This document shows, in pieces, positions 1-64,000 of a DNA stretch of 64,000 bases (positions are counted from its first letter, which is position 1; each line of letters starts with the position of its first letter). The notes below the pieces were generated by a model. The model made no database searches, was not told the DNA's origin, and saw only the letters and a program-made list of their open reading frames with translations. The DNA comes from Macrostomum lignano (taxonomy: Eukaryota). Where the stretch lies: positions 55,424 to 119,423 of the forward strand of contig NIVC01003101.1 of assembly GCA_002269645.1 (NCBI GenBank), read 5' to 3'. The translations under genes and the position numbers were made by a program.

Positions 1-2
1 GC

Positions 3-161
3 AGATCCCCGCCGCCAGTTCGTGACGGTCGCGCCCTGAACCGATGGCTGTGTGATCAGCACAATCTGGTCAATGAGCGCCTGGGCAAGCCGAAATTCGA
101 TTGCGGCAAAGTGCTCGACAGATGGAGATACGGATGGCCCGATGGGTCCTGCGACTATTGA
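3..161 (+). CDS. GFER: FAD-linked sulfhydryl oxidase ALR/Erv1, C-terminal end (gene starts upstream of the window)
   Basis: Frame 3 reads RSPPPVRDGRALNRWLCDQHNLVNERLGKPKFDCGKVLDRWRYGWPDGSCDY*, matching the ALR motif WLCxxHNxVNxxLGKPxFDCxxVxxRWRxGWxDGSCD. Too short for the ORF track. Confidence 0.92.
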   Translation, partial: RSPPPVRDGRALNRWLCDQHNLVNERLGKPKFDCGKVLDRWRYGWPDGSCDY

Positions 162-169
162 TTGAGTGC

Positions 170-360
170 TCAGAGATGCTGGGACTGCTCAGAGTAATGG
201 TTGATTAGTCAAGATGCTGGGACTGCTCAGACTGTCATGGTTGATTACTCAAGATGCTGGGACTGCTCAGAATGAGGGACTGCTCAGGATGTTGTTGATG
301 CTCAGAATGAGGGACTGCTCAGGATGTTGTTGATGCTCAGAATGAGGGACTGATCAAAAT
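170..360. repeat. Short imperfect tandem repeats downstream of GFER
   Basis: Recurrent gatgctgggactgctcag and aatgagggactgctcaggatgttgttgatgctcag units. Confidence 0.7.
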
Positions 361-720
361 GCCGACAGTTCTGTAGCCTTGCTGTACTTTCACTTGCTTT
401 CGTGTTTGCAATGCAGAAGTGCAACAAATGTTAAATCAATTTGGTGGCCGCTTCAACTTATAAATTAGCCAAATTTAGCTAAAAGCATTTTTGTCCGACT
501 TAACATGTGTACTGCTTCATTATAGTTTTATTCTTTTGCACAAAATTCTACTTGTTGGCTTGTTTTACCTGCATTGTTCGTTGGCTGCTCCAAAGATAGC
601 GAATTTTTAATTGATATAGCAAATTTCACCAAAGTTGGTGTAGATTTTTTATGGTGTGCTTTTGTATTTTGCATTAATTTCCGTCAAAATTATGCTTTAT
701 ATAGGTTTTGTAATGTTTGA

Positions 721-822
721 TCCCAGTCCCCTAATTACCCACCCAGTCCCCTAATTACCTATCCCAGTCCCCTAATTACCCATCCCAGTCCTTTAATTAC
801 CCACCTACTCCACTAATTACCC
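721..822. repeat. ~20-bp minisatellite
   Basis: About 5 copies of cccagtcccctaattaccca. Confidence 0.8.
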
Positions 823-1302
823 TTTCAACTTTACCAATGAAGATCGAGCTTTCTGTAAACGAAACAAAAATGTTCTGCGAACCGCCATCTTAAAAGCTTT
901 GAGCAGTTTTGCTCGTTGCCTTAAAAGTGCTAAGGACTCATTAAGTAAACATAGAGCTCTTTCTAAGGCAAAATAAGAGTGGCATTGCCTGCATGGCCTT
1001 TCCTGCAGTACCAATGGAAATTGCGCGGAATCAGCTTAGGCTCATAGCAACTACTTATTCCAGAACATAATTTTAAGGAGAATTCTCTGCTCTTAAAGAA
1101 GCAGGGTTATGCACAAAATTCCAAAAATAGTTTCACCTGAAATTCGTAAAAAGTTGAAGAGATTAGCTGCCTCATTATCCCATACTCTAGTCACTGAGTT
1201 GATCTAGCAGAAAAAACTCAGAACTGTACCCTGGAGAGTTCTCAAGCCAACTTCATGCTCCCCATATACTACTTGCAGCTAAGCCTCCCGGCTCGCAAAG
1301 TC

Positions 1303-2404
1303 ATGTCAATCTGCCGCATCGCCCGCCTGCTGCAGCTCCGGCCGCCGGTCCCCGCCGGCGCCATCTTCACCGCCTCCCGGCGCGCCCTCTCCGGCGACGA
1401 GTGGGGCCGCGGCGCCGGCAAAGGTGGCGGCGCCGGCGGCAGCATCCGCGAGGCCGGCGGCACGTTTGGAAAAATGGAGGCCGCCCGAGAGGAGGAGTAC
1501 TTCCGCCGGCTGCAGAATGAGCAGCTGTCCAAGCTTAAGGAGCACTTGGAGGACGAGGTGACCGCCAGGAACAGCCTTGGGCTTCTGGGATCGCCCAGTC
1601 TCCCCGCGCGTGGAATCGTTGCTACTTAGTTGCGTTGCTGGGTCAGCCTCCCAGATCCTCAGCTGCCTGGCCTCCCAGATCCTCAGATGCTGGGCCAGCC
1701 TCCCAGATCCTCAGATTCTGGGCCGGCCTCCCAGATCTTCAGCTGCCTGGCCTCCCAGATCCTCAGTTGCCTGGCCTCCCAGATCCTCAGTTGCCTGGCC
1801 TCCCAAATCCTCAGTTGCCTGGCCTCCCAGATCCTCAGTTGCTGGGCCTCCCAGATCCTCAGTTGCTGGGCCGCCCTCCCAGATCCCCAGTTGCTGGGCC
1901 GCCTTCCCAGATCCTCAATTGCTGGGCCAGCCTCCCGGATCCTCAGTTGCCTTGCCTCCCAGATCCTCAGTTGCTGGGCCTCCCAGATCCTCAGTTGCTG
2001 GGCCTCCCAGATCCTCAGTTACTGGGCCTCCCAGATCCCCAGTTGCTGGGCCGCCCTCCCAGATCCCCAGTTGCTGGGCCGCCTTCCCAGATCCTCAATT
2101 GCTGGGCCAGCCTCCCGGATCCTCAGTTGCCTTGCCTCCCAGATCCTCAGTTGCTGGGCCTCCCAGATCCCCAGTTGCTGGGCCGCCCTCCCAGATCATC
2201 AGTTGCCTGGCCTCCCAGATCCTCAGTTGCTGAGCCAGCATCCCATATCCTCAAACTCATGAGCAGCACTCACCACCCACCCCATGCCAGGTGGACCATC
2301 ACGAGAATGAGATTGTCCGCCACCTGGAGGCCATCCAGCGGCACAAGTCTCGCATGCAGGACCTGAGCCAGAAGGAGCAAGAGGGCAAGAAGAAGGATGA
2401 TTGA
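1303..2404 (+). CDS. ATP5IF1: Mitochondrial ATPase inhibitor IF1, two exons: join(1303..1557,2291..2404)
   Basis: [39 protein letters not shown] signature. Donor GAG|gtgacc at 1558, acceptor ccag|GTG at 2290, phase 0. Exon 2 reads [25 protein letters not shown], the His-rich coiled coil. Arg-rich presequence. Confidence 0.93.
1634..2230. repeat. Intronic minisatellite in ATP5IF1 (~21-25 bp unit)
   Basis: Tandem cctcccagatcctcagttgc(c)tgg(gc) units. These generate the repetitive ORFs 1577-2366. Confidence 0.93.
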
Positions 2405-2984
2405 AATTGAAAATCGCGTTCGTGTGTAGTTGTTGGATTTCTGCTTCGAAGAAAAATATGAGAACCTTAAAAAATTGTTGGTAGCGCAGTAGTTTCTCCC
2501 CCATTTGTTGATTCTTGTGCGTTCATTTAGTGACCCCAGCCCCGTAATACTTGGCTTCGATTAGTAAAATAACACATGTGTTGCGAGTTAACCCCGGTTG
2601 TCAAGTTATTCAGCTATCTAAACTGCTATCTATGTATGCTAACACAACAATAGTTTAGTCATGCTAGTGCAGTGTACATCTCGCATTGGAATCATCTTTA
2701 CAGCGGCCAAGACCGACTCCCAGGTGTTAGCCGGCAGTGCCTCCCTGATTCATTTGATCTACTAATAGTAGTTTAATAGGAGCGTAAAATGCGTCATATT
2801 GTCCTATTCCCAGTGCGCTAAATATATGCACACAGGCTATCAACAGACAACAGTGTAGCCAGATCTGACTTTCCTTCCGTCTACTTTCATCTGTGCGTTC
2901 AAAAATTTGTCCTATCGTTTTTTATTTGTTTTATTAAGTCATCTCAGAACCTTGATGGTCCCAAGATGTATGGAATCGACTTTC

Positions 2985-4110
2985 AGATTCCATAGCCTCC
3001 ATCCCAGAGTGTGAGATCCCATAGCCTCCATCCCAGAGTGAGAGATCCCATAGCTTCCATCCCAGAGTGTGAGATCCCATAGCTTCCACCCCCATAGCTT
3101 CCATCCCAGTGTGAGATCCCATAGCCTTCATCCTAGAGTGAGAGATCTCATAGCTTTCATCCCAGAGTGTGAGATCTCATAGCTTCCATCCCAGAGTGTG
3201 AGATCCCATAGCTTTCATCCCAGAGTGTGAGATCTCATAGCTTCCATCCCAGAGTGTGAGATCCCATAGCTTCCACCCCCATAGCTTCCATCCCAGAGTG
3301 AGAGATCCCATAGCTTCCACCCCATAGCTTCCATCCCAGTGTGAGATCCCATAGCCTTCATCCTAAAGTGAGAGATCTCATAGCTTTCATCCCAGAGTGT
3401 GAGATCTCATAGCTTCCATCCCAGAGTGTGAGATCCCATAGCTTCCACCCCCATAGCTTCCATCCCAGTGTGAGATCCCATAGCCTTCATCCTAGAGTGA
3501 GAGATCTCATAGCTTCCATCCCAGAGTGAGAGATCCCATAGCTTCCACCCCCATAGCTTCCATCCCAGTGTGAGATCCCATAGCCTTCATCCTAGAGTGA
3601 GAGATCTCATAGCTTTCATCCCAGAGTGTGAGATCTCATAGCTTCCACCCCCATAGCTTCCATCCCAGAGTGAGAGATCCCATAGCTTCCACCCCATAGC
3701 TTCCATCCCAGTGTGAGATCCCATAGCCTTCATCCTAGAGTGAGAGATCTCATAGCTTTCATCCCAGAGTGTGAGATCTCATAGCTTCCATCCCAGAGTG
3801 TGAGATCCCATAGCTTCCACCCCATAGCTTCCATCCCAGTGTGAGATCCCATAGCCTTCATCCTAGAGTGAGAGATCTCATAGCTTCCATCCCAGAGTGA
3901 GAGATCCCATAGCTTCCACCCCCATAGCTTCCATCCCAGTGTGAGATCCCATAGCCTTCATCCTAGAGTGAGAGATCTCATAGCTTTCATCCCAGAGTGT
4001 GAGATCTCATAGCTTCCATCCCATAGTGATATCCCATAGCTCCCATCCCATAGTTATATCCCATAGCTTCCATCCCATAGTGATATCCCACAGCTTCCAT
4101 CCCATAGTGA
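2985..4110. repeat. ~29-bp minisatellite with 15-bp subunits
   Basis: Tandem atcccatagcttccatcccagagtgtgag with interspersed catagcttccacccc variants. Confidence 0.95.
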
Positions 4111-4245
4111 AATCCCACAAACTTTGCTCCTAAAAGTATCTGCGAAACCCTTAAAAAAGTGCGAGATGAGTTTTAACCCCAGAGTGTAGGGTTTTTGCAC
4201 GAAGAGAGTCTCTCAGTAGGCATCGAACTCGCGACCGCACCGCAG

Positions 4246-5004
4246 CAGCCGGACAAGCGCATATTCGTGTACCCGGGCGAGGCCCAGCTGGTACCGGCCC
4301 TGGCCGACCTGGTTGCCTCGGTGATCGGCGACTGTCTGGACAGGCGCGGCCGCTGCACCGTCGGGCTGTCGGGCGGCAGCCTGGTGGACTTCCTGACTCG
4401 CGGCCTCGCCAAGTCGGCCATCGACTGGCGCCGGGTGACGCTGTTCTACTGCGACGAGCGGCTCGTCCCCCTGGACGATCCCGAGCGGACGCACGCCCAG
4501 TTCGCCAAGTCCCTGCTGGCGCCAGGCACCGGCGCCTCCGCCGCCCGCGTCCTCGTTGTCGACGCCAGCCTGGCACCCGAGGCGGCCGCCAAGGACTACG
4601 AGGAGCAGCTCCGGGCCGCTGGCATCCTGGACGACGGGCCGGACCTCATGCTGCTGGGGCTCGGGCCCGACGGCCACACCTGCTCCCTGTTCCCCGACCA
4701 CATCGCCCTCAGCGAGCAGCGGCCCGGCGTTGCCGCGGTGCTCGACTCGCCGAAGCCGCCGCCAGCCCGAGTCACTTGCACTCTGCCGCTCATCAACCGG
4801 TCCGGCGCCGTTATCTTCGCGCTGACCGGCCGGGGCAAAGCAGCCGCCGTTGCCCGCCTGCTTGGCAAGGCGGACAGCGCGGACGGTGACGGCTGCCCGC
4901 TGCCGCCGAGCACCCGGGCGCCAGCCTCGCTGGTCCGGCCGTCCAGAGGCAGGCTGTTCTTCCTGCTGGACTCGGAGGCTGCGGCCGAGTACTCGGCTGA
5001 GTGA
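4246..5004 (+). CDS. PGLS: 6-phosphogluconolactonase, single coding exon; start codon not evident (open frame from 4177, no in-frame ATG before the homologous region)
   Basis: Motifs GLSGGS, DWRRVTLFYCDERLVP, DLMLLGLGPDGHTCSLFP, DSPKPPPARVTCTLPLIN and GRGKAAAV. In-frame TAA at 4174. In-frame acceptors ccgcag|cag at 4245 and 4248. Confidence 0.92.
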   Translation, partial: QPDKRIFVYPGEAQLVPALADLVASVIGDCLDRRGRCTVGLSGGSLVDFLTRGLAKSAIDWRRVTLFYCDERLVPLDDPERTHAQFAKSLLAPGTGASAARVLVVDASLAPEAAAKDYEEQLRAAGILDDGPDLMLLGLGPDGHTCSLFPDHIALSEQRPGVAAVLDSPKPPPARVTCTLPLINRSGAVIFALTGRGKAAAVARLLGKADSADGDGCPLPPSTRAPASLVRPSRGRLFFLLDSEAAAEYSAE

Positions 5005-5099
5005 TCACCAAAACTATTCCGGATTTTATGCACTTTCTTTCTAGCGATTAACCCAGCCTTTTTCACGGGTCACCGAGTGGACTCGAGTGACCCAAATCT

Positions 5100-5360
5100 C
5101 CTGTGTCCCCTTGGTTAGCATCCATCTTCTGTGTCCGGCATTGACCATCTCCTGTGTCCGGGATTGACCTCCATATCCTGTGTCCGGGATTGACCTCCAT
5201 CTCCCTTGTCCGGGATTGACCTCCATCTCCCTTGTCCGGGATTGACCTCCATCTCCCTTGTCCGGGATTGACCTCCATCTCCCTTGTCTGGGATTGACCT
5301 CCATCTCCCTTGTCCGGGATTGACCTACATCTCCCATGTCCGGGATTGATCTCCCTCTCC
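5100..5360. repeat. 25-bp minisatellite
   Basis: Tandem ccatctcccttgtccgggattgacct. Confidence 0.9.
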
Positions 5361-5944
5361 TGTGTCCTTATTTGACCCCATCTCGTGATCTTGAAAAAAA
5401 CTATGCCTTCAGTTTCTTCGAGTGACTCCGTCTCGTGAGTTATCGAGTAGCCCAGTCTTTCCTGTCCTTGACTGATGTCCTGAAGTGAGCCCACTGATCC
5501 CTTGTCCTCGTTTGAACCCATCCCTGTGCCCTAACGAGATCTTGTGCATTAAATAGGCCTTTGCTTTTATTTCTGAGCCCCACTCGGCCCGGATCACCGC
5601 GCCAGATGCGCTATAATAAACCGTATTGTTTATCACTCTCTGCCCCAGCGGTTTTGGCGTCACTGTTTGTTTCAATTTCCAATTTAATTCGTGACTACTC
5701 GTAGAAGCGCGCCTGCTGAGTGCTTCTCAGCTTGAAGTAGCCTAAGAACTTTTTTAATAGGATATTTTTGTAGGCTGCATTTTGTCTGTTTTGCGGTTCG
5801 TTTTTAGCTGTTGTTCGTTTATTTATTATTCGAATCCTGTGTTTCTCTGGCCTTTAATTGATTCAAACCCCGGTTTAGAAATTGACTTCTGCTACGCTCG
5901 TACGTTGACCTTCGTTCCCGTGAAATAGTCCTAGCAATTGCCCT

Positions 5945-6735
5945 GGGAATCGCATCAAAATCGCCCTGAGAATCGCCCTGAGAATCGCCCAGAGAATCGC
6001 CCCGAGAATCACCCCGAGAATCGCCCTAATAATATCCTTGAGAATTGCCCTGAGAATCGCCCCGAGAATCGCCCTGAGAATCGCCCTAATAATATCCTTG
6101 AGAATCGCCTTGAGAATCGCCCCGAGAATCACCCCGAGAATCGCCCTGAGAATCGCCCCGAGAATTGCCCTGAGAATCGCCCTGATAATATCCTTGAGAA
6201 TCACCCCGAGAATCGCCCCGAGAATCGCCCTGATAATCGCCCCGAGAATCGCCCTGAGAATCGCCCTGATAATATCCTTGAGAATCACCCCGAGAATCGC
6301 CCCGAGAATCACCCCGAGAATCGCCCTGAGAATCGCCCTAATAATATCCTTGAGAATTGCCCTGAGAATCGCCTCGAGAATCGCCCTGAGAATCGCCCTA
6401 ATAATATCCTTGAGAATTGCCCTGAGAATCGCCCTGAGAATCGCCCTGATAATATCCTTGAGAATCGCCCTAATAATATCCTTGAGAATTGCCCTGAGAA
6501 TCGCCTCGAGAATCGCCCTGATAATATCCTTGAGAATCGCCCTAATAATATCCTTGAGAATTGCCCTGAGAATCGCCTCGAGAATCGCCCTGAGAATCGC
6601 CCTAATAATATCCTTGAGAATTGCCCTGAGAATCGCCCTGAGAATCGCCCTGATAATATCCTTGAGAATCGCCCTGAGAATCGCCCTGATAATATCCTTG
6701 AGAATCGCCCCGAGAATCAACCCCAGAATCGCCCT
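5945..6735. repeat. 12-bp minisatellite
   Basis: gagaatcgccct/ccc units with recurring aataatatcctt variant. Confidence 0.95.
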
Positions 6736-7214
6736 GGTTGAAGTATTTTATGGAATTATTAAGTGTTGACGTTTTAAGCTGCTGTCTCGAATTCGCATAC
6801 AATTATTTATTATTATTTATTGTATTTAATTGATTTTCGCTACTTAATTTATCAATCTATTCAACCTTTTCCGCTAACGTCAGTAGTATATCTATAATAT
6901 AATATAAGCGTATATAAAGCTATACTTTAATTTTTGTTCTGACTTTCGCAATTGATTTATAAATGTGTCTGCCATTTAGCCATAATATTAATGCTAAATT
7001 ACCAGCTAATCTTGCGCGTCTGTTTATTATGTATCAAATTTATTGCTTTAGCAGGCGGTTAAAAATCGATTTTACGAATGTGTGTCACGCGTTCCGTGTC
7101 TGCATTTAAACAGAGTTTCACCTCCAACCAATAAACTCTCCATCTGTCACCCAGACTAGCCAGGAACAAGCCAGACTCTTCTGATTTAGCGTTCAGTTTG
7201 CCCCTCTCTAATTG

Positions 7215-7830
7215 CTGTCTGTCTTTGTGTCCGTGTCTTTGTCTGTATGTCTGTGCGTCTTTGTGTCAGTGTCTTTGTGTCCGTGTTTCTTTGTCTGTGC
7301 GTCTTTGTGTCAGTGTCTTTGTGTCCGTGTTTCTTTGTCTGTGCGTCTTTGTGTCCGTGTGTCTTTGTCTATGCGTCGTCTTTGTGTCCGTGTTTCTTTG
7401 TCTGTGCGTCTTTGTGTCCGTGTGTCTTTGTCTATGCGTCGTCTTTGTGTCCGTGTGTCTTTGTCTGTGCGTCTTTGTGTCCGTGTGTCTTTGTCTATGC
7501 GTCGTCTTTGTGTCCGTGTGTCTTTGTCTGTGTGTCTTTGTGTCCGTGTGTCTTTGTCTATGCGTCGTCTTTGTGTCCGTGTGTCTTTGTCTGTGTGTCT
7601 TTGTGTCCGTGTGTCTTTGTCTATGCGTCTTTTTTGTGTCCGTGTGTCTTTGTGTGTCTTTGTGTCCGTGTGTCTTTGTGTGTCTTTGTGTCCGTGTGTC
7701 TTTGTCTATGCGTCGTCTTTGTGTCCGTGTGTCTTTGTCAGTGTTTTTTGTGTCCGCGCGTCTTTGTGTGTCTTTGTGTCCATGCGTCGTCTTTGTGTCC
7801 TTGTGTCTGTGTCTTTGTCCGCGTCCAGCT
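7215..7830. repeat. GT-rich minisatellite
   Basis: Tandem gtgtctttgtgtcc and gtctttgtctatgcgtc units. Confidence 0.93.
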
Positions 7831-8255
7831 TTTAATTTGGCAAGCACCATTAGCCAGCTAAAACTGCAGCAAAATTGGTTTGCCTTTTTGACTTTCAATT
7901 CTTTGTTCGTCTGTTCGACATGAAAACTGACTGAAAATCTGCTTCTGAAGCCGGCTTCTAGCAGCTCTTATTTGTCCCTTCTCGATTACCAGAGTAGCGA
8001 GTGAGAGGTAGAGGGCGGTTTTTAGACATAACCAGCCGCCCTATGATTTGAGATATAATTGTCCTATGATTTGGATTTGAAATCGCCCTATGATTCGGGA
8101 TTTGGAATGGCCCAGTGCTTAAAGAGCCAAACAGTGATGCTGATGCGATTGAAACTATTTTTCTTCAAATTCCCAGTCTCGAAACAAGCTAGAAATATAT
8201 TTGAGCGCAGCTGGTAAACAGTTCTAGTCAGCTGTAATTAAGGCGCAACTAAGCC

Positions 8256-11200
8256 TTAGCCAACTGTCCGTGCTGGCAGCAGCAGGTAAATCCCCAGCAC
8301 CAGCAGCCCGGAGGTGGCCAGCGAAGCTCCGATCAGCATGAAGGTGGCGTTGTAGCTGCCTGTCTTGTCGAACACCGCGCCTGCAGTTGGGGGGATGACA
8401 ATTCCCCGTGCTAGTCAAGTTTTGCACAAAAGTCCGCACTCATTGTGGACCAATCAGAAATCAGTGTGCACTCTTTGTGGACCAATCAGAAACCAGTGTG
8501 CACTCATTGTGGACCAATCAGAAATCAGTGTGCACTCTTTGTGGACCAATCAGAAACCAGTGTGCACTCATTGTGGACCAATCAGAAATCAGTGTGCACT
8601 CATTGTGGACCAATCAGAAATCAGTGTGCACTCATTGTGGACCAATCAGAAACCAGTGTGCACTCATTGTGGACCAATCAGAAATCAGTGTGCACTCATT
8701 GTGGACCAATCAGAAACCAGTGTGCACTCATTGTGGACCAATCAGAAATCAGTGCACACCCAGTGGACCAATCAGAAATCAGTATACACTCAATAGTGGA
8801 CCAATCAGAAATCAGTGTGCACTCATTGTGGACCAATCAGGAATCAGTGTGCACTCATTGTGGACCAATCAGAAATCAGTCGCACTCATTGTGGACCAAT
8901 CAGAAATCAGTATACACTCAATAGTGGACCAATCAGAAATCAGTCGCACTCATTGTGGACCAATCATATATCAGTATACACTCAATAGTGGACCAATCAG
9001 ATATCAGTATAAACTCAATAGTGGACCAATCAGATATCAGTATACACTCATAGTGGATAAGTGGACCAATCAGAAATCAGTCGCACTCATTGTGGACCAA
9101 TCAAATTAGTGTACACTCACAGTGGACCAATCAGCGATCAGCGCGTATATATGACACTCACCGGCCAAAGGTGGACCAAGCAGAACGCCGAACCCTTGGA
9201 AAATTGATTGGCGAGCAAATACATAAAACAAGCGTCTTGTTCCATCCAGATAAACTGTAATCAGCGTTGTCAAGGAGACCGCTCCGCCTGTTGAATGCGG
9301 GCTAAAATTTATTACTAGCTTATGCTTGGCATACTACTCACTACATATGCATGAAGTAGTCTGTTAAAAATCCAAAACTAGGCACCCAGACCTACACCGC
9401 TCACCAACAAAGCACCAGGCGGCGCCCAAGCAGGCTGCCAGAGCTGCGAAGCCCTTCGCTGCCAGGCTGGCACCGACCAGGCAGCCGCCGGCCAGCAGCG
9501 CCAGCCCGTAGATGGCCAGCGGCGATGCCAGGCCGCGGTCGCCGAGGCAGCCGAAGCCGAGCCGGCCGGCCATGCTGCAGGCGGACAGGACGGCCAGCAG
9601 GGCGGCGGCGCGGCCCTGGCCGAAGCCGAGGTGAAGGCAGCGGTCGGCCGTGTAGGCGAAGAAGGCTGGCGCCGCCGAGGCCAGCAGGAATCGGGACGCG
9701 TGGAAGGCCAGCAAGGCGGGGTTTCGGCATCGGCGAAGTTGCCGACAGACGGTGGTAGCGGCCGCTGCTGCCGCGGCTCCGACGTTGTGCTCTGCGCTGG
9801 GCGGCAGGCAGGTGGTGAAGGGCAGCGCGGGCAGGCAGGGCAAGGGGCCGAGCAGCGAGTCGGCCAGCCAGCCAGCGGATGAGGCGCTGCCTGGATTGGC
9901 GCCGCTCGTGGCCGCTGCAGTCACCGCAGCGTCGGCTGCTTCGGCTGGGTTATGCCTGGAAATTGGTGAGTCCCCGTTGAGCACGCGGCTCTCGCTGGTC
10001 GAAGTCTTCGGCTGCTCCGGCGACTGGTCGGCCTGCTGCTCCGGCTGCGGCTGCAGGGGCCGCATGAGCAGGCAGCAGGGCACCGTGTGCAGGTAGATGG
10101 CGCTTGACAGCAGCAGGGTGCCCTGCCACCCGTACCTGTTAATCAGGTGCGCCACTAGGGGGCTCAGAGCGAGACCGCCTGCGTTGATCGACAAGTTTGA
10201 ACTGTTTTTGGTTGCTAAATGGGTTTTATGGCTTTGGTTATACTACATGTAGCTTTGACCTTTTTAGCTTTTTCATTTAACAAATGTCCCGTAATTATTA
10301 ATAAAATTTCGCTAGAGGGAATTTTGCGATCATGAATCACTCCAGTCTACTCGTATTTTATGGCATCAGTGTGTTATAGTAAGCATGAGCTCAGACACCA
10401 AACACATTGCAACCACATGCATGTAGCAGCCACAGGCATAGCAGCCACATGCATAGCAAACACATGCATAACAACCACACGCATAGCAACCACACCCATA
10501 GCAACCACAGGCATAGCAACCACACGCAAGCAACCACACCCATAGCAACCACAGCCATAGCAACCACAGCCATAGCAACCACACTCAAGCAACCACACTG
10601 ATTAGAACCACACGCATAAACAACACCCATAGCAACCACACACATAGCAACCGTACGCCTAGCAACCAGACCCATAGCAACCACAGCCTTAGCAACCATA
10701 CGCATAGCAACCACACCCATAGCAACCACACCCATGGCAACCACACCCATAGCAACCACACCCATGGCAACCACACCCATGGCAACCACACCCATAGCAA
10801 CCACACGCATACAAACCATATAATTAAAGCCACTTGGAGCGCAATTACGAGTATTTGCAATAGAAATTCATTCCACCAATCCAGCAGCTCACCGAGTCCC
10901 GAGCCGCACAGGGCGATGCCGCTTGCTGTGGCCCGCAGCCGGTCAAAGTACGTGCAAATTGTGACCATGCAGATGAGGAAGCAGGTGCCAACGCCGGGAC
11001 CTGAGTGTCAAAATACGAAATATCGATCTAAATGTTTTTCTGCGGCAGACAACTGTCACTAATAAAAAAGCGTCTAAACTGACCGGTTACCATGCCAACC
11101 GTGAGGAACAGGTGCCAGGTCTGGCTGGCGAAGGAGGCGGCGAAGAAGCCCAAGAAGGTCAGACAGCCGGCAGCTGCGCCAACGAGCCGAACGTCTACGA

Positions 11201-11735
11201 GTCGGCAGACCAAGGCGGAGAGCGGGCCTGGAGTGCGAGTGATGTGCGATTGGGGTGCGAGTGATGTGCGATTGAAGTGCGAGTGGTGTGCGATTGGGGT
11301 GGCGAGTGGTGTGCGATTGGGGTGGCGAGTGATGTGCGATTGGGGTGCGAGTGATGTGCGATTGGGGTGGCGAGTGGTGTGCGATTGGGATGCGAGTGAT
11401 GTGCGATTGGGGTGGCGAGTGACGTGCGGTTGTGGTGCATATAATAAGAAGATGACGGTAGTGCAAGATGAGTCACTGGGAATCGCGCATGTTCATCAGC
11501 AGCCCGGTCGCTCACACACGAAGAACATGCAGGCGCACTTCAGCGACACGATCCAGCCGATGCTCTGCCTGCTGGCACCCAGCTGCTGGATGATCTCCGC
11601 CGACACCAGGCCGAACGAGTTCTCGATGCCTTCGCAGACGAAGTACACCGAGAAGGCGCCGGCCAGCACCAGCCAGCTCCAGCCGCCGTCGGGCGCCGGG
11701 ACGCGCCGGGCCATTGGACAGCGCGGTGATTCCAT
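8256..11735 (-). CDS. Monocarboxylate transporter (SLC16/MCT family, MFS), six exons: complement(join(8256..8380,9162..9287,9405..10178,10893..11000,11084..11227,11516..11735))
   Basis: PAPDGGWSWLV N-terminal motif, YFDRLRATASGIALCGSG, YGWQGTLLL, GRLGFGCLGD, LLGPPLAG and DKTGSY. All five introns are GT-AG with consistent phase 1. Confidence 0.92.
8435..9135. repeat. 32-bp minisatellite filling MCT intron 5
   Basis: Tandem gtggaccaatcagaaa(t/c)cagtgtgcactcatt. Confidence 0.95.
10400..10815. repeat. 15-bp minisatellite in MCT intron 3
   Basis: Tandem catagcaaccacacc. Confidence 0.9.
11231..11430. repeat. Minisatellite in MCT intron 1 abutting the acceptor
   Basis: Tandem gcgagtgatgtgcgattggggtg running up to the CAG acceptor at 11228-11230 (minus strand). 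Confidence 0.85.
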
Positions 11736-12069
11736 TATAACTGATGGGGAGTCGCAGCTGGCGACTCGAACTCGCGGAATCCGCAACCCGAATTGGCAGA
11801 TGCCGCAACCGACTGTATTGACTACTCAGGTTTAATCTCTAATCTGTATATTCACCAGCTGCTAAGCAAGTATATAATTTTGCATGCGGTTCGCCTCAAA
11901 CTTCTTCATTTTTGCGTTCTGGTCATAGACAGTTCGGCAAATGGCAGATTTGGTATCTGTGAAGACGCGCTACTGGGAAGCTGCCGGCTTAAGGATGTGT
12001 ATACAGGTATAATATTCCTCTTGGGCTCTTGACTTTAACTTTGCAGCGAGGAGGCGGCGGAGACCGCCC

Positions 12070-12600
12070 ATTCCGCTAGCCCCTGGCGACCAATGACTTC
12101 ATAGAAGGGACGTCTCTAGGGGGGGGGGGCGTAGAGAAGAACAACTCAGCTCGTCCCGGTCCCTGAGGTGCTGGGCAAGCAGCGGGATGCTCTCGGGCCT
12201 GCAAACGTCGGAGAGAACCGGGTTTGGCCCGAGGTGAGTGAGCCTGGCCCCGGTGAAGACCGGGCAGTGGCAAATAAAATGCTCGGCGTTTTCACTGCCT
12301 GAGCGGCAGAAGGGGCACCGCTCCTCGGGTACTTGGCCCTGAAGGAAGCGGTGGCGAGAGAAGCAGCCATGCCCGGAGAGGGCCATGCTGACTGCTCTGA
12401 GGTCTCTGCGGTTGAGCCTGAGGAGGGCTCTGCGCAGGAGGGGGCGGACAGGGGACGGCAGCACGGGATTGCGTGCTCAGGAAAAGGGTGGCTGGGATCG
12501 AATCCGTGAGGATGTTGAGCCCGCCACAATCCTCGAGAGTCTTGAGGCAGAGGTCAGAGTGCGGGATAAGCGACCGCTTCTTAAAGGCCCGCATATTGTA
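12070..12600 (-). mobile_element. 5'-truncated non-LTR retrotransposon 3' fragment (ORF2 C-terminal zinc finger, LOA/R1/I-like)
   Basis: LLRLNRRDLRAVSMALSGHGCFSRH...RCPFCRSGSENAEHFICHCPVFTGARLTHLG resembles the C-terminal CCHC region of LOA/I-group ORF2. Boundaries approximate. Confidence 0.75.
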
Positions 12601-12604
12601 TTGT

Positions 12605-15600
12605 CTAGCCTATCATAGATGCAGGAATAGAATGGATTGCTAATCTAGCCTATCATGGATGCAGGAGTAGAATGGATTGCTAATCTAGCCTATCATGGGT
12701 GCAGGAATAGAATGGATTGCTAATCTAGCCTATCATGGGTGCAGGAATAGAATGGATTGCTAATCTAGCCTATCATAGATGCAGGAGTAGAATGGATTGC
12801 TAATCTAGCCTATCATGGGTGCAGGAATAGAATGGATTGCTAATCTAGCCTATCATGGGTGCAGGGATAGAATGGATTGCTAATCTAGCCTATCATGGAT
12901 GCAGAAACAGAATGGATTGCTAATCTAGCCTATCATGGATACAGGAATAGAATGGATTGCTAATCTAACCTATCATGGATGCAGGAATAGAATGGATTGC
13001 TAATCTAGCCTATCATGGATGCAGGAATAGAATGGATTGCTAATCTAGCCTATCATGGGTGCAGGAATATAATGGATTGCTAATCTAGCCTATCATGGGT
13101 GCAGGAATAGAATGGATTGCTAATCTAGCCTATCATGGATGCAGGAATAGAATGGATTGCTAATCTAGCCTATCATGGATGCAGGAATAGAATGGATTGT
13201 TAATCTAGCCTATCATGGGTGCAGGAATAGAATGGATTGCTAATCTAGCCTATCATGGGTGCAGGAATAGAATGGATTGCTAATCTAGCCTATCATGGGT
13301 GCAGGAATAGAATGGATTGCTAATCTAGCCTATCATGGATGCAGGAATAGAATGGATTGCTAATCTAGCCTATTATGGGTGCAGGAATAGAATGGATTGC
13401 TAATCTAGCCTATCATGGGTGCAGGAATAGAATGGATTGCTAATCTAGCCTATCATGGGTGCAGGAATATAATGGATTGCTAATCTAGCCTATCATGGCT
13501 GCAGGAATAGAATGGATTGCTAATCTAGCCTATCATAGGTGCAGGAATAGAATGGATTGCTAATCTAGCCTATCATGGCTGCAGGAATATAATTGATTGC
13601 TAATCTAGCCTATCATAGGTTCAGGAATAGAATGGATTGCTAATCTAGCCTATCATGGGTGCAGGAATAGAATGGATTGCTAATCTAGCCTATCATGGGT
13701 GCAGGAATAGAATGGATTGCTAATCTAGCCTATCATGGATGCAGGAATAGAATGGATTGCTAATCTAGCCTATCATGGCTGCAGGAATAGAATGGATTGC
13801 TAATCTAGCCTATCATGGGTGCAGGAATAGAATGGATTGCTAATCTAGCCTATCATGGGTGCAGGAATAGAATGGATTGCTAATCTAGCCTATCATGGAT
13901 GCAGGAGTAGAATGGATTGCTAATCTAGCCTATCATAGGTTCAGGAATAGAATGGATTGCTAATCTAGCCTATCATGGGTGCAGGAATAGAATGGATTGC
14001 TAATCTAGCCTATCATGGGTGCAGGAATAGAATGGATTGCTAATCTAGCCTATCATGGGTGCAGGAATAGAATGGATTGCTAATCTAGCCTATCATGGGT
14101 GCAGGAATAGAATGGATTGCTAATCTAGCCTATCATGGGTGCAGGAATAGAATGGATTGCTAATCTAGCCTATCATAGATGCAGGAGTAGAATGGATTGC
14201 TAATCTAGCCTATCATGGGTGCAGGAATAGAATGGATTGCTAATCTAGCCTATCATGGGTGCAGGATAGAATGGATTGCTAATCTAGCCTATCATGGATG
14301 CAGAAACAGAATGGATTGCTAATCTAGCCTATCATGGATACAGGAATAGAATGGATTGCTAATCTAGCCTATCATGGGTGCAGGAATAGAATGGATTGCT
14401 AATCTAGCCTATCATGGGTGCAGGAATAGAATGGATTGCTAATCTAGCCTATCATGGCTGCAGGAATAGAATGGATTGCTAATCTAGCCTATCATAGGTG
14501 CAGGAATAGAATGGATTGCTAATCTAGCCTATCATGGGTGCAGGAATAGAATGGATTGCTAATCTAGCCTATCATGGGTGCAGGAATAGAATGGATTGCT
14601 AATCTAGCCTATCATAGATGCAGGAGTAGAATGGATTGCTAATCTAGCCTATCATGGGTGCAGGAATAGAATGGATTGCTAATCTAGCCTATCATGGGTG
14701 CAGGGATAGAATGGATTGCTAATCTAGCCTATCATGGATGCAGAAACAGAATGGATTGCTAATCTAGCCTATCATGGATACAGGAATAGAATGGATTGCT
14801 AATCTAGCCTATCATGGGTGCAGGAATAGAATGGATTGCTAATCTAGCCTATCATGGCTGCAGGAATAGAATGGATTGCTAATCTAGCCTATCATAGGTG
14901 CAGGAATAGAATGGATTGCTAATCTAGCCTATCATGGGTGCAGGAATAGAATGGATTGCTAATCTAGCCTATCATGGATGCAGGAATAGAATGGATTGCT
15001 AATCTAGCCTATCATGGCTGCAGGAATAGAATGGATTGCTAATGTAGCCTATCATGGGTGCAGGAATAGAATGGATTGCTAATCTAGCCTATCATGGATG
15101 CAGGAGTAGAATGGATTGCTAATCTAGCCTATCATGAGTGTAGGAATAGAATGGATTGCTAATCTAGCCTATCATGGATGCAGGAATAGAATGGATTGCT
15201 AATCTAGCCTATCATGGGTGCAGGAATAGAATGGATTGCTAATCTAGCCTATCATGGATGCAGGAATAGAATGGATTGCTAATCTAGACAGCATCACTGA
15301 TGAAGGAATAGAATGGATTGCTAATCTAGCCAACATCACTGATGAAGGAATAGAATGGATTGCTAATCTAGCCTATCATGGATGCAGGAATAGAATGGAT
15401 TGCTAATCTAGCCTATCATGGATGCAGGAATAGAATGGATTGCTAATCTAGACAGCATCACTGATGAAGGAATAGAATGGATTGCTAATCTAGCCAACAT
15501 CACTGATGAAGGAATAGAATGGATTGCTAATCTAGCCTATCATGGGTGCAGGAATAGAATGGATTGCTAATCTAGCCTATCATGGATGCAGGAATAGAAT

Positions 15601-15613
15601 GGATTGCTAATCT
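12605..15613. repeat. 40-bp satellite array, ~75 copies
   Basis: Head-to-tail taatctagcctatcatgggtgcaggaatagaatggattgc with point variants and no unique spacers. Confidence 0.98.
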
Positions 15614-16028
15614 GTTAAAAATGAAGTCAAAATCCAAGGCTCTACTGAAAAAAACACATGTAAATTGGTCTAGAATTTTGTAAGTTATTAATCTTTTAAT
15701 TATTAAAGATTGGGGAGCTGTTTGGCAGAAGCAGAGAAGGGTTACTTTTAAATGGCAAAGAAAATTCAATCCTGCAAAAGCAGCAACGCTATTAGAATTT
15801 TTTAAGATCCGCTTGATGGTAAGTTCAAATCAAAGTCAATGTGGCCCTGCTTAACATGTACCCTAATGCGCTACCCTACTGCTGTACCCTAATTTTCTAC
15901 CCTAATATTTCGTACGCTAATCCAGCAGGGGTCTAGCGCGTATGATACAAATAATATACAGTTTAAGTACACCGTGTCGGCCTTAGATAAACATGTGCTA
16001 ATCTCTTCAGCCAGCTGAGTTCAGCAGC

Positions 16029-17871
16029 TCAAGTCCTGATCCAGTCGGTGGGCTCGCCGACCTCTCTAAGCGCGCGCAGCACCAGCCGCAGCGGCACCGG
16101 GCCGCTGTGCGACCACAGGCTGAAGGCCGTTGTCACGGGCTTCTCGGTCGCCAGCAGGACCTCAGACGGGAACTGGCCGTTGGACAGCCGGCTGACTGCC
16201 TCCAGAAATGCGTCCGACTTCTCGCTGGAAGACAACCTGGCCTCCAGCTCCTCCAGCAACTGGCCTGGGTGCTCCCGCCGCTGCTGCTGCTCATGGCTCG
16301 GCGCGGACTGGACGCCGCTGTCAACCAAGGACGGCGCTGACTGCACGGAGCCGCAGGCTGTGGCCTCCAGCTCGGGACCTCCGGGATCCGACAGACCGGC
16401 AAACAGCGCCGCCACCCTTGGCTGCCCGCTGGCCAGCTGGACGGCCGAGCAGCCATCGGCGTCGATTTCGTCCAGGTCTGCGCCTTCGTCCAGCAGCAGC
16501 TGCGCGAAGTCAGTGGCGCCGGCGGCGGCGGCGACCATCAGGGGTGTCCGGCGGTCGCCGACGTGCCGCTGCGTGTTCAAGTTGATGTCGATGCCGGTCT
16601 CGGCGCAGAAGCGGAGCAGCAGCCGCAGCATGTCGACTCGGTTGCGGCCGGCCATGAGGTGCAGCGGGGTGTCGCCGCGCCGGTCATTCATGTGCACCGC
16701 CTGAGCCAGCTGAGCCGCTTGCAGCTCGCCCTGCCGCACCTGGCGGGCTGCACAGCGCAATGCCGCCTCCAGCGCCGCGGCCGAGTCCTCCAGCGAGCAG
16801 TGGTGCAGCAGGTTCCTACCATCGACATCGTAGAGCCGATGCAGCTGGGTGGGGTCGCGGTCCAGCAACTTCTCGAGCAGGCCGGCTGCCTGGGAGCCCG
16901 TGCTCAGCATTGCGAGCGTCTCGCCGTACCGGGCCCGGTCTGTCAGCGCCTTGGGATTTTTTTCTGTCGCGAGTTCCGCCAGCCAGGTGGCGCGGGCCGG
17001 CTGGTCTCGGAGCAGCGCACTGGCGATGGGCGAGTCTCCCTGCGGTGCGCGGGGTAGTCGGCAGTTTTGATTGCAGCGGCCCGTTGCTACCTTGTTGCTA
17101 CCCTGTGCTACCCCCTGTTGCTAGCACCTATGTGCTACCCCCTATTGCTACCACTTATGTGCTACCCCCTGTTGCTACCACCTATGTGCTACCCCCTGTT
17201 GCTACCACCTATGTGCTACCCCCTGTTGCTACCACCTATGTGCTACCCCCTGTTGCTACCATGTGCTACCCCCTGTTGCTACCATGTGCTACCCCCTATT
17301 ACTACCACTTATGTGCTACCCCCTGTTGCTACCACCTATGTGCTACCCCCTGTTGCTACCACCTATGTGCTACCCCCTGTTGCTACCACCTATGTGCTAC
17401 CCCCTGTTGCTACCACCTATGTGCTACCCCCTGTTGCTACCATGTGCTACCCCCTGTTGCTACCACCTATGTGCTACCCCCTGTTGCTACCACCTATGTG
17501 CTACCCCCTGTTGCTACTCCCTGTTGCTAGCACCTATGTGCTACCCCCTGTTGCTACCACCTTGGTGCTACCCTACAGCCACCCCATCCGGGTTTGCCCA
17601 GACATTCACCAACGCTCAGAACCCTGGCGCCAGAGCTGCTCACCTGTACGCTGCGCACTCGCAGCATTGGCGCGGCGCCCTCCAGCATGATGCGCAGCAC
17701 AGTTTCGCAATCAGCGCCGAGGCTGTAGCCGTGGGCCGCTCGGGCCAGCTGGCCCGGATAATCGTTGAGAATTTGACGCTGGGCAGCCGGGGACAGATTT
17801 TGAAACGCGGCTGCCTCTGGAGTCAATGCCGGCTGCTCTGAGATCTCCGGTAAGCGATCTTCGTCTGCCAT
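16029..17871 (-). CDS. Ankyrin-repeat protein with C-terminal death-fold-like helical domain: complement(join(16029..17039,17644..17871))
   Basis: Ankyrin motifs DGRNLLHHC, RGDTPLHLMA and RRTPLMVAAAAGATDFAQLLLDEGADLD. Donor CAG|gtgagc at 17643 and acceptor ccgcag| at 17040, both phase 0, join the ORF 17554-17871 to an open frame extending 16029-16910. The death-like assignment is tentative. Confidence 0.8.
17085..17575. repeat. ~24-bp minisatellite in the ankyrin gene intron
   Basis: Tandem atgtgctaccccctgttgctaccacct. Confidence 0.93.
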
Positions 17872-18134
17872 GATTTTGGCTATTTACTCGCTGGCTTTTG
17901 TTGGGAGCCTCGCAAGAGCGAGGCCAATTATATAGTGAGGAAAATCCCAACAACTCCAAACCTCAGGCTGGCTGTGCAGAGTTGAAACTAGAGCGAAATA
18001 AAAACAAGCTGTACTAAATACGCTTTTCGTTTCTGTCTGCTGTTTTTGCTTGCTTGTTTGCTTGGAAAAAAACAGGAGAACTTGCTTTATATCTATTGGT
18101 CATGGTAGCTTGCTTAAGTTGCATTACATTTTTC

Positions 18135-18832
18135 CAAGGACGACTTAAGTAGAAGGACGGGAAACCTCGTTTCTTAGAAAAGTTTTGAAGGCACTTTCTC
18201 CCGAAAAAATACACTACGGAGATAGGAAGTTTTCATTTTTTCAGCACAAAATTTGTTATTGCGTTTGATAGGAGGCAGATCCAGTGTTCATCTTTTGATA
18301 TGTTGTGCCTTTTTTATTGCTCTATCGATATTTATAAAGCTTTTCGTTCAGAAAATCAGGATTCTATGTTAATTTTCTATTCTACGTATATTTCCTGTAT
18401 CTAAAAATCACAAAAATGCATGACAGAGCTCCAATATTTGGTTTTATGAACCTATTTTATCATCTCTGTTACAAATATTTGCTACACAGTCGGGTAAGAA
18501 TGATAAAAAAGACTCATGAAGCTAAAGAGCCGAGCCGTGGCATTCTAATGTATTTCAAGCACAAGACACGCGAAAATATACGCAGAATAAAAAATTAACA
18601 TAGAATCCCAATCCTCTGAACGAAAAGCTTCATAAATATCGATAGAGCAATAAAAAAGGCACAACACATCAAAAGATGAACACTGGATCTGCCTCCTATC
18701 AAACGCAATAACAATTTTTGTGCTGAAAAAATGAAAACTTCCTATCTCCGTAGTGTATTTTTTCGGGAAAAAGTGCCTTCAAAACTTTTCTAAGAAACGA
18801 GGTTTCCCGTCCTTCTACTTAAGTCGTCCTTG
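18135..18832. mobile_element. Foldback MITE with ~265-bp inverted arms and 8-bp TSD (CATTTTTC), probably P-element superfamily
   Basis: Left end caaggacgacttaagtagaaggacgggaaacc at 18135 is the reverse complement of the right end ending gtcgtccttg at 18832. Arms match to about 18400/18570. catttttc at 18127-18134 and 18833-18840. Confidence 0.9.
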
Positions 18833-20054
18833 CATTTTTCATGAGCGTACAGCTTGAATTGTATATACACATACGGATACGAAAATTAAGTCCTTCCACG
18901 GGTCCCCTTTCCTCTGCGTACACTACTAATTGCAATTGGTCCATAAAATTTCTATGCGCGTTGAAACCTCTTTCCCGTGTACACGCCTCAAAGCGAAAGG
19001 CAGTCCCATGGAATTGCCGTGGAAAAGCCTTCTAGCATTTTTGAGTTATTGCGAACTTGCAGACGTTGCCTTGTTTCTGTTGCTATATACAATGGTTTTT
19101 ATTCAAATTAGCGTAAGCTACAATTTGATACTTTTATTCTGATGGTCTCAATTCTTTCGCAAATTTGGTAAATCTAATTGAAACTAAGTAATTGAAGCAG
19201 GGTCCCTCAAGCCCATGGCAAGCAAGCTAGTCTTGATAGGTTGCTACAGCAGTTTTTTTATTTGTTAAATTTTGGTACGTACGATATTAAAAGAAATTCA
19301 ATTAATCAAGCTCGACTAAAAAGGGTATTAATTATTGCGAATATAACAAACATATGGGTTTGCTTTCCTAAAGTAAACATTAATATTGGTTAAAGTCTAC
19401 TCAGTTCGTCAGAGCATTGCATTATTTTAAAAGAAAATATCTACATTAGCCTTAAATAGTTTCAGATACACACTCGAGACACTAGCTTTGTTAAAATAAT
19501 TTAGTTTCATAACTTCAAACAACCCCTTTTCTAAGAAAGTGAGCTCGGTTCACGTTTCAATCCCGACTAGTATCTATGGCAATTGGTAGAAAAATAAAAG
19601 AGCAATGTATTTTTTAGATGACTATCGTAATTCACTTTTAAATGTAAAATTGGAATCTCTAAATACATTTAAAATTTCAACAATGCTTTACACAGTGCGA
19701 TAATAGATTATAAGATTAAGTAGTTTAGTTAATATAAAATCTAAAAAAATTCATCAAATTTTACTAGGTACTAAAAAGCTATACACTGTATATAATTATT
19801 AAAAGGAAAAATTGCACTAGTTACATGTATAATTTTCCAGGCTAGTTTTTTAAAGCTTAACTGTATTTGCTTTTCTCTGAATTATTGATATTATATTTAT
19901 TTTTTCATGCCTTAGTTGCTTAATTACAAACATATTCATATAAAATATTTTTATTTTTATATTTATAGAAACTTTGTCATAATGTAATATTATTTTATAG
20001 AGACTATTCTATATATTCTATAAATATTCTTATTACTGTTTATAACATTTTTAG

Positions 20055-22639
20055 TAGGGGGTCCAGTGAGAAAATTTTTTTCTGAAACTCAAATTTTTAA
20101 CTATGCCATGTTGTAGCCCTGGATGTTATGAGTGAAATGACACTAGACTTTTGAAAATTGATCAGGTAATAAAAAAGTTATGAAGTTTTTCGTTTAAAAA
20201 AATTGTGTTTTTTTCCTCTCAAATACATTAAAAACTGTGCCATTTTTGGGCAAAAAAGCATGTTTTTTGCAGTAAAATGTCTTTAACTTTTTTACTTCAT
20301 AACCGATTGTAGTGTTTTAGGTGTTATTTCGTAGATTTTTGTTACCATAACATTTTCTAATATTTTTGTACATATATACTATTCTATATAAGCAGATATC
20401 TGGGGATTAAGACAGAAAAGGGGAAGAAAATTTTTTTTCTAGAGTACCACTTTTTGGCTTTATCATGGTATTCTTTCTATTAACCTTAATTTGTATTACT
20501 TTCATGTTAAAGTAATACTTGTATACTATAATTAGTAAGATTTTTGACTTTCTACTATAAGTAGTTATGCAAAATTTTGACCATTATTTCCATGAAAATG
20601 GGTCTTCTAAAGTACCACTCTGGTTGTCTAAAAATCGATGTAGCTCCTGACAATCTTAATCTTCTATCTTCATGCTGAAGTCATTAAAAACTTTTTTGTA
20701 GTCCATCTGACAATTGTAATGAATTAATGCTTTACTAAGTAATGTTACTAAATCATGTACTTTCATGTTTGAAAAGGACATGCCTGAATTCAGCAATTGA
20801 ATCTACCTTTACAGTTTACCTGCATTATTTGATTCATTTACTTGCTCACTGTGTCCACTTTTCAGCACAATAGCTTTCTGTTGTAATCCAGTCAATTTGT
20901 CTGCTACCAATTCATCTGCAGTCAGCTCGTCAGCAAATATCTGAATGAGCATTTCGTCTGCTGTGCTGGTCTTCTCATTGTACTATGAGCTAGTCTACTA
21001 CAACTGTAGCTACTACAGTCAAGCCAGTCAGGCATGATCGAGACAATGTTACAGGGTGGGTTTCAGGGCTTTGACACGAATGTATAGGTCGCATCATCGG
21101 CAGTGTCAAGGGTGTCAGCTGCATCAGCTGGCAGGCAGTCAATAAAATGCGAGTGCGTGCCTTTCCTCTCCAGGTCCAGTATTAAGGTGCCTACAGCGTC
21201 AGCAGCATCAGCACCAGCTGTGGGCAATACGAATTGGCTTGGTTGACATGGCCTGGCAGCTGGAGACTGGAGTCGCCAACTGAGCAACAGTTTGCTAAGA
21301 CGGACACCAGTTCGGCGATAAAGTGTCGCATTGGTGACTCGCTCGTAGCTAATCTAACAATGTTGGGGGCAGTACACTACACAGCGTGATTACATTGTAT
21401 ATGTACATGTACATTATGAGAGTATGACAGTCGATTCGTCTGCTCCCGTTTTCATTCCCAGTCAGTTTGTCTGCCAGAAGCTGAATTGACTGGGGGAGAC
21501 TGAGAACCCTTTTAATCAGCTCAGCTTTTACTCAGCTGTTCCATTTTAGTGCTTTAATACTGTATTAATTAGCTTGGCAGAATGTATCAGTCTGTCTGTA
21601 TACACTGAACCAGACGTACTTTATAACTTTATAACCTGTGGCTGTGGCAGGCAGTAACGAAAGTGAAGGAAAAATGCGGGACCTGTTGAGGTCGAAGGTG
21701 CGCGAGAAAGCTGCTGGCAAGCAGAGTCCCTGGGCCATCTACATGGACCAGGCACTTGTCTTTCCTGCAGTGGTCCCAGCTGCAACTGCGCCAGAGTCGA
21801 CTTCCAGCACGCCAGTTTGCCAACATTTTGCTGCTGTTGTTGCCTCGCCCCTTTTAGAGAAGAGTGGCGCCGATGCAGGCCTTCAAGAAGCTTCGAAGCG
21901 CGATCTTCGGGCCCAGCTGGAATGATCAGAGGCGACTGTGTAGAAAGCTGCACCATGAGCTTGTCAAGCGCTCATAGCAGATACTATATACATGTAGGTG
22001 CAGCGTGTCTGGCATCTGCAAGATCTGCAAGTAAAGAATGGATTAGTAAGAAATGCATAAAATATAAAGTATATCCTAAGTCCTGCTATCATTTTAAAAA
22101 AAATTGCATATATGACTTATGACTTCTTTTCGAATGTACAACCCCTCAATGTACATTTTTCCTATCTCTGTAGTGTATTTTGCATGTACACCTTTGCCAA
22201 TTCTTGGCCGCTCTTTCCATTCAAAAGTTATGGCCATTTTAAATTTTACATGTACATGTACATATTTTTGAACAAAAAAAGTTCACTTAAAATGACCTCC
22301 AGGAAGTTACCTACACTCAGTGTGCAAGCATTCTTAGCAGTTATGCACTCATTAACTAAAAAACGAATCCTCCCGATCCCATATTTTCAAGCAAATTTGG
22401 CACAGTTTTGAAAATGTACAAAAATGTACACGATGTTTGACAGTCTGTATCTTTGTAATCGTATGTCCTAAACATGTAAACTATATGTCGTTTGAAAGAT
22501 CTGTTTGCCTTCTTTTCAATAAATATAAGAACGTTGTCATATCTTAAATATTTAAAAAGTTACAGACGTTTAAAGAAGACCACTTTTTTACCGTTTTTCG
22601 GTTTTACACACGCTAAAAATAGGCTCGCTGGATACCCTA
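20055..22639. mobile_element. Candidate non-autonomous DNA transposon (TAGGG...CCCTA termini, hAT-like)
   Basis: 16-bp imperfect TIR (tagggggtccagtgag vs reverse complement of ctcgctggatacccta, 13/16) flanked by direct repeat tttttag at 20048-20054 and 22640-22646. AT-rich interior. Confidence 0.45.
21063..21350 (-). mobile_element. Degraded RTE-like LINE 3' fragment
   Basis: YERVTNATLYRRTGVRLSKLLLSWRLQ, then after a frameshift QLPGHV...SYCPQ...RGKART, resembling the post-RT VTNxxLY...RRLxxxGHV motif of RTE-type ORF2. Confidence 0.5.
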
Positions 22640-23183
22640 TTTTTAGATATAGTTTATTAAGATAGTTGACTAACCATATATTGATATATATTATGTTTTC
22701 AACAATATAAAATAGACTTTATAAAAAAAAGTAATTGACTTTCACTAAATTTGCATTTTTTCTAAAGTTTTTATGATTCAATTTTAGAAGTTCTATGAAA
22801 TTAGGCTTCTATATGGACATATAACAAAGAAACTGTTAGAATTCTAGAAATTACCAATAGTGACTATACATGACTTTCTATATGGGGTAAATTTGTAAAA
22901 TTTGAGTAACTTTCTTGCTTTTTTCAAAGAAGATAAAATAATGCTCATGATATACTATAATTATACTTAAATATAAAATTTTATGATTGAACTATTGCCT
23001 ATTGGTTTTTATTTAATACATTGGCAAATAAATGTTTTGTATTTATGTAAATTTATTACAATTTATTCATATATTGTATTTTTGTATAAAATGAATTTAT
23101 TTGCTTTAATTATAAATAACTATCTTGAGTATACTTTTACCTTGCAGCTCTAGCAGCCATTAAGCCAATGCTAATTTTTAGCC

Positions 23184-26100
23184 ATGGCAGATGCATTGGA
23201 CATGACCTCAGATGAGTGTCTTTGGACACCTACTAAACCATTTGCTGAAACTAACATTGGAAAGTTTGCTAAATTTGTTGAAGAACAATATGGAAAATCA
23301 TTTAGTAAGTTTTTATTCCTAACTATCAGTATCAGGTCATTTTCTAGATTATTATAAATAAAATTAATCAGCCCATTAAAGATAAATTAAGCTCTAGATT
23401 GAGGTAATGAAAGGATTGCTCATAAACAAATTGGTTGTGGTCTCAGAGTTTCTTTGAACTTTGATGTTGTCTCGCTTCTTCCAAGCTATATCTTTTAGGA
23501 TGCAGCATGTGTAATGCCCTTCCAAGGGCATGATTCTGTAGTGAGACTTGGTGAATATTGGAAATCCCATGCTGGAGAAGTTACCTGTTTGGCACGACCA
23601 GCTGACTTGCTGGGGTCTCCAGGCGATTTTGAGCCTCTATTTTTTTCCAATAATTAGAAATGTTCAACCAATAAAATTTATCAATAGCAAAATCTGATTT
23701 TTAACCGCAGCCAACTACTGGGCTCTGCACAACTGGTCTGTCACCGAGCCGACCGTCTTCTGGGCCGCCCTCGCCCGCCACTGCGGACTTCGCTTCGCTC
23801 GCGGCGGCCCGTCCGACTCCGGCCAGCCGCCAGTTGTAGATCCGGACAGCCGGCCGGCCGACCTGCCGCGCTGGTTCCCCGGCGCCGAGCTCAACTATGC
23901 CGATAACCTGCTGGCCGACTGGCCCGCCGACAAGCCCGCCCTGCTGACCTGCCGCGAGGGCGACGCCGCGCCCACGGAGGTCGTCACCTTCGGCCAGCTG
24001 CGCCAGCGGACCGCCAACCTGCAAGCAGCGCTGCTGGCCGCCGGCGTCAGTCGAGGCGACCGCGTGGCCGGCTGGCTGCCCAACGGCGCCGAGGCGGTGG
24101 TCGGCCTGCTGGCCTGCGCCGGGCTGGGCGCCATCTGGACCTCCGCCTCGCCGGACTTCGGCGTGCAAGCCGTGCTGGACAGGTTCGGCCAGGTGGAGCC
24201 CGCCGTGCTGCTGGCTGTCGACCGGGTGCGCTACGGCGGCAAGGTGCACGACGGCCTGGCCAAGGCTGCTCAGGTGAGCTTCAAAGGCTTTAAAGCTATC
24301 AAGGGAGCGGCCCCCCCGACTCTTAGATCATCAGGCAGTGCTCATGCTATGTGCCTCGGGTGTTGGCCCTTAAACCTGAGTACTCTCTCTGTCCCAGGGG
24401 TCGTAACGAGTCGCCATCACAAACCGGAAAAATCACAACTCCGAAACCCAAAATTTCCCATCATAAATCCGAAATATCATAACTCCGAAACTCCGAAAAC
24501 TGTGATTTTTCGGGTTTATGATGGGAAATGCTATTTTGGGTTTCGGAGTTGTGATTTTTCCGGTTTGTTATGTGCGTTGCTAGCAATTTCGGAGTTATGA
24601 TATTTCGGATTAATGATATTTCGGGTTTGTGATATATCGGGTTTTTGATATTTCGAATTTATGATATTTCGAATTTATGATATTTCGGGTTTGTGATATT
24701 TCCGGTTTATATTTCGGAAAGCGATTTTCGGAGTTGTGATTTTTCGGGTTTGTGATGTCTCCAGCCAACACAGGCAAACCTAATTTTAACTTGAGTAAAT
24801 TTCTTATTCTAATGAGCCAAAGCTACTACTTATTGAGTCATTAGTAGTCGCTATGGAGTATTAGTCAAGCAAAGAATTTGGAAACTGGTTGCGCCCAAAG
24901 ATCATATATAAGATCTATGGTTGCGCCCCATTGATCATCACGTTGTAACTTGACAGACAGCGTTAAAGAAAAGTAATTGTACTACTGCTTAACTTTCTAC
25001 TTACTCAAGTAGGATGGTTAGAGTTTTTTGGGCTTTATTTACTTCAAAACCATATGAGGCTGGCACCAGAAAGTCCATCATCTGATAAAATGTAGATTGG
25101 ATCGCTTATTTACGTGTAGTCTTAAAATGCGCCGGTACTACTTACTTACTAACTTGTCAGTAGTCTCATGCCTAACATGAGATTGATTAAAGAGGAATCA
25201 AATAAAAAAGTTATACTACGTCCAAGGACTTCTCTATATAGCATCTGGACTGGAAGCTTCGCAATTTTTTTTCCGTCTCTATACCTCACAGGGGCAAAAG
25301 AAGAAAAGACCCAGAAGGAGGAAAGGAGACAGGAAAAATTTAACTGTCAAGCTGGCCATAAACATGACAAAGACACTGTACACAGAAAAGAAGCAAAGTT
25401 CAGGGGCATGCAGGGAAGAGCTCATGGGGTAAAGTTTATCCCCCAACAATGAATCTTTAACATGTACGTTTATCTTGAAAACTAGTCTGCTATTCGGACT
25501 GAGTCATGACTGGAGGTGATGAGTGGGAGTCCCACTCCCACGTTCTATATATACTGACGAGCTGGCTGTACTGTACAATAATGAAAAAGAAAATTTTGCC
25601 TTCAGTGCCTGCCTCATCAATTTCACAATACTGCTACACTTGCTTCAAGCACTGACAATTTTGTTCCAACAAAATAGTTAAGTCGTGCTCAGCACACGGC
25701 TGCACTAATCGAGCCTCCTCGGACAAGGGACTGAGCTCTCATGGCTATCCTATGCACAATGCAGTCCTTCTTGAACAATGGAAGCGAGCAAATCCAAGGC
25801 AGAACTTCGAGCCTACCAAGAGCTCAACCATTTGCTCTGCGCACTTCCACCCCAAGACTTCGTGGAAAACTCTCTGGACACCAACGCGAACCGCAAGAAG
25901 GGCCAGGACCAACTGTCGAGGCGGTGTCTGAAGCCAGGGACGGTGCCGTCTATCTTCCCGAATAGACTTATCTCTCTTCTTATCTCTTTTCTGCCAAGGC
26001 GGAACCGAGGTCAACTGCGGCAACATCAACTCAGCGCTTGGAGAGAGAAAATACTGCACTGCAAGGCCAAATTGATGAGTTCCGAGATGCGGACTCAATC

Positions 26101-29100
26101 GTTGACGACTACCTTGATGAAGTGCAGCTAAAACTGAATCGAGAGGAAGGAAAACCGGCAGGATTTCATACCACCATGCTTGCTGACCAGCTGCATCTAC
26201 GCGCTGAACATGGAGCCTTCCTTTCATGTCTCCTGCTACATCTACATGGCTAAGGACCACAGCATCACTATTGGAGTCAATGGAGTGTTGCTAAAGCCAA
26301 CCCGACTCAGAGACTTACTTTCGGACGGGAAAGTATCGACTCTCAGTCAACTAGTCAACATAATGTCCAGAGTCAAGAACTGGGAGGTAGACACTGACAG
26401 TGCCAAAGCTGAAGGCAAGGCCAACCGTATGCTTGACATGGCCCAAGATCTTGTGGAAGAAGCGGAGAATCTTGTTGAGAATCGCACTGTTGGCTTCATT
26501 TTGGAGCAGCTGAAACTCAGCAGGCAGCCGAGCTGCAGAAGGAGATATTCACAGCAGCTCATGATCTTCGCTTATGTTCTGTACTCCACCAGCGCTTCGG
26601 CTTATAAGACAATACTGGAGCAGGACGTCCTCTGTTTTCCATCTGATCGAACCCTTCGGTCTGCTTCAGTCAAAGTTGGTTCAAAGAATGGTCTAGACAT
26701 CGAAAGCTACCTTCAGTTGAGAGCATCGAAGTTATCGAAATTTATCGAAATGAATCGAAAATCGAAATTTTTAATAATCGAAATTATTAAAAAAGAAATC
26801 TAAATCATTCTGAATGAATTTTTATTAGGCTCATGATTTATATAACAATATATAGTGCATAATGGCCAGCTATCTAATATGCGATGTAACTAGGATCTAA
26901 GCTATTTTGGGAAGGGCTTTTGCCCCTCTAAGGTATATGCGGGTGGGGAGCTTCCAGTCCAGATGCTATATAGAGAAGTCCCTGACTACGTCATTTCCGA
27001 AATCCAAGAGCATTCGCTAACTTTAGAAATCGTTTCTATTTCTAAGATTAAAATATGAGCACGTGATCTGCGTCTATGGCTATCTTTGTGCCGAAAATGA
27101 CACTTTTTATCCCCGATAGTGACCTTTTGCGTCGCCGAAGACGTTGCGCCAGGGTGCCGGCAACCCCAGCTCCTGCAATCAATCATAACTGCTATATTGC
27201 TTGTCCTTGTACTGTCATGTCATTATGAAAGCAATTAAGCCGAAAATGTACTTTTATGTTTAACAGGCAGCCGCCAAGCTGCCCAGCCTTCGCCAAGTGC
27301 TGGTTGTCCGCGGCCTTCCCGGCGAGCCCGGCTCTGCCGGCGGCCTGCCGGACGGCGATCCGCGGTTCGTCTGGTACGACGACGCTGTCGAGGCCGCTGC
27401 CAGTCCCTCTGGCCAGCAGCAGCCGCCGCAGCTGCAGCTGACGCCGCTGCCGTTCGACCAGCCGCTGTACATCCTGTACAGCTCCGGCACCACCGGGCCG
27501 CCCAAGTGCCTGGTGCACGGCGCCGGCGGCAGCCTCCTGCAGCACGCCAAGGAGCACAGGCTGCACGCGGACCTCGGCCCGGCTGACACCCTGTTCTACT
27601 TCACCTCCACCGGCTGGATGATGTGGAACTGGGCAGTTTCCGGCCTGGCCGCCGGCGCCGCTCTCGTCCTCTACGACGGCTCGCCGCTGCTGCCCAGCCG
27701 GGAGGCCGTCTGGCGCCTCGTCGAGGCCTGCGGCACCACCGTTCTCGGCGCCAGCGCCAAGTGGCTCGCCGTGCTGGAGGCCGCCGACTTTCAGCCGCCG
27801 GAGCCGCCGCGCCGCCTTCGCTGCCTGCTGAGCACCGGCTCGCCGCTGGCCGCCTCCACCTTCCGCTACGTGTACAGCCGCCTCGGCTCCGACCTGCTGC
27901 TCGGCAGCATCACTGGAGGCACCGACATCGTCGGCTGCTTCGCCGGCAGCAACCCGACCCTGCCGGTGCACGCTGGCGAGATCCAGTCCCCCAACCTCGG
28001 CATGGCCGTCCAGTGCTGGGATGGCTCCGGTCGGCCAGTGTCCGGCGAGCGCGGCGAGCTTGTCTGCGTCCGGCCGTTCCCCAGCCAGCCTGTCCGGTTC
28101 TGGGCGGACGAGCCGGACGGCCGGAAGTACCGGGCCGCCTACTTCAGCGGCTTCGGCGGCGGAGTCTGGACACACGGCGACTTCTGCGCGGTGAACCCGC
28201 GGATTCGCGGCATTCGAATGCTCGGCCGATCCGACGGCACCCTCAACCCCAATGGGGTCCGCTTCGGCAGCGCGGAGATCTACCAGGTGAGCTGGGGGGT
28301 TTACCAGGTGAGCTGGGGGGTTTACCAGATGAGCTGGGGGATCTACCAGGTGAGCTGGGGGGATCTACCAGGTGAGCTGGGGGGATTTACCAGGTGAGCT
28401 GGGGGATTTACCAGGTGAGCTGGGGGGATCTACCAGGTGAGCTGGGGGGATTTACCAGGTGAGCTGGGGGATTTACCAGGTGAGCTGGGGGATTTACCAG
28501 ATGAGCTGGGGGATCTACCAGGTGAGCTGGGGGGATCTACCAGGTGAGCTGGGGGGATCTACCAGGTGAGCTGGGGGATTTACTAGGTGAGCTGGGGGGA
28601 TCTACCAGGTGAGCTGGGGGATTTACTAGGTGAGCTGGGGGGATCTACCAGGTGAGCTGGGGGGATCTACCAGGTGAGCTGGGGGATTTACTAGGTGAGC
28701 TGGGGGATCTACCAGGTGAGCTGGGGGGATCTACCAGGTGAGCTGGGGGGATCTACCAGGTGAGCTGGGGGATTTACTAGGTGAGCTGGGGGGATCTACC
28801 AGGTGAGCTGGGGGATCTACCAGGTGAGCTGGGGGATTTACTAGGTGAGCTGGGGGGATCTACCAGATGAGCTGGGGGATCTACCAGATGAGATGGGGGA
28901 TTTACCAGGTGAGCTGGGGGGATCTACCAGGTGAGCTGGGGGGATCTACCAGGTGAGCTGGGGGGATCTACCAGGTGAGCTGGGGATTTACTAGGTGAGC
29001 TGGGGGGATCTACCAGATGAGCTGGGGGGATCTACCAGGTGAGCTGGGGGGATTTACCAGGTGAGCTGGGGGATCTACCAGGTGAGCTGGGGGATCTACC

Positions 29101-29616
29101 AGGTGAGCTGGGGGGGATCTACCAGGTGAGCTGGGGGGGATCTACCAGGTTAGCTGGGGGGGATCTACCAGGTGAGCTGGGGGGGGGATCTACCAGGTGA
29201 GCTGGGGGGGATCTACCAGATGAGCTGACCTTCATTGACCCGCGAACCTCCCGCCCGATCCCCAGGTCGTAGATGCCTTCCCTGAAGTCGCCGACTCGCT
29301 GTGTGTGGCCCAGACCAGCCGGCGTTCCTCTGACGAGCGGGTGCTGCTGTTCCTGCGGCTGGCTGACGGCCCGTCCGCGCTGACGCCCGAGCTGGAGTCG
29401 CGCATCAAGTCGGCGATCCGGGCCCAACTGTCGCCGCGCCACGTGCCCGCGGTTGTCCGCGCCGCCGAGCTGGTGCCGTACACATTCTCGGGCAAGAAGG
29501 TGGAGCTGGCGGTGCGCCAGCTGCTGCAGTCGGAGCCGGTGCTGAACCGGAACGCAGTGGCCAACCCGGAGGCGCTGGACCACTTCGCCGCCATGACGGA
29601 TCTGCAGGACTATTGA
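23184..29616 (+). CDS. AACS: Acetoacetyl-CoA synthetase, four exons: join(23184..23304,23711..24273,27267..28286,29266..29616)
   Basis: WFPGAELNYADNLL, GAIWTSASPDFG, PLYILYSSGTTGPPKCLVHGAGG, YFTSTGWMMWNW, GSITGGTDIVGCF, GVWTHGDF, GRSDGTLNPNGVRFGSAEIY, LSPRHVP and YTFSGKKVELAV. GT-AG introns with phases 1, 0, 0. Confidence 0.95.
24415..24757. mobile_element. Small foldback element with internal subrepeats in AACS intron 2
   Basis: catcacaaaccggaaaaatcacaactccgaaa at 24415 is inverted at 24726-24757 and again near 24540-24571. Internal tandem gatatttcgggtttgt subunits. No TSD recognised. Confidence 0.65.
25223..26984 (+). mobile_element. Internally deleted P-element-superfamily transposon in AACS intron 2
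   Basis: 36-bp TIRs (caaggacttctctatatagcatctggactggaagct at 25223-25258; inverse at 26949-26984, one mismatch). 8-bp TSD actacgtc at 25215-25222 and 26985-26992. THAP transposase remnant inside. Confidence 0.92.
25674..26740 (+). pseudogene. Degenerate THAP-domain P-element transposase N-terminal half
   Basis: KSCSAHGCTN...WKRANPRQNFEPTKSSTICSAHFHP, then after a frameshift QDF...LKPGTVPSIFP (THAP C2CH plus AVPTIF box). Later RRRYSQQLMIFAYVLYSTSASAYKTILEQDVLCFPSDRTL (P transposase motif). Start appears mutated to ATA, there are frameshifts, and it is truncated before the catalytic domain. Confidence 0.85.
28277..29228 (+). repeat. 20-22-bp minisatellite built from the AACS exon 3 donor junction, ~44 copies
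   Basis: Unit gatctaccag|gtgagctggggg equals the last 10 nt of exon 3 plus the first intron bases, and fills almost all of intron 3. Confidence 0.96.
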
Positions 29617-29694
29617 TTCACTGCTGGCCGGTTTCTGATTTTTATTTCATTTTTCTATTCTTGATTCTTCGCATGCTTCGCAGAGAGGGGATTG

Positions 29695-30220
29695 TGGTCA
29701 CCTGACCCCTCCGTCCAAGGTGATTGAGGGACTGTTGGGGTCACCTGACCCCTCCCGCCAAGGTGATTGAGGGACTGTTGGGGTCACCTGACCCCTCCCG
29801 CCAAGCTGATTGAGGGACTGTTGGGGTCACCTGACCCCTCCCGCCAAGCTGTTGAGGGACTGTTGGGGTCACCTGACCCCTCCCGCCAAGCTGATTGAGT
29901 TACTGTTGGGGTCACCTGACCCCCGTCCAAGGTGATTGAGGGACTGTTGGGGTCACCTGACCCCCGTCCAAGGTGATTGAGGGACTGTTGGGGTCACCTG
30001 ACCTCTCCCGCCAAGGTGATTGAGGGACTGTTGGGGTCACCTGACCTCTCCCGCCAAGGTGATTGAGGGACTGTTGGGGTCACCTGACCCCTACTGCCAA
30101 GGTGATTGAGGGACTGTTGGGGTCACCTGACCCCTCCCGCCAAGGTGATTGAGGGACTGTTGGGGTCACTGACCCCTACTGCCAAGGTGATTAAGGGACT
30201 GTTGGGGTCACTTGACCCTC
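29695..30220. repeat. ~42-bp minisatellite downstream of the AACS stop
   Basis: Tandem ggtcacctgacccctcccgccaaggtgattgagggactgttgg. Confidence 0.93.
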
Positions 30221-30844
30221 TTCCAAGAGAAGTAACTAATCGTTGCACTGCTATCAACCGTAGGTTTTTAGTCATTGGTCTGAATGTTTTTCTGTGTCAT
30301 TTTTTTCGGTATTTCAACGCTTTCGCAATTTTGCCAGCCTTTTAACTATGCAGTTCTTCTGAGTTCCTGATTTTTTTTCAAATTATTAATATTTCCAGTT
30401 TGCCAGCCTGACGGTTGCCATGGTTACCCAGGCCTAAGTCATTATTTTATTGATGGTTTTGCGCAGTTCTCCGTTTGAGATATTTTCTCTCTGCCCTCAG
30501 GACTGTCAGGCCTCAGTGTTTTATGTGCGCCTTATCAGACAAAATATACCTTTATCATTATTCGTGTGTTCCTGCATTATTAATATTTTTATTCCAGCGC
30601 TTGTTGCTTTTAAATACAGTGTACACAACCGGCCGAGCTCATTGAGTTTCCACACTTAGCAACCAGGCTTGAAAAGCTGTTGTTACGTAATTAAAAGGAA
30701 TTTGTTAACTGGCAGATTTTAAAATCGAGCAAATCGAGCTGGCTCACGGAAATTGGCCCGGATGAGTCGTGCGACTCGCTGCCCTGAAGGCCGACCACAT
30801 GGCGCAGAGCATGTGTACCTGCTGAAGATAAGAAAGTCGAGGTC

Positions 30845-31075
30845 AGGTAGCGTGTTGTCCTCCGAAGTGACCTGTGGGGGTAGCGTGTTGCCCTCCGAAG
30901 TGACCGGTGTGGGTAGCATGTTGCCCTCCGAAGTGACCGGTGTGGATAGCATGTTGCCCTCCGAAGTGACCAGTGTGGATAGCATGTTGCCCTCCGAAGT
31001 GACCAGTGTGGATAGCATGTTGCCCTCCGAAGTGACCGGTAAGGATAGCGTGTTGGTGTTGTCCTCCCAAGTGAC
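30845..31075. repeat. 30-bp minisatellite
   Basis: Tandem gtagcatgttgccctccgaagtgaccggtgt. Confidence 0.9.
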
Positions 31076-34000
31076 CCGTGGGGGTTACCAATCAAATTTA
31101 ATGAATGAATGACGGAGTGACTGTACTGAGAATGATGGCATAGGTCATAGGATAGAATACGCTTATTTTATTCAGTAAAGAAATCTATCAGCCTTCCGTG
31201 TGCAGACTTCTGTACACCCCACACGTACTTGGACAGAGTTCATTGCAGGTATAGAGCTAGATTTAGTTTATCTTATTATTAATTTCAAGAGTTCCAGTCT
31301 GCCAGCGTTAGGCCATCTTCTCTGGCGCATACTTACATTAAAGTGCACGAAGGACTTAGTCTCAGCTATATGTTAGAGCCGGGCCGAGCTGCAGTTGCAG
31401 CTGCAGGCCTTTCCCGGCGAGTCCGCATCGATGATGCCTCGGAGAGATTGGATTGATGGGGGTGGGGCGCCTTTTTTAATGCGCATTAAGCGGCCGGCTG
31501 GGTGGGCGCTGCAGCTTCGCAAGACGGTCGCCAGCCTGAGGGAGAGGGCGGAGCTGGGAGGAGGCCTGCGATCGATTGCATTGATTGGCCGGCTTGGGAG
31601 GGTCTCCCCCCAGTGCCGGGCAACCTGGGCTTGCATTGGGGTGCGGAGTGGCCCCGGGCGCCGCTGCCAATTCCGCATCCGTCCGGGCCGGCAGCAACGC
31701 GCTTCTCGAGCCTCTTGAGGCGCGAGGACAGTTCACTTGGAGAGTGAAAGCCAGGCCTGTCAATCAACCCACCCTGCCTCCTCCGTGCACAGGGCGCTGT
31801 CACTTGACCTGCTGCACGATGGGGCCGTCTCGTGTTCTGCCCGGGCAGGCCAGCCGGCATTCAGCAGATGGCGGCACTTGAAGCTGCCGGTGGGAGTTGT
31901 AGTGTATTTCTGCGATTCCCGTTAAAAACCCAAAATGGCAGATAAAGATGTGGGAGCGGCTGCAGGTCGCATCCCCCCAGCCTCCTGCGCGTCGAAAGCG
32001 ATTAGCGATTCCGGGCCCTCCGGCGCAGGGTGTCATCCCGCCAGCAATTGAAAGGTAGGCGGATGTGAGGCCGCCCCAGTGCCAAACAAATCAGTCGTCC
32101 CTGCTGCTTCCTCGCGGCTCTTTTGCAGTTGCCAGCCATGTGTGTTCCGCCTCAGGGGGGGGGGCTGACTAGCAAAAAACTGCTGGTTGGAGGGGAAAGT
32201 TGCAATGAATTGGCTGGCGGGTGCAGGGCAAACAGGCTGAGCGGCCGCACGCACTGCACACACACAGCGCAGCGACTCTGCCGCCTCTCGAAGGCCCGCG
32301 CTGTTTATTCAAACGCTGTCGCCGCCCCCAAGCCTGTTTTACCAGATGGCTGCTGGCTGGCCGGCCTGCTCTCCGCTTTGTGCGCGACTTCGAGCGCCTC
32401 TCTGTGTTTCTCTTAGCTCTGCTTCTCTCCCTCCTCTGCGGGCCCTCCACGCACGCATGCTGCAGTGTTTATACGGACAACATACGGACAACACGGGGCC
32501 GATAGGGAGAGGAGAGAATGGGGCAGAAGAAGCCGAGGAGCTGCATCACCTCAGCCTCCTGGGCCCCCGTTCCAATTTCGTCTGTATTTTCCTCTCTCTC
32601 TTTCAGTTACGACAGGTGGGCTTTTTTCAGATCCTCACCCGCTCCGGCTGGGTCCTAATGCATTTTTCGATGCGAAAAACGCCTTGCCTATAAAGCGCGA
32701 TTGGGAAGGCCCGCTACACGCGAGCGGATATTCGGAGGGGGGCAGCCGCTGGGCTTGCCGCCGGCTATAAAGCGATATTTTGTGTCTGAAAGCAGTTTAT
32801 TCTAGATTGTTTCAAACGGGAAAGTGTGCAAGTCGGGCCTGGCAATGCTAATTCTGATTAATTCCCGCGGAGACCAGAATCCAGAACAAGGGGCGAGCAG
32901 CGGCGAATCCAAGATAATGGACGGCCCAATTTTGCTGCAAGCTTCTGCGCTCTGCAGTGCCGAGTCGTCCAAAGACGCCGCAGCTCCCAGCCTCTATCTC
33001 CGTTAATTTCCGACCCGTGGGGGTGGCGCCCGGCCGCCGTGGGGGTCCCGTGCCCCCAGCCACAGCATCACAAGCCTTACCGCTGCGGTTCAAGCGCTGT
33101 TTGACTTGGGGCTCGCCTGACCCACCTCAACATTTCTGTTTGCCGATCTCTGACAAGCCGCCGGTCACCACTCAGCCTGGCGCACTGGAGGCCGTTCCGA
33201 ATCCATTAAGTCCTCTCGTGTCCGCGAGTCAACACCGGTGACCGCGAGGCTTCGGGGCCTGTGACCCTCCCTGTGACTCGAGGCCCAATAGGGTCCGACT
33301 GACTGCGCGCCACCCCAACTTCCTGACTCCCGGCAGGGGATTTTAAATCGGGACTGCGCAGTAATTTTCCCCATTCGCATTTCTTCCCCAACCCAGCGCA
33401 ATGGCTCGACCGCCGCCCCCTTCCCCGACTCCCGGCTACCTGGAGTGGCCGCGCAGCGCAGGTAATTGCAAATTAAATCGGTCTGGCTGTCGGGCAGGCA
33501 ATATATTTTCAACTGGCTCGCTGGGCTAATCAACACAGGTTCCCACCGCCTGCTCCGCTGTGCTGGCCTCAGAGCCTGAGAGCCGGGATCCGCGTCCCAT
33601 TCAGCCTCCCAAAGCCGCCTCTTCCAACTCTACGCAGTGCTGCTAGAAGCCAGGCAGAAGAAGAAAAAATGGCACCCAGGCAAGACTGTTTTCTTTTGGC
33701 AAACACAAGAACTGGCTCGCCCCGCGTATCGGGAACTCGTCGCGTTCATTGCACGGTGCCTCCAATCAGTTTGAAAGCCCCAGGCCTTTCCTCTTCTTCC
33801 ATCCTGACCCAACTGGACGAACCCCTCCCCCCGTGCAGGCAGTCTCCGTAAGTTTACCTTCTCGCAAGCAAGAGGGGAGGCAGGGGTGCTCAGAACCCCA
33901 GTGTGTATTGCAAATGTGTGTGTGTGGCCTCCCTCAGGCACAGAACTGGGCCACATCGCCCACCCCTTGCAGCCGCCCTCCCTCCAGTTGTGGCCCCCAT

Positions 34001-36578
34001 AAATAAAGCGAGCTAAACGGAGGAAAGCCAAGTCCCGCCGCCCGTGTCCCGATTTCGGGTCCGCGTCTGGGGTGGCGCTGCGGGCCTGCGCTCGCCTACT
34101 AATAGGCTATTAATACAGCGCCCCAGACTGCAGAAGACGGAAATGCAGGAAATAAGCCGGCGGGCCCCGCCCCAAACCGGCACTCCTAGAGCCCGGCGGG
34201 CCATCAGGGTCCGGTGGAGTATAAAATGCCTGGCCAGGCGGCCGTCCGACTCGGCGCAGCGTCATCCCAGCTGTCTGCATCGTTATTGTGCGGTAAGCTA
34301 GCAACTCACTCTTCATCTGGCCTGTCCAGCCTTCTCGCGCCGCCGAAATCCGTAAACTGACTGCAGGCCGAGTCAATTTGCGGAGGCTGAGATGTGCCTC
34401 ACCGTCCCGCCCGAACTAATTCCGTGGACTAAAGCAGGTGACACACTCAGGTGTTACTCGTACAGGCGCATAAGGCAAGATTTTGGCATAGCTGAAATTC
34501 CACACAGTGCGCAAAGCGAACAGGCATTTCGAATGCCGCTCAATTGGTTCGCTGCTTAGAGCATCAGCTGTGCCGAGTCTTACCATAAGCCAGTCCACTG
34601 AGCAACGTGTCTGACCCCCCTGCACTCTGCGCTTTGGCTTACTGTAGCAATAATCTGCTTCACTACGAGTATTGCGAATCGCTCGCACTTTCAGCAGTCC
34701 GGCAAAGACCAGACTGAAGACTCTGTTCACTAGGCTCCTTTTTTCTCATTTTCACCTGCAGCTCTTAAGTCATAAATAAATTTGTTACTGGGTATTCCAG
34801 TGAAAACTTGCATGAATTTTGATGACTTTTTTTGACTAATCTTGTCTGCATCGGCCGTTCTTTGAGCACCTGACGACTGGATGGCCTTGGTTGCTCACCT
34901 CAAGCCTGGAGGGAGACAAAAGCTTGCGGCCAGCAACCCCAGCGCCCCCCCCGCCCGGTCAAACACTCGATTTCGACTGAGCGACGTCGATCTGAGCAGC
35001 TGTTGCTCCGCAGTGCAGTTGTACATTCGCAAACTGCAAACACGGGCCGGGGAAGGGAGGCGGTGGGCAAACACGGAGCAGCGAGGAGAGGCAGAATTTG
35101 CCGAGGCAAACTTGGCCCAGTGTTGACTCGGAGGTAAGAGGGGGGGGGTTGAGAGCCGTCTCGATCAGCCCTGCCGAAAGCTTTTGCTATACCTATGGAA
35201 GAATAGCCGGGCTTGAAGCAGGAAATTGAGGCGGCAAGCGAACTCATCCAGAATCGTGAATAACGCAGAGCTTAAGACTTTAAATTAACGGATGAAGCAG
35301 AACTTTAAACTGAGTACTCCAGATCTCAATAGAAATCGGAGCCCGATGCGGCTTCATGAAGTGCGAGAGATTCTGGGACGTCTCATCGGCCCCGATTGCC
35401 TGCAGACTGTAGCCCGGCTCAGGGTGGGTGGGTGCATGTTTGCTCTCAGGCGTTCGGTTTCACTCTCGCTGGAGGCTACTGGGAGTTTCTCCCCAGTCTC
35501 CGGGGTGACACGATGGCGAGGGGCTTTGGAGTTTTTTGGAAGACTGCGGGGCAGGCAGCGAGCGGCGCTGCTTGGTCACGTCCGGGGGAAACCGGAGAGC
35601 AGCATCTGAGTTCCTGCGCAAACACCCGGCAACTACTTTCGCTGCATACACCCCCCCTCTATGTGCTCAGCTCATCCCCTCCATCTTGCAGATGCTGAGA
35701 CGCACACAGATATGGAGAAGGGAGGCTTGCGTGTTGACTCGAGAGACGACTGAACACTGTGGCTTTCACCGCCTGACAGGCAGGCTGTCAGACGGCCTAT
35801 CGCATTCGGTCTTCTTGGAACACACAAAATGAGCTGCCTGTAGAGCGGGGCCGCCCTTTTCCTCGGCGCTCATTTTTTGCTTCATTATTTGCATTCGCTT
35901 GCTTTTGTGGAGGCTCGGACTGCAGACTGAATACAGACGGGGAAGGGGGGGGCAAGACCGACCGACTTCGCCACCCGTGTTTGCCCAGCGCCATGATTTA
36001 CCCTGGCTGTGCAGTGCACGCGTGGCTCCAGCATCTGCCGAGCTATTTTCCTGTGTGCTTTGTTAAAAAGATGCTCAATTCGACTCGAACGTGTTCTGCT
36101 TAACAACCTCTGCTTAATTGTTGTCAAAACTTTGAGCAATGCCTCACTAACTGGGACAACATCTATACATTAGGGCGCCAAAACGAATATTCAGGACCAT
36201 AATCGCACACGGCTTTAACACATCGCAGAGTTCACTAGCGGTATAGATAAGGGAATGCACAAGCTGGCAATGTACAGGCTGTTTTGCAACAGGGTCTTAA
36301 GCACAATAGGAGCAGTGAACAAAATGTCAGTAGCTAAAATTAGCAGACATAATTTCTGACATAATTTTAAAAATAGGCATTGCGTTTGTCTCAGACTGAC
36401 AGCAGGGCTCGAGGGCGCCACAGGAAACTCTACAATAAATCCACGTTGGAATGTTTTAACAAGGAACTAAAATTATGATTATAAATAAGAATTTAAAAAC
36501 CTAAGAAGTATCTAGGTAATTATACGAGTAACACATTTTCGAGTAGACCTGTTGCTAAGTCAATCGCTATTTCAAGTA

Positions 36579-38459
36579 ATGAGGTGTCTTGGTGATTCGC
36601 AGCTCGAATCGGCAGCGCAGTTAAAGTTGATTGACCGCCACGGAGCCGGCTGGGTGAGTCAAATAAGGCCATCATGTTGAAGTTTGGCCACTGTTGTGGA
36701 GCTGCTTTTACCTGCAATGGTCTTGTAAACCCGCAGACTCCATACGCAGCCACTCGATCGCTCGAGTCATTGGCTGCTCATCTCGGCTCAGTCGCCAACA
36801 GCGACCTTGAGAGAGTGCGCTCAGTGTACAGGTGGATCACTGCTCACATTGAGTAAGAGGGGTTGCTTTTTGTTAGTTTCAATCATGAGTCAAGAGTCTA
36901 CCAGAATCGACTGCCGCCTTGGCAGGTTTGACGTGGACGGCCGCTACGGACGGCGGGCCAGACTCCCCAACGATGCAGAGTCCGTGCTGAAGAACAGAGC
37001 CGGCGTCTGCGAGGGCTATGCCAACCTGATGCTTGAGCTCTGCTCGTAAGCTCATCTTGTTATTGTCTGAATTAGTAAAACCAACTTCAAAGACTCACTT
37101 TGCTGACATTTTAGAATCCTTGGAGTTACCTGCAAAGTTATTTCTGGCTACTCAAAGGAAAACGACTCAGGTGTCACCGGGGACCAGCAGGCTGCATTCG
37201 ACCCCACTGAATTTCACGCATGGAACGCAGTGCAACTCGACGGCCGGTGGAAACTCATCGATTGCACCTGGGGAGCCGGTTTTGTCAAAGACAAAAATAA
37301 TTTCGTGAGACAGGAGAACGACTTGTACTTTCTCCCGGACCCCAAGGTGTTCATCGAGGATCATTTTCCCTTCATGAACTCTGACATGGCTGGAAGCAAG
37401 AAGTGGCAGCTGCTGAAGAAGCCGATTGACCTGGCCACCTTTCACTCTCGAGTGCGCCGGCAAAAGGCCAGCATTGAGCACCAGGTGCAGCTTGTGTCCC
37501 ACAAACAGGCTCTCATTGATGTGGACAGTGAGGTGACGCTGAAGTTCAAAGGAACTGGAAGACCACTAACGGCATTCAGCGCCAAGTTCGTCAATCCAGG
37601 TACAGGTGAGAGCATCAGCAGTGGCCTGTATATTGCCACTGTGTTAAATCATCGCAAGAACGAAGCTACCGTGACCGCAAGACCGCCAACCTGTGGAGCC
37701 TACTGGGAGCTCAGAGTGCAAGGAACGACGGAGGATAACCCCACTCATCTCATTGGCTTCGTGTCCTACAAGCTGCGGTCAACACGAGCGGTAGATCTCA
37801 GACCTTTCCCGCAATGCTTTGATGGCTTTTATGGACTGCTGAGATGCCCGCAACGATGCGGCTTCTCAAGTGAGCTCAGAGGCCGGCAAGCCTTCCGTCT
37901 CAGAGCGAGTTCCGGTGAGCTGCAGCTGAAGCTGCCTGTACAGCAGCCGGTCTCCGCATCCGCGCTCCTGCACTTTGCTGAAGACAGCGAGCCTCAGAAG
38001 CAGGCGGTGCTACTCGAGATGGACAAGAAGGCTCTGAAAGTTAGCGTCAGGATGTACCGACGCGGGTTCCACAGGCTGACCTTGTTCTGTAAGGATGTCG
38101 GCTCCGACAGCGGGTCCATTCCGGAGCTCGCAAACTTCCTGATCGAGTGCGCCAGGCCGATGAAGCGGCGAAGGCCGTTCCCCGAGTTCCTTCCCCGGTC
38201 GCTGGCGGAGCGGGTGACGCTGGACGGTCCGAGAGACGGCGAGCTGCGGGCCAACAGCGACGTCCATTTTAGGCTGAGCAGCCCCAGCCTCCGAGTGGTG
38301 ATGGTGCAGGACGGAAGTCAGACTGTGCACCGCAGGACGGGCTCCGGGTTCAGCTTCGGCGTGAGGACCGGACCGCCGGGGGCCGACCTTGCACTGTACG
38401 GAGCTCACGGAGAGGAAGATAAAAAGTTCTACTGTCTGTACAAATATAAAATCTTGTAA
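36579..38459 (+). CDS. KY/hillarin-like transglutaminase-fold protein, copy 1: join(36579..36653,36737..36852,36926..37045,37115..38459); true start uncertain
   Basis: Triad motifs GVCEGYA (Cys), FHAWNAVQLDG (His) and LIDCTWG (Asp), plus YFLPDPKVFIEDHFP. Exons of 116 and 120 nt with phase-2 junctions are shared with the paralogues. Confidence 0.85.
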
Positions 38460-39333
38460 ACTTGTGAGCGTATGGTTCTAGAATTTCACAAACCTACAAT
38501 GCTACTTAAAACTCAAATTGACATAGTAGTATCATGTGCAAATGCAAATTTCGAGGTTTTAAATGTCTATTCAGATTTACCATGCTTTTTCCACATCTCA
38601 GGTAATTTTCCGATTGAATTCAAACTTTATGCTATCTTTGTTAAAATTGAATTTTACTCTCAAAATTAATTTGCATTAATTTGACCAAGGAAACTGTTTG
38701 AACCAGTTTCAAATCAGGATGCAAAACTTTTCGATGCCTTTCATTAACTTGAAATCCAGACACTGTGCCACAGTTTCTACACTCAAACTACATGTCTCTA
38801 CAGAACTCACAAGAGCTTTAAAATAAAATAAATGAGCTTTTCCACCTAATTTGCTCACAATTTTTGTATAATTTAGAATTAAATTAATTAAATATTTAAA
38901 AGTGCTTCAAATCACCTGCGTTATAATAGTTCTATCGCTGCGAATGGAAACGCAACGATCAGCTTGAGAGCAAAGAAGTTTGCATAAAGCCGGCGGTTTC
39001 ACCCGCGACTTTATCAGCATGCGCTGCTCCGTACTGTTCGTAGCCAAGGGCTCAACCTCTGGGCGCAGACTGAGTAGGGAAAGAGAGCTGACCTATTTGA
39101 TATTCTGGTTGCCATACCAACTAGTATAGGCAGCGAGAATACACTGTAGGACACGCAAATTTTCAGTGCAAACGACTACGTGAAGCACTGATATCAACTC
39201 TTCTTTTAGTAGAATAAAAACTACAGCAGCAGGATGCTGCCTGCTGCCAGTGCTCGTATCTTATCGCACCGCTGCGGCTTAAAAGAACTTGCCGGGAGTC
39301 TCAGGCAAGTTTGCACAGGACAGCCGCGCACAC

Positions 39334-42264
39334 ATGGGTTGCTGCTGCAGCAAGTCTTCCAGCGTTGCTCCTCTGGGTCAGGCTGACCCAAGAAATGGCA
39401 AAGCGCAAGTGCAGGCGCTCCCGCAGCAGTTAGATGCAGCGCAGCTCAGGACTCAGGATAAAACAGAGCCATGGCTTTTCCAGCCTCGGAGCGTAAATGC
39501 ATCAGCGGTGCCAAAAATCCAGACTAAATGGAGCAATGATGACGTAAGCAAACGATTAAAAGGAAGATTAATCATTTCTGAGTTTAAATAAGTGTAATAA
39601 ATTAGTTTTATTGTAAGTTTCATAAAAAAAAGCATGAAAATTTTTTCACTTGCTCAAGGTCAAGCCCAAGGTCGAGCCCAAGGTCAAGCCCAAGGTCGAG
39701 CCCAAGGTCGAGCCCAAGGTCGAGCCCAAGGTCGAGCCCAAGGTCGAGCCCAAGGTCGAGCCCAAGGTCGAGCCCAAGGTCGAGCCCAAGGTCGAGCCCA
39801 AGGTCGAGCCCAAGGTCGAGCCAAAGGTCGAGCCCAAGGTCGAGCCCAAGGTCGAGCCGCAGTCCATAATTTTTAAGCCGGATATTGCAGCACTCAAGCA
39901 TATCGATGAGCATGTCAAAAGGATGCGTTGCGCTTCGATAAGGAGAGTGGAAAAGCTCGCATGAGCATTCGACTAATTTAAAATTTTCAGACTCCCCTAG
40001 CAGCAAGGAGGTCCCTGGAGTCTCTGGCTGCCAACCTGGGCTCAGCTGCCACTTCCGATCTACAAATCTACAAATGGATACAATGGGTCTACAAATGGAT
40101 CACTGGAAATATCAGGTCGGTTCTTTTACAATCTATTTCAAGATTCATAGCAGACCAAGTATTGATGTGCATGCAGTTATGGAATTTTTCGAAAGGAGGC
40201 GTGACATGCCTTGTCAATGCGCGCATGTGCAGCAAACTATAAATAATTTTGCCTGGCCCTCAACCCTTCTTAAGACTTAATAAAAGTCTAAATAAAAATT
40301 ATTATTTTTTATTTTAGCTACGATGTGGATGGCTACTTCGGAAAGAAAGATAAGTCACCGAACGACGCCGCGTCTGTTCTGCGGACGGGAAAGTCTGTGT
40401 GCGAAGGATACGCCACGATATGCCTCAGTCTGTGTCAGTAAGTTTCAGGAGTCAAGTAAAGTGCACAGCCAAATTAAAGAACTAAATATTCGTACACTGC
40501 TACCGCAGAACTTTTAATTCGCCTGTAAAATGAAGGCTTCAGTCATTGAAACCAATTGTAGACTCTTAGGCATCGAGTGCGTCAAGATCAGTGGCTACTC
40601 GAAAGGATTTAGCTATAATCCGACTAAACCGCTTACGACTGACAAGGACACCAGTCACGCATGGAACGCTGTGAAATTGAACGGCCAATGGCGACTCATT
40701 GACACCACCTGGGGCGCTGGTCCCGTCAATTCCGATCACAAGTTTGAAAGAAACGAGACTGACTTTTACTTTCTCACAGATCCCGAGGTGTTCATCGAAG
40801 CGCACTTTCCCTATATCAACTCCGACATGGCCGAGAGCAAGAAGTGGCAACTGCTGAAGAACCCGATCGATCTGAGCACTTTCAGCAGCCGAGTACGAGC
40901 TAAAGCGAGAAAAAGCTTGCATTGAGCACCAGGTCGAGCTCGTGTCTCACAAAAAAGCTCTCGTTGATGTAGACGGCGAGGTGACGCTGAAGTTCAGAGG
41001 AACCGGAAGACCACTGACGTCATTCAGTGCAAATTTCGTAAACCCGAGCACAGGCGAGAGACTGAGCAGTGACAAGTACGTTGCTACAGTGCTCGATCAC
41101 CACAAAAACGAGGTCACGGTGACTGCACGACCTCCATCGAGTGGCGTCTACTGGAAACTGGACGTGTTTGGAAAAACGAATGAAGCTGCAAAGACATCCG
41201 ACTGCATCGTGTCGTACCACCTTCAGTCCAAGTCTGACCGCCATCTACCCGAATTTCCTGACAACAGTCTGGGATACTACGGACTGCACGAGAGTCCAGA
41301 GAAGGCTGGATTCACAAAAGACTGCGTTAATTGTGGTTTTTTTATTAAAAATCAAGGTGGAGTTCATGCTTTGGAAATTCCATTTACAAAGCCGAAGCAA
41401 GCTTTGGCGAAGCTTATTTTCGCTAATGACTCAAAGCCGGATAAGCGAGCGTGTGCCGTTGAAGTGACTAACAATTGTCTGAGGATCAACCTACGAATGC
41501 GTCGGATTGGGTATTACGTGTTGCAACTGTTTTTTAAGGAATTTAACGCACAGGATAGTGCGTTTTCCTGCCTGGCTGTTTTTCTTATTGAATGTACGAC
41601 GGCGTTGAGCGCCCTAGAGATGTTTCCTGACTATAATGGCTTCTACGGGATTCAATTGAATCCGAAGGATTTCAGTTTTGCACACCAATTTGTTACCGAA
41701 ACCGAGTTCTTCATAAAAGATTCTGACGGGCAGTGCGAACTAAAATTTCCAACGACTGAGCTCGTCTACGCCGTGGTTTCGCTCTGCAGTGCCGATGATA
41801 GCGCAGACATACGAGAATTCAGCCTTGTGGAGACCAAGAAAGACTATTTGAAAGTCAACATCAGAATGAGCCGAAATTTTTTTTATAAACTTCAACTTTT
41901 TTGCAAGCCTAGTAACTCAAACAGGGAAAGCTATAAGCTACTTGCGAATTTCCTAATCGAGTGCACACGGCCACTTGATCAACCGAGGCAGTTCCCAGAG
42001 ACCTATGCAAGTTTCTCCAAAGAACAAGTGTCCTTAGAGAGTCCGCGCGATGGTGAGCTGTCAGCAAACTCTGAAGTTGTGTTCAAATTGACCTCTCCGA
42101 CGCTGAAGAAGCTGATGGTGAATAGCAGCGTTCACAGCAGGACTGAGGCAGGCTTTGAATTCGTAGTGAGAACTGGACCAGCTGGCAGCGACCTGACGGT
42201 GTACGGGTCCGCTGACAAGAGTGCCAACTCATATGTCGGACTCTGCAAATACCGTGTCGTGTGA
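39334..42264 (+). pseudogene. KY-like copy 2, probably disabled; carries an extra C-terminal repeat module
   Basis: Exons 39334-39543 (MGCCCSK), ~39863-39922, 39991-40115, 40318-40437 and 40562-42264. The expected donor at 39923 reads AT instead of GT. A 7-nt insertion (cgagcta, 40896-40902) relative to copy 4 causes a frameshift and stop at 40925. Confidence 0.75.
39655..39860. repeat. 12-bp minisatellite in KY copy 2 intron 1
   Basis: Tandem caaggtcgagcc ending just before a gcag acceptor-like site. Confidence 0.95.
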
Positions 42265-43454
42265 CGGCGTAACAAACTTACACTAAAATAATTTGCGTAT
42301 CCACTCTGTACTTTTTATGACTTCCTAAATGATAGTTGTGTCCAAGCTAAACTTTGCATTGGTGTATTGGATAAAATTCAGAGGTTGTCTAGAGTCTTTC
42401 TATGAATAGTTAATCGTCTGATCTTGTCCGCCTGATTGTCCCAGATCACAGCACCCAGGAGATCGATTTTAGGGAGAAAAAAGTACGAAACAGTTAAATT
42501 GAACTTTTCGTCTTTTTTGGACACCTCGAGATGAAAGAAATAAAAAGCTAAAAAATGGCGGTAGCTTCATGTTTCCTTGCACTTTTTGTATCTTTAGATG
42601 TACTTTTAACTGACGGAGGAGGAAGATGCTCCATTGAAATTCCCATTTCACCTTACAGGCCACCAGCTACCAAATCTTTTGTCAATTGAAATACATATAA
42701 CAATACCAAAATTGCAAGAAAACGTGATGCTATCGCCATTTATTTTGTTTTTTTTCCTTTTCCCGTTTGCGTTTTAGATAATTTCAACTTAGCAAATTTT
42801 TAATGTAATTATTTAAAACATAGTTGTCCCAGTGATATTTGAAAGTCAATTTACACATAGTTTTACTGACAAAATTTCGTAATATTTTTATCCAGGCAAG
42901 ACTTCGTGTACAAGCTCGATCGATTTCTGAAATTTGGTTTGTCATTTTGTCAGTTTTATTATTTACGTAGAGGTTTGAAACCTTCGAATAGCTATTGTTG
43001 ATTTCAAAGACCTCAGGGTAATTTTAAACAGTGGGAAATGATTATAAACCTAAATATTTTATATATTATATATTTATATTAACGTATTATTATTATTATT
43101 GATACACTTATGCAGACGGCTAGAGTTGCGACAGTGCAGCGAACACTGGGGATGTGGAAGTGACACCAAAAACCTAGATAGATTATTGGAAAAAGAACTT
43201 GGGAAAATAGTCAGATCAAAGGCCAGCGTCCTATTCACACAACACTTGATTAGCTGAATCAAAGGCCAGCGTCCTATACTTCACAACGGGCCTTAGTTTT
43301 GTGAACATCAGCAATATTATTTATGACATTATCGCAAAAAATAAAAACCTCAGTACTCGTAGATCCTATATAAAGTTACGACCTAAAAACCGGATAGCTA
43401 TTGCTTTTGAATCCGGTGAAAGATAGAAAAACATGGACAATCAGCATTGAGCAG

Positions 43455-43548
43455 AGAACTGATCTTCTTGTGCTACCAATACGAGCATGGCGCAAAGCTG
43501 AAGAATATCGACGAACACGTCAGAATAGTGAGTAAAGAGAAGAGAATC
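43455..43548 (+). pseudogene. Orphan KY-like first-exon remnant (copy 3)
   Basis: AKLKNIDEHVRI|gtgagtaaagagaagagaatc matches copy 4 exon 1 end KKIDEHVRK|gtgagtaaagagaagagaatc, including 21 intronic bases. No downstream exons of its own were found. Confidence 0.7.
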
Positions 43549-43960
43549 AGCAAAGTCAGCAAAGTCAGCAAAGTCAGCAAAGTCAGCAAAGTCAACAAAG
43601 TCAGCAAAGTCAGCAAAGTCAGCAAAGTCAGCAAAGTCAGCAAAGTCAGCAAAGTCAACAAAGTCAGCAAAGTCAGCAAAGTCAGCAAAGTCAGCAAAGT
43701 CAACAAAGTCGGCAAAGTCAGCAAAGTCAGCAAAGTCAGCAAAGTCAGCAAAGTCGGCAAAGTCAGCAAAGTCAGCAAAGTCAACAAAGTCAGCAAAGTC
43801 AGCAAAGTCAACAAAGTCAGCAAAGTCAGCAAAGTCAGCAAAGTCAGCAAAGTCAGCAAAGTCAGCAAAGTCGGCAAAGTCAGCAAAGTCAGCAAAGTCA
43901 GCAAAGTCAGCAAAGTCAGCAAAGTCAGCAAATTCGGCAATGTCAGCAAAGTCAGCACTC
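43547..43960. repeat. 9-bp minisatellite
   Basis: About 45 copies of agcaaagtc. Confidence 0.97.
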
Positions 43961-44224
43961 AGCAAATTGGGCAAAGTCTTATTCACAAAATACGAGTACT
44001 TGATTATCTGCTAAATCCTTCACAACAGACCTCAGTTTTATGAAAATCAAAGCACAGCAGCATCATTTTTTTGCTGGACACCTTGCAGAAAAACTGAAAC
44101 CTTTATATGTTATTAGAAAGTTGCGAGGCAGAAAATGATATGAAAATTAATTAGAATGATTCGCAAAATGATTTTTATTCCGAAAATTCTGCGTTTTGTA
44201 ATGAAAAATCTATGCTGTTGCTAT

Positions 44225-44925
44225 TGTTGTGTCTCGGCCTAATGGCCGCTGGACGGGTCAAGGTTCGGGCCCTCCCCGCCTGAGACACCCCTGTCCCAGC
44301 CCTCACCCCGGCTATTCCTACCCTGTCTCGCTCGGTTCGGCGAGAGTTCGCCTGACCGAACACCCTGGGATCGGCGAGAGTTCACCGTTCCCAGGTCCCT
44401 GCAGATCCCGGCCCCACGCGGCAACCCAGAAGAACGAAAGCTCGAGCTCACCTCCTCTTGATATATCGAGTTACTAACGAAGCGTTTATTGGCCCGAAGC
44501 AGTTATTGGCACGCGAAGGCAGAGGTACGCCGATGAACGCAAAAACAGTAAGAACGAAGCGGACACCAATAGAGAGCAAACGTGGAGCGCAGCCCGCTCA
44601 GGGCTAGCATTTAAATAATACACAAAAAAGGGGGAGGGGTGGGGCAGAATGGAGACGGCGAGCCAAACCCTGGGGCCCAGCCGGCTTATCAGCCAGCCAG
44701 CCAATACGAGCAGCCCCAGGGTGAGGCGGGCAACGAGGGAGGGGGGGGGCACCCAGATTGGACAGAGATTGGGCCGGGGGCTGGGTGCAAAGGGCTAGGC
44801 CAGGGTTGAGACTTACGCCTCTCACAAACCCTGGCCCGGGCGCGAGACGGGGGACGGGGCGGGGTGGCATGAAAACTGAAAACAAAAGTACGAGTACATA
44901 CACACTGGAAGGGCGCAGCCCAACA
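44225..44925 (-). repeat. 3' LTR
   Basis: Direct repeat of 52167-52868. The only difference seen is G9 vs G10 in one homopolymer. In element sense it has TATA-like tatttaaa and an aataaa signal. Confidence 0.97.
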
Positions 44926-44938
44926 TCCTCCCCCTCCA
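44926..44938 (-). other. Polypurine tract
   Basis: Element-sense ggagggggagga immediately precedes the 3' LTR TG. Confidence 0.9.
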
Positions 44939-45165
44939 AGAAAAAGAAGAGGAGAAAGGGGATGTCAAGCAAAAAGCAACGCATGAACAAGCAAGTCTGA
45001 AAAAAAGTTTATTCAAGAAACGACGGCCGAAAAATAACAGAAAAACTTTGACGCGACGCGTGGATATCGCCGGCATTACAAAAAACAAAAACGAAAAAAT
45101 GAAAACGGGACACAAACTATTGCGTACGCAAAAATTGAAAACGGGCTTAAGAACGCAATTCTACT

Positions 45166-46842
45166 CTACAATCGGCCAAAAAATCTACTACAGTTGGTCG
45201 CAAACAGTCGAGTCCAGTACCTGCGATCACATTCACTGTCCGCTAGGGCTTCCGGCACGAACTTGATGGCTGTCGGGTCCTTGGGGTCTCCACCAAACGG
45301 TGCGGCCGATGTCACTAGCAGGCGCTGCCGCGGGAGACGCTTAGCCCGTTGGACCGCTCGCGGGGATCCTCGGCACCGAGCGGACACCTCGAAGAAGACC
45401 CCGTGGCACTTGCTCACCAGCGCGGCCTCGACGGCCTCCGGCAAGTCCAGGTCCTCGGCCAGCATGACGCTCATCGCTTGAAACTCCGGCTGCCGGAGGA
45501 ATCCTAGGGCGACCGCCCAGGCAGGTTCGCCGCCTTCAACTCGGAACAAAACCGGCAGGCCGAACTCCTTGGCAAGCAAGAACTGCTCCATCGCCGCCGT
45601 TAACTGGTCCTGGCGCTGCGACCTCTCAGCGTCCCAATTGAGCTCGACTTCGCCGACCGCCACGACACGCGGCCAGCTACCCGCTAGAAATCGTCGTACA
45701 TCGTCTCGCAGCGATGGCCACCACGGTGCAGCACTGGCCTTCAGGCCCAGGGCGAACACGATCCGTCGGTCTTGCAGCAGTGGTCGGACAACGGGACATT
45801 CTAGACGCAGGCAGTACGGCGAGTTTACAGCCGCTAGACATCGACGCACGCCACGAAGGTCCTCGGGCTGAATCGACCGGCCCAGCCTCGTTAGGTATGC
45901 CTTTGCATCGACGAGACGCTTAGCCGAGCTGACCTTGCGCTGATTCGGGTCGTCACGGGGGGAGACCTCCTGGACCGTGTCGGCCGGTCGTACTTGCTCG
46001 GGGTCGACACCCGTTAACTCTTCGGTCGCCAAGTCGCGCTGGGCCGTCAGCGGAGTCTGCGAAAGGTGCGGCCCGTCACTCCCCTCCTCCGGGCGCCGCG
46101 CGAGGCCAGGATCCACTAAGAGAGACAGACCCCGGAGCCTCCCCAACAAGGGACCCCCCAACTCACACAGCTCAAAACCCCGCACAGCCAACAACACGCA
46201 CTCAAACGCCGCCTGCAGCACCGAAGGCGGGACCCTCCGACACCTCCCGGAACCACCACCAGAACCTCTCTTCCGCCCATACTGATTGCACAGAAACGAC
46301 ACAGACACTGCTAAGAATCTAGACAACTGCTCAGGCACACTCACACCAGCCCCATCAAGAAACCTCGCCACCTCCTGAACCACCAGGCAAGCTCCTTCAC
46401 TATCCCCAGCCCTCAACCGCGCCAGCAGCGCACCCCTCAGCCGCCTACACTCAGCAAGCGCAGCCGGAGCCAATAACTCGGCTGGGATCTCCGCGTGAAC
46501 TGGAGCTTCCCCTGCGGCGCTTCCCTTAAGACTAGCCAAAGCTAACCTGACCTGCTCGGGCAACTCAACGTCAGGGGGAGGATTGAAAAAGTAGGCGTAC
46601 TTTAACACCCCTTGACACGCTGCCTCCCCAACCCGATCGTATACTTCCCGAAACACTGGGTCAGATAAAACGCACATCGCCATCACGTCTCGCTGAGACT
46701 CCGGAGACTCTACCTCGGCAGGACAGACGCGGGGCCGCTTTGAGTACAGACGACTACACGCTGCCTCAATCTCCGCAGAGTTAGCAGTCCGACCCACGCC
46801 TAACACGCCATACAAATCAGTCGGTGTCGTTGGCGACGACAT
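45166..46842 (-). CDS. Retrotransposon ORF3 (558 aa from ATG 46842): J-domain-like N-terminus plus TatD-fold C-terminus
   Basis: N-terminus DLYGVLGVGRTANSAEIEAACSRL...VLSDPVFREVYDRVGE follows the DnaJ pattern. The C-terminal ~250 aa have LVDAKAYL, RVVAVGEVELNW, AKEFGLPV, LPRQRLLVTSAAPF and TNCSRFF, in the order and spacing of TatD motifs. Confidence 0.82.
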   Translation of the reverse strand: MSSPTTPTDLYGVLGVGRTANSAEIEAACSRLYSKRPRVCPAEVESPESQRDVMAMCVLSDPVFREVYDRVGEAACQGVLKYAYFFNPPPDVELPEQVRLALASLKGSAAGEAPVHAEIPAELLAPAALAECRRLRGALLARLRAGDSEGACLVVQEVARFLDGAGVSVPEQLSRFLAVSVSFLCNQYGRKRGSGGGSGRCRRVPPSVLQAAFECVLLAVRGFELCELGGPLLGRLRGLSLLVDPGLARRPEEGSDGPHLSQTPLTAQRDLATEELTGVDPEQVRPADTVQEVSPRDDPNQRKVSSAKRLVDAKAYLTRLGRSIQPEDLRGVRRCLAAVNSPYCLRLECPVVRPLLQDRRIVFALGLKASAAPWWPSLRDDVRRFLAGSWPRVVAVGEVELNWDAERSQRQDQLTAAMEQFLLAKEFGLPVLFRVEGGEPAWAVALGFLRQPEFQAMSVMLAEDLDLPEAVEAALVSKCHGVFFEVSARCRGSPRAVQRAKRLPRQRLLVTSAAPFGGDPKDPTAIKFVPEALADSECDRRYWTRLFATNCSRFFGRL

Positions 46843-47178
46843 GGTCCTCCTGCAATGATGACATTTAAACCCAATCACTACCTATGCCTTGCGGACTAGC
46901 AACTGTGACCCTGACCTGACCCATCCTATGACATGTTTATTTTACAATACGATTGAGAACGCTTCTTGCCTAGCATACTTTGTAATTTTAATACATTTAA
47001 TGTTTTTTACGTGCTTTCCATGCGTTCCATTTTATGATTTTTTTGTGCTTTGGGTTGTATCATTTTTTTCATTTTAGGTTATTTTAGGCTTTCTACCATA
47101 GACAACAGCGTGGAGGCATTAATACAAGTGCATATTAAAAATCAATTTATGACGACCGCCTTGTGAGCCCACTGCGAA

Positions 47179-50100
47179 TTAACGATACAATACCGGATTC
47201 CCGTAATACGCTGGGGGCACACCCCGACGCTCGCGCAGTCTGCGCGGAGACACGGCTGGCGCCGCTGGAGCCACCGGTGCGCATGGCGCAACTGGCGTTC
47301 CCGGCCCTACTATCCCATGCCGAGGCCCAACGGCAACTGGTGGCACCACATACGAGTAAAACTCCTCCTCCTCCTCAAGTTCCGGCTCTTTAGTCGCCGG
47401 CCCCGCGGGCTCCTGTCTGCACCCTGCCGGCTCAGGCGGATGCGCCGACCGGCGCTGCACTGCCGTATGCCTATTCATCAACCTGAACTGCTCAGGCCGC
47501 TCGGGTACTTTTCGCAAATTATTATAATGCACTATTTTGCTCTTTCCCCTATTGGCGTGCTTTACCCGGTAATTCAAATCGGATATCTTCTCTAACACCT
47601 TCGCCGGCCCCTTCCAATTGCAATGGAACTTGGCTGCCTCCCCTGCCTGCAGCGCAGGCGAGTATTCTAGGACGGCATCCCCACTTCTATGGCCGGGCCT
47701 CGCACCCTTGAGTCGTACAGCACTTTCTGTTTCCTCTGGTACTGCTGCAGGTTGGTCCGCACCTGCGAATGAGCCTCAGCCAGACTATTACCTAATGACT
47801 GAACATACGCCGGAGCACTGGCAGGAATGGACTCAGGCAAGGTTCCGATGTCCACTGGAAGCCGCATCTCCCTGGCGTACAGCATGTAGTACGGGGTGTA
47901 CCCCGTGCCTCTGTGAACGCTGCTACGGTACGCCATGAGAGACGGGTGGATCAGATCCTCCCAGTCTCCTTCGCCCACCGACTCACTCATCCTGCACTTG
48001 ATCATTGACTTCAACGTCTTATTGAAACTCTCAGCCTGACCATCAGCCATCGGGTGATAGGAGGACGTTCTGCATTTCTTAACGGCAAGCAACCGACACA
48101 ACTGCTTCATCAAAGCCGACTCAAAATTGGTGCCCTTATCGGTGACTAGAAATTCAGGACAACCAAAGTGCGCAATCCAGTGATCAAAAATCGCTCGCGC
48201 CACCGTCGGGGCTCGCTGATTCGACAAGGGCACCGCCACCGGCCACTTAGTAAAAGAATCCTGGATTGTCAGCACGAATCGATTGCCACCTCTGGACTTG
48301 GGCAACGGCCCGACAATGTCACTCATGATCCTCTGGAAAGCTCCTTCCGAGCAGATTGGCTGCAAAGGCGCCCGGTTGCTGCGCCCAGGCTTCGCCTTCG
48401 CACAGTGGACACAGCTCCGGCAATACTCTTCCACGGAACGACTCAGCCCCGGCCACCAGTATCTCGCCTTCACTTTCTCTTGTGTCTTCCTAACCCCAAG
48501 GTGCCCTCCTGCAACCCCATCATGAAGCTCACTGAGCACTTTCGGCAGCAAAGCCGGCGGCAGCAAGATCTTTTTCTGGCACCCACTCCCGGGACTCTGA
48601 AAATACAACAGATCAGACTCTACTCTTATCAGCTGCCGTTGTGCCCACAGCACACGCTCCTCCCACGACATCACTCTAGGCGCACTGGGGTTCGAACCCG
48701 GGTCCAGGGCATAGGAGCGGACAGCTGCAAGCTTCTTCTCGGCCACTTGCGCCTGCTGGACTTCCTTCGAAGACAGCCCACTGCCAAACACCGCGTTCAC
48801 TACTGGCACATTCTCGCTAAACTGGCAGCTAGGGCAGCTCTCATGGCCAGCGTGTTTTCGGTACTTGCGAGACAGCGAATCAGCGTTGCCGTGCTCCTTG
48901 CCTGGCCTGTGAATGATCTCAAAGTCGAAGTTCTGGAGCGACTCAAGCCACCTTGCGCACTGACCCTCTACGTCCTTCAGACTGGCTAGCCACTGCAAAG
49001 CTTTGTGGTCTGAACGAACAGTGAACTTTCTACCTAACAAATAGTACCTATACTTTTTGACGAAGTGCACGACGGCAAGCAACTCTAACCTGGTGGTGCA
49101 ATAATTTTTCTCCGCCGCATGAATCATCCTAGACCCGTAAGCGATCACCTTCTCACGGCCATCTGCTTGACGCTGTGACAGGACGGCTCCCAGCCCGACG
49201 CGCGAACTGGCGTCCGTGTCGAGGATGAACTCCCCGGCACCAGGCGAAAAATCCGGGAATGCCATCACATTCGGTGAACACAAAGCGTCTTTCAGCCTGC
49301 AAAACGAGCTCTCCTCTTCACTACCCCACTCAAACTTCACTCCGTCTGCGGTTAACCTATACAGCGGCGCTGCAATCTCTGAAAACTGCGGGATAAATGA
49401 CTGATAGTAGGCGCACGTACCCAGGAATGCCTGCACCTTCTTGGCGCTACATGGCCTCGGCCAATTCTGGATCTCCTCGCACTTGCTCGGATCCGTTGCG
49501 ATCCCCTCCTGAGAGACGATGTGGCCCAGAAACTTCACCCGCTCTGCGAGGAACACACACTTGGCGGGCTTCAGCTTGACATTGGCATCCCTCAGGCACT
49601 GGAAAACATGCTTCAATCGCTCGAGATGCTGACCCACCGACTTGGCGAACACGACTATATCGTCAAAGTACACCAGGCACTCCTTCCAGTTAACCTCAGA
49701 CAGGGCCATAGACATTAGCCTGGCGAACGTAGCGGGAGCATTGCGCAAGCCAAAACTCATGCACTTCCAGGCGAACTGACCCCTGTTGGGTACCACGAAC
49801 GCCGTTTTCAACTGGTCCTTCGGCTCAATCGGGCACTGATGATAGCCGGAGGCCAGATCCATCGTCGAGAAAACACAGTTCCCTCCTAGCGCATCAAGCG
49901 TCTCGTCCATCCGCGGCGGTGGGTAAGGATCTGGCACTGTGACCTCGTTAAGGCGCCGATAGTCTAGACACAACCTCAAGCTACCGTCGGCCTTTTTAAC
50001 CGGCACGATCGGGCTCGCCCACGGAGAGTAGCAGGGATAGATGCGATCCTGCTGCAACAACTCATCAACCTGCTTATCAATTTCCTCCTTCCAGCGCGGT

Positions 50101-51116
50101 GGAATCCTACGCGCGGGCTGACTTACTGGCTTGGCGTTGCCGGTGTCAATCTCATGCGCCATCAAGTGTGACTGTCCCAACTCCGAGCTATCCCTGGCAA
50201 AGACATCACGATTCCGAGCCATCAGGCGCTCAAACTCGTGCTTCTCATCGCCCGTCAGGCCACATCCTCCCCACTCCTTGACATCGCTGAGGGGGTTCCA
50301 GTCGTCTCGGACACTCTCCACCGAGTTCACCTGCCACCCAGCTGGCTGCTGGGCCGCCACTGGGGAGAACCAACCAATTCGGCTTCCCTTCCTTAATGAC
50401 AGACTGCATCCTGACGTGTTCAACACCCTGACAGCCAAGCGACCGTCCCCGTCAGGCATCTGTACCGATCTGGCCACCATCTGCTCGTTACTCACTCTCC
50501 TCTCAGACTCCACAATGCCTAGGAACTGAACCCCAGAGGGAACCCTTCTCTGCAACCTGACGTGCACCACCTTCTCTTGACCTGCATTGAACTGCTCAGG
50601 CTGACTCAGCACCAGACGGCAAAGACGCGGCTTATCTGCTGATAAGCGAAACGGATACACACAGGATGCAGTCTGCAAGCAATTCCTAGCAAAGTCAATC
50701 GCCATCCCGTGTCTCACGAAAAAGTCAGTGCCCAGAATACATGCCACAGCCAGTTCCTCGACCACAGCGAACTCGTGCAAAAACTCGGTGTCCCCAACAG
50801 AAAACTTCATCGTCACCATTCCATGTACAGCAATCGGTTCCCCATTGGCAGCGAAAACGGAAAAATTCGGCAAATTCGGCAATAAGTCAATGTCGGCTTT
50901 TTTAGACTTCAGGAAACGGTTGCTTAACAACGACACGGTGGCCCCGCTGTCAAGCAGACATGCAATCGGGGGCCCAAACCTAAACTGTGCATCCACATAG
51001 CCCAGTCCCTGCCGACTCAGCACACTCTGGGACAAGGCCGCGGCCCCCGATGCACCCGGATTCACTGACGCTGGGGCCCGGACGGGTGCCCCGGCCGAGC
51101 CCCCAATCCGTTTCCC
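47179..51116 (-). CDS. pol: Pol polyprotein (protease, RT, RNase H, integrase with GPY/F tail); one frameshift near 47680
   Basis: LLDSGAT protease, SPWASPIVPVKKADGSLRLCLDYRRLN and YFDD RT, FILDTDAS RNase H, HHCC plus IMSDIVGPLP / VTDKGTNF / GQAESFNKTL integrase. The tail WKGPAKVLEKISDLNYRV continues in ORF 47179-47598 after a 1-nt loss in a G run. Confidence 0.95.
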
Positions 51117-52042
51117 GAACCCGACTGGTCCCACCGACGATAGCAGCGGTTGCGCATGTGCCCTGACTGGCCACACTCCCGGCAGACCACTGCATTACGG
51201 CACCGAGCCGTAGTATGCCCTGTCTGCAGGCACCGACCACACTGCCTCTGCTGCTGACTCTGCTCAGGGGCTCGATGCTGCAAGCTCACTTTTGGCTGCT
51301 CAGACCTTGCTGTCGCCATCGGCGCAGTGGGCGCTGCAGCACTTGCTTTTAGCTGAGCCACTTCCGCTTTCAGAGCTGCTATCTCGGCGGCTGCCCTGGA
51401 CTCCTGGCTGTTGCCAGCCGCTGCGGCCTGACCCCCCACCATGTGCACAGCTCGCTTGCCCTCGGGCTCCATCAGAGCCAACGATGCCCTCACTTGACGC
51501 ACCCGCCTAATAGCGTCCTGGAGCGTCTCTGGCGCTTGCAGCAGCACGCTCTCCAGCACCCGGGCTGGCACCCGAATCCCCTTCAAAAACCTGTCTTTCA
51601 CCAACTCTTCTCGCTGGGCCGCTGGCAGCATTGGGTACGATTTTCTCATAAGCTCCTTGAGCACGTCTGCATATTCTTCAATGGGCTCGCCATCTTTCTG
51701 ATTCCTACTCTGGAACTCGGTCTTGTAATCTTGAGCAGTCCTATTCTCATCAAACCTAGCCTCTAGCTGCTCAACAAACTCATCATACGGCAAATCATCG
51801 GCCAACTCAAGATTCGCAACAGCCTTAAAAGCAGTATTAAAGTCAAGCAGACTGAGCAGCGCCTGCTTGCGCTGATCCCCTAGAATATGAGCCGCCTCAC
51901 AATACCCTGTGAATTGTTGCATCCAAAGGGCAAAGTCCTGTGTGGGCACGTACTTATTTGGCCTCGGCACCCGCTGTGCCACATTAAGTTCGTTTTGCAG
52001 ACGCGCCGTCAGGGCGTCAATCAGATCGTCTAAATTGGCCAT
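51062..52042 (-). CDS. gag: Gag with two CCHC zinc knuckles
   Basis: ATG at 52042 (MANLDDLIDAL). Retrotransposon gag core RNQKDGEPIEEYADVLKEL. Knuckles CGRCLQTGHTTARC and CRECGQSGHMRNRC. Confidence 0.95.
   Translation of the reverse strand: MANLDDLIDALTARLQNELNVAQRVPRPNKYVPTQDFALWMQQFTGYCEAAHILGDQRKQALLSLLDFNTAFKAVANLELADDLPYDEFVEQLEARFDENRTAQDYKTEFQSRNQKDGEPIEEYADVLKELMRKSYPMLPAAQREELVKDRFLKGIRVPARVLESVLLQAPETLQDAIRRVRQVRASLALMEPEGKRAVHMVGGQAAAAGNSQESRAAAEIAALKAEVAQLKASAAAPTAPMATARSEQPKVSLQHRAPEQSQQQRQCGRCLQTGHTTARCRNAVVCRECGQSGHMRNRCYRRWDQSGSGNGLGARPGHPSGPQRQ
51073..51116 (-). promoter_or_regulatory. -1 programmed ribosomal frameshift signal between gag and pol
   Basis: Slippery heptamer G_GGA_AAC (51116-51110) in gag phase, 6-nt spacer, then stem GGGGCUCGG/CCGGGCCCC (51103-51095 with 51081-51073). 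pol is in the -1 frame. Confidence 0.85.
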
Positions 52043-52146
52043 GGCTACAAAAACACAGAGACAACCGAAGCAAACAACACACAAATAAACTAGGCAACAC
52101 ACACAACCCTAAACACACGGCAGGACAGCAGGGGAGAGGACCGCTG

Positions 52147-52164
52147 ATCCTGGTCACGGCACCA
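52147..52164 (-). other. Primer binding site complementary to the tRNA-His 3' end
   Basis: tggtgccgtgaccaggat lies 2 nt inside the 5' LTR and closely matches the known His PBS TGGTGCCGTGACTCGGAT. Confidence 0.88.
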
Positions 52165-52166
52165 CT

Positions 52167-52868
52167 TGTTGTGTCTCGGCCTAATGGCCGCTGGACGGGT
52201 CAAGGTTCGGGCCCTCCCCGCCTGAGACACCCCTGTCCCAGCCCTCACCCCGGCTATTCCTACCCTGTCTCGCTCGGTTCGGCGAGAGTTCGCCTGACCG
52301 AACACCCTGGGATCGGCGAGAGTTCACCGTTCCCAGGTCCCTGCAGATCCCGGCCCCACGCGGCAACCCAGAAGAACGAAAGCTCGAGCTCACCTCCTCT
52401 TGATATATCGAGTTACTAACGAAGCGTTTATTGGCCCGAAGCAGTTATTGGCACGCGAAGGCAGAGGTACGCCGATGAACGCAAAAACAGTAAGAACGAA
52501 GCGGACACCAATAGAGAGCAAACGTGGAGCGCAGCCCGCTCAGGGCTAGCATTTAAATAATACACAAAAAAGGGGGAGGGGTGGGGCAGAATGGAGACGG
52601 CGAGCCAAACCCTGGGGCCCAGCCGGCTTATCAGCCAGCCAGCCAATACGAGCAGCCCCAGGGTGAGGCGGGCAACGAGGGAGGGGGGGGGGCACCCAGA
52701 TTGGACAGAGATTGGGCCGGGGGCTGGGTGCAAAGGGCTAGGCCAGGGTTGAGACTTACGCCTCTCACAAACCCTGGCCCGGGCGCGAGACGGGGGACGG
52801 GGCGGGGTGGCATGAAAACTGAAAACAAAAGTACGAGTACATACACACTGGAAGGGCGCAGCCCAACA
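52167..52868 (-). repeat. 5' LTR
   Basis: 702 bp, TG...CA, near-identical to 44225-44925. Confidence 0.97.
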
Positions 52869-53651
52869 CTATAAAATCCATTGAGAGCTAAAACAAGCCA
52901 TGAGCAGAGAGACCATCTACTTGCGCTAATTTTGCATCTCTAGCAACAATTAGAGACCTGAATTGAAAGAAAATGAAGAATGAAACCCGATGCAACACTG
53001 AAAGGCACAGAAGAATCGTACAGAATTAAGAAAGAGAACAGAGGAGATACAGTGAGCCGCGCTCATAAATTTATGGCTTGTAATTAATTTTAGAATGATG
53101 AATACACAAATAGAGCTGCTTCGCTTCTCACGACGATATAATCTATTTCTGTAGCACTCAGTGGCAGAGAAACTCTTCAAAATGATCATTGAAATGAGAG
53201 CTGCTCCAGTTTCTTTTAACAGCCACTTCTGCTTAGGTTTAACAAGAGACGAGTAACCGGCGAGAATAGTTTACTGAGTACGGGGGGCGGGTAGCTGAGA
53301 CCCATTGCAGCATATCCTGAAGTGGCGTGGGTGGCGCCATTCAAACAAGTGCATTGTCCATTGCGCACTGCAGGAAGACTTGAATATGGGATAGAGATTC
53401 TGGCCCCATACTCAGTACAAACTAAAGCTTTTTTTCACTTTGTGTTGCTAGGCAGCTGGGCATCTGAGTACGCATGCAACTGCCGATGCGGATGGTTTTA
53501 TAAAACTGTCCAATGAGATGAGCTCTCTAAGTACTAATAGTTGTTTTTATTAAAGCTGTTCGCGCGAACTTGAGAACCGAAATAATTTCGGATTTCATTT
53601 TCAAGCCAAAAGCAACTTAATTATCAATACTCAACTGCAGAGCACTGAGCA

Positions 53652-55863
53652 ATGGGCTGCGCCCCGAGCAAAAGAGCGGTAGCGCCTACTCCGGCGGCCA
53701 AACAGTCCGCCAGGACGACTGCGGATTTCTCGGCGTTCAAGAAAATCGACGAGCACGTTAGAAAAGTGAGTAAAGAGAAGAGAATCTATTATGAAATTAG
53801 GCGCAGTTTCAGCTACAAAACTGTAATAGTCCAGCAATGCGAAATGCGATTTTGCTAATTGGCTCATAATTCAGGCCCGTTATCAATATGATTTGATTGG
53901 AATGTTTCATTGTTGGCAGAAGGTGCTTTGGGTCGAAAGCAATGGTCTCGTGAAACTAGGCTATTAAAAATAAATTTATTCGCCTATTTTTCCAATATTT
54001 AATCTCTTTCAAGCGTCGAACAGGCTTCAAAAGCATTCCATATATTTCCCCTCAGACTCCGCCGGCCGCTAAGCAGTCGCTTGAGTCCCTGGCCACCTAC
54101 CTCGGCTCGGCAGCGAGCACTGATTTAGAAAAAATTCGAGCTGTTTACAAATGGGTCACAGCTAACATCAGGTAGGTGATAAGCTGCTCTCTTCCTGTTG
54201 AGCACTTTCAGACGTGAGAACACCATTATTTTTCGCATCCCCATGCTGCAGTTACGATATTGACGGATACTTCGGGAAAAAAGAAAAGTCTCCCAACGAT
54301 CCGCAATCAGTCCTCAAGAATGGGACTTCGGTGTGCGAAGGATACGCTTCAATCAGCCTCAGTCTACTTCAGTAAGTAGTATAAAGCAAATTTCTTTAGT
54401 TAATTTCTTTAGTCAATACATAATGCATTGTGAACTTCTTTGAAATATTTAATACGTTTCCTGACTTCGACAGGCAAAATATATTTTGAAATAGCGAAAA
54501 ACTTTACTTAAACATTTTCAGACTCTTGGGCATCGAGTGCGTCAAGATCAGCGGCTACTCGAAAGGATTTGGCTACAATCCGACTAAACCGCTTACGACT
54601 GACAAGGACACCGATCACGCATGGAACGCTGTGAAATTGAATGGCGAATGGCGATTCATTGAGACAACCTGGGGCGCTGGTCACGTCAATTCCGATCACA
54701 AGTTTGAAAGAAACGAGACTGACTTTTACTTTCTCACAGATCCCGAGGTGTTCATCGAGGCGCACTTTCCCTATATGAACTCCGACATGGCCGAGAGCAA
54801 GAAGTGGCAACTGCTGAAGAACCCGATCGATCTGGACACTTTTAACAACCGAGTAAAGCGAGAAAAAGCTTGCATTGAGCACCAGGTCGAGCTCATGTCT
54901 CACAACAAAGCTCTCGTTGATGTAGACGGCGAGGTGACGCTGAAGTTCAGAGGAAACGGAAAACCACTGACGTCATTCAGTGCAAAGTTTGTAAACCCGA
55001 GCACAGGCGAGAGACTGAGCAGTGACAAGTACGTTGCTACAGTGCTCGATCACCACAAAAACGAGGTCACGGTGACTGCACGACCTCCATCGAGTGGCGT
55101 CTACTGGAAACTGGACGTGTTTGGAAAAACGAATGAAGCTGCAAAGACATCCGACTGCATCGTCTCGTACCACCTTCAGTCCAAGTCTGACCGCCATCTA
55201 CCCGAATTTCCTGACGACAGTCTGGGATACTACGGACTACACGAGAGTCCAGAGAAGTTTGGCTTTTCAAAACATAATTTCTGTTCTAAGGAAGGTTTTT
55301 GGCTGCAAGTTGACGGCGGTGCTCAGAGTGAGTTCCAACTGAAAATTCCCGCTTCTACTTTGCTTTCAGCGTCGGCAGAATTTCTTAGTGCTGATAAAAG
55401 CGCGAGAGAAGAAAGCTTCAGCTTCGTTGAGTACAATGAAGGCTTTCTTAAAGTCAGTCTTAGAATGGGTCACGCTGGTTTTTACCAGCTACAGCTGTTT
55501 TGTAAGGAAAGTGGATCAAAGAGCAACTCACTTCCGATGCTGGCAAATCTCCTGGTTGAGTGCGTGAAGCCCATGAAGCAACCGAAACCGTTTCCGACTT
55601 CCTACACCAGTGTTATTGAAGAGCAGGTCACGCTGGTCTGTCCTCGTGATGGCAACCTGCCTGCCAACTCCGAGATTCGATTCAAGCTGTCATCGCCAAG
55701 GCTGAAGAAGCTGATGGTGAATAAGAAAGTTTACGACGCGACTAAGGACGGCTTTGACATCGTTGAGAAAACTGGCTCTGTCGGTAGCGACTTGTCGGTG
55801 TTCGGCACTGCTGACGCAAATGCTGCGTCCTTCACGGGACTCTATAGGTTCAAAATCATATGA
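53652..55863 (+). CDS. KY/hillarin-like transglutaminase-fold protein, copy 4, intact (563 aa): join(53652..53765,54056..54171,54252..54371,54522..55863)
   Basis: MGCAPS start, SVCEGYA, DHAWNAVKLNG and FIETTWG (Glu at the Asp position). GT-AG introns and a total of 1692 nt in frame. Confidence 0.9.
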
Positions 55864-57379
55864 CTGATTCTAATAACTACACTTTGATTGACAGAAATAT
55901 CGATTGAAAATGGACCCAATTGATTTTATTCAGAAAACACTGATTTTACTGTACAATTTTTTGTACTGCAGTGCAGTATTTTTAATAAAAAGCATGCTTC
56001 CTTCGGAACTTTTTAACTCTGTTGATCTCCTTTAACTTCTGACTTTAAAAACTACCTTTCATGGTAACACGCTCACATTGTATTGAACTTTGCTTTTTGT
56101 ACTTTATTTTATGAAAGCTTTCCCGATAATCAGGTGACTATATTTGATCAGGTTTACTCAGGTCGACTCGCGTTAACTAATTCTATCAAAGAAGGCTCTT
56201 TAACTTTAGAGGCCCGCTAATCTTGCAAAATAAATATGATAATGAAATTTTTTTTGGTATTATGAAAAGTATAAACTGATCATTGTTTGACCAGTCTGCC
56301 TTCGTGGCCATTTTTCATTAGGATTCAAAAGAATTACTTAATCGACGAATTTACAATAGCAGTGTTGAGTTGATGGGCTTCGATAACGGTACAGAAAAAC
56401 GAGAAACATTCATGAACAAAAATCTAGCTGTAAAACAATTGGCTCAAAGAGCACTTTTGACGTAGTTTCCATATTATAAACTTGTTATCGAAAGTCTTAA
56501 CTTTTTAGACTACTCGCATAAAACAGTTCTGATCTTTCAGTCCCCATACGACACTCCCCTCGCCACTGATGACTCTCGTACAGTCCGCCATCACCTCGTA
56601 CGCCTTTTCCAAGAAACGGTCAGCACAATAAGTAGCGATTTTAGAAAATTTCAAAATTATAAAACTGATCTTGCTGAAGCCTTATTTAAGAAGGCTTTGA
56701 TATAGTCGCTCAGTTGCACTGGATCTAAGGTTGGCTAGCTTTTCTAAGGCTGAACCGCTGAAACCCATAAAATGAAGGCAATTTTTGTGTGATTTCACTT
56801 GGTGCATCGGTTTGGACAATTTGATACTAATCGATAGTCGTGTACACTAGCCGCTACTGTACTTTGCTTTTGGTAGTACAGTGACTTAACAAAACAATCA
56901 AGGTATTTATGTTGGAGCCTACCTATATGACTTAACAAAATGGCTGGTACCTTTCTGTCGTTTAAAAAATCAATAACAAGCCATAAAATTAAGATTTACA
57001 AGCCTTTGCGCTGATTGGCTGACGCCAGTGGTAGGATGATGTACTCTTACGTATGAATGTACACGCGTCTGAGCTAATCTACTTTAAGTAAGCAAAGAGA
57101 ACTCCAGCTATACTAAGGGCGCACTATACTAAGTACTCTCTAAAATTTGCTACAACAATGGCTGTAAGGCTGTAAGCCTTGGGCGGAGCAGACGGCCCAC
57201 GTGACGACCGTACCAAACCCCAACACCCCCTTATGGTGTGAGGTTGGGGGGATGGGTGCAGCCCCACCCAATTCCATGCAATAAGAATGCACAGACTGGT
57301 GCACAGAATATTCTGTGTGCTGGTGTGAGTGTAGAGAAGTGAAAAGGAGAGAAGCCAAGTCAAGTGCAACACACTCGGC

Positions 57380-58199
57380 ATGGGCAACGCTCCCAGCGCA
57401 ACACAGAAGGTCGCTCCAGGAGAAGTTCTGGCCGCGCCGTGGGACCTCAACCATGCTGGAGTGCCGACGCCGTTGAAGAACTCCTGTCAAAAGGTCGCCG
57501 AAAAGACCGCCAAATGTGGGTGTCGACCTGTCCAAGCTGAAGCGCATTGATGAACACTCACACAATGTAAGTTTTGCAGATTCCTTGTGAATTTACTAAC
57601 ATTTAAATATCCTATTGATGTTTGAGAATTAAAAGATTAGTTAATTAAAATATGATGGAGTCCGCAATCAAAGCATTAGAGCAGAGTGCTATTCATTCTG
57701 CCGAAGTCCTCGGACCATCTCGGTAATAGATAGAGCTATTTTATATAGATTTCTTGTACGCTGTGTGTAATATATCTCAGGTGCATTTCAATTAGAAGCT
57801 TTAAGCAAAATTTGCAAACGATATTCTCGCTAAAGCTTTGCAGACCCCGCCAGTGGCTACGAAGACGCTTCAAGCCTTGGCCACCTACCTCTGCTCGGCT
57901 GCCAGCTCGGACTTGGAGAAGGCTCGCGCTGCTTACAAGTGGATCACTACTAATATCGAGTGAGTTCACTCTACCAACCTGTTTAAGGTTTCTTTTGTTT
58001 TTATCAATATCGATCATTTTTACGACTAAATGCATTTTGCGTTGCCCCCCGAGTGGGGATCGGGTGCCCTCCGAGTGGGGGTCGGGTGCCCTCGGAGTGG
58101 AAAGAGACCGATGGCCCCCTGCGATGCGGAGTCGGTGCTGAAGAACCGGCTCTGTGTGTGCGCTGGGTACGCAGCCATCATGCTGCGCCTGTGCCAGCA
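57380..58199 (+). pseudogene. KY-like copy 5, frameshifted and truncated
   Basis: MGNAPS start but exon 1 (57380-57566, 187 nt) is out of frame with KLKRIDEH|gtaagt. Exon 57844-57959 is intact. The Cys exon (VCAGYA, ending 58199) has its 5' end disrupted by a short 21-bp repeat. No large last exon was found downstream in the window. Confidence 0.75.
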
Positions 58200-59029
58200 G
58201 TGAGTTCATTCGCTGTCTAACCTTGGTTTCTCAGCTCAAAATAAAACCAGCGAGATAATCGCAGCGCTTCCGCATACGGGAGTGACAGCGATTTGGAAAC
58301 GGACAAGTTTAGAAATAGAAATTATTGCGAAATGTAAATTATTATTCGTTTTAAAACAAGTTTTTTTCGCCAGCATTTGCCTCAGATTCGGTCATTCTTC
58401 CAACAGTAGTGATGGGAATGCTTTCCTTAGGGTTTGAAACAAAATTATTTAATCTTTCGACTATCGGCTTCCATTTTTAACCTGAAAAAGGTATTTAATT
58501 AATTAGGCATGAGGTGCTTCTGGGGAAATTTTTTCTAATTCTTCCACAATGCCATTATCTCTACATTGGTTACGTCCCGTAGAAGTTAATAAAAGGGGAG
58601 TCAACTTAGTTCGAAAATCTTGCTCCTTAATCCCATTAATTCTATCTGTATTTTTGCCAACGAAATCGCAAAATTAACAAGGTAATCAGATCTAAAAATC
58701 CAAACTTACTACTTTTACTTACTACTGCTTAATCTTAGAATTATCCATTTTCAATACGCATTCTTTAAGCGTCATTCAGTTTTTTTCCCAAAACCAGATC
58801 CTCAGTAATCCTCAGCAATAATCAGTTCAGGGTCTTCAGCCTCTTAAAAGTACAATAATTTGGAATAAAAATGTTTCCAGTTGTCTCAACAAGTTCCTAC
58901 TACGTTCAATTGTACAAAACCAAATACCAGTGCAAGAAGAAATGCAACCGGTACATGCAACCCCCGAGTAGAAATCACGTCAAGAAACATATGAAGCCAT
59001 ATGTAGCCCTGAGACCTAGGGCAAGAGAG

Positions 59030-59830
59030 ATCATAGAGGGAAACAGAGATCATAGAGGGGAAAGAGAGATCATAGAGGGAAATATCTATCATAGAGGGAA
59101 ACAGAGATCATAGAGGGAAATAGAGATCATAGAGGGAAATAGAAGATCATTGAGGTGCAAGAGAGATCATAGAGGGAAACAGAGATCATAGAAGATCATT
59201 AAGGTGCAAGAGAGATCATAGAGGGAAACAGAGATCATAGAGAATGAAAGAGAGATCATAGAGTGGAAAGAGATTAGAGAGGGCAAGAGAGATCACAGAA
59301 AAGGCAAAAGAGATCATAGAGGCCAGAAGAGATTATATAGAGGGCAAGAGAGATCATTGAGGGACAAGAGTGATCATAGAGAGGGCAATAGTGATCATAA
59401 AGAGGGTAATGGCGATCATAGAGAGCACAATAGTGATCATAAAGAGGGCAATAGTGATCATAAAGAGGGCAATAGTGATCATAGACAGGGCAATAGTGAT
59501 CATAGACAGGGCAATAGTGATCATAAAGAGGGACAAGAGAGATCATAGAGAGGGCAATAGAGAGATCATAGAGAGGGCAATATTGATCATAGAGAGGGCA
59601 ATAGAGAGATCATAGAGAGGCAATATTGTTCATAGAGAGGGCAATAATGATCATAGAGAGGGCCATAGAGAGATCACATAGAGGGCAGGAGAGAGAACAT
59701 AGAAGGGAAAAGAGATCAATAATACTCGTAGAGGGGGCTTGACTTAGCTGCAGGGCGATCCGAAGACGCAGTGGGGATTCGGGCGTCGCCCATTCCACTA
59801 CATAGAGAGGGCAAGAGAGATCATTGAGCA
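59030..59830. repeat. ~20-bp purine-rich minisatellite
   Basis: Tandem gagagatcatagaggg(aaa/caa). Confidence 0.92.
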
Positions 59831-60589
59831 CACAGAAAACTGAGAAAGCGCAATACGAGACGATTATCTTAATTTTTATCTCTTTCTAGAATCCTAATTA
59901 CTTACAATATACCAGATTTCTATATGGTAGTAATTGCGAATCATTTGGTGAGTTTTTATCTATTGTAACTCAGGACTGTATTCGCCTAATTTTTATGTTA
60001 AATTGAGTTTATTTGCAATAACAGGTCTGTATTTAACATGCTCATAGTGGCGGTACTGCATTAATAATATGCTAACAATTGCTCTCCAACCTGGCCATTT
60101 CTAGCAAGCAAATGCCATGCAAGAGAAAAAAGGGTTTATTTGCAGCTTAGTTCAGCTTTGGGTTTGGCACTGCTTGCAGATCATAACTGCCCGAACTCTC
60201 TCTGCGTCTCTCCCTCACCCTATCTAGCGTCTTGCGACCTGTCATTTCTCTAACCCTTTCATAGTGTGGTGCGCTCTGCATTTTATAATCTAGTTTCTAG
60301 ATATGGTAGAAGGGTTAACTGTACAGTAGTCCTTCTGCGCCCGACTGCCTCTCGCGCTAGGGCTTGGAAGGGGTTTGCGAGTTCTGGCTCTGTCTGGTGT
60401 GGGTTAACTTGCGCTGAGTTTAATCAGTGGCTAATTCAGGAATTGCTTGCTACAGGTAACAGAAGCTGAAATCTCCAGTGTGAACGGATAGGGCTGTTTG
60501 AATTCTACTGAAAATGGGTTTTGTTAAAGTCTCTAATATTTACCTCGTAGTTGCTGTTATGTAGTTCAGTGAACCTCTGTCTAGCGCCA

Positions 60590-61390
60590 TAATTCTCATT
60601 CTGACGCTGTGATTCTCCTTTTGGGGCCATGATTTTCATTTTGTTAAATGATTCCCATTTTGATGCCGTGATTCTCATTTTAGGGCCATGAATCTTATTC
60701 TGACGCTGTGATTCTCATTTTGGGGTCATTATTCTCATTTTTGGGGCATGATTCTCATTTTAGGGCCATGATTCTCATTTTGACGCCGTGATTCTCATTT
60801 TGGGGCTATGATTCTCATTTTGGTTCCATGATTCTCATTTTGGTTCCATGATTCTCATTTTGGTTCCATGATTCTCATTTTGGTTCTATGATTCTCATTT
60901 TGGTTCCATGATTCTCATTTTGGTTGCATGATTCTCGTTTTGGTTCTATGATTCTCATTTTGGCTCCATGATTCTCATTTTAACGCTGTGATTCTCATTT
61001 TGGGGCTATGATTCTCATTTTGGTTCCATGATTCTCATTTTGGTTCCATGATTCTCGTTTTGGTTCTATGATTCTCATTTTGGCTCCATGATTCTCATTT
61101 TGGTTCCATGATTCTCATTTTGGTTCCATGATTCTCGTTTTGGTTCTATGATTCTCATTTTGGCTCCATGATTCTCATTTTAACGCTGTGATTCTCATTT
61201 TGGGGCCATGATTCTCATTTTTACGCCACGATTTTCATTTTGACGCCGTGATTCTCATTTTAGGGCCATGATTCTCATTTTAGGGCCATGATTCTCATTT
61301 TAGGGCCATGATTCTCATTTTAGGGCCATGATTCTCATTTTAGGGCCATGATTCTCATTTTACGCCGTGATTCTCATTTGGGGCCATGAT
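60590..61390. repeat. 20-bp minisatellite
   Basis: Tandem atgattctcattttggttcc and atgattctcattttagggcc. Confidence 0.95.
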
Positions 61391-64000
61391 CGAAGTCGAA
61401 GGCAGAGCAGAGCATCTGTAATCCTATTGCCATCCGATACAGATACAGGAGTAAAAATGTTGTTTGGTTTTGGTTGGACAGATAAATGAACATTCTAGCT
61501 CGAAGCAGACTTATCCCGAAGCCGAATCTAATTCCTTAGAACCTTGAGCACACGAAAAAAGTATGAATTTTCACTTATCAGGGTCCGCCACGAAAAGCAG
61601 AAGACCAATTTCAAGCACGTCCTATCTTTTACCCGTCCTAGCTTTTCTGCCCTAATAGACGAATTGAAAAACGTAGGGTGGAGTCATGTGCACATTTACG
61701 AACTCAGCCATCAGCCAACAGACGCAACACCAACCCCAAGCCCCCCCCCCACTCGGAAGAGGGGCCGCGGAAACGAGGCTCTTCGGCCTTGACAAGGTCT
61801 TGAAACCCAGAACGGAAGCCTTGGGCCTGTACAGAAAACTGAGCCTCTCTCTTCTCTCTCTCTCCTTGTCTCCCTCTCCCTCTCGGCCAATCTGGATTGC
61901 CCACACATGCCCGGGTGTCCAGCAACCCCTGTGCATGCACAAGCGGCGTTCTATAATATATCAGCACACGCGCTGCTCGACAGTCTTGTCGTCTCTCCCT
62001 CGCCATGGCTTTTACGAGCTAGACGGGCTGGAATTCTTTAAATTCTACGGCTCTGTTTGGTGAGTTTAAACGCACAGCTGGTTATCGTTGATGCTTCGGC
62101 ATTGACAGCAACTAGCGCTATAAATTAAAAACAACATTTCAATTTGTGTGGATTCATTTTAATGTCTTTAATTTCATAGATTTATGGATAATAACTTTGC
62201 ACTAGAACCATTTTTTGTACTGGTAGAGTAATATATTTTTAATTACCTAAGTATAAAAATGACTAGCCTTAAACTAAAGGCAGTTGTTATTGATACAGTC
62301 GATGACCGTATAAATCACAGAATAGTGTTTAATAGTAAAACGGTTATTTTTACGAGACCAAGCTCTGAGTAAAACAAGTTAAGCACCTTGGGGCCGAAAC
62401 AAACCACTTTTTACGGTTTTAACGCTAAACTTGCGGGTTACGTTGGTTGAGTTCGAGCGATCGAGCGGGGGAGGTCAGTTTTTGAGTCTTTCCACTGCAC
62501 TTCCGCACACATCGGATCGCGCATCCACTCTTCGGTTCCCACGCCCTTCGGATTGATTGCCAGATTTGGGTTTGGGGGCTGTGAATTTGTCATATGCTGC
62601 TATGGGTCAACTGTTGTTTGCCCGCATTCGGCCTTCTACTATCTTATCTGTCTTATGTGTCTTTCCTCTGCCTATACTGATAATTCTTTGCTTCGTCCAG
62701 CTTAAACGCGTCTCGAAAGAACTTCCTATGCTAGTGAATTTCCGAGCCCTCTATAATTGCCCCCATTTTAATACCCTCCTTATCGGTTCTAGCTTAACTC
62801 GCAAATTACAACGGAGATAGCGGTTGGCGCACGTGTTCGTCTGATAACACAAAGAAACTGTAAAACAAAAGCTCAGCTGTTCGAAGACAGGTCTTTTCCA
62901 AGATCCGAGGTAGCGCCGCTCGGACCGAAAATCTTTATCCGCGTTTTTCTCTGGGGCCTTTGATGTAAGACTTCTCTCTCGGGCCTCGGTTATGCTTCTC
63001 TCTCGTAGTCGTCTAGCGGTCTTGTTGGATTACTTTCGCGTCTTTGAAGCCTAAGAGAGCTTACAACAAGGAGATCGCTACTTTGGCTGATTCTGACTCG
63101 TGCCTGTAGCACAAATAACGAATATGAATCTCTAGATTTATTGGCGAATTGCACAAGGCTTCTAGTTCGGAAGCTTAACTCTTTCCTTCTAGGTGCCCAT
63201 TTCGGGGCCGAGGCCGTGTCTATTTTATAGATCATTTGATACACGTCATCCCCCGCCGCTGATTAGCAACGGCGGGGTGCCAAAACAGACGCAGCAACAT
63301 TAGATTAGCGCGTTGCTACGGGGCGAGAGAGATAATCTGCTATCGGTTAATTGGTCGCATCAGGCGATGGTTAAAGGTCAGTTCAGGGTTCATCGTTCGA
63401 GTCGATTCGCACGTCAGACCCCTCGTGCGTCCCTCGGTGAGTCGTCCTCTTATTCCCTGGGGTCGTTCGTCACCGCTGACCTTGGCCTGTTGACCATTGC
63501 TTTATCTCGCCCGCCAGTCGGGTTTGTGTCGTATTGCTTCTCCTGGCACCGCGCCGACTGGCTCAGCCTGGTACCGTCGGCGATTTGATATCATCTGGTT
63601 TTAGTCTGAAATCTTGGGGGAAAGTCAGAGTTAGTTTCTTATCTATAGCTTGTTTCACTTTCTTGCCGTTCTTTAATTTCTCTCACTTAGGTGTCTTATC
63701 TTTAAATTGAACTTTCGCCCTTGCTTTTTTTGCTTCTTACTTTGCCCTTTAGCGAACTCTTATTTGTCCCAACTTTCATAATTTCTAATCCCTATATTAT
63801 TCCCCCTTTTTGAAATCCTTGTGCAACGAGGATTAATCTCCTGAATCTGAAATAAAATTGCGTAAGAATATGAACGATATAGGGTTAGAAATTAAATTTA
63901 GCCAAGTGATTAATTAATTATTAAGGTAATAATTGATAGTGCTGTGAAGTATGTCAGTTAGTTAATTTGTTGCAGCGTCGTCTTCATTCATTCCTCATCC

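Follow-up and report, generated by a model that had tools for sequence, protein, structure and literature searches.

Accessory genes other than env are rare in LTR retrotransposons of animals. The nearest described counterparts of the element reported here are the LTR elements of bdelloid rotifers, whose ORF3s encode a DEDDy exonuclease or a GDSL esterase: like ours, these are Ty3/gypsy elements with a host-derived enzyme fold in env position, and in both cases the ORF3 is a lineage-specific gain (PMC5408684, available in part). According to the accessible text of the same paper, spliced expression is typical of the bdelloid ORF3s, whose catalytic residues are intact and which do not deviate clearly from neutral evolution within the genome. 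The cargo of our ORF3, in contrast, is a J-like domain, a helical domain and a disarmed TatD fold, and it is under purifying selection. With the TatD nucleases (E. coli TatD, YcfH and YjjV; TATDN1-3; PF01026) ORF3 shares motifs along the whole barrel and the glutamate of the GE motif. It differs from them in that seven of the eight active-site residues are replaced, and the barrel is net basic and fused behind the J and helical domains. There may be a likeness to TATDN2 in particular.

The polyomavirus large T antigen is another case of a mobile element with its own J domain beside a targeting module; its modules are different, HPD is lost in our ORF3, and the likeness is one without demonstrated common origin. 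Pam16/Tim16 and DNAJB13 use a J fold without HPD for protein contact, as ORF3 may do, and Pam16's J-like domain acts without stimulation as a protein tether (PMC3237618, in the part available); these are host proteins, however, whereas the J-like domain of ORF3 is element-encoded and derived from HPD-bearing ORF3s of the same clade. Maelstrom and EXD1 of the piRNA pathway keep inactive DEDD nuclease folds for RNA binding (PMC5408684, accessible text), although these are host genes with another fold and the comparison is an analogy only. Our literature searches turned up no description of an ORF3 with a J domain or a TatD fold: the main text of a 2025 paper on Macrostomum LTR elements (PMC12801592, available in part) does not mention DnaJ, TatD or ORF, while its further supplements and an earlier classification paper may bear on the matter, and the accessible portions of PMC8775202 and PMC12709183 contain nothing on such ORF3s.

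The window analysed here is a stretch of 64,000 nucleotides from a Macrostomum lignano contig (NIVC01003101.1). The ORF3 that it contains belongs to a young Ty3/gypsy LTR retrotransposon of Macrostomum, in which it occupies the env position. The features of the element are as follows:

44225-52868, minus strand: Ty3/gypsy element, LTR to LTR
44221-44224 and 52869-52872: target-site duplication CTAT, 4 bases
52167..52868, minus strand: 5' LTR, zero substitutions relative to the 3' LTR
52392..52393, minus strand: GTRAG site (one of four) within the 5' LTR, candidate splice donor
52147..52164, minus strand: primer-binding site, from sequence
51062..52042, minus strand: gag, 326 aa, with Retrotrans_gag and zinc knuckle, each weak (Pfam)
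47667..51194, minus strand: pol frame, with protease, RT, RNase H and integrase in order (Pfam)
46850..46851, minus strand: predicted splice acceptor directly 5' of the ORF3 start
45166..46842, minus strand: ORF3, 558 aa, third gene, env position, no transmembrane segment
44926..44938, minus strand: polypurine tract, from sequence
44225..44925, minus strand: 3' LTR, pairing with the 5' LTR

The element is assigned to Ty3/gypsy on its paired LTRs, target duplication, primer site, polypurine tract, gag and the pol order protease-RT-RNase H-integrase. The primer-binding site is presumably of the tRNA-His type. Database proteins that are 98-100% identical bear the name Macrostomum lignano. A search of the genome returned 60 matches from 78 scored candidates, ten of them full-length and stop-free, and seven more near-identical copies of the element each have their own target duplication, from which we conclude that the family is young. 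Heat-induced LTR families of Macrostomum are recognised by a heat-shock element in the LTR (PMC12801592, available portion); the 5' LTR studied here lacks a canonical heat-shock element (three-unit site, at most one mismatch). The pol frame ends at 47667, and an integrase C-terminal-like segment runs on in a different frame (47179-47775 of the window). Since the length of this segment differs from the assembly in seven of the eight sequencing runs compared, the frame break may be an assembly error. The surroundings of the element contain KY/transglutaminase-like host genes in tandem, with Ig-like_KY domains (37107-38459 and 40518-42264), and long short-unit tandem repeats lie in or near this array (43411-44000 and 39620-39870, with a 9-base unit at 43.5-44.0 kb). 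A 48-base repeat found at both 43501 and 53739 suggests that the element sits inside the KY-like array.

Like env, ORF3 is probably expressed from a spliced message. In 14 of 14 copies an AG stands immediately or at most 20 bases upstream of the ORF3 start: it abuts the ATG in five, is one base off in one, abuts a TG that would need an upstream A in four, reads AAG-ATG in one and lies within 20 bases in three. The sister LTRs carry candidate donors ending in A, and together with the acceptor AGs these suggest a spliced message. Joining the candidate LTR donor to the acceptor gives the reading of the database gene model P0005. The predicted joint was not seen in eight contig-type sequencing runs (24 listed), none of which is on record as RNA.

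Despite its position, ORF3 is not env: neither a transmembrane anchor (highest 19-residue hydropathy 1.49) nor an env family (Pfam) was found in it. The protein is laid out as follows:

46627..46821, minus strand: J-like domain, residues 8-72, lacking HPD and some of the basic residues of helix II
46729..46737, minus strand: R-P-R at the HPD position, residues 36-38, by alignment
46528..46626, minus strand: post-J extension, residues 73-105, conserved in the element ORF3s and not in four aligned host J proteins
46105..46458, minus strand: five-helix domain, residues 129-246, common to all ORF3 lineages, with a Lys/Arg-rich loop at 190-203
45169..45927, minus strand: pseudo-TatD barrel, residues 306-558, one of eight active-site residues kept, net charge +9

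Taken alone, ORF3 matches the Pfam families DnaJ (E 0.0025) and TatD (E 5.5e-5) below their curated cut-offs. Pieces of sister ORF3s pass these cut-offs (DnaJ, E 8e-17 and 7e-13; TatD, E 1e-8 and 1e-7), which establishes that the homology of ORF3 to DnaJ and TatD is real. An earlier note on this DNA had described the J and TatD-like domains of ORF3 as apparently dead, and all the motifs that it quoted were located in the 558-aa frame: the YSKRPRV region (SKRPRV, 34-39), DAKAY (312-316), the GE glutamate (GEVEL, 397-401), LPVLFR (429-434), VMLAED (459-464) and TSAAP (511-515). The five-helix domain common to all ORF3s did not figure in that account. ORF3 contains no His N-terminal to residue 116.

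TatD ligands were mapped by sequence alignment of ORF3 to 112 TatD homologues in two MAFFT modes. The eight active-site positions are invariant in 111-112 of the 112 homologues, and ORF3 keeps a single one of them, E398, which corresponds to the bridging glutamate (E. coli E91) and is retained in 19 of 19 family loci covering the position. The N-terminal HxH or (G/A)xN motif has become K314/Y316 (H to K and H to Y), the equivalents of H62, H127 and H152 are K368, R434 and L461, and the ETD acids E201 and D203 are replaced by T511 and A513, positions that hold Ala/Thr and Ser/Ala/Val/Gly in 9 of 9 ORF3 rows. The claim that the TatD ligands are lost and the GE glutamate kept was thus borne out; K368 is a further position missing from the original list, and intact ligands under a proper alignment, named at the time as the finding that would count against the claim, appeared in neither mode beyond E398. 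The register of the sixth strand is the least sure part of the alignment, with E463 two places past the aligned His column. A single-sequence structure model of the barrel reached a pLDDT of 39.8, and full-length alignments for folding were set aside because they misplaced the first TatD strands.

What these losses mean for catalysis can be judged from mutants of active enzymes. Among mutants of E. coli TatD, E91A, E201A and D203A have no activity and H62A has much less, whereas H127A and H152A remain active (PMC4176340, available in part). In TATDN1, E112A, which alters the equivalent of E398, alone among single changes lowered both activities; single His losses are tolerated in both enzymes, and class I TatDs naturally lack the HxH (PMC10085689, accessible portion). 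The equivalent of E201 is also essential in human TATDN2 (PMC10711561, likewise available in part). A canonical TatD nuclease activity of ORF3 is very unlikely on account of seven joint losses that include both ETD acids; the His losses alone would be insufficient. The original argument for a dead nuclease had been built on the His ligands, and it is the conclusion rather than this basis that holds, given that single His losses are tolerated and the key Glu is kept. Its wording 'rather than an enzyme' is well supported, as the equivalents of E201, D203 and H62 are all absent (mutants in the accessible part of PMC4176340).

The barrel has also acquired conserved residues of its own, K/R368, E/Q400, R/Q434, E463 and E485, among which E463 and E485 are, like E398, invariant in 9 of 9 ORF3 rows. 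The ORF3-specific invariant charged residues map to the active-site end of the barrel strands, and Lys or Arg occupies two of the former His positions. The barrel carries a net charge of +9 (+6 in two sisters), whereas 111 TatD homologues have a median of -8 and range from -18 to +4; in this comparison the reference TatDs are bacterial-type, and it is confounded by GC content. Judging from charge, nucleic-acid binding by the barrel is plausible, and a basic barrel with Lys/Arg at His positions would fit either phosphate binding or internal salt bridges. A catalytically dead TATDN2 mutant binds R-loops weakly and the isolated TATDN2 barrel does not bind them (PMC10711561, available portion), so that a barrel that is catalytically dead does not necessarily bind nucleic acid.

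The homology of the J-like domain is supported by PDB matches down to E 6e-5, with DNAJB13 as the top sequence match, and by 25-39% identity to HPD-bearing relatives. In one alignment the HPD column falls on R36-P37-R38, in agreement with the reading proposed from the letters, and a second alignment splits it into R36 plus P41-A42; neither is HPD. At this position 21 of the 22 family loci have RPR, and the remaining one has RPC. Together with E398 in all the covering loci, this indicates that the changes are fixed and are not single-copy errors. The erosion extends beyond HPD: helix II reads EAACSR instead of the basic KxAF/YRx of the relatives, and helix III has lost its conserved Phe, residues that we take to be Hsp70 contacts. 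HPD itself is critical for Hsp70 stimulation (PMC3237618, in the part available). Stimulation of Hsp70 by this domain has likely been lost, and here the domain is likely Hsp70-independent. A predicted complex of the J-like domain with a host Hsp70 scored 0.01, a value that carries no weight either way. In a tree with nine host J proteins the element J domains group together (70/88, weak) without affinity to any particular host protein; an origin from DNAJC9, suggested by a likeness, is unsupported.

The middle domain (residues 129-246) aligns across all the ORF3 lineages. An AlphaFold2 model from an 18-row alignment (pLDDT 86.4) consists of five helices with a flexible Lys/Arg-rich loop. Foldseek matched the model to nothing at E<=0.001 in the PDB and viral libraries, its best VIA Z of 8.7 is within the noise for helical bundles and gives no functional clue, ESM Atlas returned no usable match, and the PDB sequence matches are designed helical proteins. 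Neither a family nor a fold stands out as a match for the domain, which shows neither a new fold nor a function.

Searching with a sister J domain gave a list of 150 matches; 20 loci were fetched from it, nine of which are host J genes. Fetched loci with adjoining gag-pol or pol encode ORFs of 292-333 aa made up of an HPD J domain, an acidic linker and the shared C-terminal domain. In the RT tree the ORF3-bearing elements form seven lineages, with HPD intact in six. The family plan is a J domain, a linker and the five-helix domain, to which some lineages add a module: a chromodomain in the linker of one lineage (E 1.5e-12; for example a family of about 25 near-identical copies with HPD J domain, chromodomain and five-helix domain, L093:999-1997), or the TatD fold. 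The two TatD-bearing lineages form one clade (RT 98/100, integrase 98/99), and the other five lack this fold. Across ORF3-bearing lineages whose RTs are at 52-68% identity, the ORF3 frames are open and the acceptor-like site is kept; a whole retrotransposon clade keeps a J-domain gene under selection.

The active site of TatD is lost in every TatD-bearing row, although two sisters (34-38% identity) retain the first His of HxH, suggesting descent from a class II TatD. Eight TatD-bearing sister loci were checked at the HPD position; four read HPD and four RPD, the latter all with in-frame stops. Since the TatD site is lost in all the TatD-bearing relatives and HPD in one lineage, we conclude that the barrel was disarmed early, before the split from the sister families, and that HPD was lost later, on the lineage of the family studied here. 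With HPD intact in six of seven lineages, the ancestral ORF3 was likely an Hsp70 activator or recruiter. That both domains are dead holds for this ORF3 by its motifs and does not hold as a trait of the gene family, where HPD is mostly intact. Single decayed copies show HLD, HTD or a deletion at the HPD position. Two HPD-bearing J-helical-TatD ORF3s (L031:4118-5746 and L033:7370-8872) have one in-frame stop each, with gag/pol unmatched within 10 kb, and a further J-bearing family has a tandem repeat of about 1 kb between gag and pol (L092:6450-7490).

Among the 7,997 candidates of a word-index search for homologues, ORF3 had no match. A profile search with the helical domain found two proteins, each a Macrostomum gene model. 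The TatD profile search gave ordinary TatDs among the best 120 of 6,546, with the proviso that relatives from other species could rank lower. A HMMER scan gave 12 matches: three Macrostomum models, a fragment at 51%, six TatD-like and two DnaJ-like proteins. The fragment, an assembled piece of 166 aa (P0004), is 51% identical to the barrel, has the same lost ligands and groups with the family studied here (99/96); it may represent a related element in another strain or species. The sister barrel found no host TatD gene at E<=1 (57 candidates); host TATDN1-like and TATDN3-like exons have intact motifs. Viral contigs contained five weak TatD-like loci. One host row of the TatD tree was out of frame and was disregarded.

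Purifying selection acts on ORF3 (dN/dS about 0.3, p<1e-4). Compared with two family variants at 97% DNA identity, its dN/dS is 0.32 and 0.27 (p 5e-5 and 5e-6; 28 synonymous changes against 26 and 22 non-synonymous), a weaker constraint than that on pol (0.07-0.14). Within the family, dN/dS is 0.15 and 0.20 for the helical part (p 0.005 and 0.003), 0.46 and 0.14 for the J part, significant in one of the two comparisons (p 7e-4 and 0.27), and 0.40 and 0.35 for the TatD part, neither being significant (p 0.21 and 0.06). Between sister families it is 0.07-0.14 for the J, helical and TatD parts, at a saturating dS; the value for the TatD barrel is 0.14 at dS 1.8. From the common ancestor, the J branch measures 1.59 here against about 0.3 in the sister (about fivefold), compared with 1.6 against about 0.6 for the helical part, 1.08 against 0.97 for TatD and 0.27 against about 0.2 for RT. 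Site-count relative-rate tests on J point in the same direction with 6 of 6 outgroups and reach p<0.05 with one of six.

The reading that we prefer, and in which we place about half of our confidence, is that ORF3 is a conserved accessory protein lacking the TatD and Hsp70-stimulating residues, which likely works as a binding adaptor and not as an enzyme. In this reading, HPD-bearing ORF3s would recruit Hsp70 of the host, probably within the nucleus, to whatever target the added module selects. The family studied here would have given up Hsp70 activation and retained the J-like fold for structure or for contact with proteins. Its basic barrel and basic loop would bind nucleic acid or an acidic partner, in the simplest case RNA, cDNA or chromatin of the element itself. 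A somewhat unlikely alternative places the function in the five-helix domain alone, with the J-like domain a relaxed remnant that aids folding and the barrel a protein-binding unit or spacer. The helical domain does show the clearest constraint in the family and is present in all seven lineages, five of them without the TatD fold, but the barrel is whole, is constrained between sister families and has invariant charged residues of its own at the active-site ends of its strands. Rather less likely still, and offered tentatively, is a bolder reading in which a flatworm retrotransposon clade evolved a modular Hsp70-targeting system (J domain, five-helix core and an exchangeable reader, either chromodomain or disarmed TatD) that strips silencing or uncoating complexes from element chromatin or RNA, and that here has turned into an Hsp70-independent or inhibitory nucleic-acid clamp.

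That the J-like domain might serve as a decoy or dominant negative that binds and blocks Hsp70, a J protein of the host or an ORF3 with HPD, for instance to hinder silencing, is distinctly unlikely in our estimate. Every locus of this young family of many copies keeps the J fold in frame, the fold is constrained in one of two comparisons, and by analogy the J-like domain of Pam16 binds a true J protein (PMC3237618, accessible part); against it stand the altered helix II and the missing helix III Phe, the long J branch fits lost constraint, and with the J surface eroded beyond HPD and its branch fast, the Hsp70 decoy proposed in the earlier note is not favoured. No observation points to Hsp90 or piRNA-pathway factors, which the note had also named. 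A rebuilt enzyme, in which E398 and the new acids E400, E463 and E485 bind metal and cut or modify nucleic acid, appears highly improbable: three of these acids are invariant, the sixth-strand register being uncertain, and the counterpart of E398 is the sole residue singly needed in TATDN1 (PMC10085689, available portion), but none of the five His and neither ETD acid is present, E. coli TatD and TATDN2 cannot work without their equivalent of E201 (in the accessible parts of the papers cited above), and Arg/Lys at His positions more simply pair with acids. Least credible is a captured passenger without function. Copies without most of ORF3 have inserted at several sites: three sister elements (L042, L043 and L048), each at a different site, have gag-pol and LTRs that are nearly identical but miss a stretch of about 1.1 kb in ORF3 that includes the J and helical domains, which indicates that copying does not require ORF3 in cis. 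The selection tests, with dN/dS well below 1 within and between families, nonetheless largely refute this explanation, and the frames and acceptor-like site kept across lineages of such divergent RT speak against it as well.

Nature supplies ORF3 versions that have HPD or lack it, that add a chromodomain or a disarmed nuclease, or from which most of the gene is deleted, and in a genetically tractable flatworm whether transposons steer Hsp70 becomes directly testable. ORF3 is also of interest as a naturally occurring TatD pseudoenzyme and as the source of a small new helical domain. On the host side, the genome contains at least 17 near-identical intronless Hsp70 genes, several of them as inverted pairs (G000 C8, C9, C94, C337, C1066 and others).

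What the first reader, a model, noticed from the sequence alone, without database searches (positions are those of the whole stretch)
45166..46878. Gypsy retrotransposon carries a J-domain-like/TatD-fold fusion ORF in the env position
Seen: a 558-aa uninterrupted ORF, same strand as gag-pol, between pol and the PPT of a complete element. It shows no signal peptide, furin site or transmembrane segment. The first ~73 aa follow the DnaJ pattern and the last ~250 aa follow TatD motifs in order. Established: extra ORFs here are usually env or occasionally other captured domains; I know of no J plus TatD cargo in an LTR element, though I could not search. Inference: a captured and fused accessory gene, kept open in a recently active element, possibly modulating host chaperones or nucleic-acid defence.
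Basis: partly seen in the sequence, partly recalled or inferred. Interest (0 to 1): 0.92.

Follow-up and report, generated by a model that had tools for sequence, protein, structure and literature searches.

The report
Flatworm retrotransposon carries pseudo-J/pseudo-TatD gene
A young, multi-copy Ty3/gypsy retrotransposon of the flatworm Macrostomum lignano carries, where a retrovirus would carry env, a conserved third gene whose two recognisable domains (chaperone-partner J domain, TatD nuclease barrel) have both lost their catalytic residues, so it is probably a non-enzymatic helper protein and not an enzyme.

Summary
A 558-aa ORF (45166-46842, minus strand) lies between pol and the polypurine tract of an LTR element (44225-52868) with a 4-bp target duplication and LTRs that differ by one indel. 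The host is Macrostomum lignano. Ten full-length copies at different sites all carry ORF3.

Both domain calls are real but weak. Every PDB sequence hit is a J protein or a TatD. A profile of the C-terminus hits only TatDs. A model built on a TatD alignment superposes on TatD structures (TM 0.7-0.8).

Both domains look inactive. HPD reads RPR. All five conserved histidines and the Glu/Asp of the TatD metal site are replaced, while the structural residues are kept.

A relative about 50% identical has the same losses, and dN/dS is about 0.24, so the protein is under constraint.

A sister gypsy family in the same genome has, in the same slot, a canonical J domain (HPD intact) fused to a chromodomain.

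A consensus donor in the LTR and an acceptor 7 nt before the ATG suggest an env-style spliced mRNA.

Verdict: a new variant of the known non-env ORF3 accessory genes, probably an adaptor and not an enzyme. Its function is unproven. In this copy pol has one frameshift.

The parts
52869..52872 (-). Target-site duplication (ATAG), 5' side
   Evidence: Read directly from the sequence. Other copies have their own 4-bp duplications.
52167..52868 (-). 5' LTR (702 bp, TG..CA). Contains a TATA-like TATTTAAA at 52552-52559, AATAAA at 52427-52432 and a consensus splice donor (exon ends at 52394, GT at 52392-52393).
   Evidence: blastn of the two LTRs: 99.86% identity, one indel. Sequence read. The donor 20-mer recurs in the LTRs of most sister copies. 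The UniProt gene model P0132 uses this junction.
52147..52164 (-). Primer-binding-site-like sequence starting with TGG, 2 nt after the LTR. The tRNA it matches was not identified.
   Evidence: Sequence read.
51062..52102 (-). gag (346 aa, open)
   Evidence: Weak Pfam hits to Retrotrans_gag, PNMA and a zinc knuckle. Its frame sits at -1 relative to pol, with a 115-nt overlap.
47179..51176 (-). pol (protease, RT, RNase H, integrase, integrase C-terminal domain). Broken by one frameshift and no stops in this copy.
   Evidence: Pfam RVT_1 6.5e-33, RT_RNaseH 1.9e-33, Integrase_H2C2 1.8e-21, rve, gag-asp_proteas, Integrase_p58_C. tblastn of the uninterrupted 1213-aa sister pol P0122 gives 2 HSPs in 2 frames and 0 stops.
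46843..47178 (-). AT-rich spacer (GC 0.38) ending in the splice acceptor ...TCATCATTGCAG|G. The AG is at 46850-46851, the exon starts at 46849 and the ATG follows 7 nt later.
   Evidence: Sequence read. The acceptor 22-mer is identical in 10 of 10 copies. P0132 and P0130 both join upstream exons here.
45166..46842 (-). ORF3: 558 aa plus stop, the accessory gene in the env position.
   Evidence: Present in 10 of 10 full-length copies and uninterrupted in 4.
46624..46818 (-). J-like domain (aa 9-73). The HPD position reads RPR (aa 36-38).
   Evidence: Pfam DnaJ positions 1-63 of 63, 18.3 bits. PDB DNAJB13 E 6e-5, with alignments showing RPR opposite HPL/HPD. Bacterial DnaJ hits in the whole library. 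UniProt calls the models 'J domain-containing protein'.
45928..46557 (-). Middle region (aa 96-305): predicted helices followed by a low-complexity linker, with no family match.
   Evidence: No Pfam hit. Low-confidence helices in the single-sequence model. The linker is not alignable with the diverged relative L011.
45175..45927 (-). TatD-fold pseudo-nuclease domain (aa 306-556), basic (pI 9.5).
   Evidence: Pfam TatD_DNase E 5.7e-5. A profile search of PDB hits only TatDs, best 2.6e-5. ORF3 keeps 24 of the 51 columns that are at least 90% conserved in TatDs, but all 5 His plus Glu510 and Asp512 equivalents are replaced. AF2 pLDDT 84.9. Foldseek top 15 are all TatD, TM 0.70-0.80. pI.
44926..44937 (-). 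Polypurine tract GGAGGGGGAGGA
   Evidence: Sequence read.
44225..44925 (-). 3' LTR (701 bp), with AATAAA at 44485-44490.
44221..44224 (-). Target-site duplication (ATAG), 3' side

Best explanation
ORF3 is a genuine, selectively maintained accessory gene of a recently active Ty3/gypsy family of Macrostomum lignano. It encodes a cytosolic or nuclear protein, not a membrane protein, with three parts: an N-terminal J-like domain that has lost HPD, a helical and disordered middle, and a C-terminal TatD-fold barrel that has lost its metal site.

Shown:
- its position, copy number and conservation;
- the two folds;
- the loss of the catalytic motifs in two lineages;
- a canonical J-domain ORF3 in a sister family.

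Inferred, step 1 (about 0.6): the protein is translated from a subgenomic RNA. This RNA is made either by cis-splicing the LTR donor at 52394 to the acceptor at 46849, or by spliced-leader trans-splicing at that acceptor, as retroviral env and Cer1 cerv are expressed.

Inferred, step 2 (about 0.35): it works as a non-catalytic adaptor. The pseudo-J hairpin would contact the host Hsp70/J-protein system without stimulating the ATPase, as Pam16 and HSV-1 ICP22 do. The basic pseudo-TatD barrel would bind, without cutting, nucleic-acid ends of the element's RNA or cDNA. Together they would couple the replication complex to chaperones or shield cDNA ends.

The stated confidence refers to 'functional non-enzymatic accessory protein'. 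The specific adaptor mechanism is much less certain.
For: Integral to the family:
- 10 of 10 full-length copies are 99.1-100% identical over the whole 8.6 kb, including ORF3.
- They have different flanks and 4-bp target duplications.
- Intra-element LTRs differ by 0-1 substitutions in 9 of 10 copies.

Constraint:
- Compared with the relative L011/P0131 (about 50% aa identity over aa 310-555), 237 codons give pN 0.35, pS 0.70 and dN/dS about 0.24. The bootstrap range of pN/pS is 0.42-0.60. Identity by codon position is 0.60, 0.69 and 0.39.
- The linker does not align, so the constraint is specific to the domain.
- ORF3 has GC3 0.66, like pol, whereas the flanking spacers have GC 0.38-0.40.

Folds.

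Loss of catalytic residues while the scaffold is kept:
- The TatD losses are shown.
- RPR stands in place of HPD.
- Even conservative changes in HPD abolish Hsp70 ATPase stimulation, and pseudo-J proteins (Pam16, DNAJB13, viral ICP22) are known to be functional (PMC13254874).

Sister family: L013 ORF3 scores DnaJ 60.7 bits with HPD intact, plus Chromo 49.4 bits, in the same slot, with an acceptor directly before its ATG.

Splice signals:
- The sequences were read, and the acceptor is conserved in 10 of 10 copies.
- An independent gene model (UniProt A0A1I8HEH7) uses exactly this junction.
- Trans-splicing affects about 39% of M. lignano transcripts (PMC5730564).

The TatD-like domain is basic, with pI 9.5.
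Against: - No expression data were available here. The splice junction rests on sequence motifs and on a gene model whose evidence basis is unknown.
- Within the family the variants look neutral: 8 non-synonymous to 3 synonymous distinct changes. Indel density is about 2.6 times that of gag and pol.
- Six of ten copies have 1-3 single-base indels in ORF3.
- The diverged relative is itself read in two frames and its genomic context is unknown.
- The structural model was built on an alignment of TatDs, so the fold match is not independent.
- Loss of both catalytic motifs is also what decay would produce.
- The two ORF3 J domains are only 26% identical, so common descent is not shown.
Confidence: 0.6

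Rival explanations
1. Passenger in decay: ORF3 is a captured gene fragment with no present function. It is open in some copies only because the family is very young.
For: - Both catalytic motifs are lost.
- Within the family there are 8 non-synonymous to 3 synonymous variants, and the singletons are 7 to 1.
- Six of ten copies have single-base indels, and ORF3's indel density is higher than that of gag and pol.
- Rotifer ORF3s likewise showed no departure from neutrality within genomes (PMC5408684).
Against: - dN/dS is about 0.24 against a relative about 50% identical that shares the same substitutions at the catalytic positions. The pseudo-enzyme state is therefore old, yet the scaffold has been kept.
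- 24 of 51 conserved TatD scaffold columns are retained.
- Composition is coding-like, between AT-rich spacers.
- The acceptor is conserved in 10 of 10 copies.
- 7 of the 9 indels lie in homopolymer runs, in a PacBio/Canu assembly that was polished with short reads, which is unreliable in repeats.
- Variants shared between copies are 1 non-synonymous to 2 synonymous.
Confidence: 0.2
2. Host-directed decoy: the protein does not serve the element's own complex. It acts as a dominant-negative mimic that titrates a host J protein or Hsp70, or competes with a host TatD-type or other 3'-5' nuclease for cDNA ends.
For: - The Pam16-Pam18 precedent, in which a pseudo-J domain binds and inhibits a true J domain, and open questions about pseudo-J proteins competing for Hsp70 (PMC13254874).
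- A retained scaffold with a dead active site is the usual shape of an enzyme mimic.
- TatD enzymes are 3'-5' exonucleases and AP endonucleases acting on DNA (PMC10085689).
Against: No evidence of any interaction. No host TatD or J partner has been identified. The sister family keeps a canonical HPD J domain, which points to use of Hsp70, not its inhibition.
Confidence: 0.12
3. Active enzyme and co-chaperone, the strongest form of the first reader's idea: ORF3 stimulates Hsp70 through its J domain and cuts nucleic acid through its TatD domain.
For: Homology to both families. One conserved Glu (aa 397) and one Asp (aa 311) of the TatD site remain. A designed J-like sequence without HPD has been reported to stimulate Hsc70 (PMC13254874).
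Against: - HPD is replaced by RPR, and even H-to-Q or D-to-N changes abolish stimulation.
- All five histidines conserved in at least 99% of TatDs, and the Glu-x-Asp pair, are replaced. The N-terminal motif is neither HxH (class II) nor (G/A)xN (class I).
- The C-terminal domain contains a single histidine.
Confidence: 0.05
4. Envelope-like or membrane-active ORF3.
For: [quoted passage not shown]
Against: No hydrophobic N-terminus, no segment above the transmembrane hydropathy threshold (maximum 1.49), and no match to any env family. Both recognisable domains are those of soluble proteins.
Confidence: 0.02

Closest known systems
Non-env ORF3s of bdelloid rotifer LTR retrotransposons (GDSL esterase, DEDDy exonuclease; Rodriguez, Kenefick & Arkhipova 2017, PMC5408684)
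   Same: [quoted passage not shown] It encodes a hydrolase or nuclease-superfamily domain, has no transmembrane or coiled-coil env features, and is presumed to come from a spliced message. Its role is unknown.
   Different: The domain families differ (J and TatD, not GDSL or DEDDy). In most rotifer ORF3s the catalytic residues are intact; here they are lost. This ORF3 has two domains.
CERV of C. elegans Cer1 (PMC10309623)
   Same: A large ORF in the env position that is not an env. It is expressed from a spliced mRNA that uses conventional host splice signals retained in the genomic RNA, and it acts as a non-enzymatic regulator of the element's own RNA.
   Different: No sequence or domain similarity. 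CERV's function (genomic RNA export) has been demonstrated, whereas nothing has been demonstrated here.
Sister M. lignano gypsy family (locus L013, NIVC01004994.1), ORF3 = J domain + chromodomain
   Same: Same genome and a related pol (47% identity). ORF3 is in the same slot, has an N-terminal J-type domain, and has an acceptor directly before the ATG.
   Different: Its J domain is canonical (HPD intact, 60.7 bits). The C-terminal module is a chromodomain, not a TatD fold. It is 212 aa, not 558. The two J domains are only 26% identical.
Pseudo-J ('type IV') proteins: Pam16/Tim16, DNAJB13, HSV-1 ICP22; and the viral J domains of polyomavirus T antigens (PMC13254874)
   Same: A recognisable J fold with HPD replaced non-conservatively. 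There are viral precedents for recruiting Hsc70 with or without HPD.
   Different: Not orthologous to any of them. The best PDB hit being DNAJB13 reflects general J similarity. T antigens keep HPD.
Class II TatD nucleases (E. coli YcfH and YjjV, S. aureus SAV0491, human TATDN3)
   Same: These are the best sequence and structure matches, with the same (beta/alpha)8 barrel and conserved scaffold motifs.
   Different: The HxH motif and the other metal ligands are absent. Only one Glu and one Asp are kept.

Membership tests
Ty3/gypsy (Metaviridae-like) LTR retrotransposon | Two LTRs with TG..CA ends, a target-site duplication, and PBS and PPT next to the LTRs | tested here: met
   4-bp duplications were also found at three other copies.
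Ty3/gypsy (Metaviridae-like) LTR retrotransposon | gag followed by pol with the domain order PR-RT-RH-IN | tested here: met
   Pfam order gag-asp_proteas 68-153, RVT_1 393-554, RT_RNaseH 649-750, Integrase_H2C2 873-930, rve 946-1042, then Integrase_p58_C. The best pol relatives are flatworm and nematode Ty3-type elements. pol has one frameshift in this copy.
J-domain protein (Pfam PF00226) | Sequence match to the ~65-residue J-domain model at family threshold | tested here: inconclusive
   18.3 bits against a gathering score of 27.8, although all 63 model positions are covered. PDB E 6e-5. Whole-library E about 5e-4. UniProt's automatic name for the gene models is 'J domain-containing protein'. 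The single-sequence model shows four helices at low confidence.
J-domain protein (Pfam PF00226) | His-Pro-Asp motif in the loop between helices II and III, needed for Hsp70 ATPase stimulation | tested here: not met
   RPR at aa 36-38 is aligned to HPD/HPL in the PDB alignments. The requirement is from PMC13254874. The domain therefore counts as a 'J-like' or type IV pseudo-J domain.
TatD family (Pfam PF01026) | Sequence and fold match to the TatD (beta/alpha)8 barrel | tested here: met
   A single sequence scores 23.1 bits, below the gathering score of 27. A three-row profile hits only TatD structures (11 of 11, best 2.6e-5). 24 of 51 conserved columns are kept. The AF2 model has pLDDT 84.9 and the Foldseek top 15 are all TatD. 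Caveat: the model's alignment consisted of TatDs.
TatD family (Pfam PF01026) | Metal-binding and catalytic residues: N-terminal HxH or (G/A)xN, GxHP His, Glu, two further His, and Glu-x-Asp | tested here: not met
   The replacements are H to K, H to Y, H to K, H to R, H to L, E to T and D to A. Only Glu397 is kept. The same pattern is seen in the diverged relative. Motif classes are from PMC10085689.
TatD family (Pfam PF01026) | Mg/Mn-dependent nuclease activity | not testable with these tools
   This would need biochemical data.
Retroviral or errantiviral env | Signal peptide, transmembrane anchor, and a furin-processed SU/TM architecture | tested here: not met
   Maximum hydropathy 1.49 and a polar N-terminus. 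Two R-x-K/R-R strings occur, but in no secretory context. There is no env family hit.
Accessory ORF3 of LTR retrotransposons expressed from subgenomic spliced RNA | [quoted passage not shown] | tested here: met
Accessory ORF3 of LTR retrotransposons expressed from subgenomic spliced RNA | A spliced (or trans-spliced) mRNA joining the leader to ORF3 | tested here: inconclusive
   A donor AG|GTGAGC lies in the LTR and an acceptor TTGCAG|G lies 7 nt before the ATG. The acceptor is conserved in 10 of 10 copies. One public gene model uses the junction. No read-level evidence was available.

The most novel reading that the evidence does not exclude
A lineage of Macrostomum Ty3/gypsy elements encodes its own J-domain proteins in the env slot, so these retrotransposons bring their own Hsp70 co-chaperone module. 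One family couples a canonical J domain to a chromodomain, which could bring Hsp70 to chromatin or to the integration complex. The window's family has turned both of its modules into pseudo-domains: a pseudo-J plus a pseudo-TatD that binds nucleic acid without cutting it. If so, these would be the first retroelement-encoded J proteins, a parallel to polyomavirus T antigens and HSV-1 ICP22. They occur in a species whose LTR elements are already known to exploit the heat-shock response.
Probability: 0.3. Interest if true: 0.78.

Novelty: new variant of a known kind. Interest (0 to 1): 0.6.

Why it matters
- Accessory genes of LTR retrotransposons show what, beyond gag and pol, helps an element persist. 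Very few have a known role.
- A J-type module found in two gypsy families of one genome, once canonical and once degenerate, points to the Hsp70 system as a host dependency. These elements may address it with their own protein, as some DNA viruses do. In M. lignano, other LTR families have independently acquired heat-shock elements in their promoters (PMC12801592).
- The TatD-fold domain is a clear example of a pseudo-enzyme kept under selection in a mobile element.
- There is also a practical point. UniProt lists gene models containing this ORF as host 'J domain-containing protein' (A0A1I8I457, A0A1I8HEH7). They are transposon ORF3s fused to unrelated sequence.

Tried and rejected
- Word-seeded homology search with ORF3: no hits, not even the near-identical UniProt models.
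- AF2 on the single sequence: pLDDT 39, unusable.
- dN/dS within the family: 11 distinct substitutions in ORF3, so no power.
- Canonical heat-shock elements in the LTRs, prompted by PMC12801592: none; the window's matches lie elsewhere and are fewer than chance expects.
- ORF3-like or J-like ORFs in four other related elements: a third M. lignano family (L014), Trichobilharzia szidati (L015) and two ENA contigs (L016, L017). None was found.
- Exact look-up of the ORF3 proteins (window, L005, L010, L013) in the 15-billion-protein collection: absent.
- The profile search with ORF3 plus TatDs returned only bacterial TatDs. None of the 120 listed carries a J domain, so no cellular J+TatD architecture was seen.
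- Supplementary tables of PMC12801592 are not held.
- The run accession of the diverged relative (SRR31628403) appears in no paper, so its species is unknown.
- BFVD fold search: a single giant-virus TatD-like protein and no retro-transcribing virus.
- Rejected: the idea that the bacterial contig L012 (a degenerate TatD next to clpP/clpX) is the source of ORF3. It is an ordinary bacterial context.
Full report
1. WHAT IS THERE

The finding's coordinates hold an open frame on the minus strand. It is open from 46878, the first ATG is at 46842, and the stop codon is at 45166-45168, giving 558 aa.

It lies inside a complete-looking LTR retrotransposon, 44225-52868, also on the minus strand.
- The LTRs are 702 and 701 bp. 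They differ by one indel and no substitution, and they begin with TG and end with CA.
- The element is flanked by a 4-bp duplication, ATAG. A TGG-initiated primer-binding-like site lies 2 nt after the 5' LTR, and the purine run GGAGGGGGAGGA abuts the 3' LTR.
- gag (51062-52102) and pol (47179-51176) give the Pfam order protease, RT, RNase H, integrase zinc finger, integrase core, integrase C-terminal domain.
- pol sits in the -1 frame relative to gag.
- In this copy pol has one frameshift and no stop codons, compared with sister copies that encode an uninterrupted 1213-aa pol.
- ORF3 is separated from pol and from the 3' LTR by AT-rich spacers (GC 0.38-0.40). ORF3 itself has the composition of the element's coding regions: GC3 is 0.66, the same as in pol.

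2. HOST AND COPY NUMBER

The pol protein is 100% identical to PAA81732.1 of the free-living flatworm Macrostomum lignano. The window is the region of contig NIVC01003101.1 (assembly GCA_002269645.1) fetched as locus L003.

Ten full-length copies were fetched.
- All align to the window's element over its whole length, including ORF3, at 99.1-100% identity.
- Their flanks all differ, and four of them show clean 4-bp target duplications.
- In nine of ten copies the two LTRs differ by 0-1 substitutions.

This is therefore a very young family that has inserted many times, and every copy examined carries ORF3.

ORF3 is uninterrupted in 4 of the 10 copies. The other six carry 1-3 single-base indels, nine events in all. 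Seven of the nine lie in homopolymer runs of at least 4. The assembly is PacBio/Canu polished with short reads (PMC5730564), so these indels cannot be told apart from assembly errors.

The pol frameshift is different. It is shared by six copies at independent sites, it is not in a homopolymer, and four copies have the uninterrupted frame. It is therefore inherited and not an assembly artefact.

3. THE DOMAINS

Single-sequence searches give weak but specific matches.
- Pfam DnaJ covers all 63 model positions at 18.3 bits. Pfam TatD_DNase scores 23.1 bits. Both are below their gathering scores.
- Against PDB sequences, all 40 hits at E<=10 are J proteins (34) or TatD proteins (6). The best is DNAJB13 at E 6e-5.
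- An exhaustive phmmer search of 1.8 billion representatives found 12 proteins at E<=1e-3. Three are M. lignano gene models containing this ORF, one is a diverged relative, six are bacterial TatDs (best non-fragment E 2e-5) and two are bacterial DnaJs (about 5e-4).
- A profile of the ORF3 C-terminus plus the diverged relative hits 11 PDB sequences, all TatD family. The best are S. aureus TatD/YcfH at 2.6e-5, E. coli YjjV at 7e-4 and human TATDN3 at 1.2e-3.
- With an alignment of 84 TatDs, AlphaFold2 models aa 300-558 as a (beta/alpha)8 barrel with pLDDT 84.9 and pTM 0.85. The 15 best Foldseek matches in PDB are all TatD-family structures, TM 0.70-0.80.

That last result shows compatibility only. 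It is not independent proof, because the alignment consisted of TatDs.

4. BOTH DOMAINS HAVE LOST THEIR ACTIVE MOTIFS

In the J-like domain, the position of His-Pro-Asp reads Arg-Pro-Arg (aa 36-38). Even H-to-Q or D-to-N changes abolish stimulation of the Hsp70 ATPase (PMC13254874).

In the TatD-like domain, ORF3 keeps 24 of the 51 columns that are at least 90% conserved among 84 TatDs. The retained residues are glycines, alanines, prolines, hydrophobic residues, Gln and Asn, that is, the scaffold.
- All five conserved histidines are replaced, by K, Y, K, R and L.
- The Glu-x-Asp pair is replaced by T and A.
- Only Glu397 of the GE motif, and the Asp preceding the first motif, remain.
- The N-terminal motif is neither the class II HxH nor the class I (G/A)xN (PMC10085689).
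- The domain is basic (pI 9.5) and contains one histidine.

The protein has no hydrophobic N-terminus and no transmembrane-grade segment.

5. IS IT UNDER SELECTION?

Within the family there is no power to decide. ORF3 has 8 non-synonymous and 3 synonymous distinct variants. The variants shared between copies are 1 to 2, and the singletons are 7 to 1.

The diverged relative decides the question. It is a 1.2-kb Logan contig from run SRR31628403, of unknown species, read in two frames.
- It is about 50% identical in protein over ORF3 aa 310-555.
- It has the same losses at the catalytic positions.
- Over 237 aligned codons, pN is 0.35 and pS is 0.70 (near saturation), and dN/dS is about 0.24. The bootstrap interval of pN/pS is 0.42-0.60.
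- Identity is 0.69 at second codon positions and 0.39 at third positions.
- The preceding linker does not align at all.

So the TatD-like domain has been kept as a protein, in its non-catalytic state, over a long divergence.

6. A SISTER FAMILY

The closest other M. lignano pol (P0043, 47% identity) belongs to an element in locus L013, whose LTRs are 99.3% identical. Between its pol and its 3' LTR lies a 212-aa ORF (L013:13976-14614).
- It has a canonical J domain: Pfam 60.7 bits, E 1.4e-16, HPD intact.
- This is followed by an acidic stretch and a chromodomain: 49.4 bits, E 4.2e-13.
- Its ATG directly follows ...TTACAG.

The two ORF3 N-termini are 26% identical (pairwise E 2e-5), so common origin is possible but not shown.

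A third M. lignano family, a Trichobilharzia relative and two ENA relatives have no such ORF.

7. EXPRESSION SIGNALS

The LTR contains, in order:
- TATTTAAA;
- AATAAA, about 120 nt downstream;
- AAGAGGAG|GTGAGC, 33 nt further on.

ORF3's ATG is preceded by TCATCATTGCAG|GAGGACC. The acceptor 22-mer is identical in all ten copies.

A UniProt gene model from another assembly (A0A1I8HEH7 = P0132) joins exactly these two points. A second model (P0130) uses the same acceptor.

M. lignano trans-splices about 39% of its transcripts and has polycistronic precursors (PMC5730564). The acceptor could therefore serve either cis-splicing or spliced-leader addition. This is inference from sequence; no reads were examined.

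8. INTERPRETATION

The descriptive conclusion is firm. ORF3 is an integral, conserved accessory gene of an active gypsy family, and it encodes a soluble protein with a pseudo-J domain and a pseudo-TatD domain.

The mechanism is inferred. The most likely reading is a non-catalytic adaptor expressed from a subgenomic RNA.
- The J-like hairpin would contact the Hsp70/J-protein system without stimulating it. Precedents are Pam16 and HSV-1 ICP22.
- The basic barrel would bind, without cutting, nucleic acid of the element.

I give about 0.6 to 'functional non-enzymatic accessory protein' and about 0.35 to the specific adaptor mechanism. The rivals are a decaying passenger (0.2), a host-directed decoy (0.12), an active enzyme and co-chaperone (0.05) and an env-like protein (0.02).

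9. COMPARISON AND NOVELTY

Non-env ORF3s are known.
- Rotifer elements carry GDSL esterase or DEDDy exonuclease ORF3s (PMC5408684).
- Cer1 carries CERV, made from a spliced mRNA and needed for genomic RNA export (PMC10309623).
- Plant elements carry various additional ORFs.

No paper in the searchable library links TatD or DnaJ/J domains with retrotransposon ORFs. The recent survey of 137 M. lignano LTR families mentions neither (PMC12801592).

I therefore rate this a new variant of a known kind. The recurrence of a J module in two families, in a species whose LTR elements exploit the heat-shock response, still keeps it interesting, and I score it 0.6.

Noticed in passing
L013:13976-14614 (+), M. 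lignano contig NIVC01004994.1: A sister gypsy family carries, in the env slot, a 212-aa ORF with a canonical J domain (HPD intact, 60.7 bits) and a chromodomain (49.4 bits). In chromoviruses the chromodomain normally sits at the integrase C-terminus, not in a separate ORF3.
   Followed up: partly
window 47179-51176 and loci L001-L010: The single pol frameshift of the window's copy is shared by six of the ten copies at independent insertion sites. Four copies have the uninterrupted 1213-aa pol. The site is not a homopolymer. A subfamily with a truncated or shifted integrase end seems to have kept inserting, presumably with help from intact copies.
   Followed up: partly
window 37230-38459, 40530-42264, 54526-55863 (+): Three tandem host paralogues with KY-like immunoglobulin-like domains (Pfam PF23265) and transglutaminase-like N-terminal parts. 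The element is inserted between the second and the third.
   Followed up: partly
window 43411-44000 and 39650-39960: Long, nearly perfect short-period tandem arrays: about 47 or more copies of a 9-bp unit roughly 220 bp from the element's 3' end, and a second array that gives GLDL/KVEP-type repeats in translation. These fit the species' known richness in simple repeats.
   Followed up: no
With no signal peptide they are most likely meaningless.
   Followed up: yes
UniProt models P0129 (A0A1I8I0H8, 3511 aa), P0130 (A0A1I8I457, 1229 aa), P0132 (A0A1I8HEH7, 173 aa): Public gene models fuse ORF3, or its first exon, to LTR-derived or unrelated flanking sequence and are named 'J domain-containing protein' or 'ribonuclease H'. 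ORF3 is not annotated as a stand-alone protein in any source searched.
   Followed up: partly
L012:426-1004 (ENA metagenome contig, next to clpP and clpX): A bacterial TatD homologue (P0135, 32% identical to ORF3) has also lost several metal ligands (the Glu of the GE motif, two His and the Asp). Degenerate TatDs therefore also occur in bacteria.
   Followed up: partly
P0073 (ENA, 1756 aa), from the pol search: A gypsy pol relative whose product also carries GDSL/SGNH lipase domains (PF13472, PF00657), reminiscent of the rotifer esterase ORF3s.
   Followed up: no
L013:14559-14960 (+): About 900 nt lie between the sister family's ORF3 stop and its 3' LTR. They hold a further 133-aa ORF with no match that overlaps the end of ORF3 in another frame.
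   Followed up: no
window 4195-5004 (+), 9364-10194 (-), 16029-16910 (-), 27297-28397 (+): Other host coding pieces in the window: glucosamine-6-phosphate isomerase/6-phosphogluconolactonase, an MFS transporter fragment, ankyrin repeats, and an AMP-binding enzyme.
   Followed up: no
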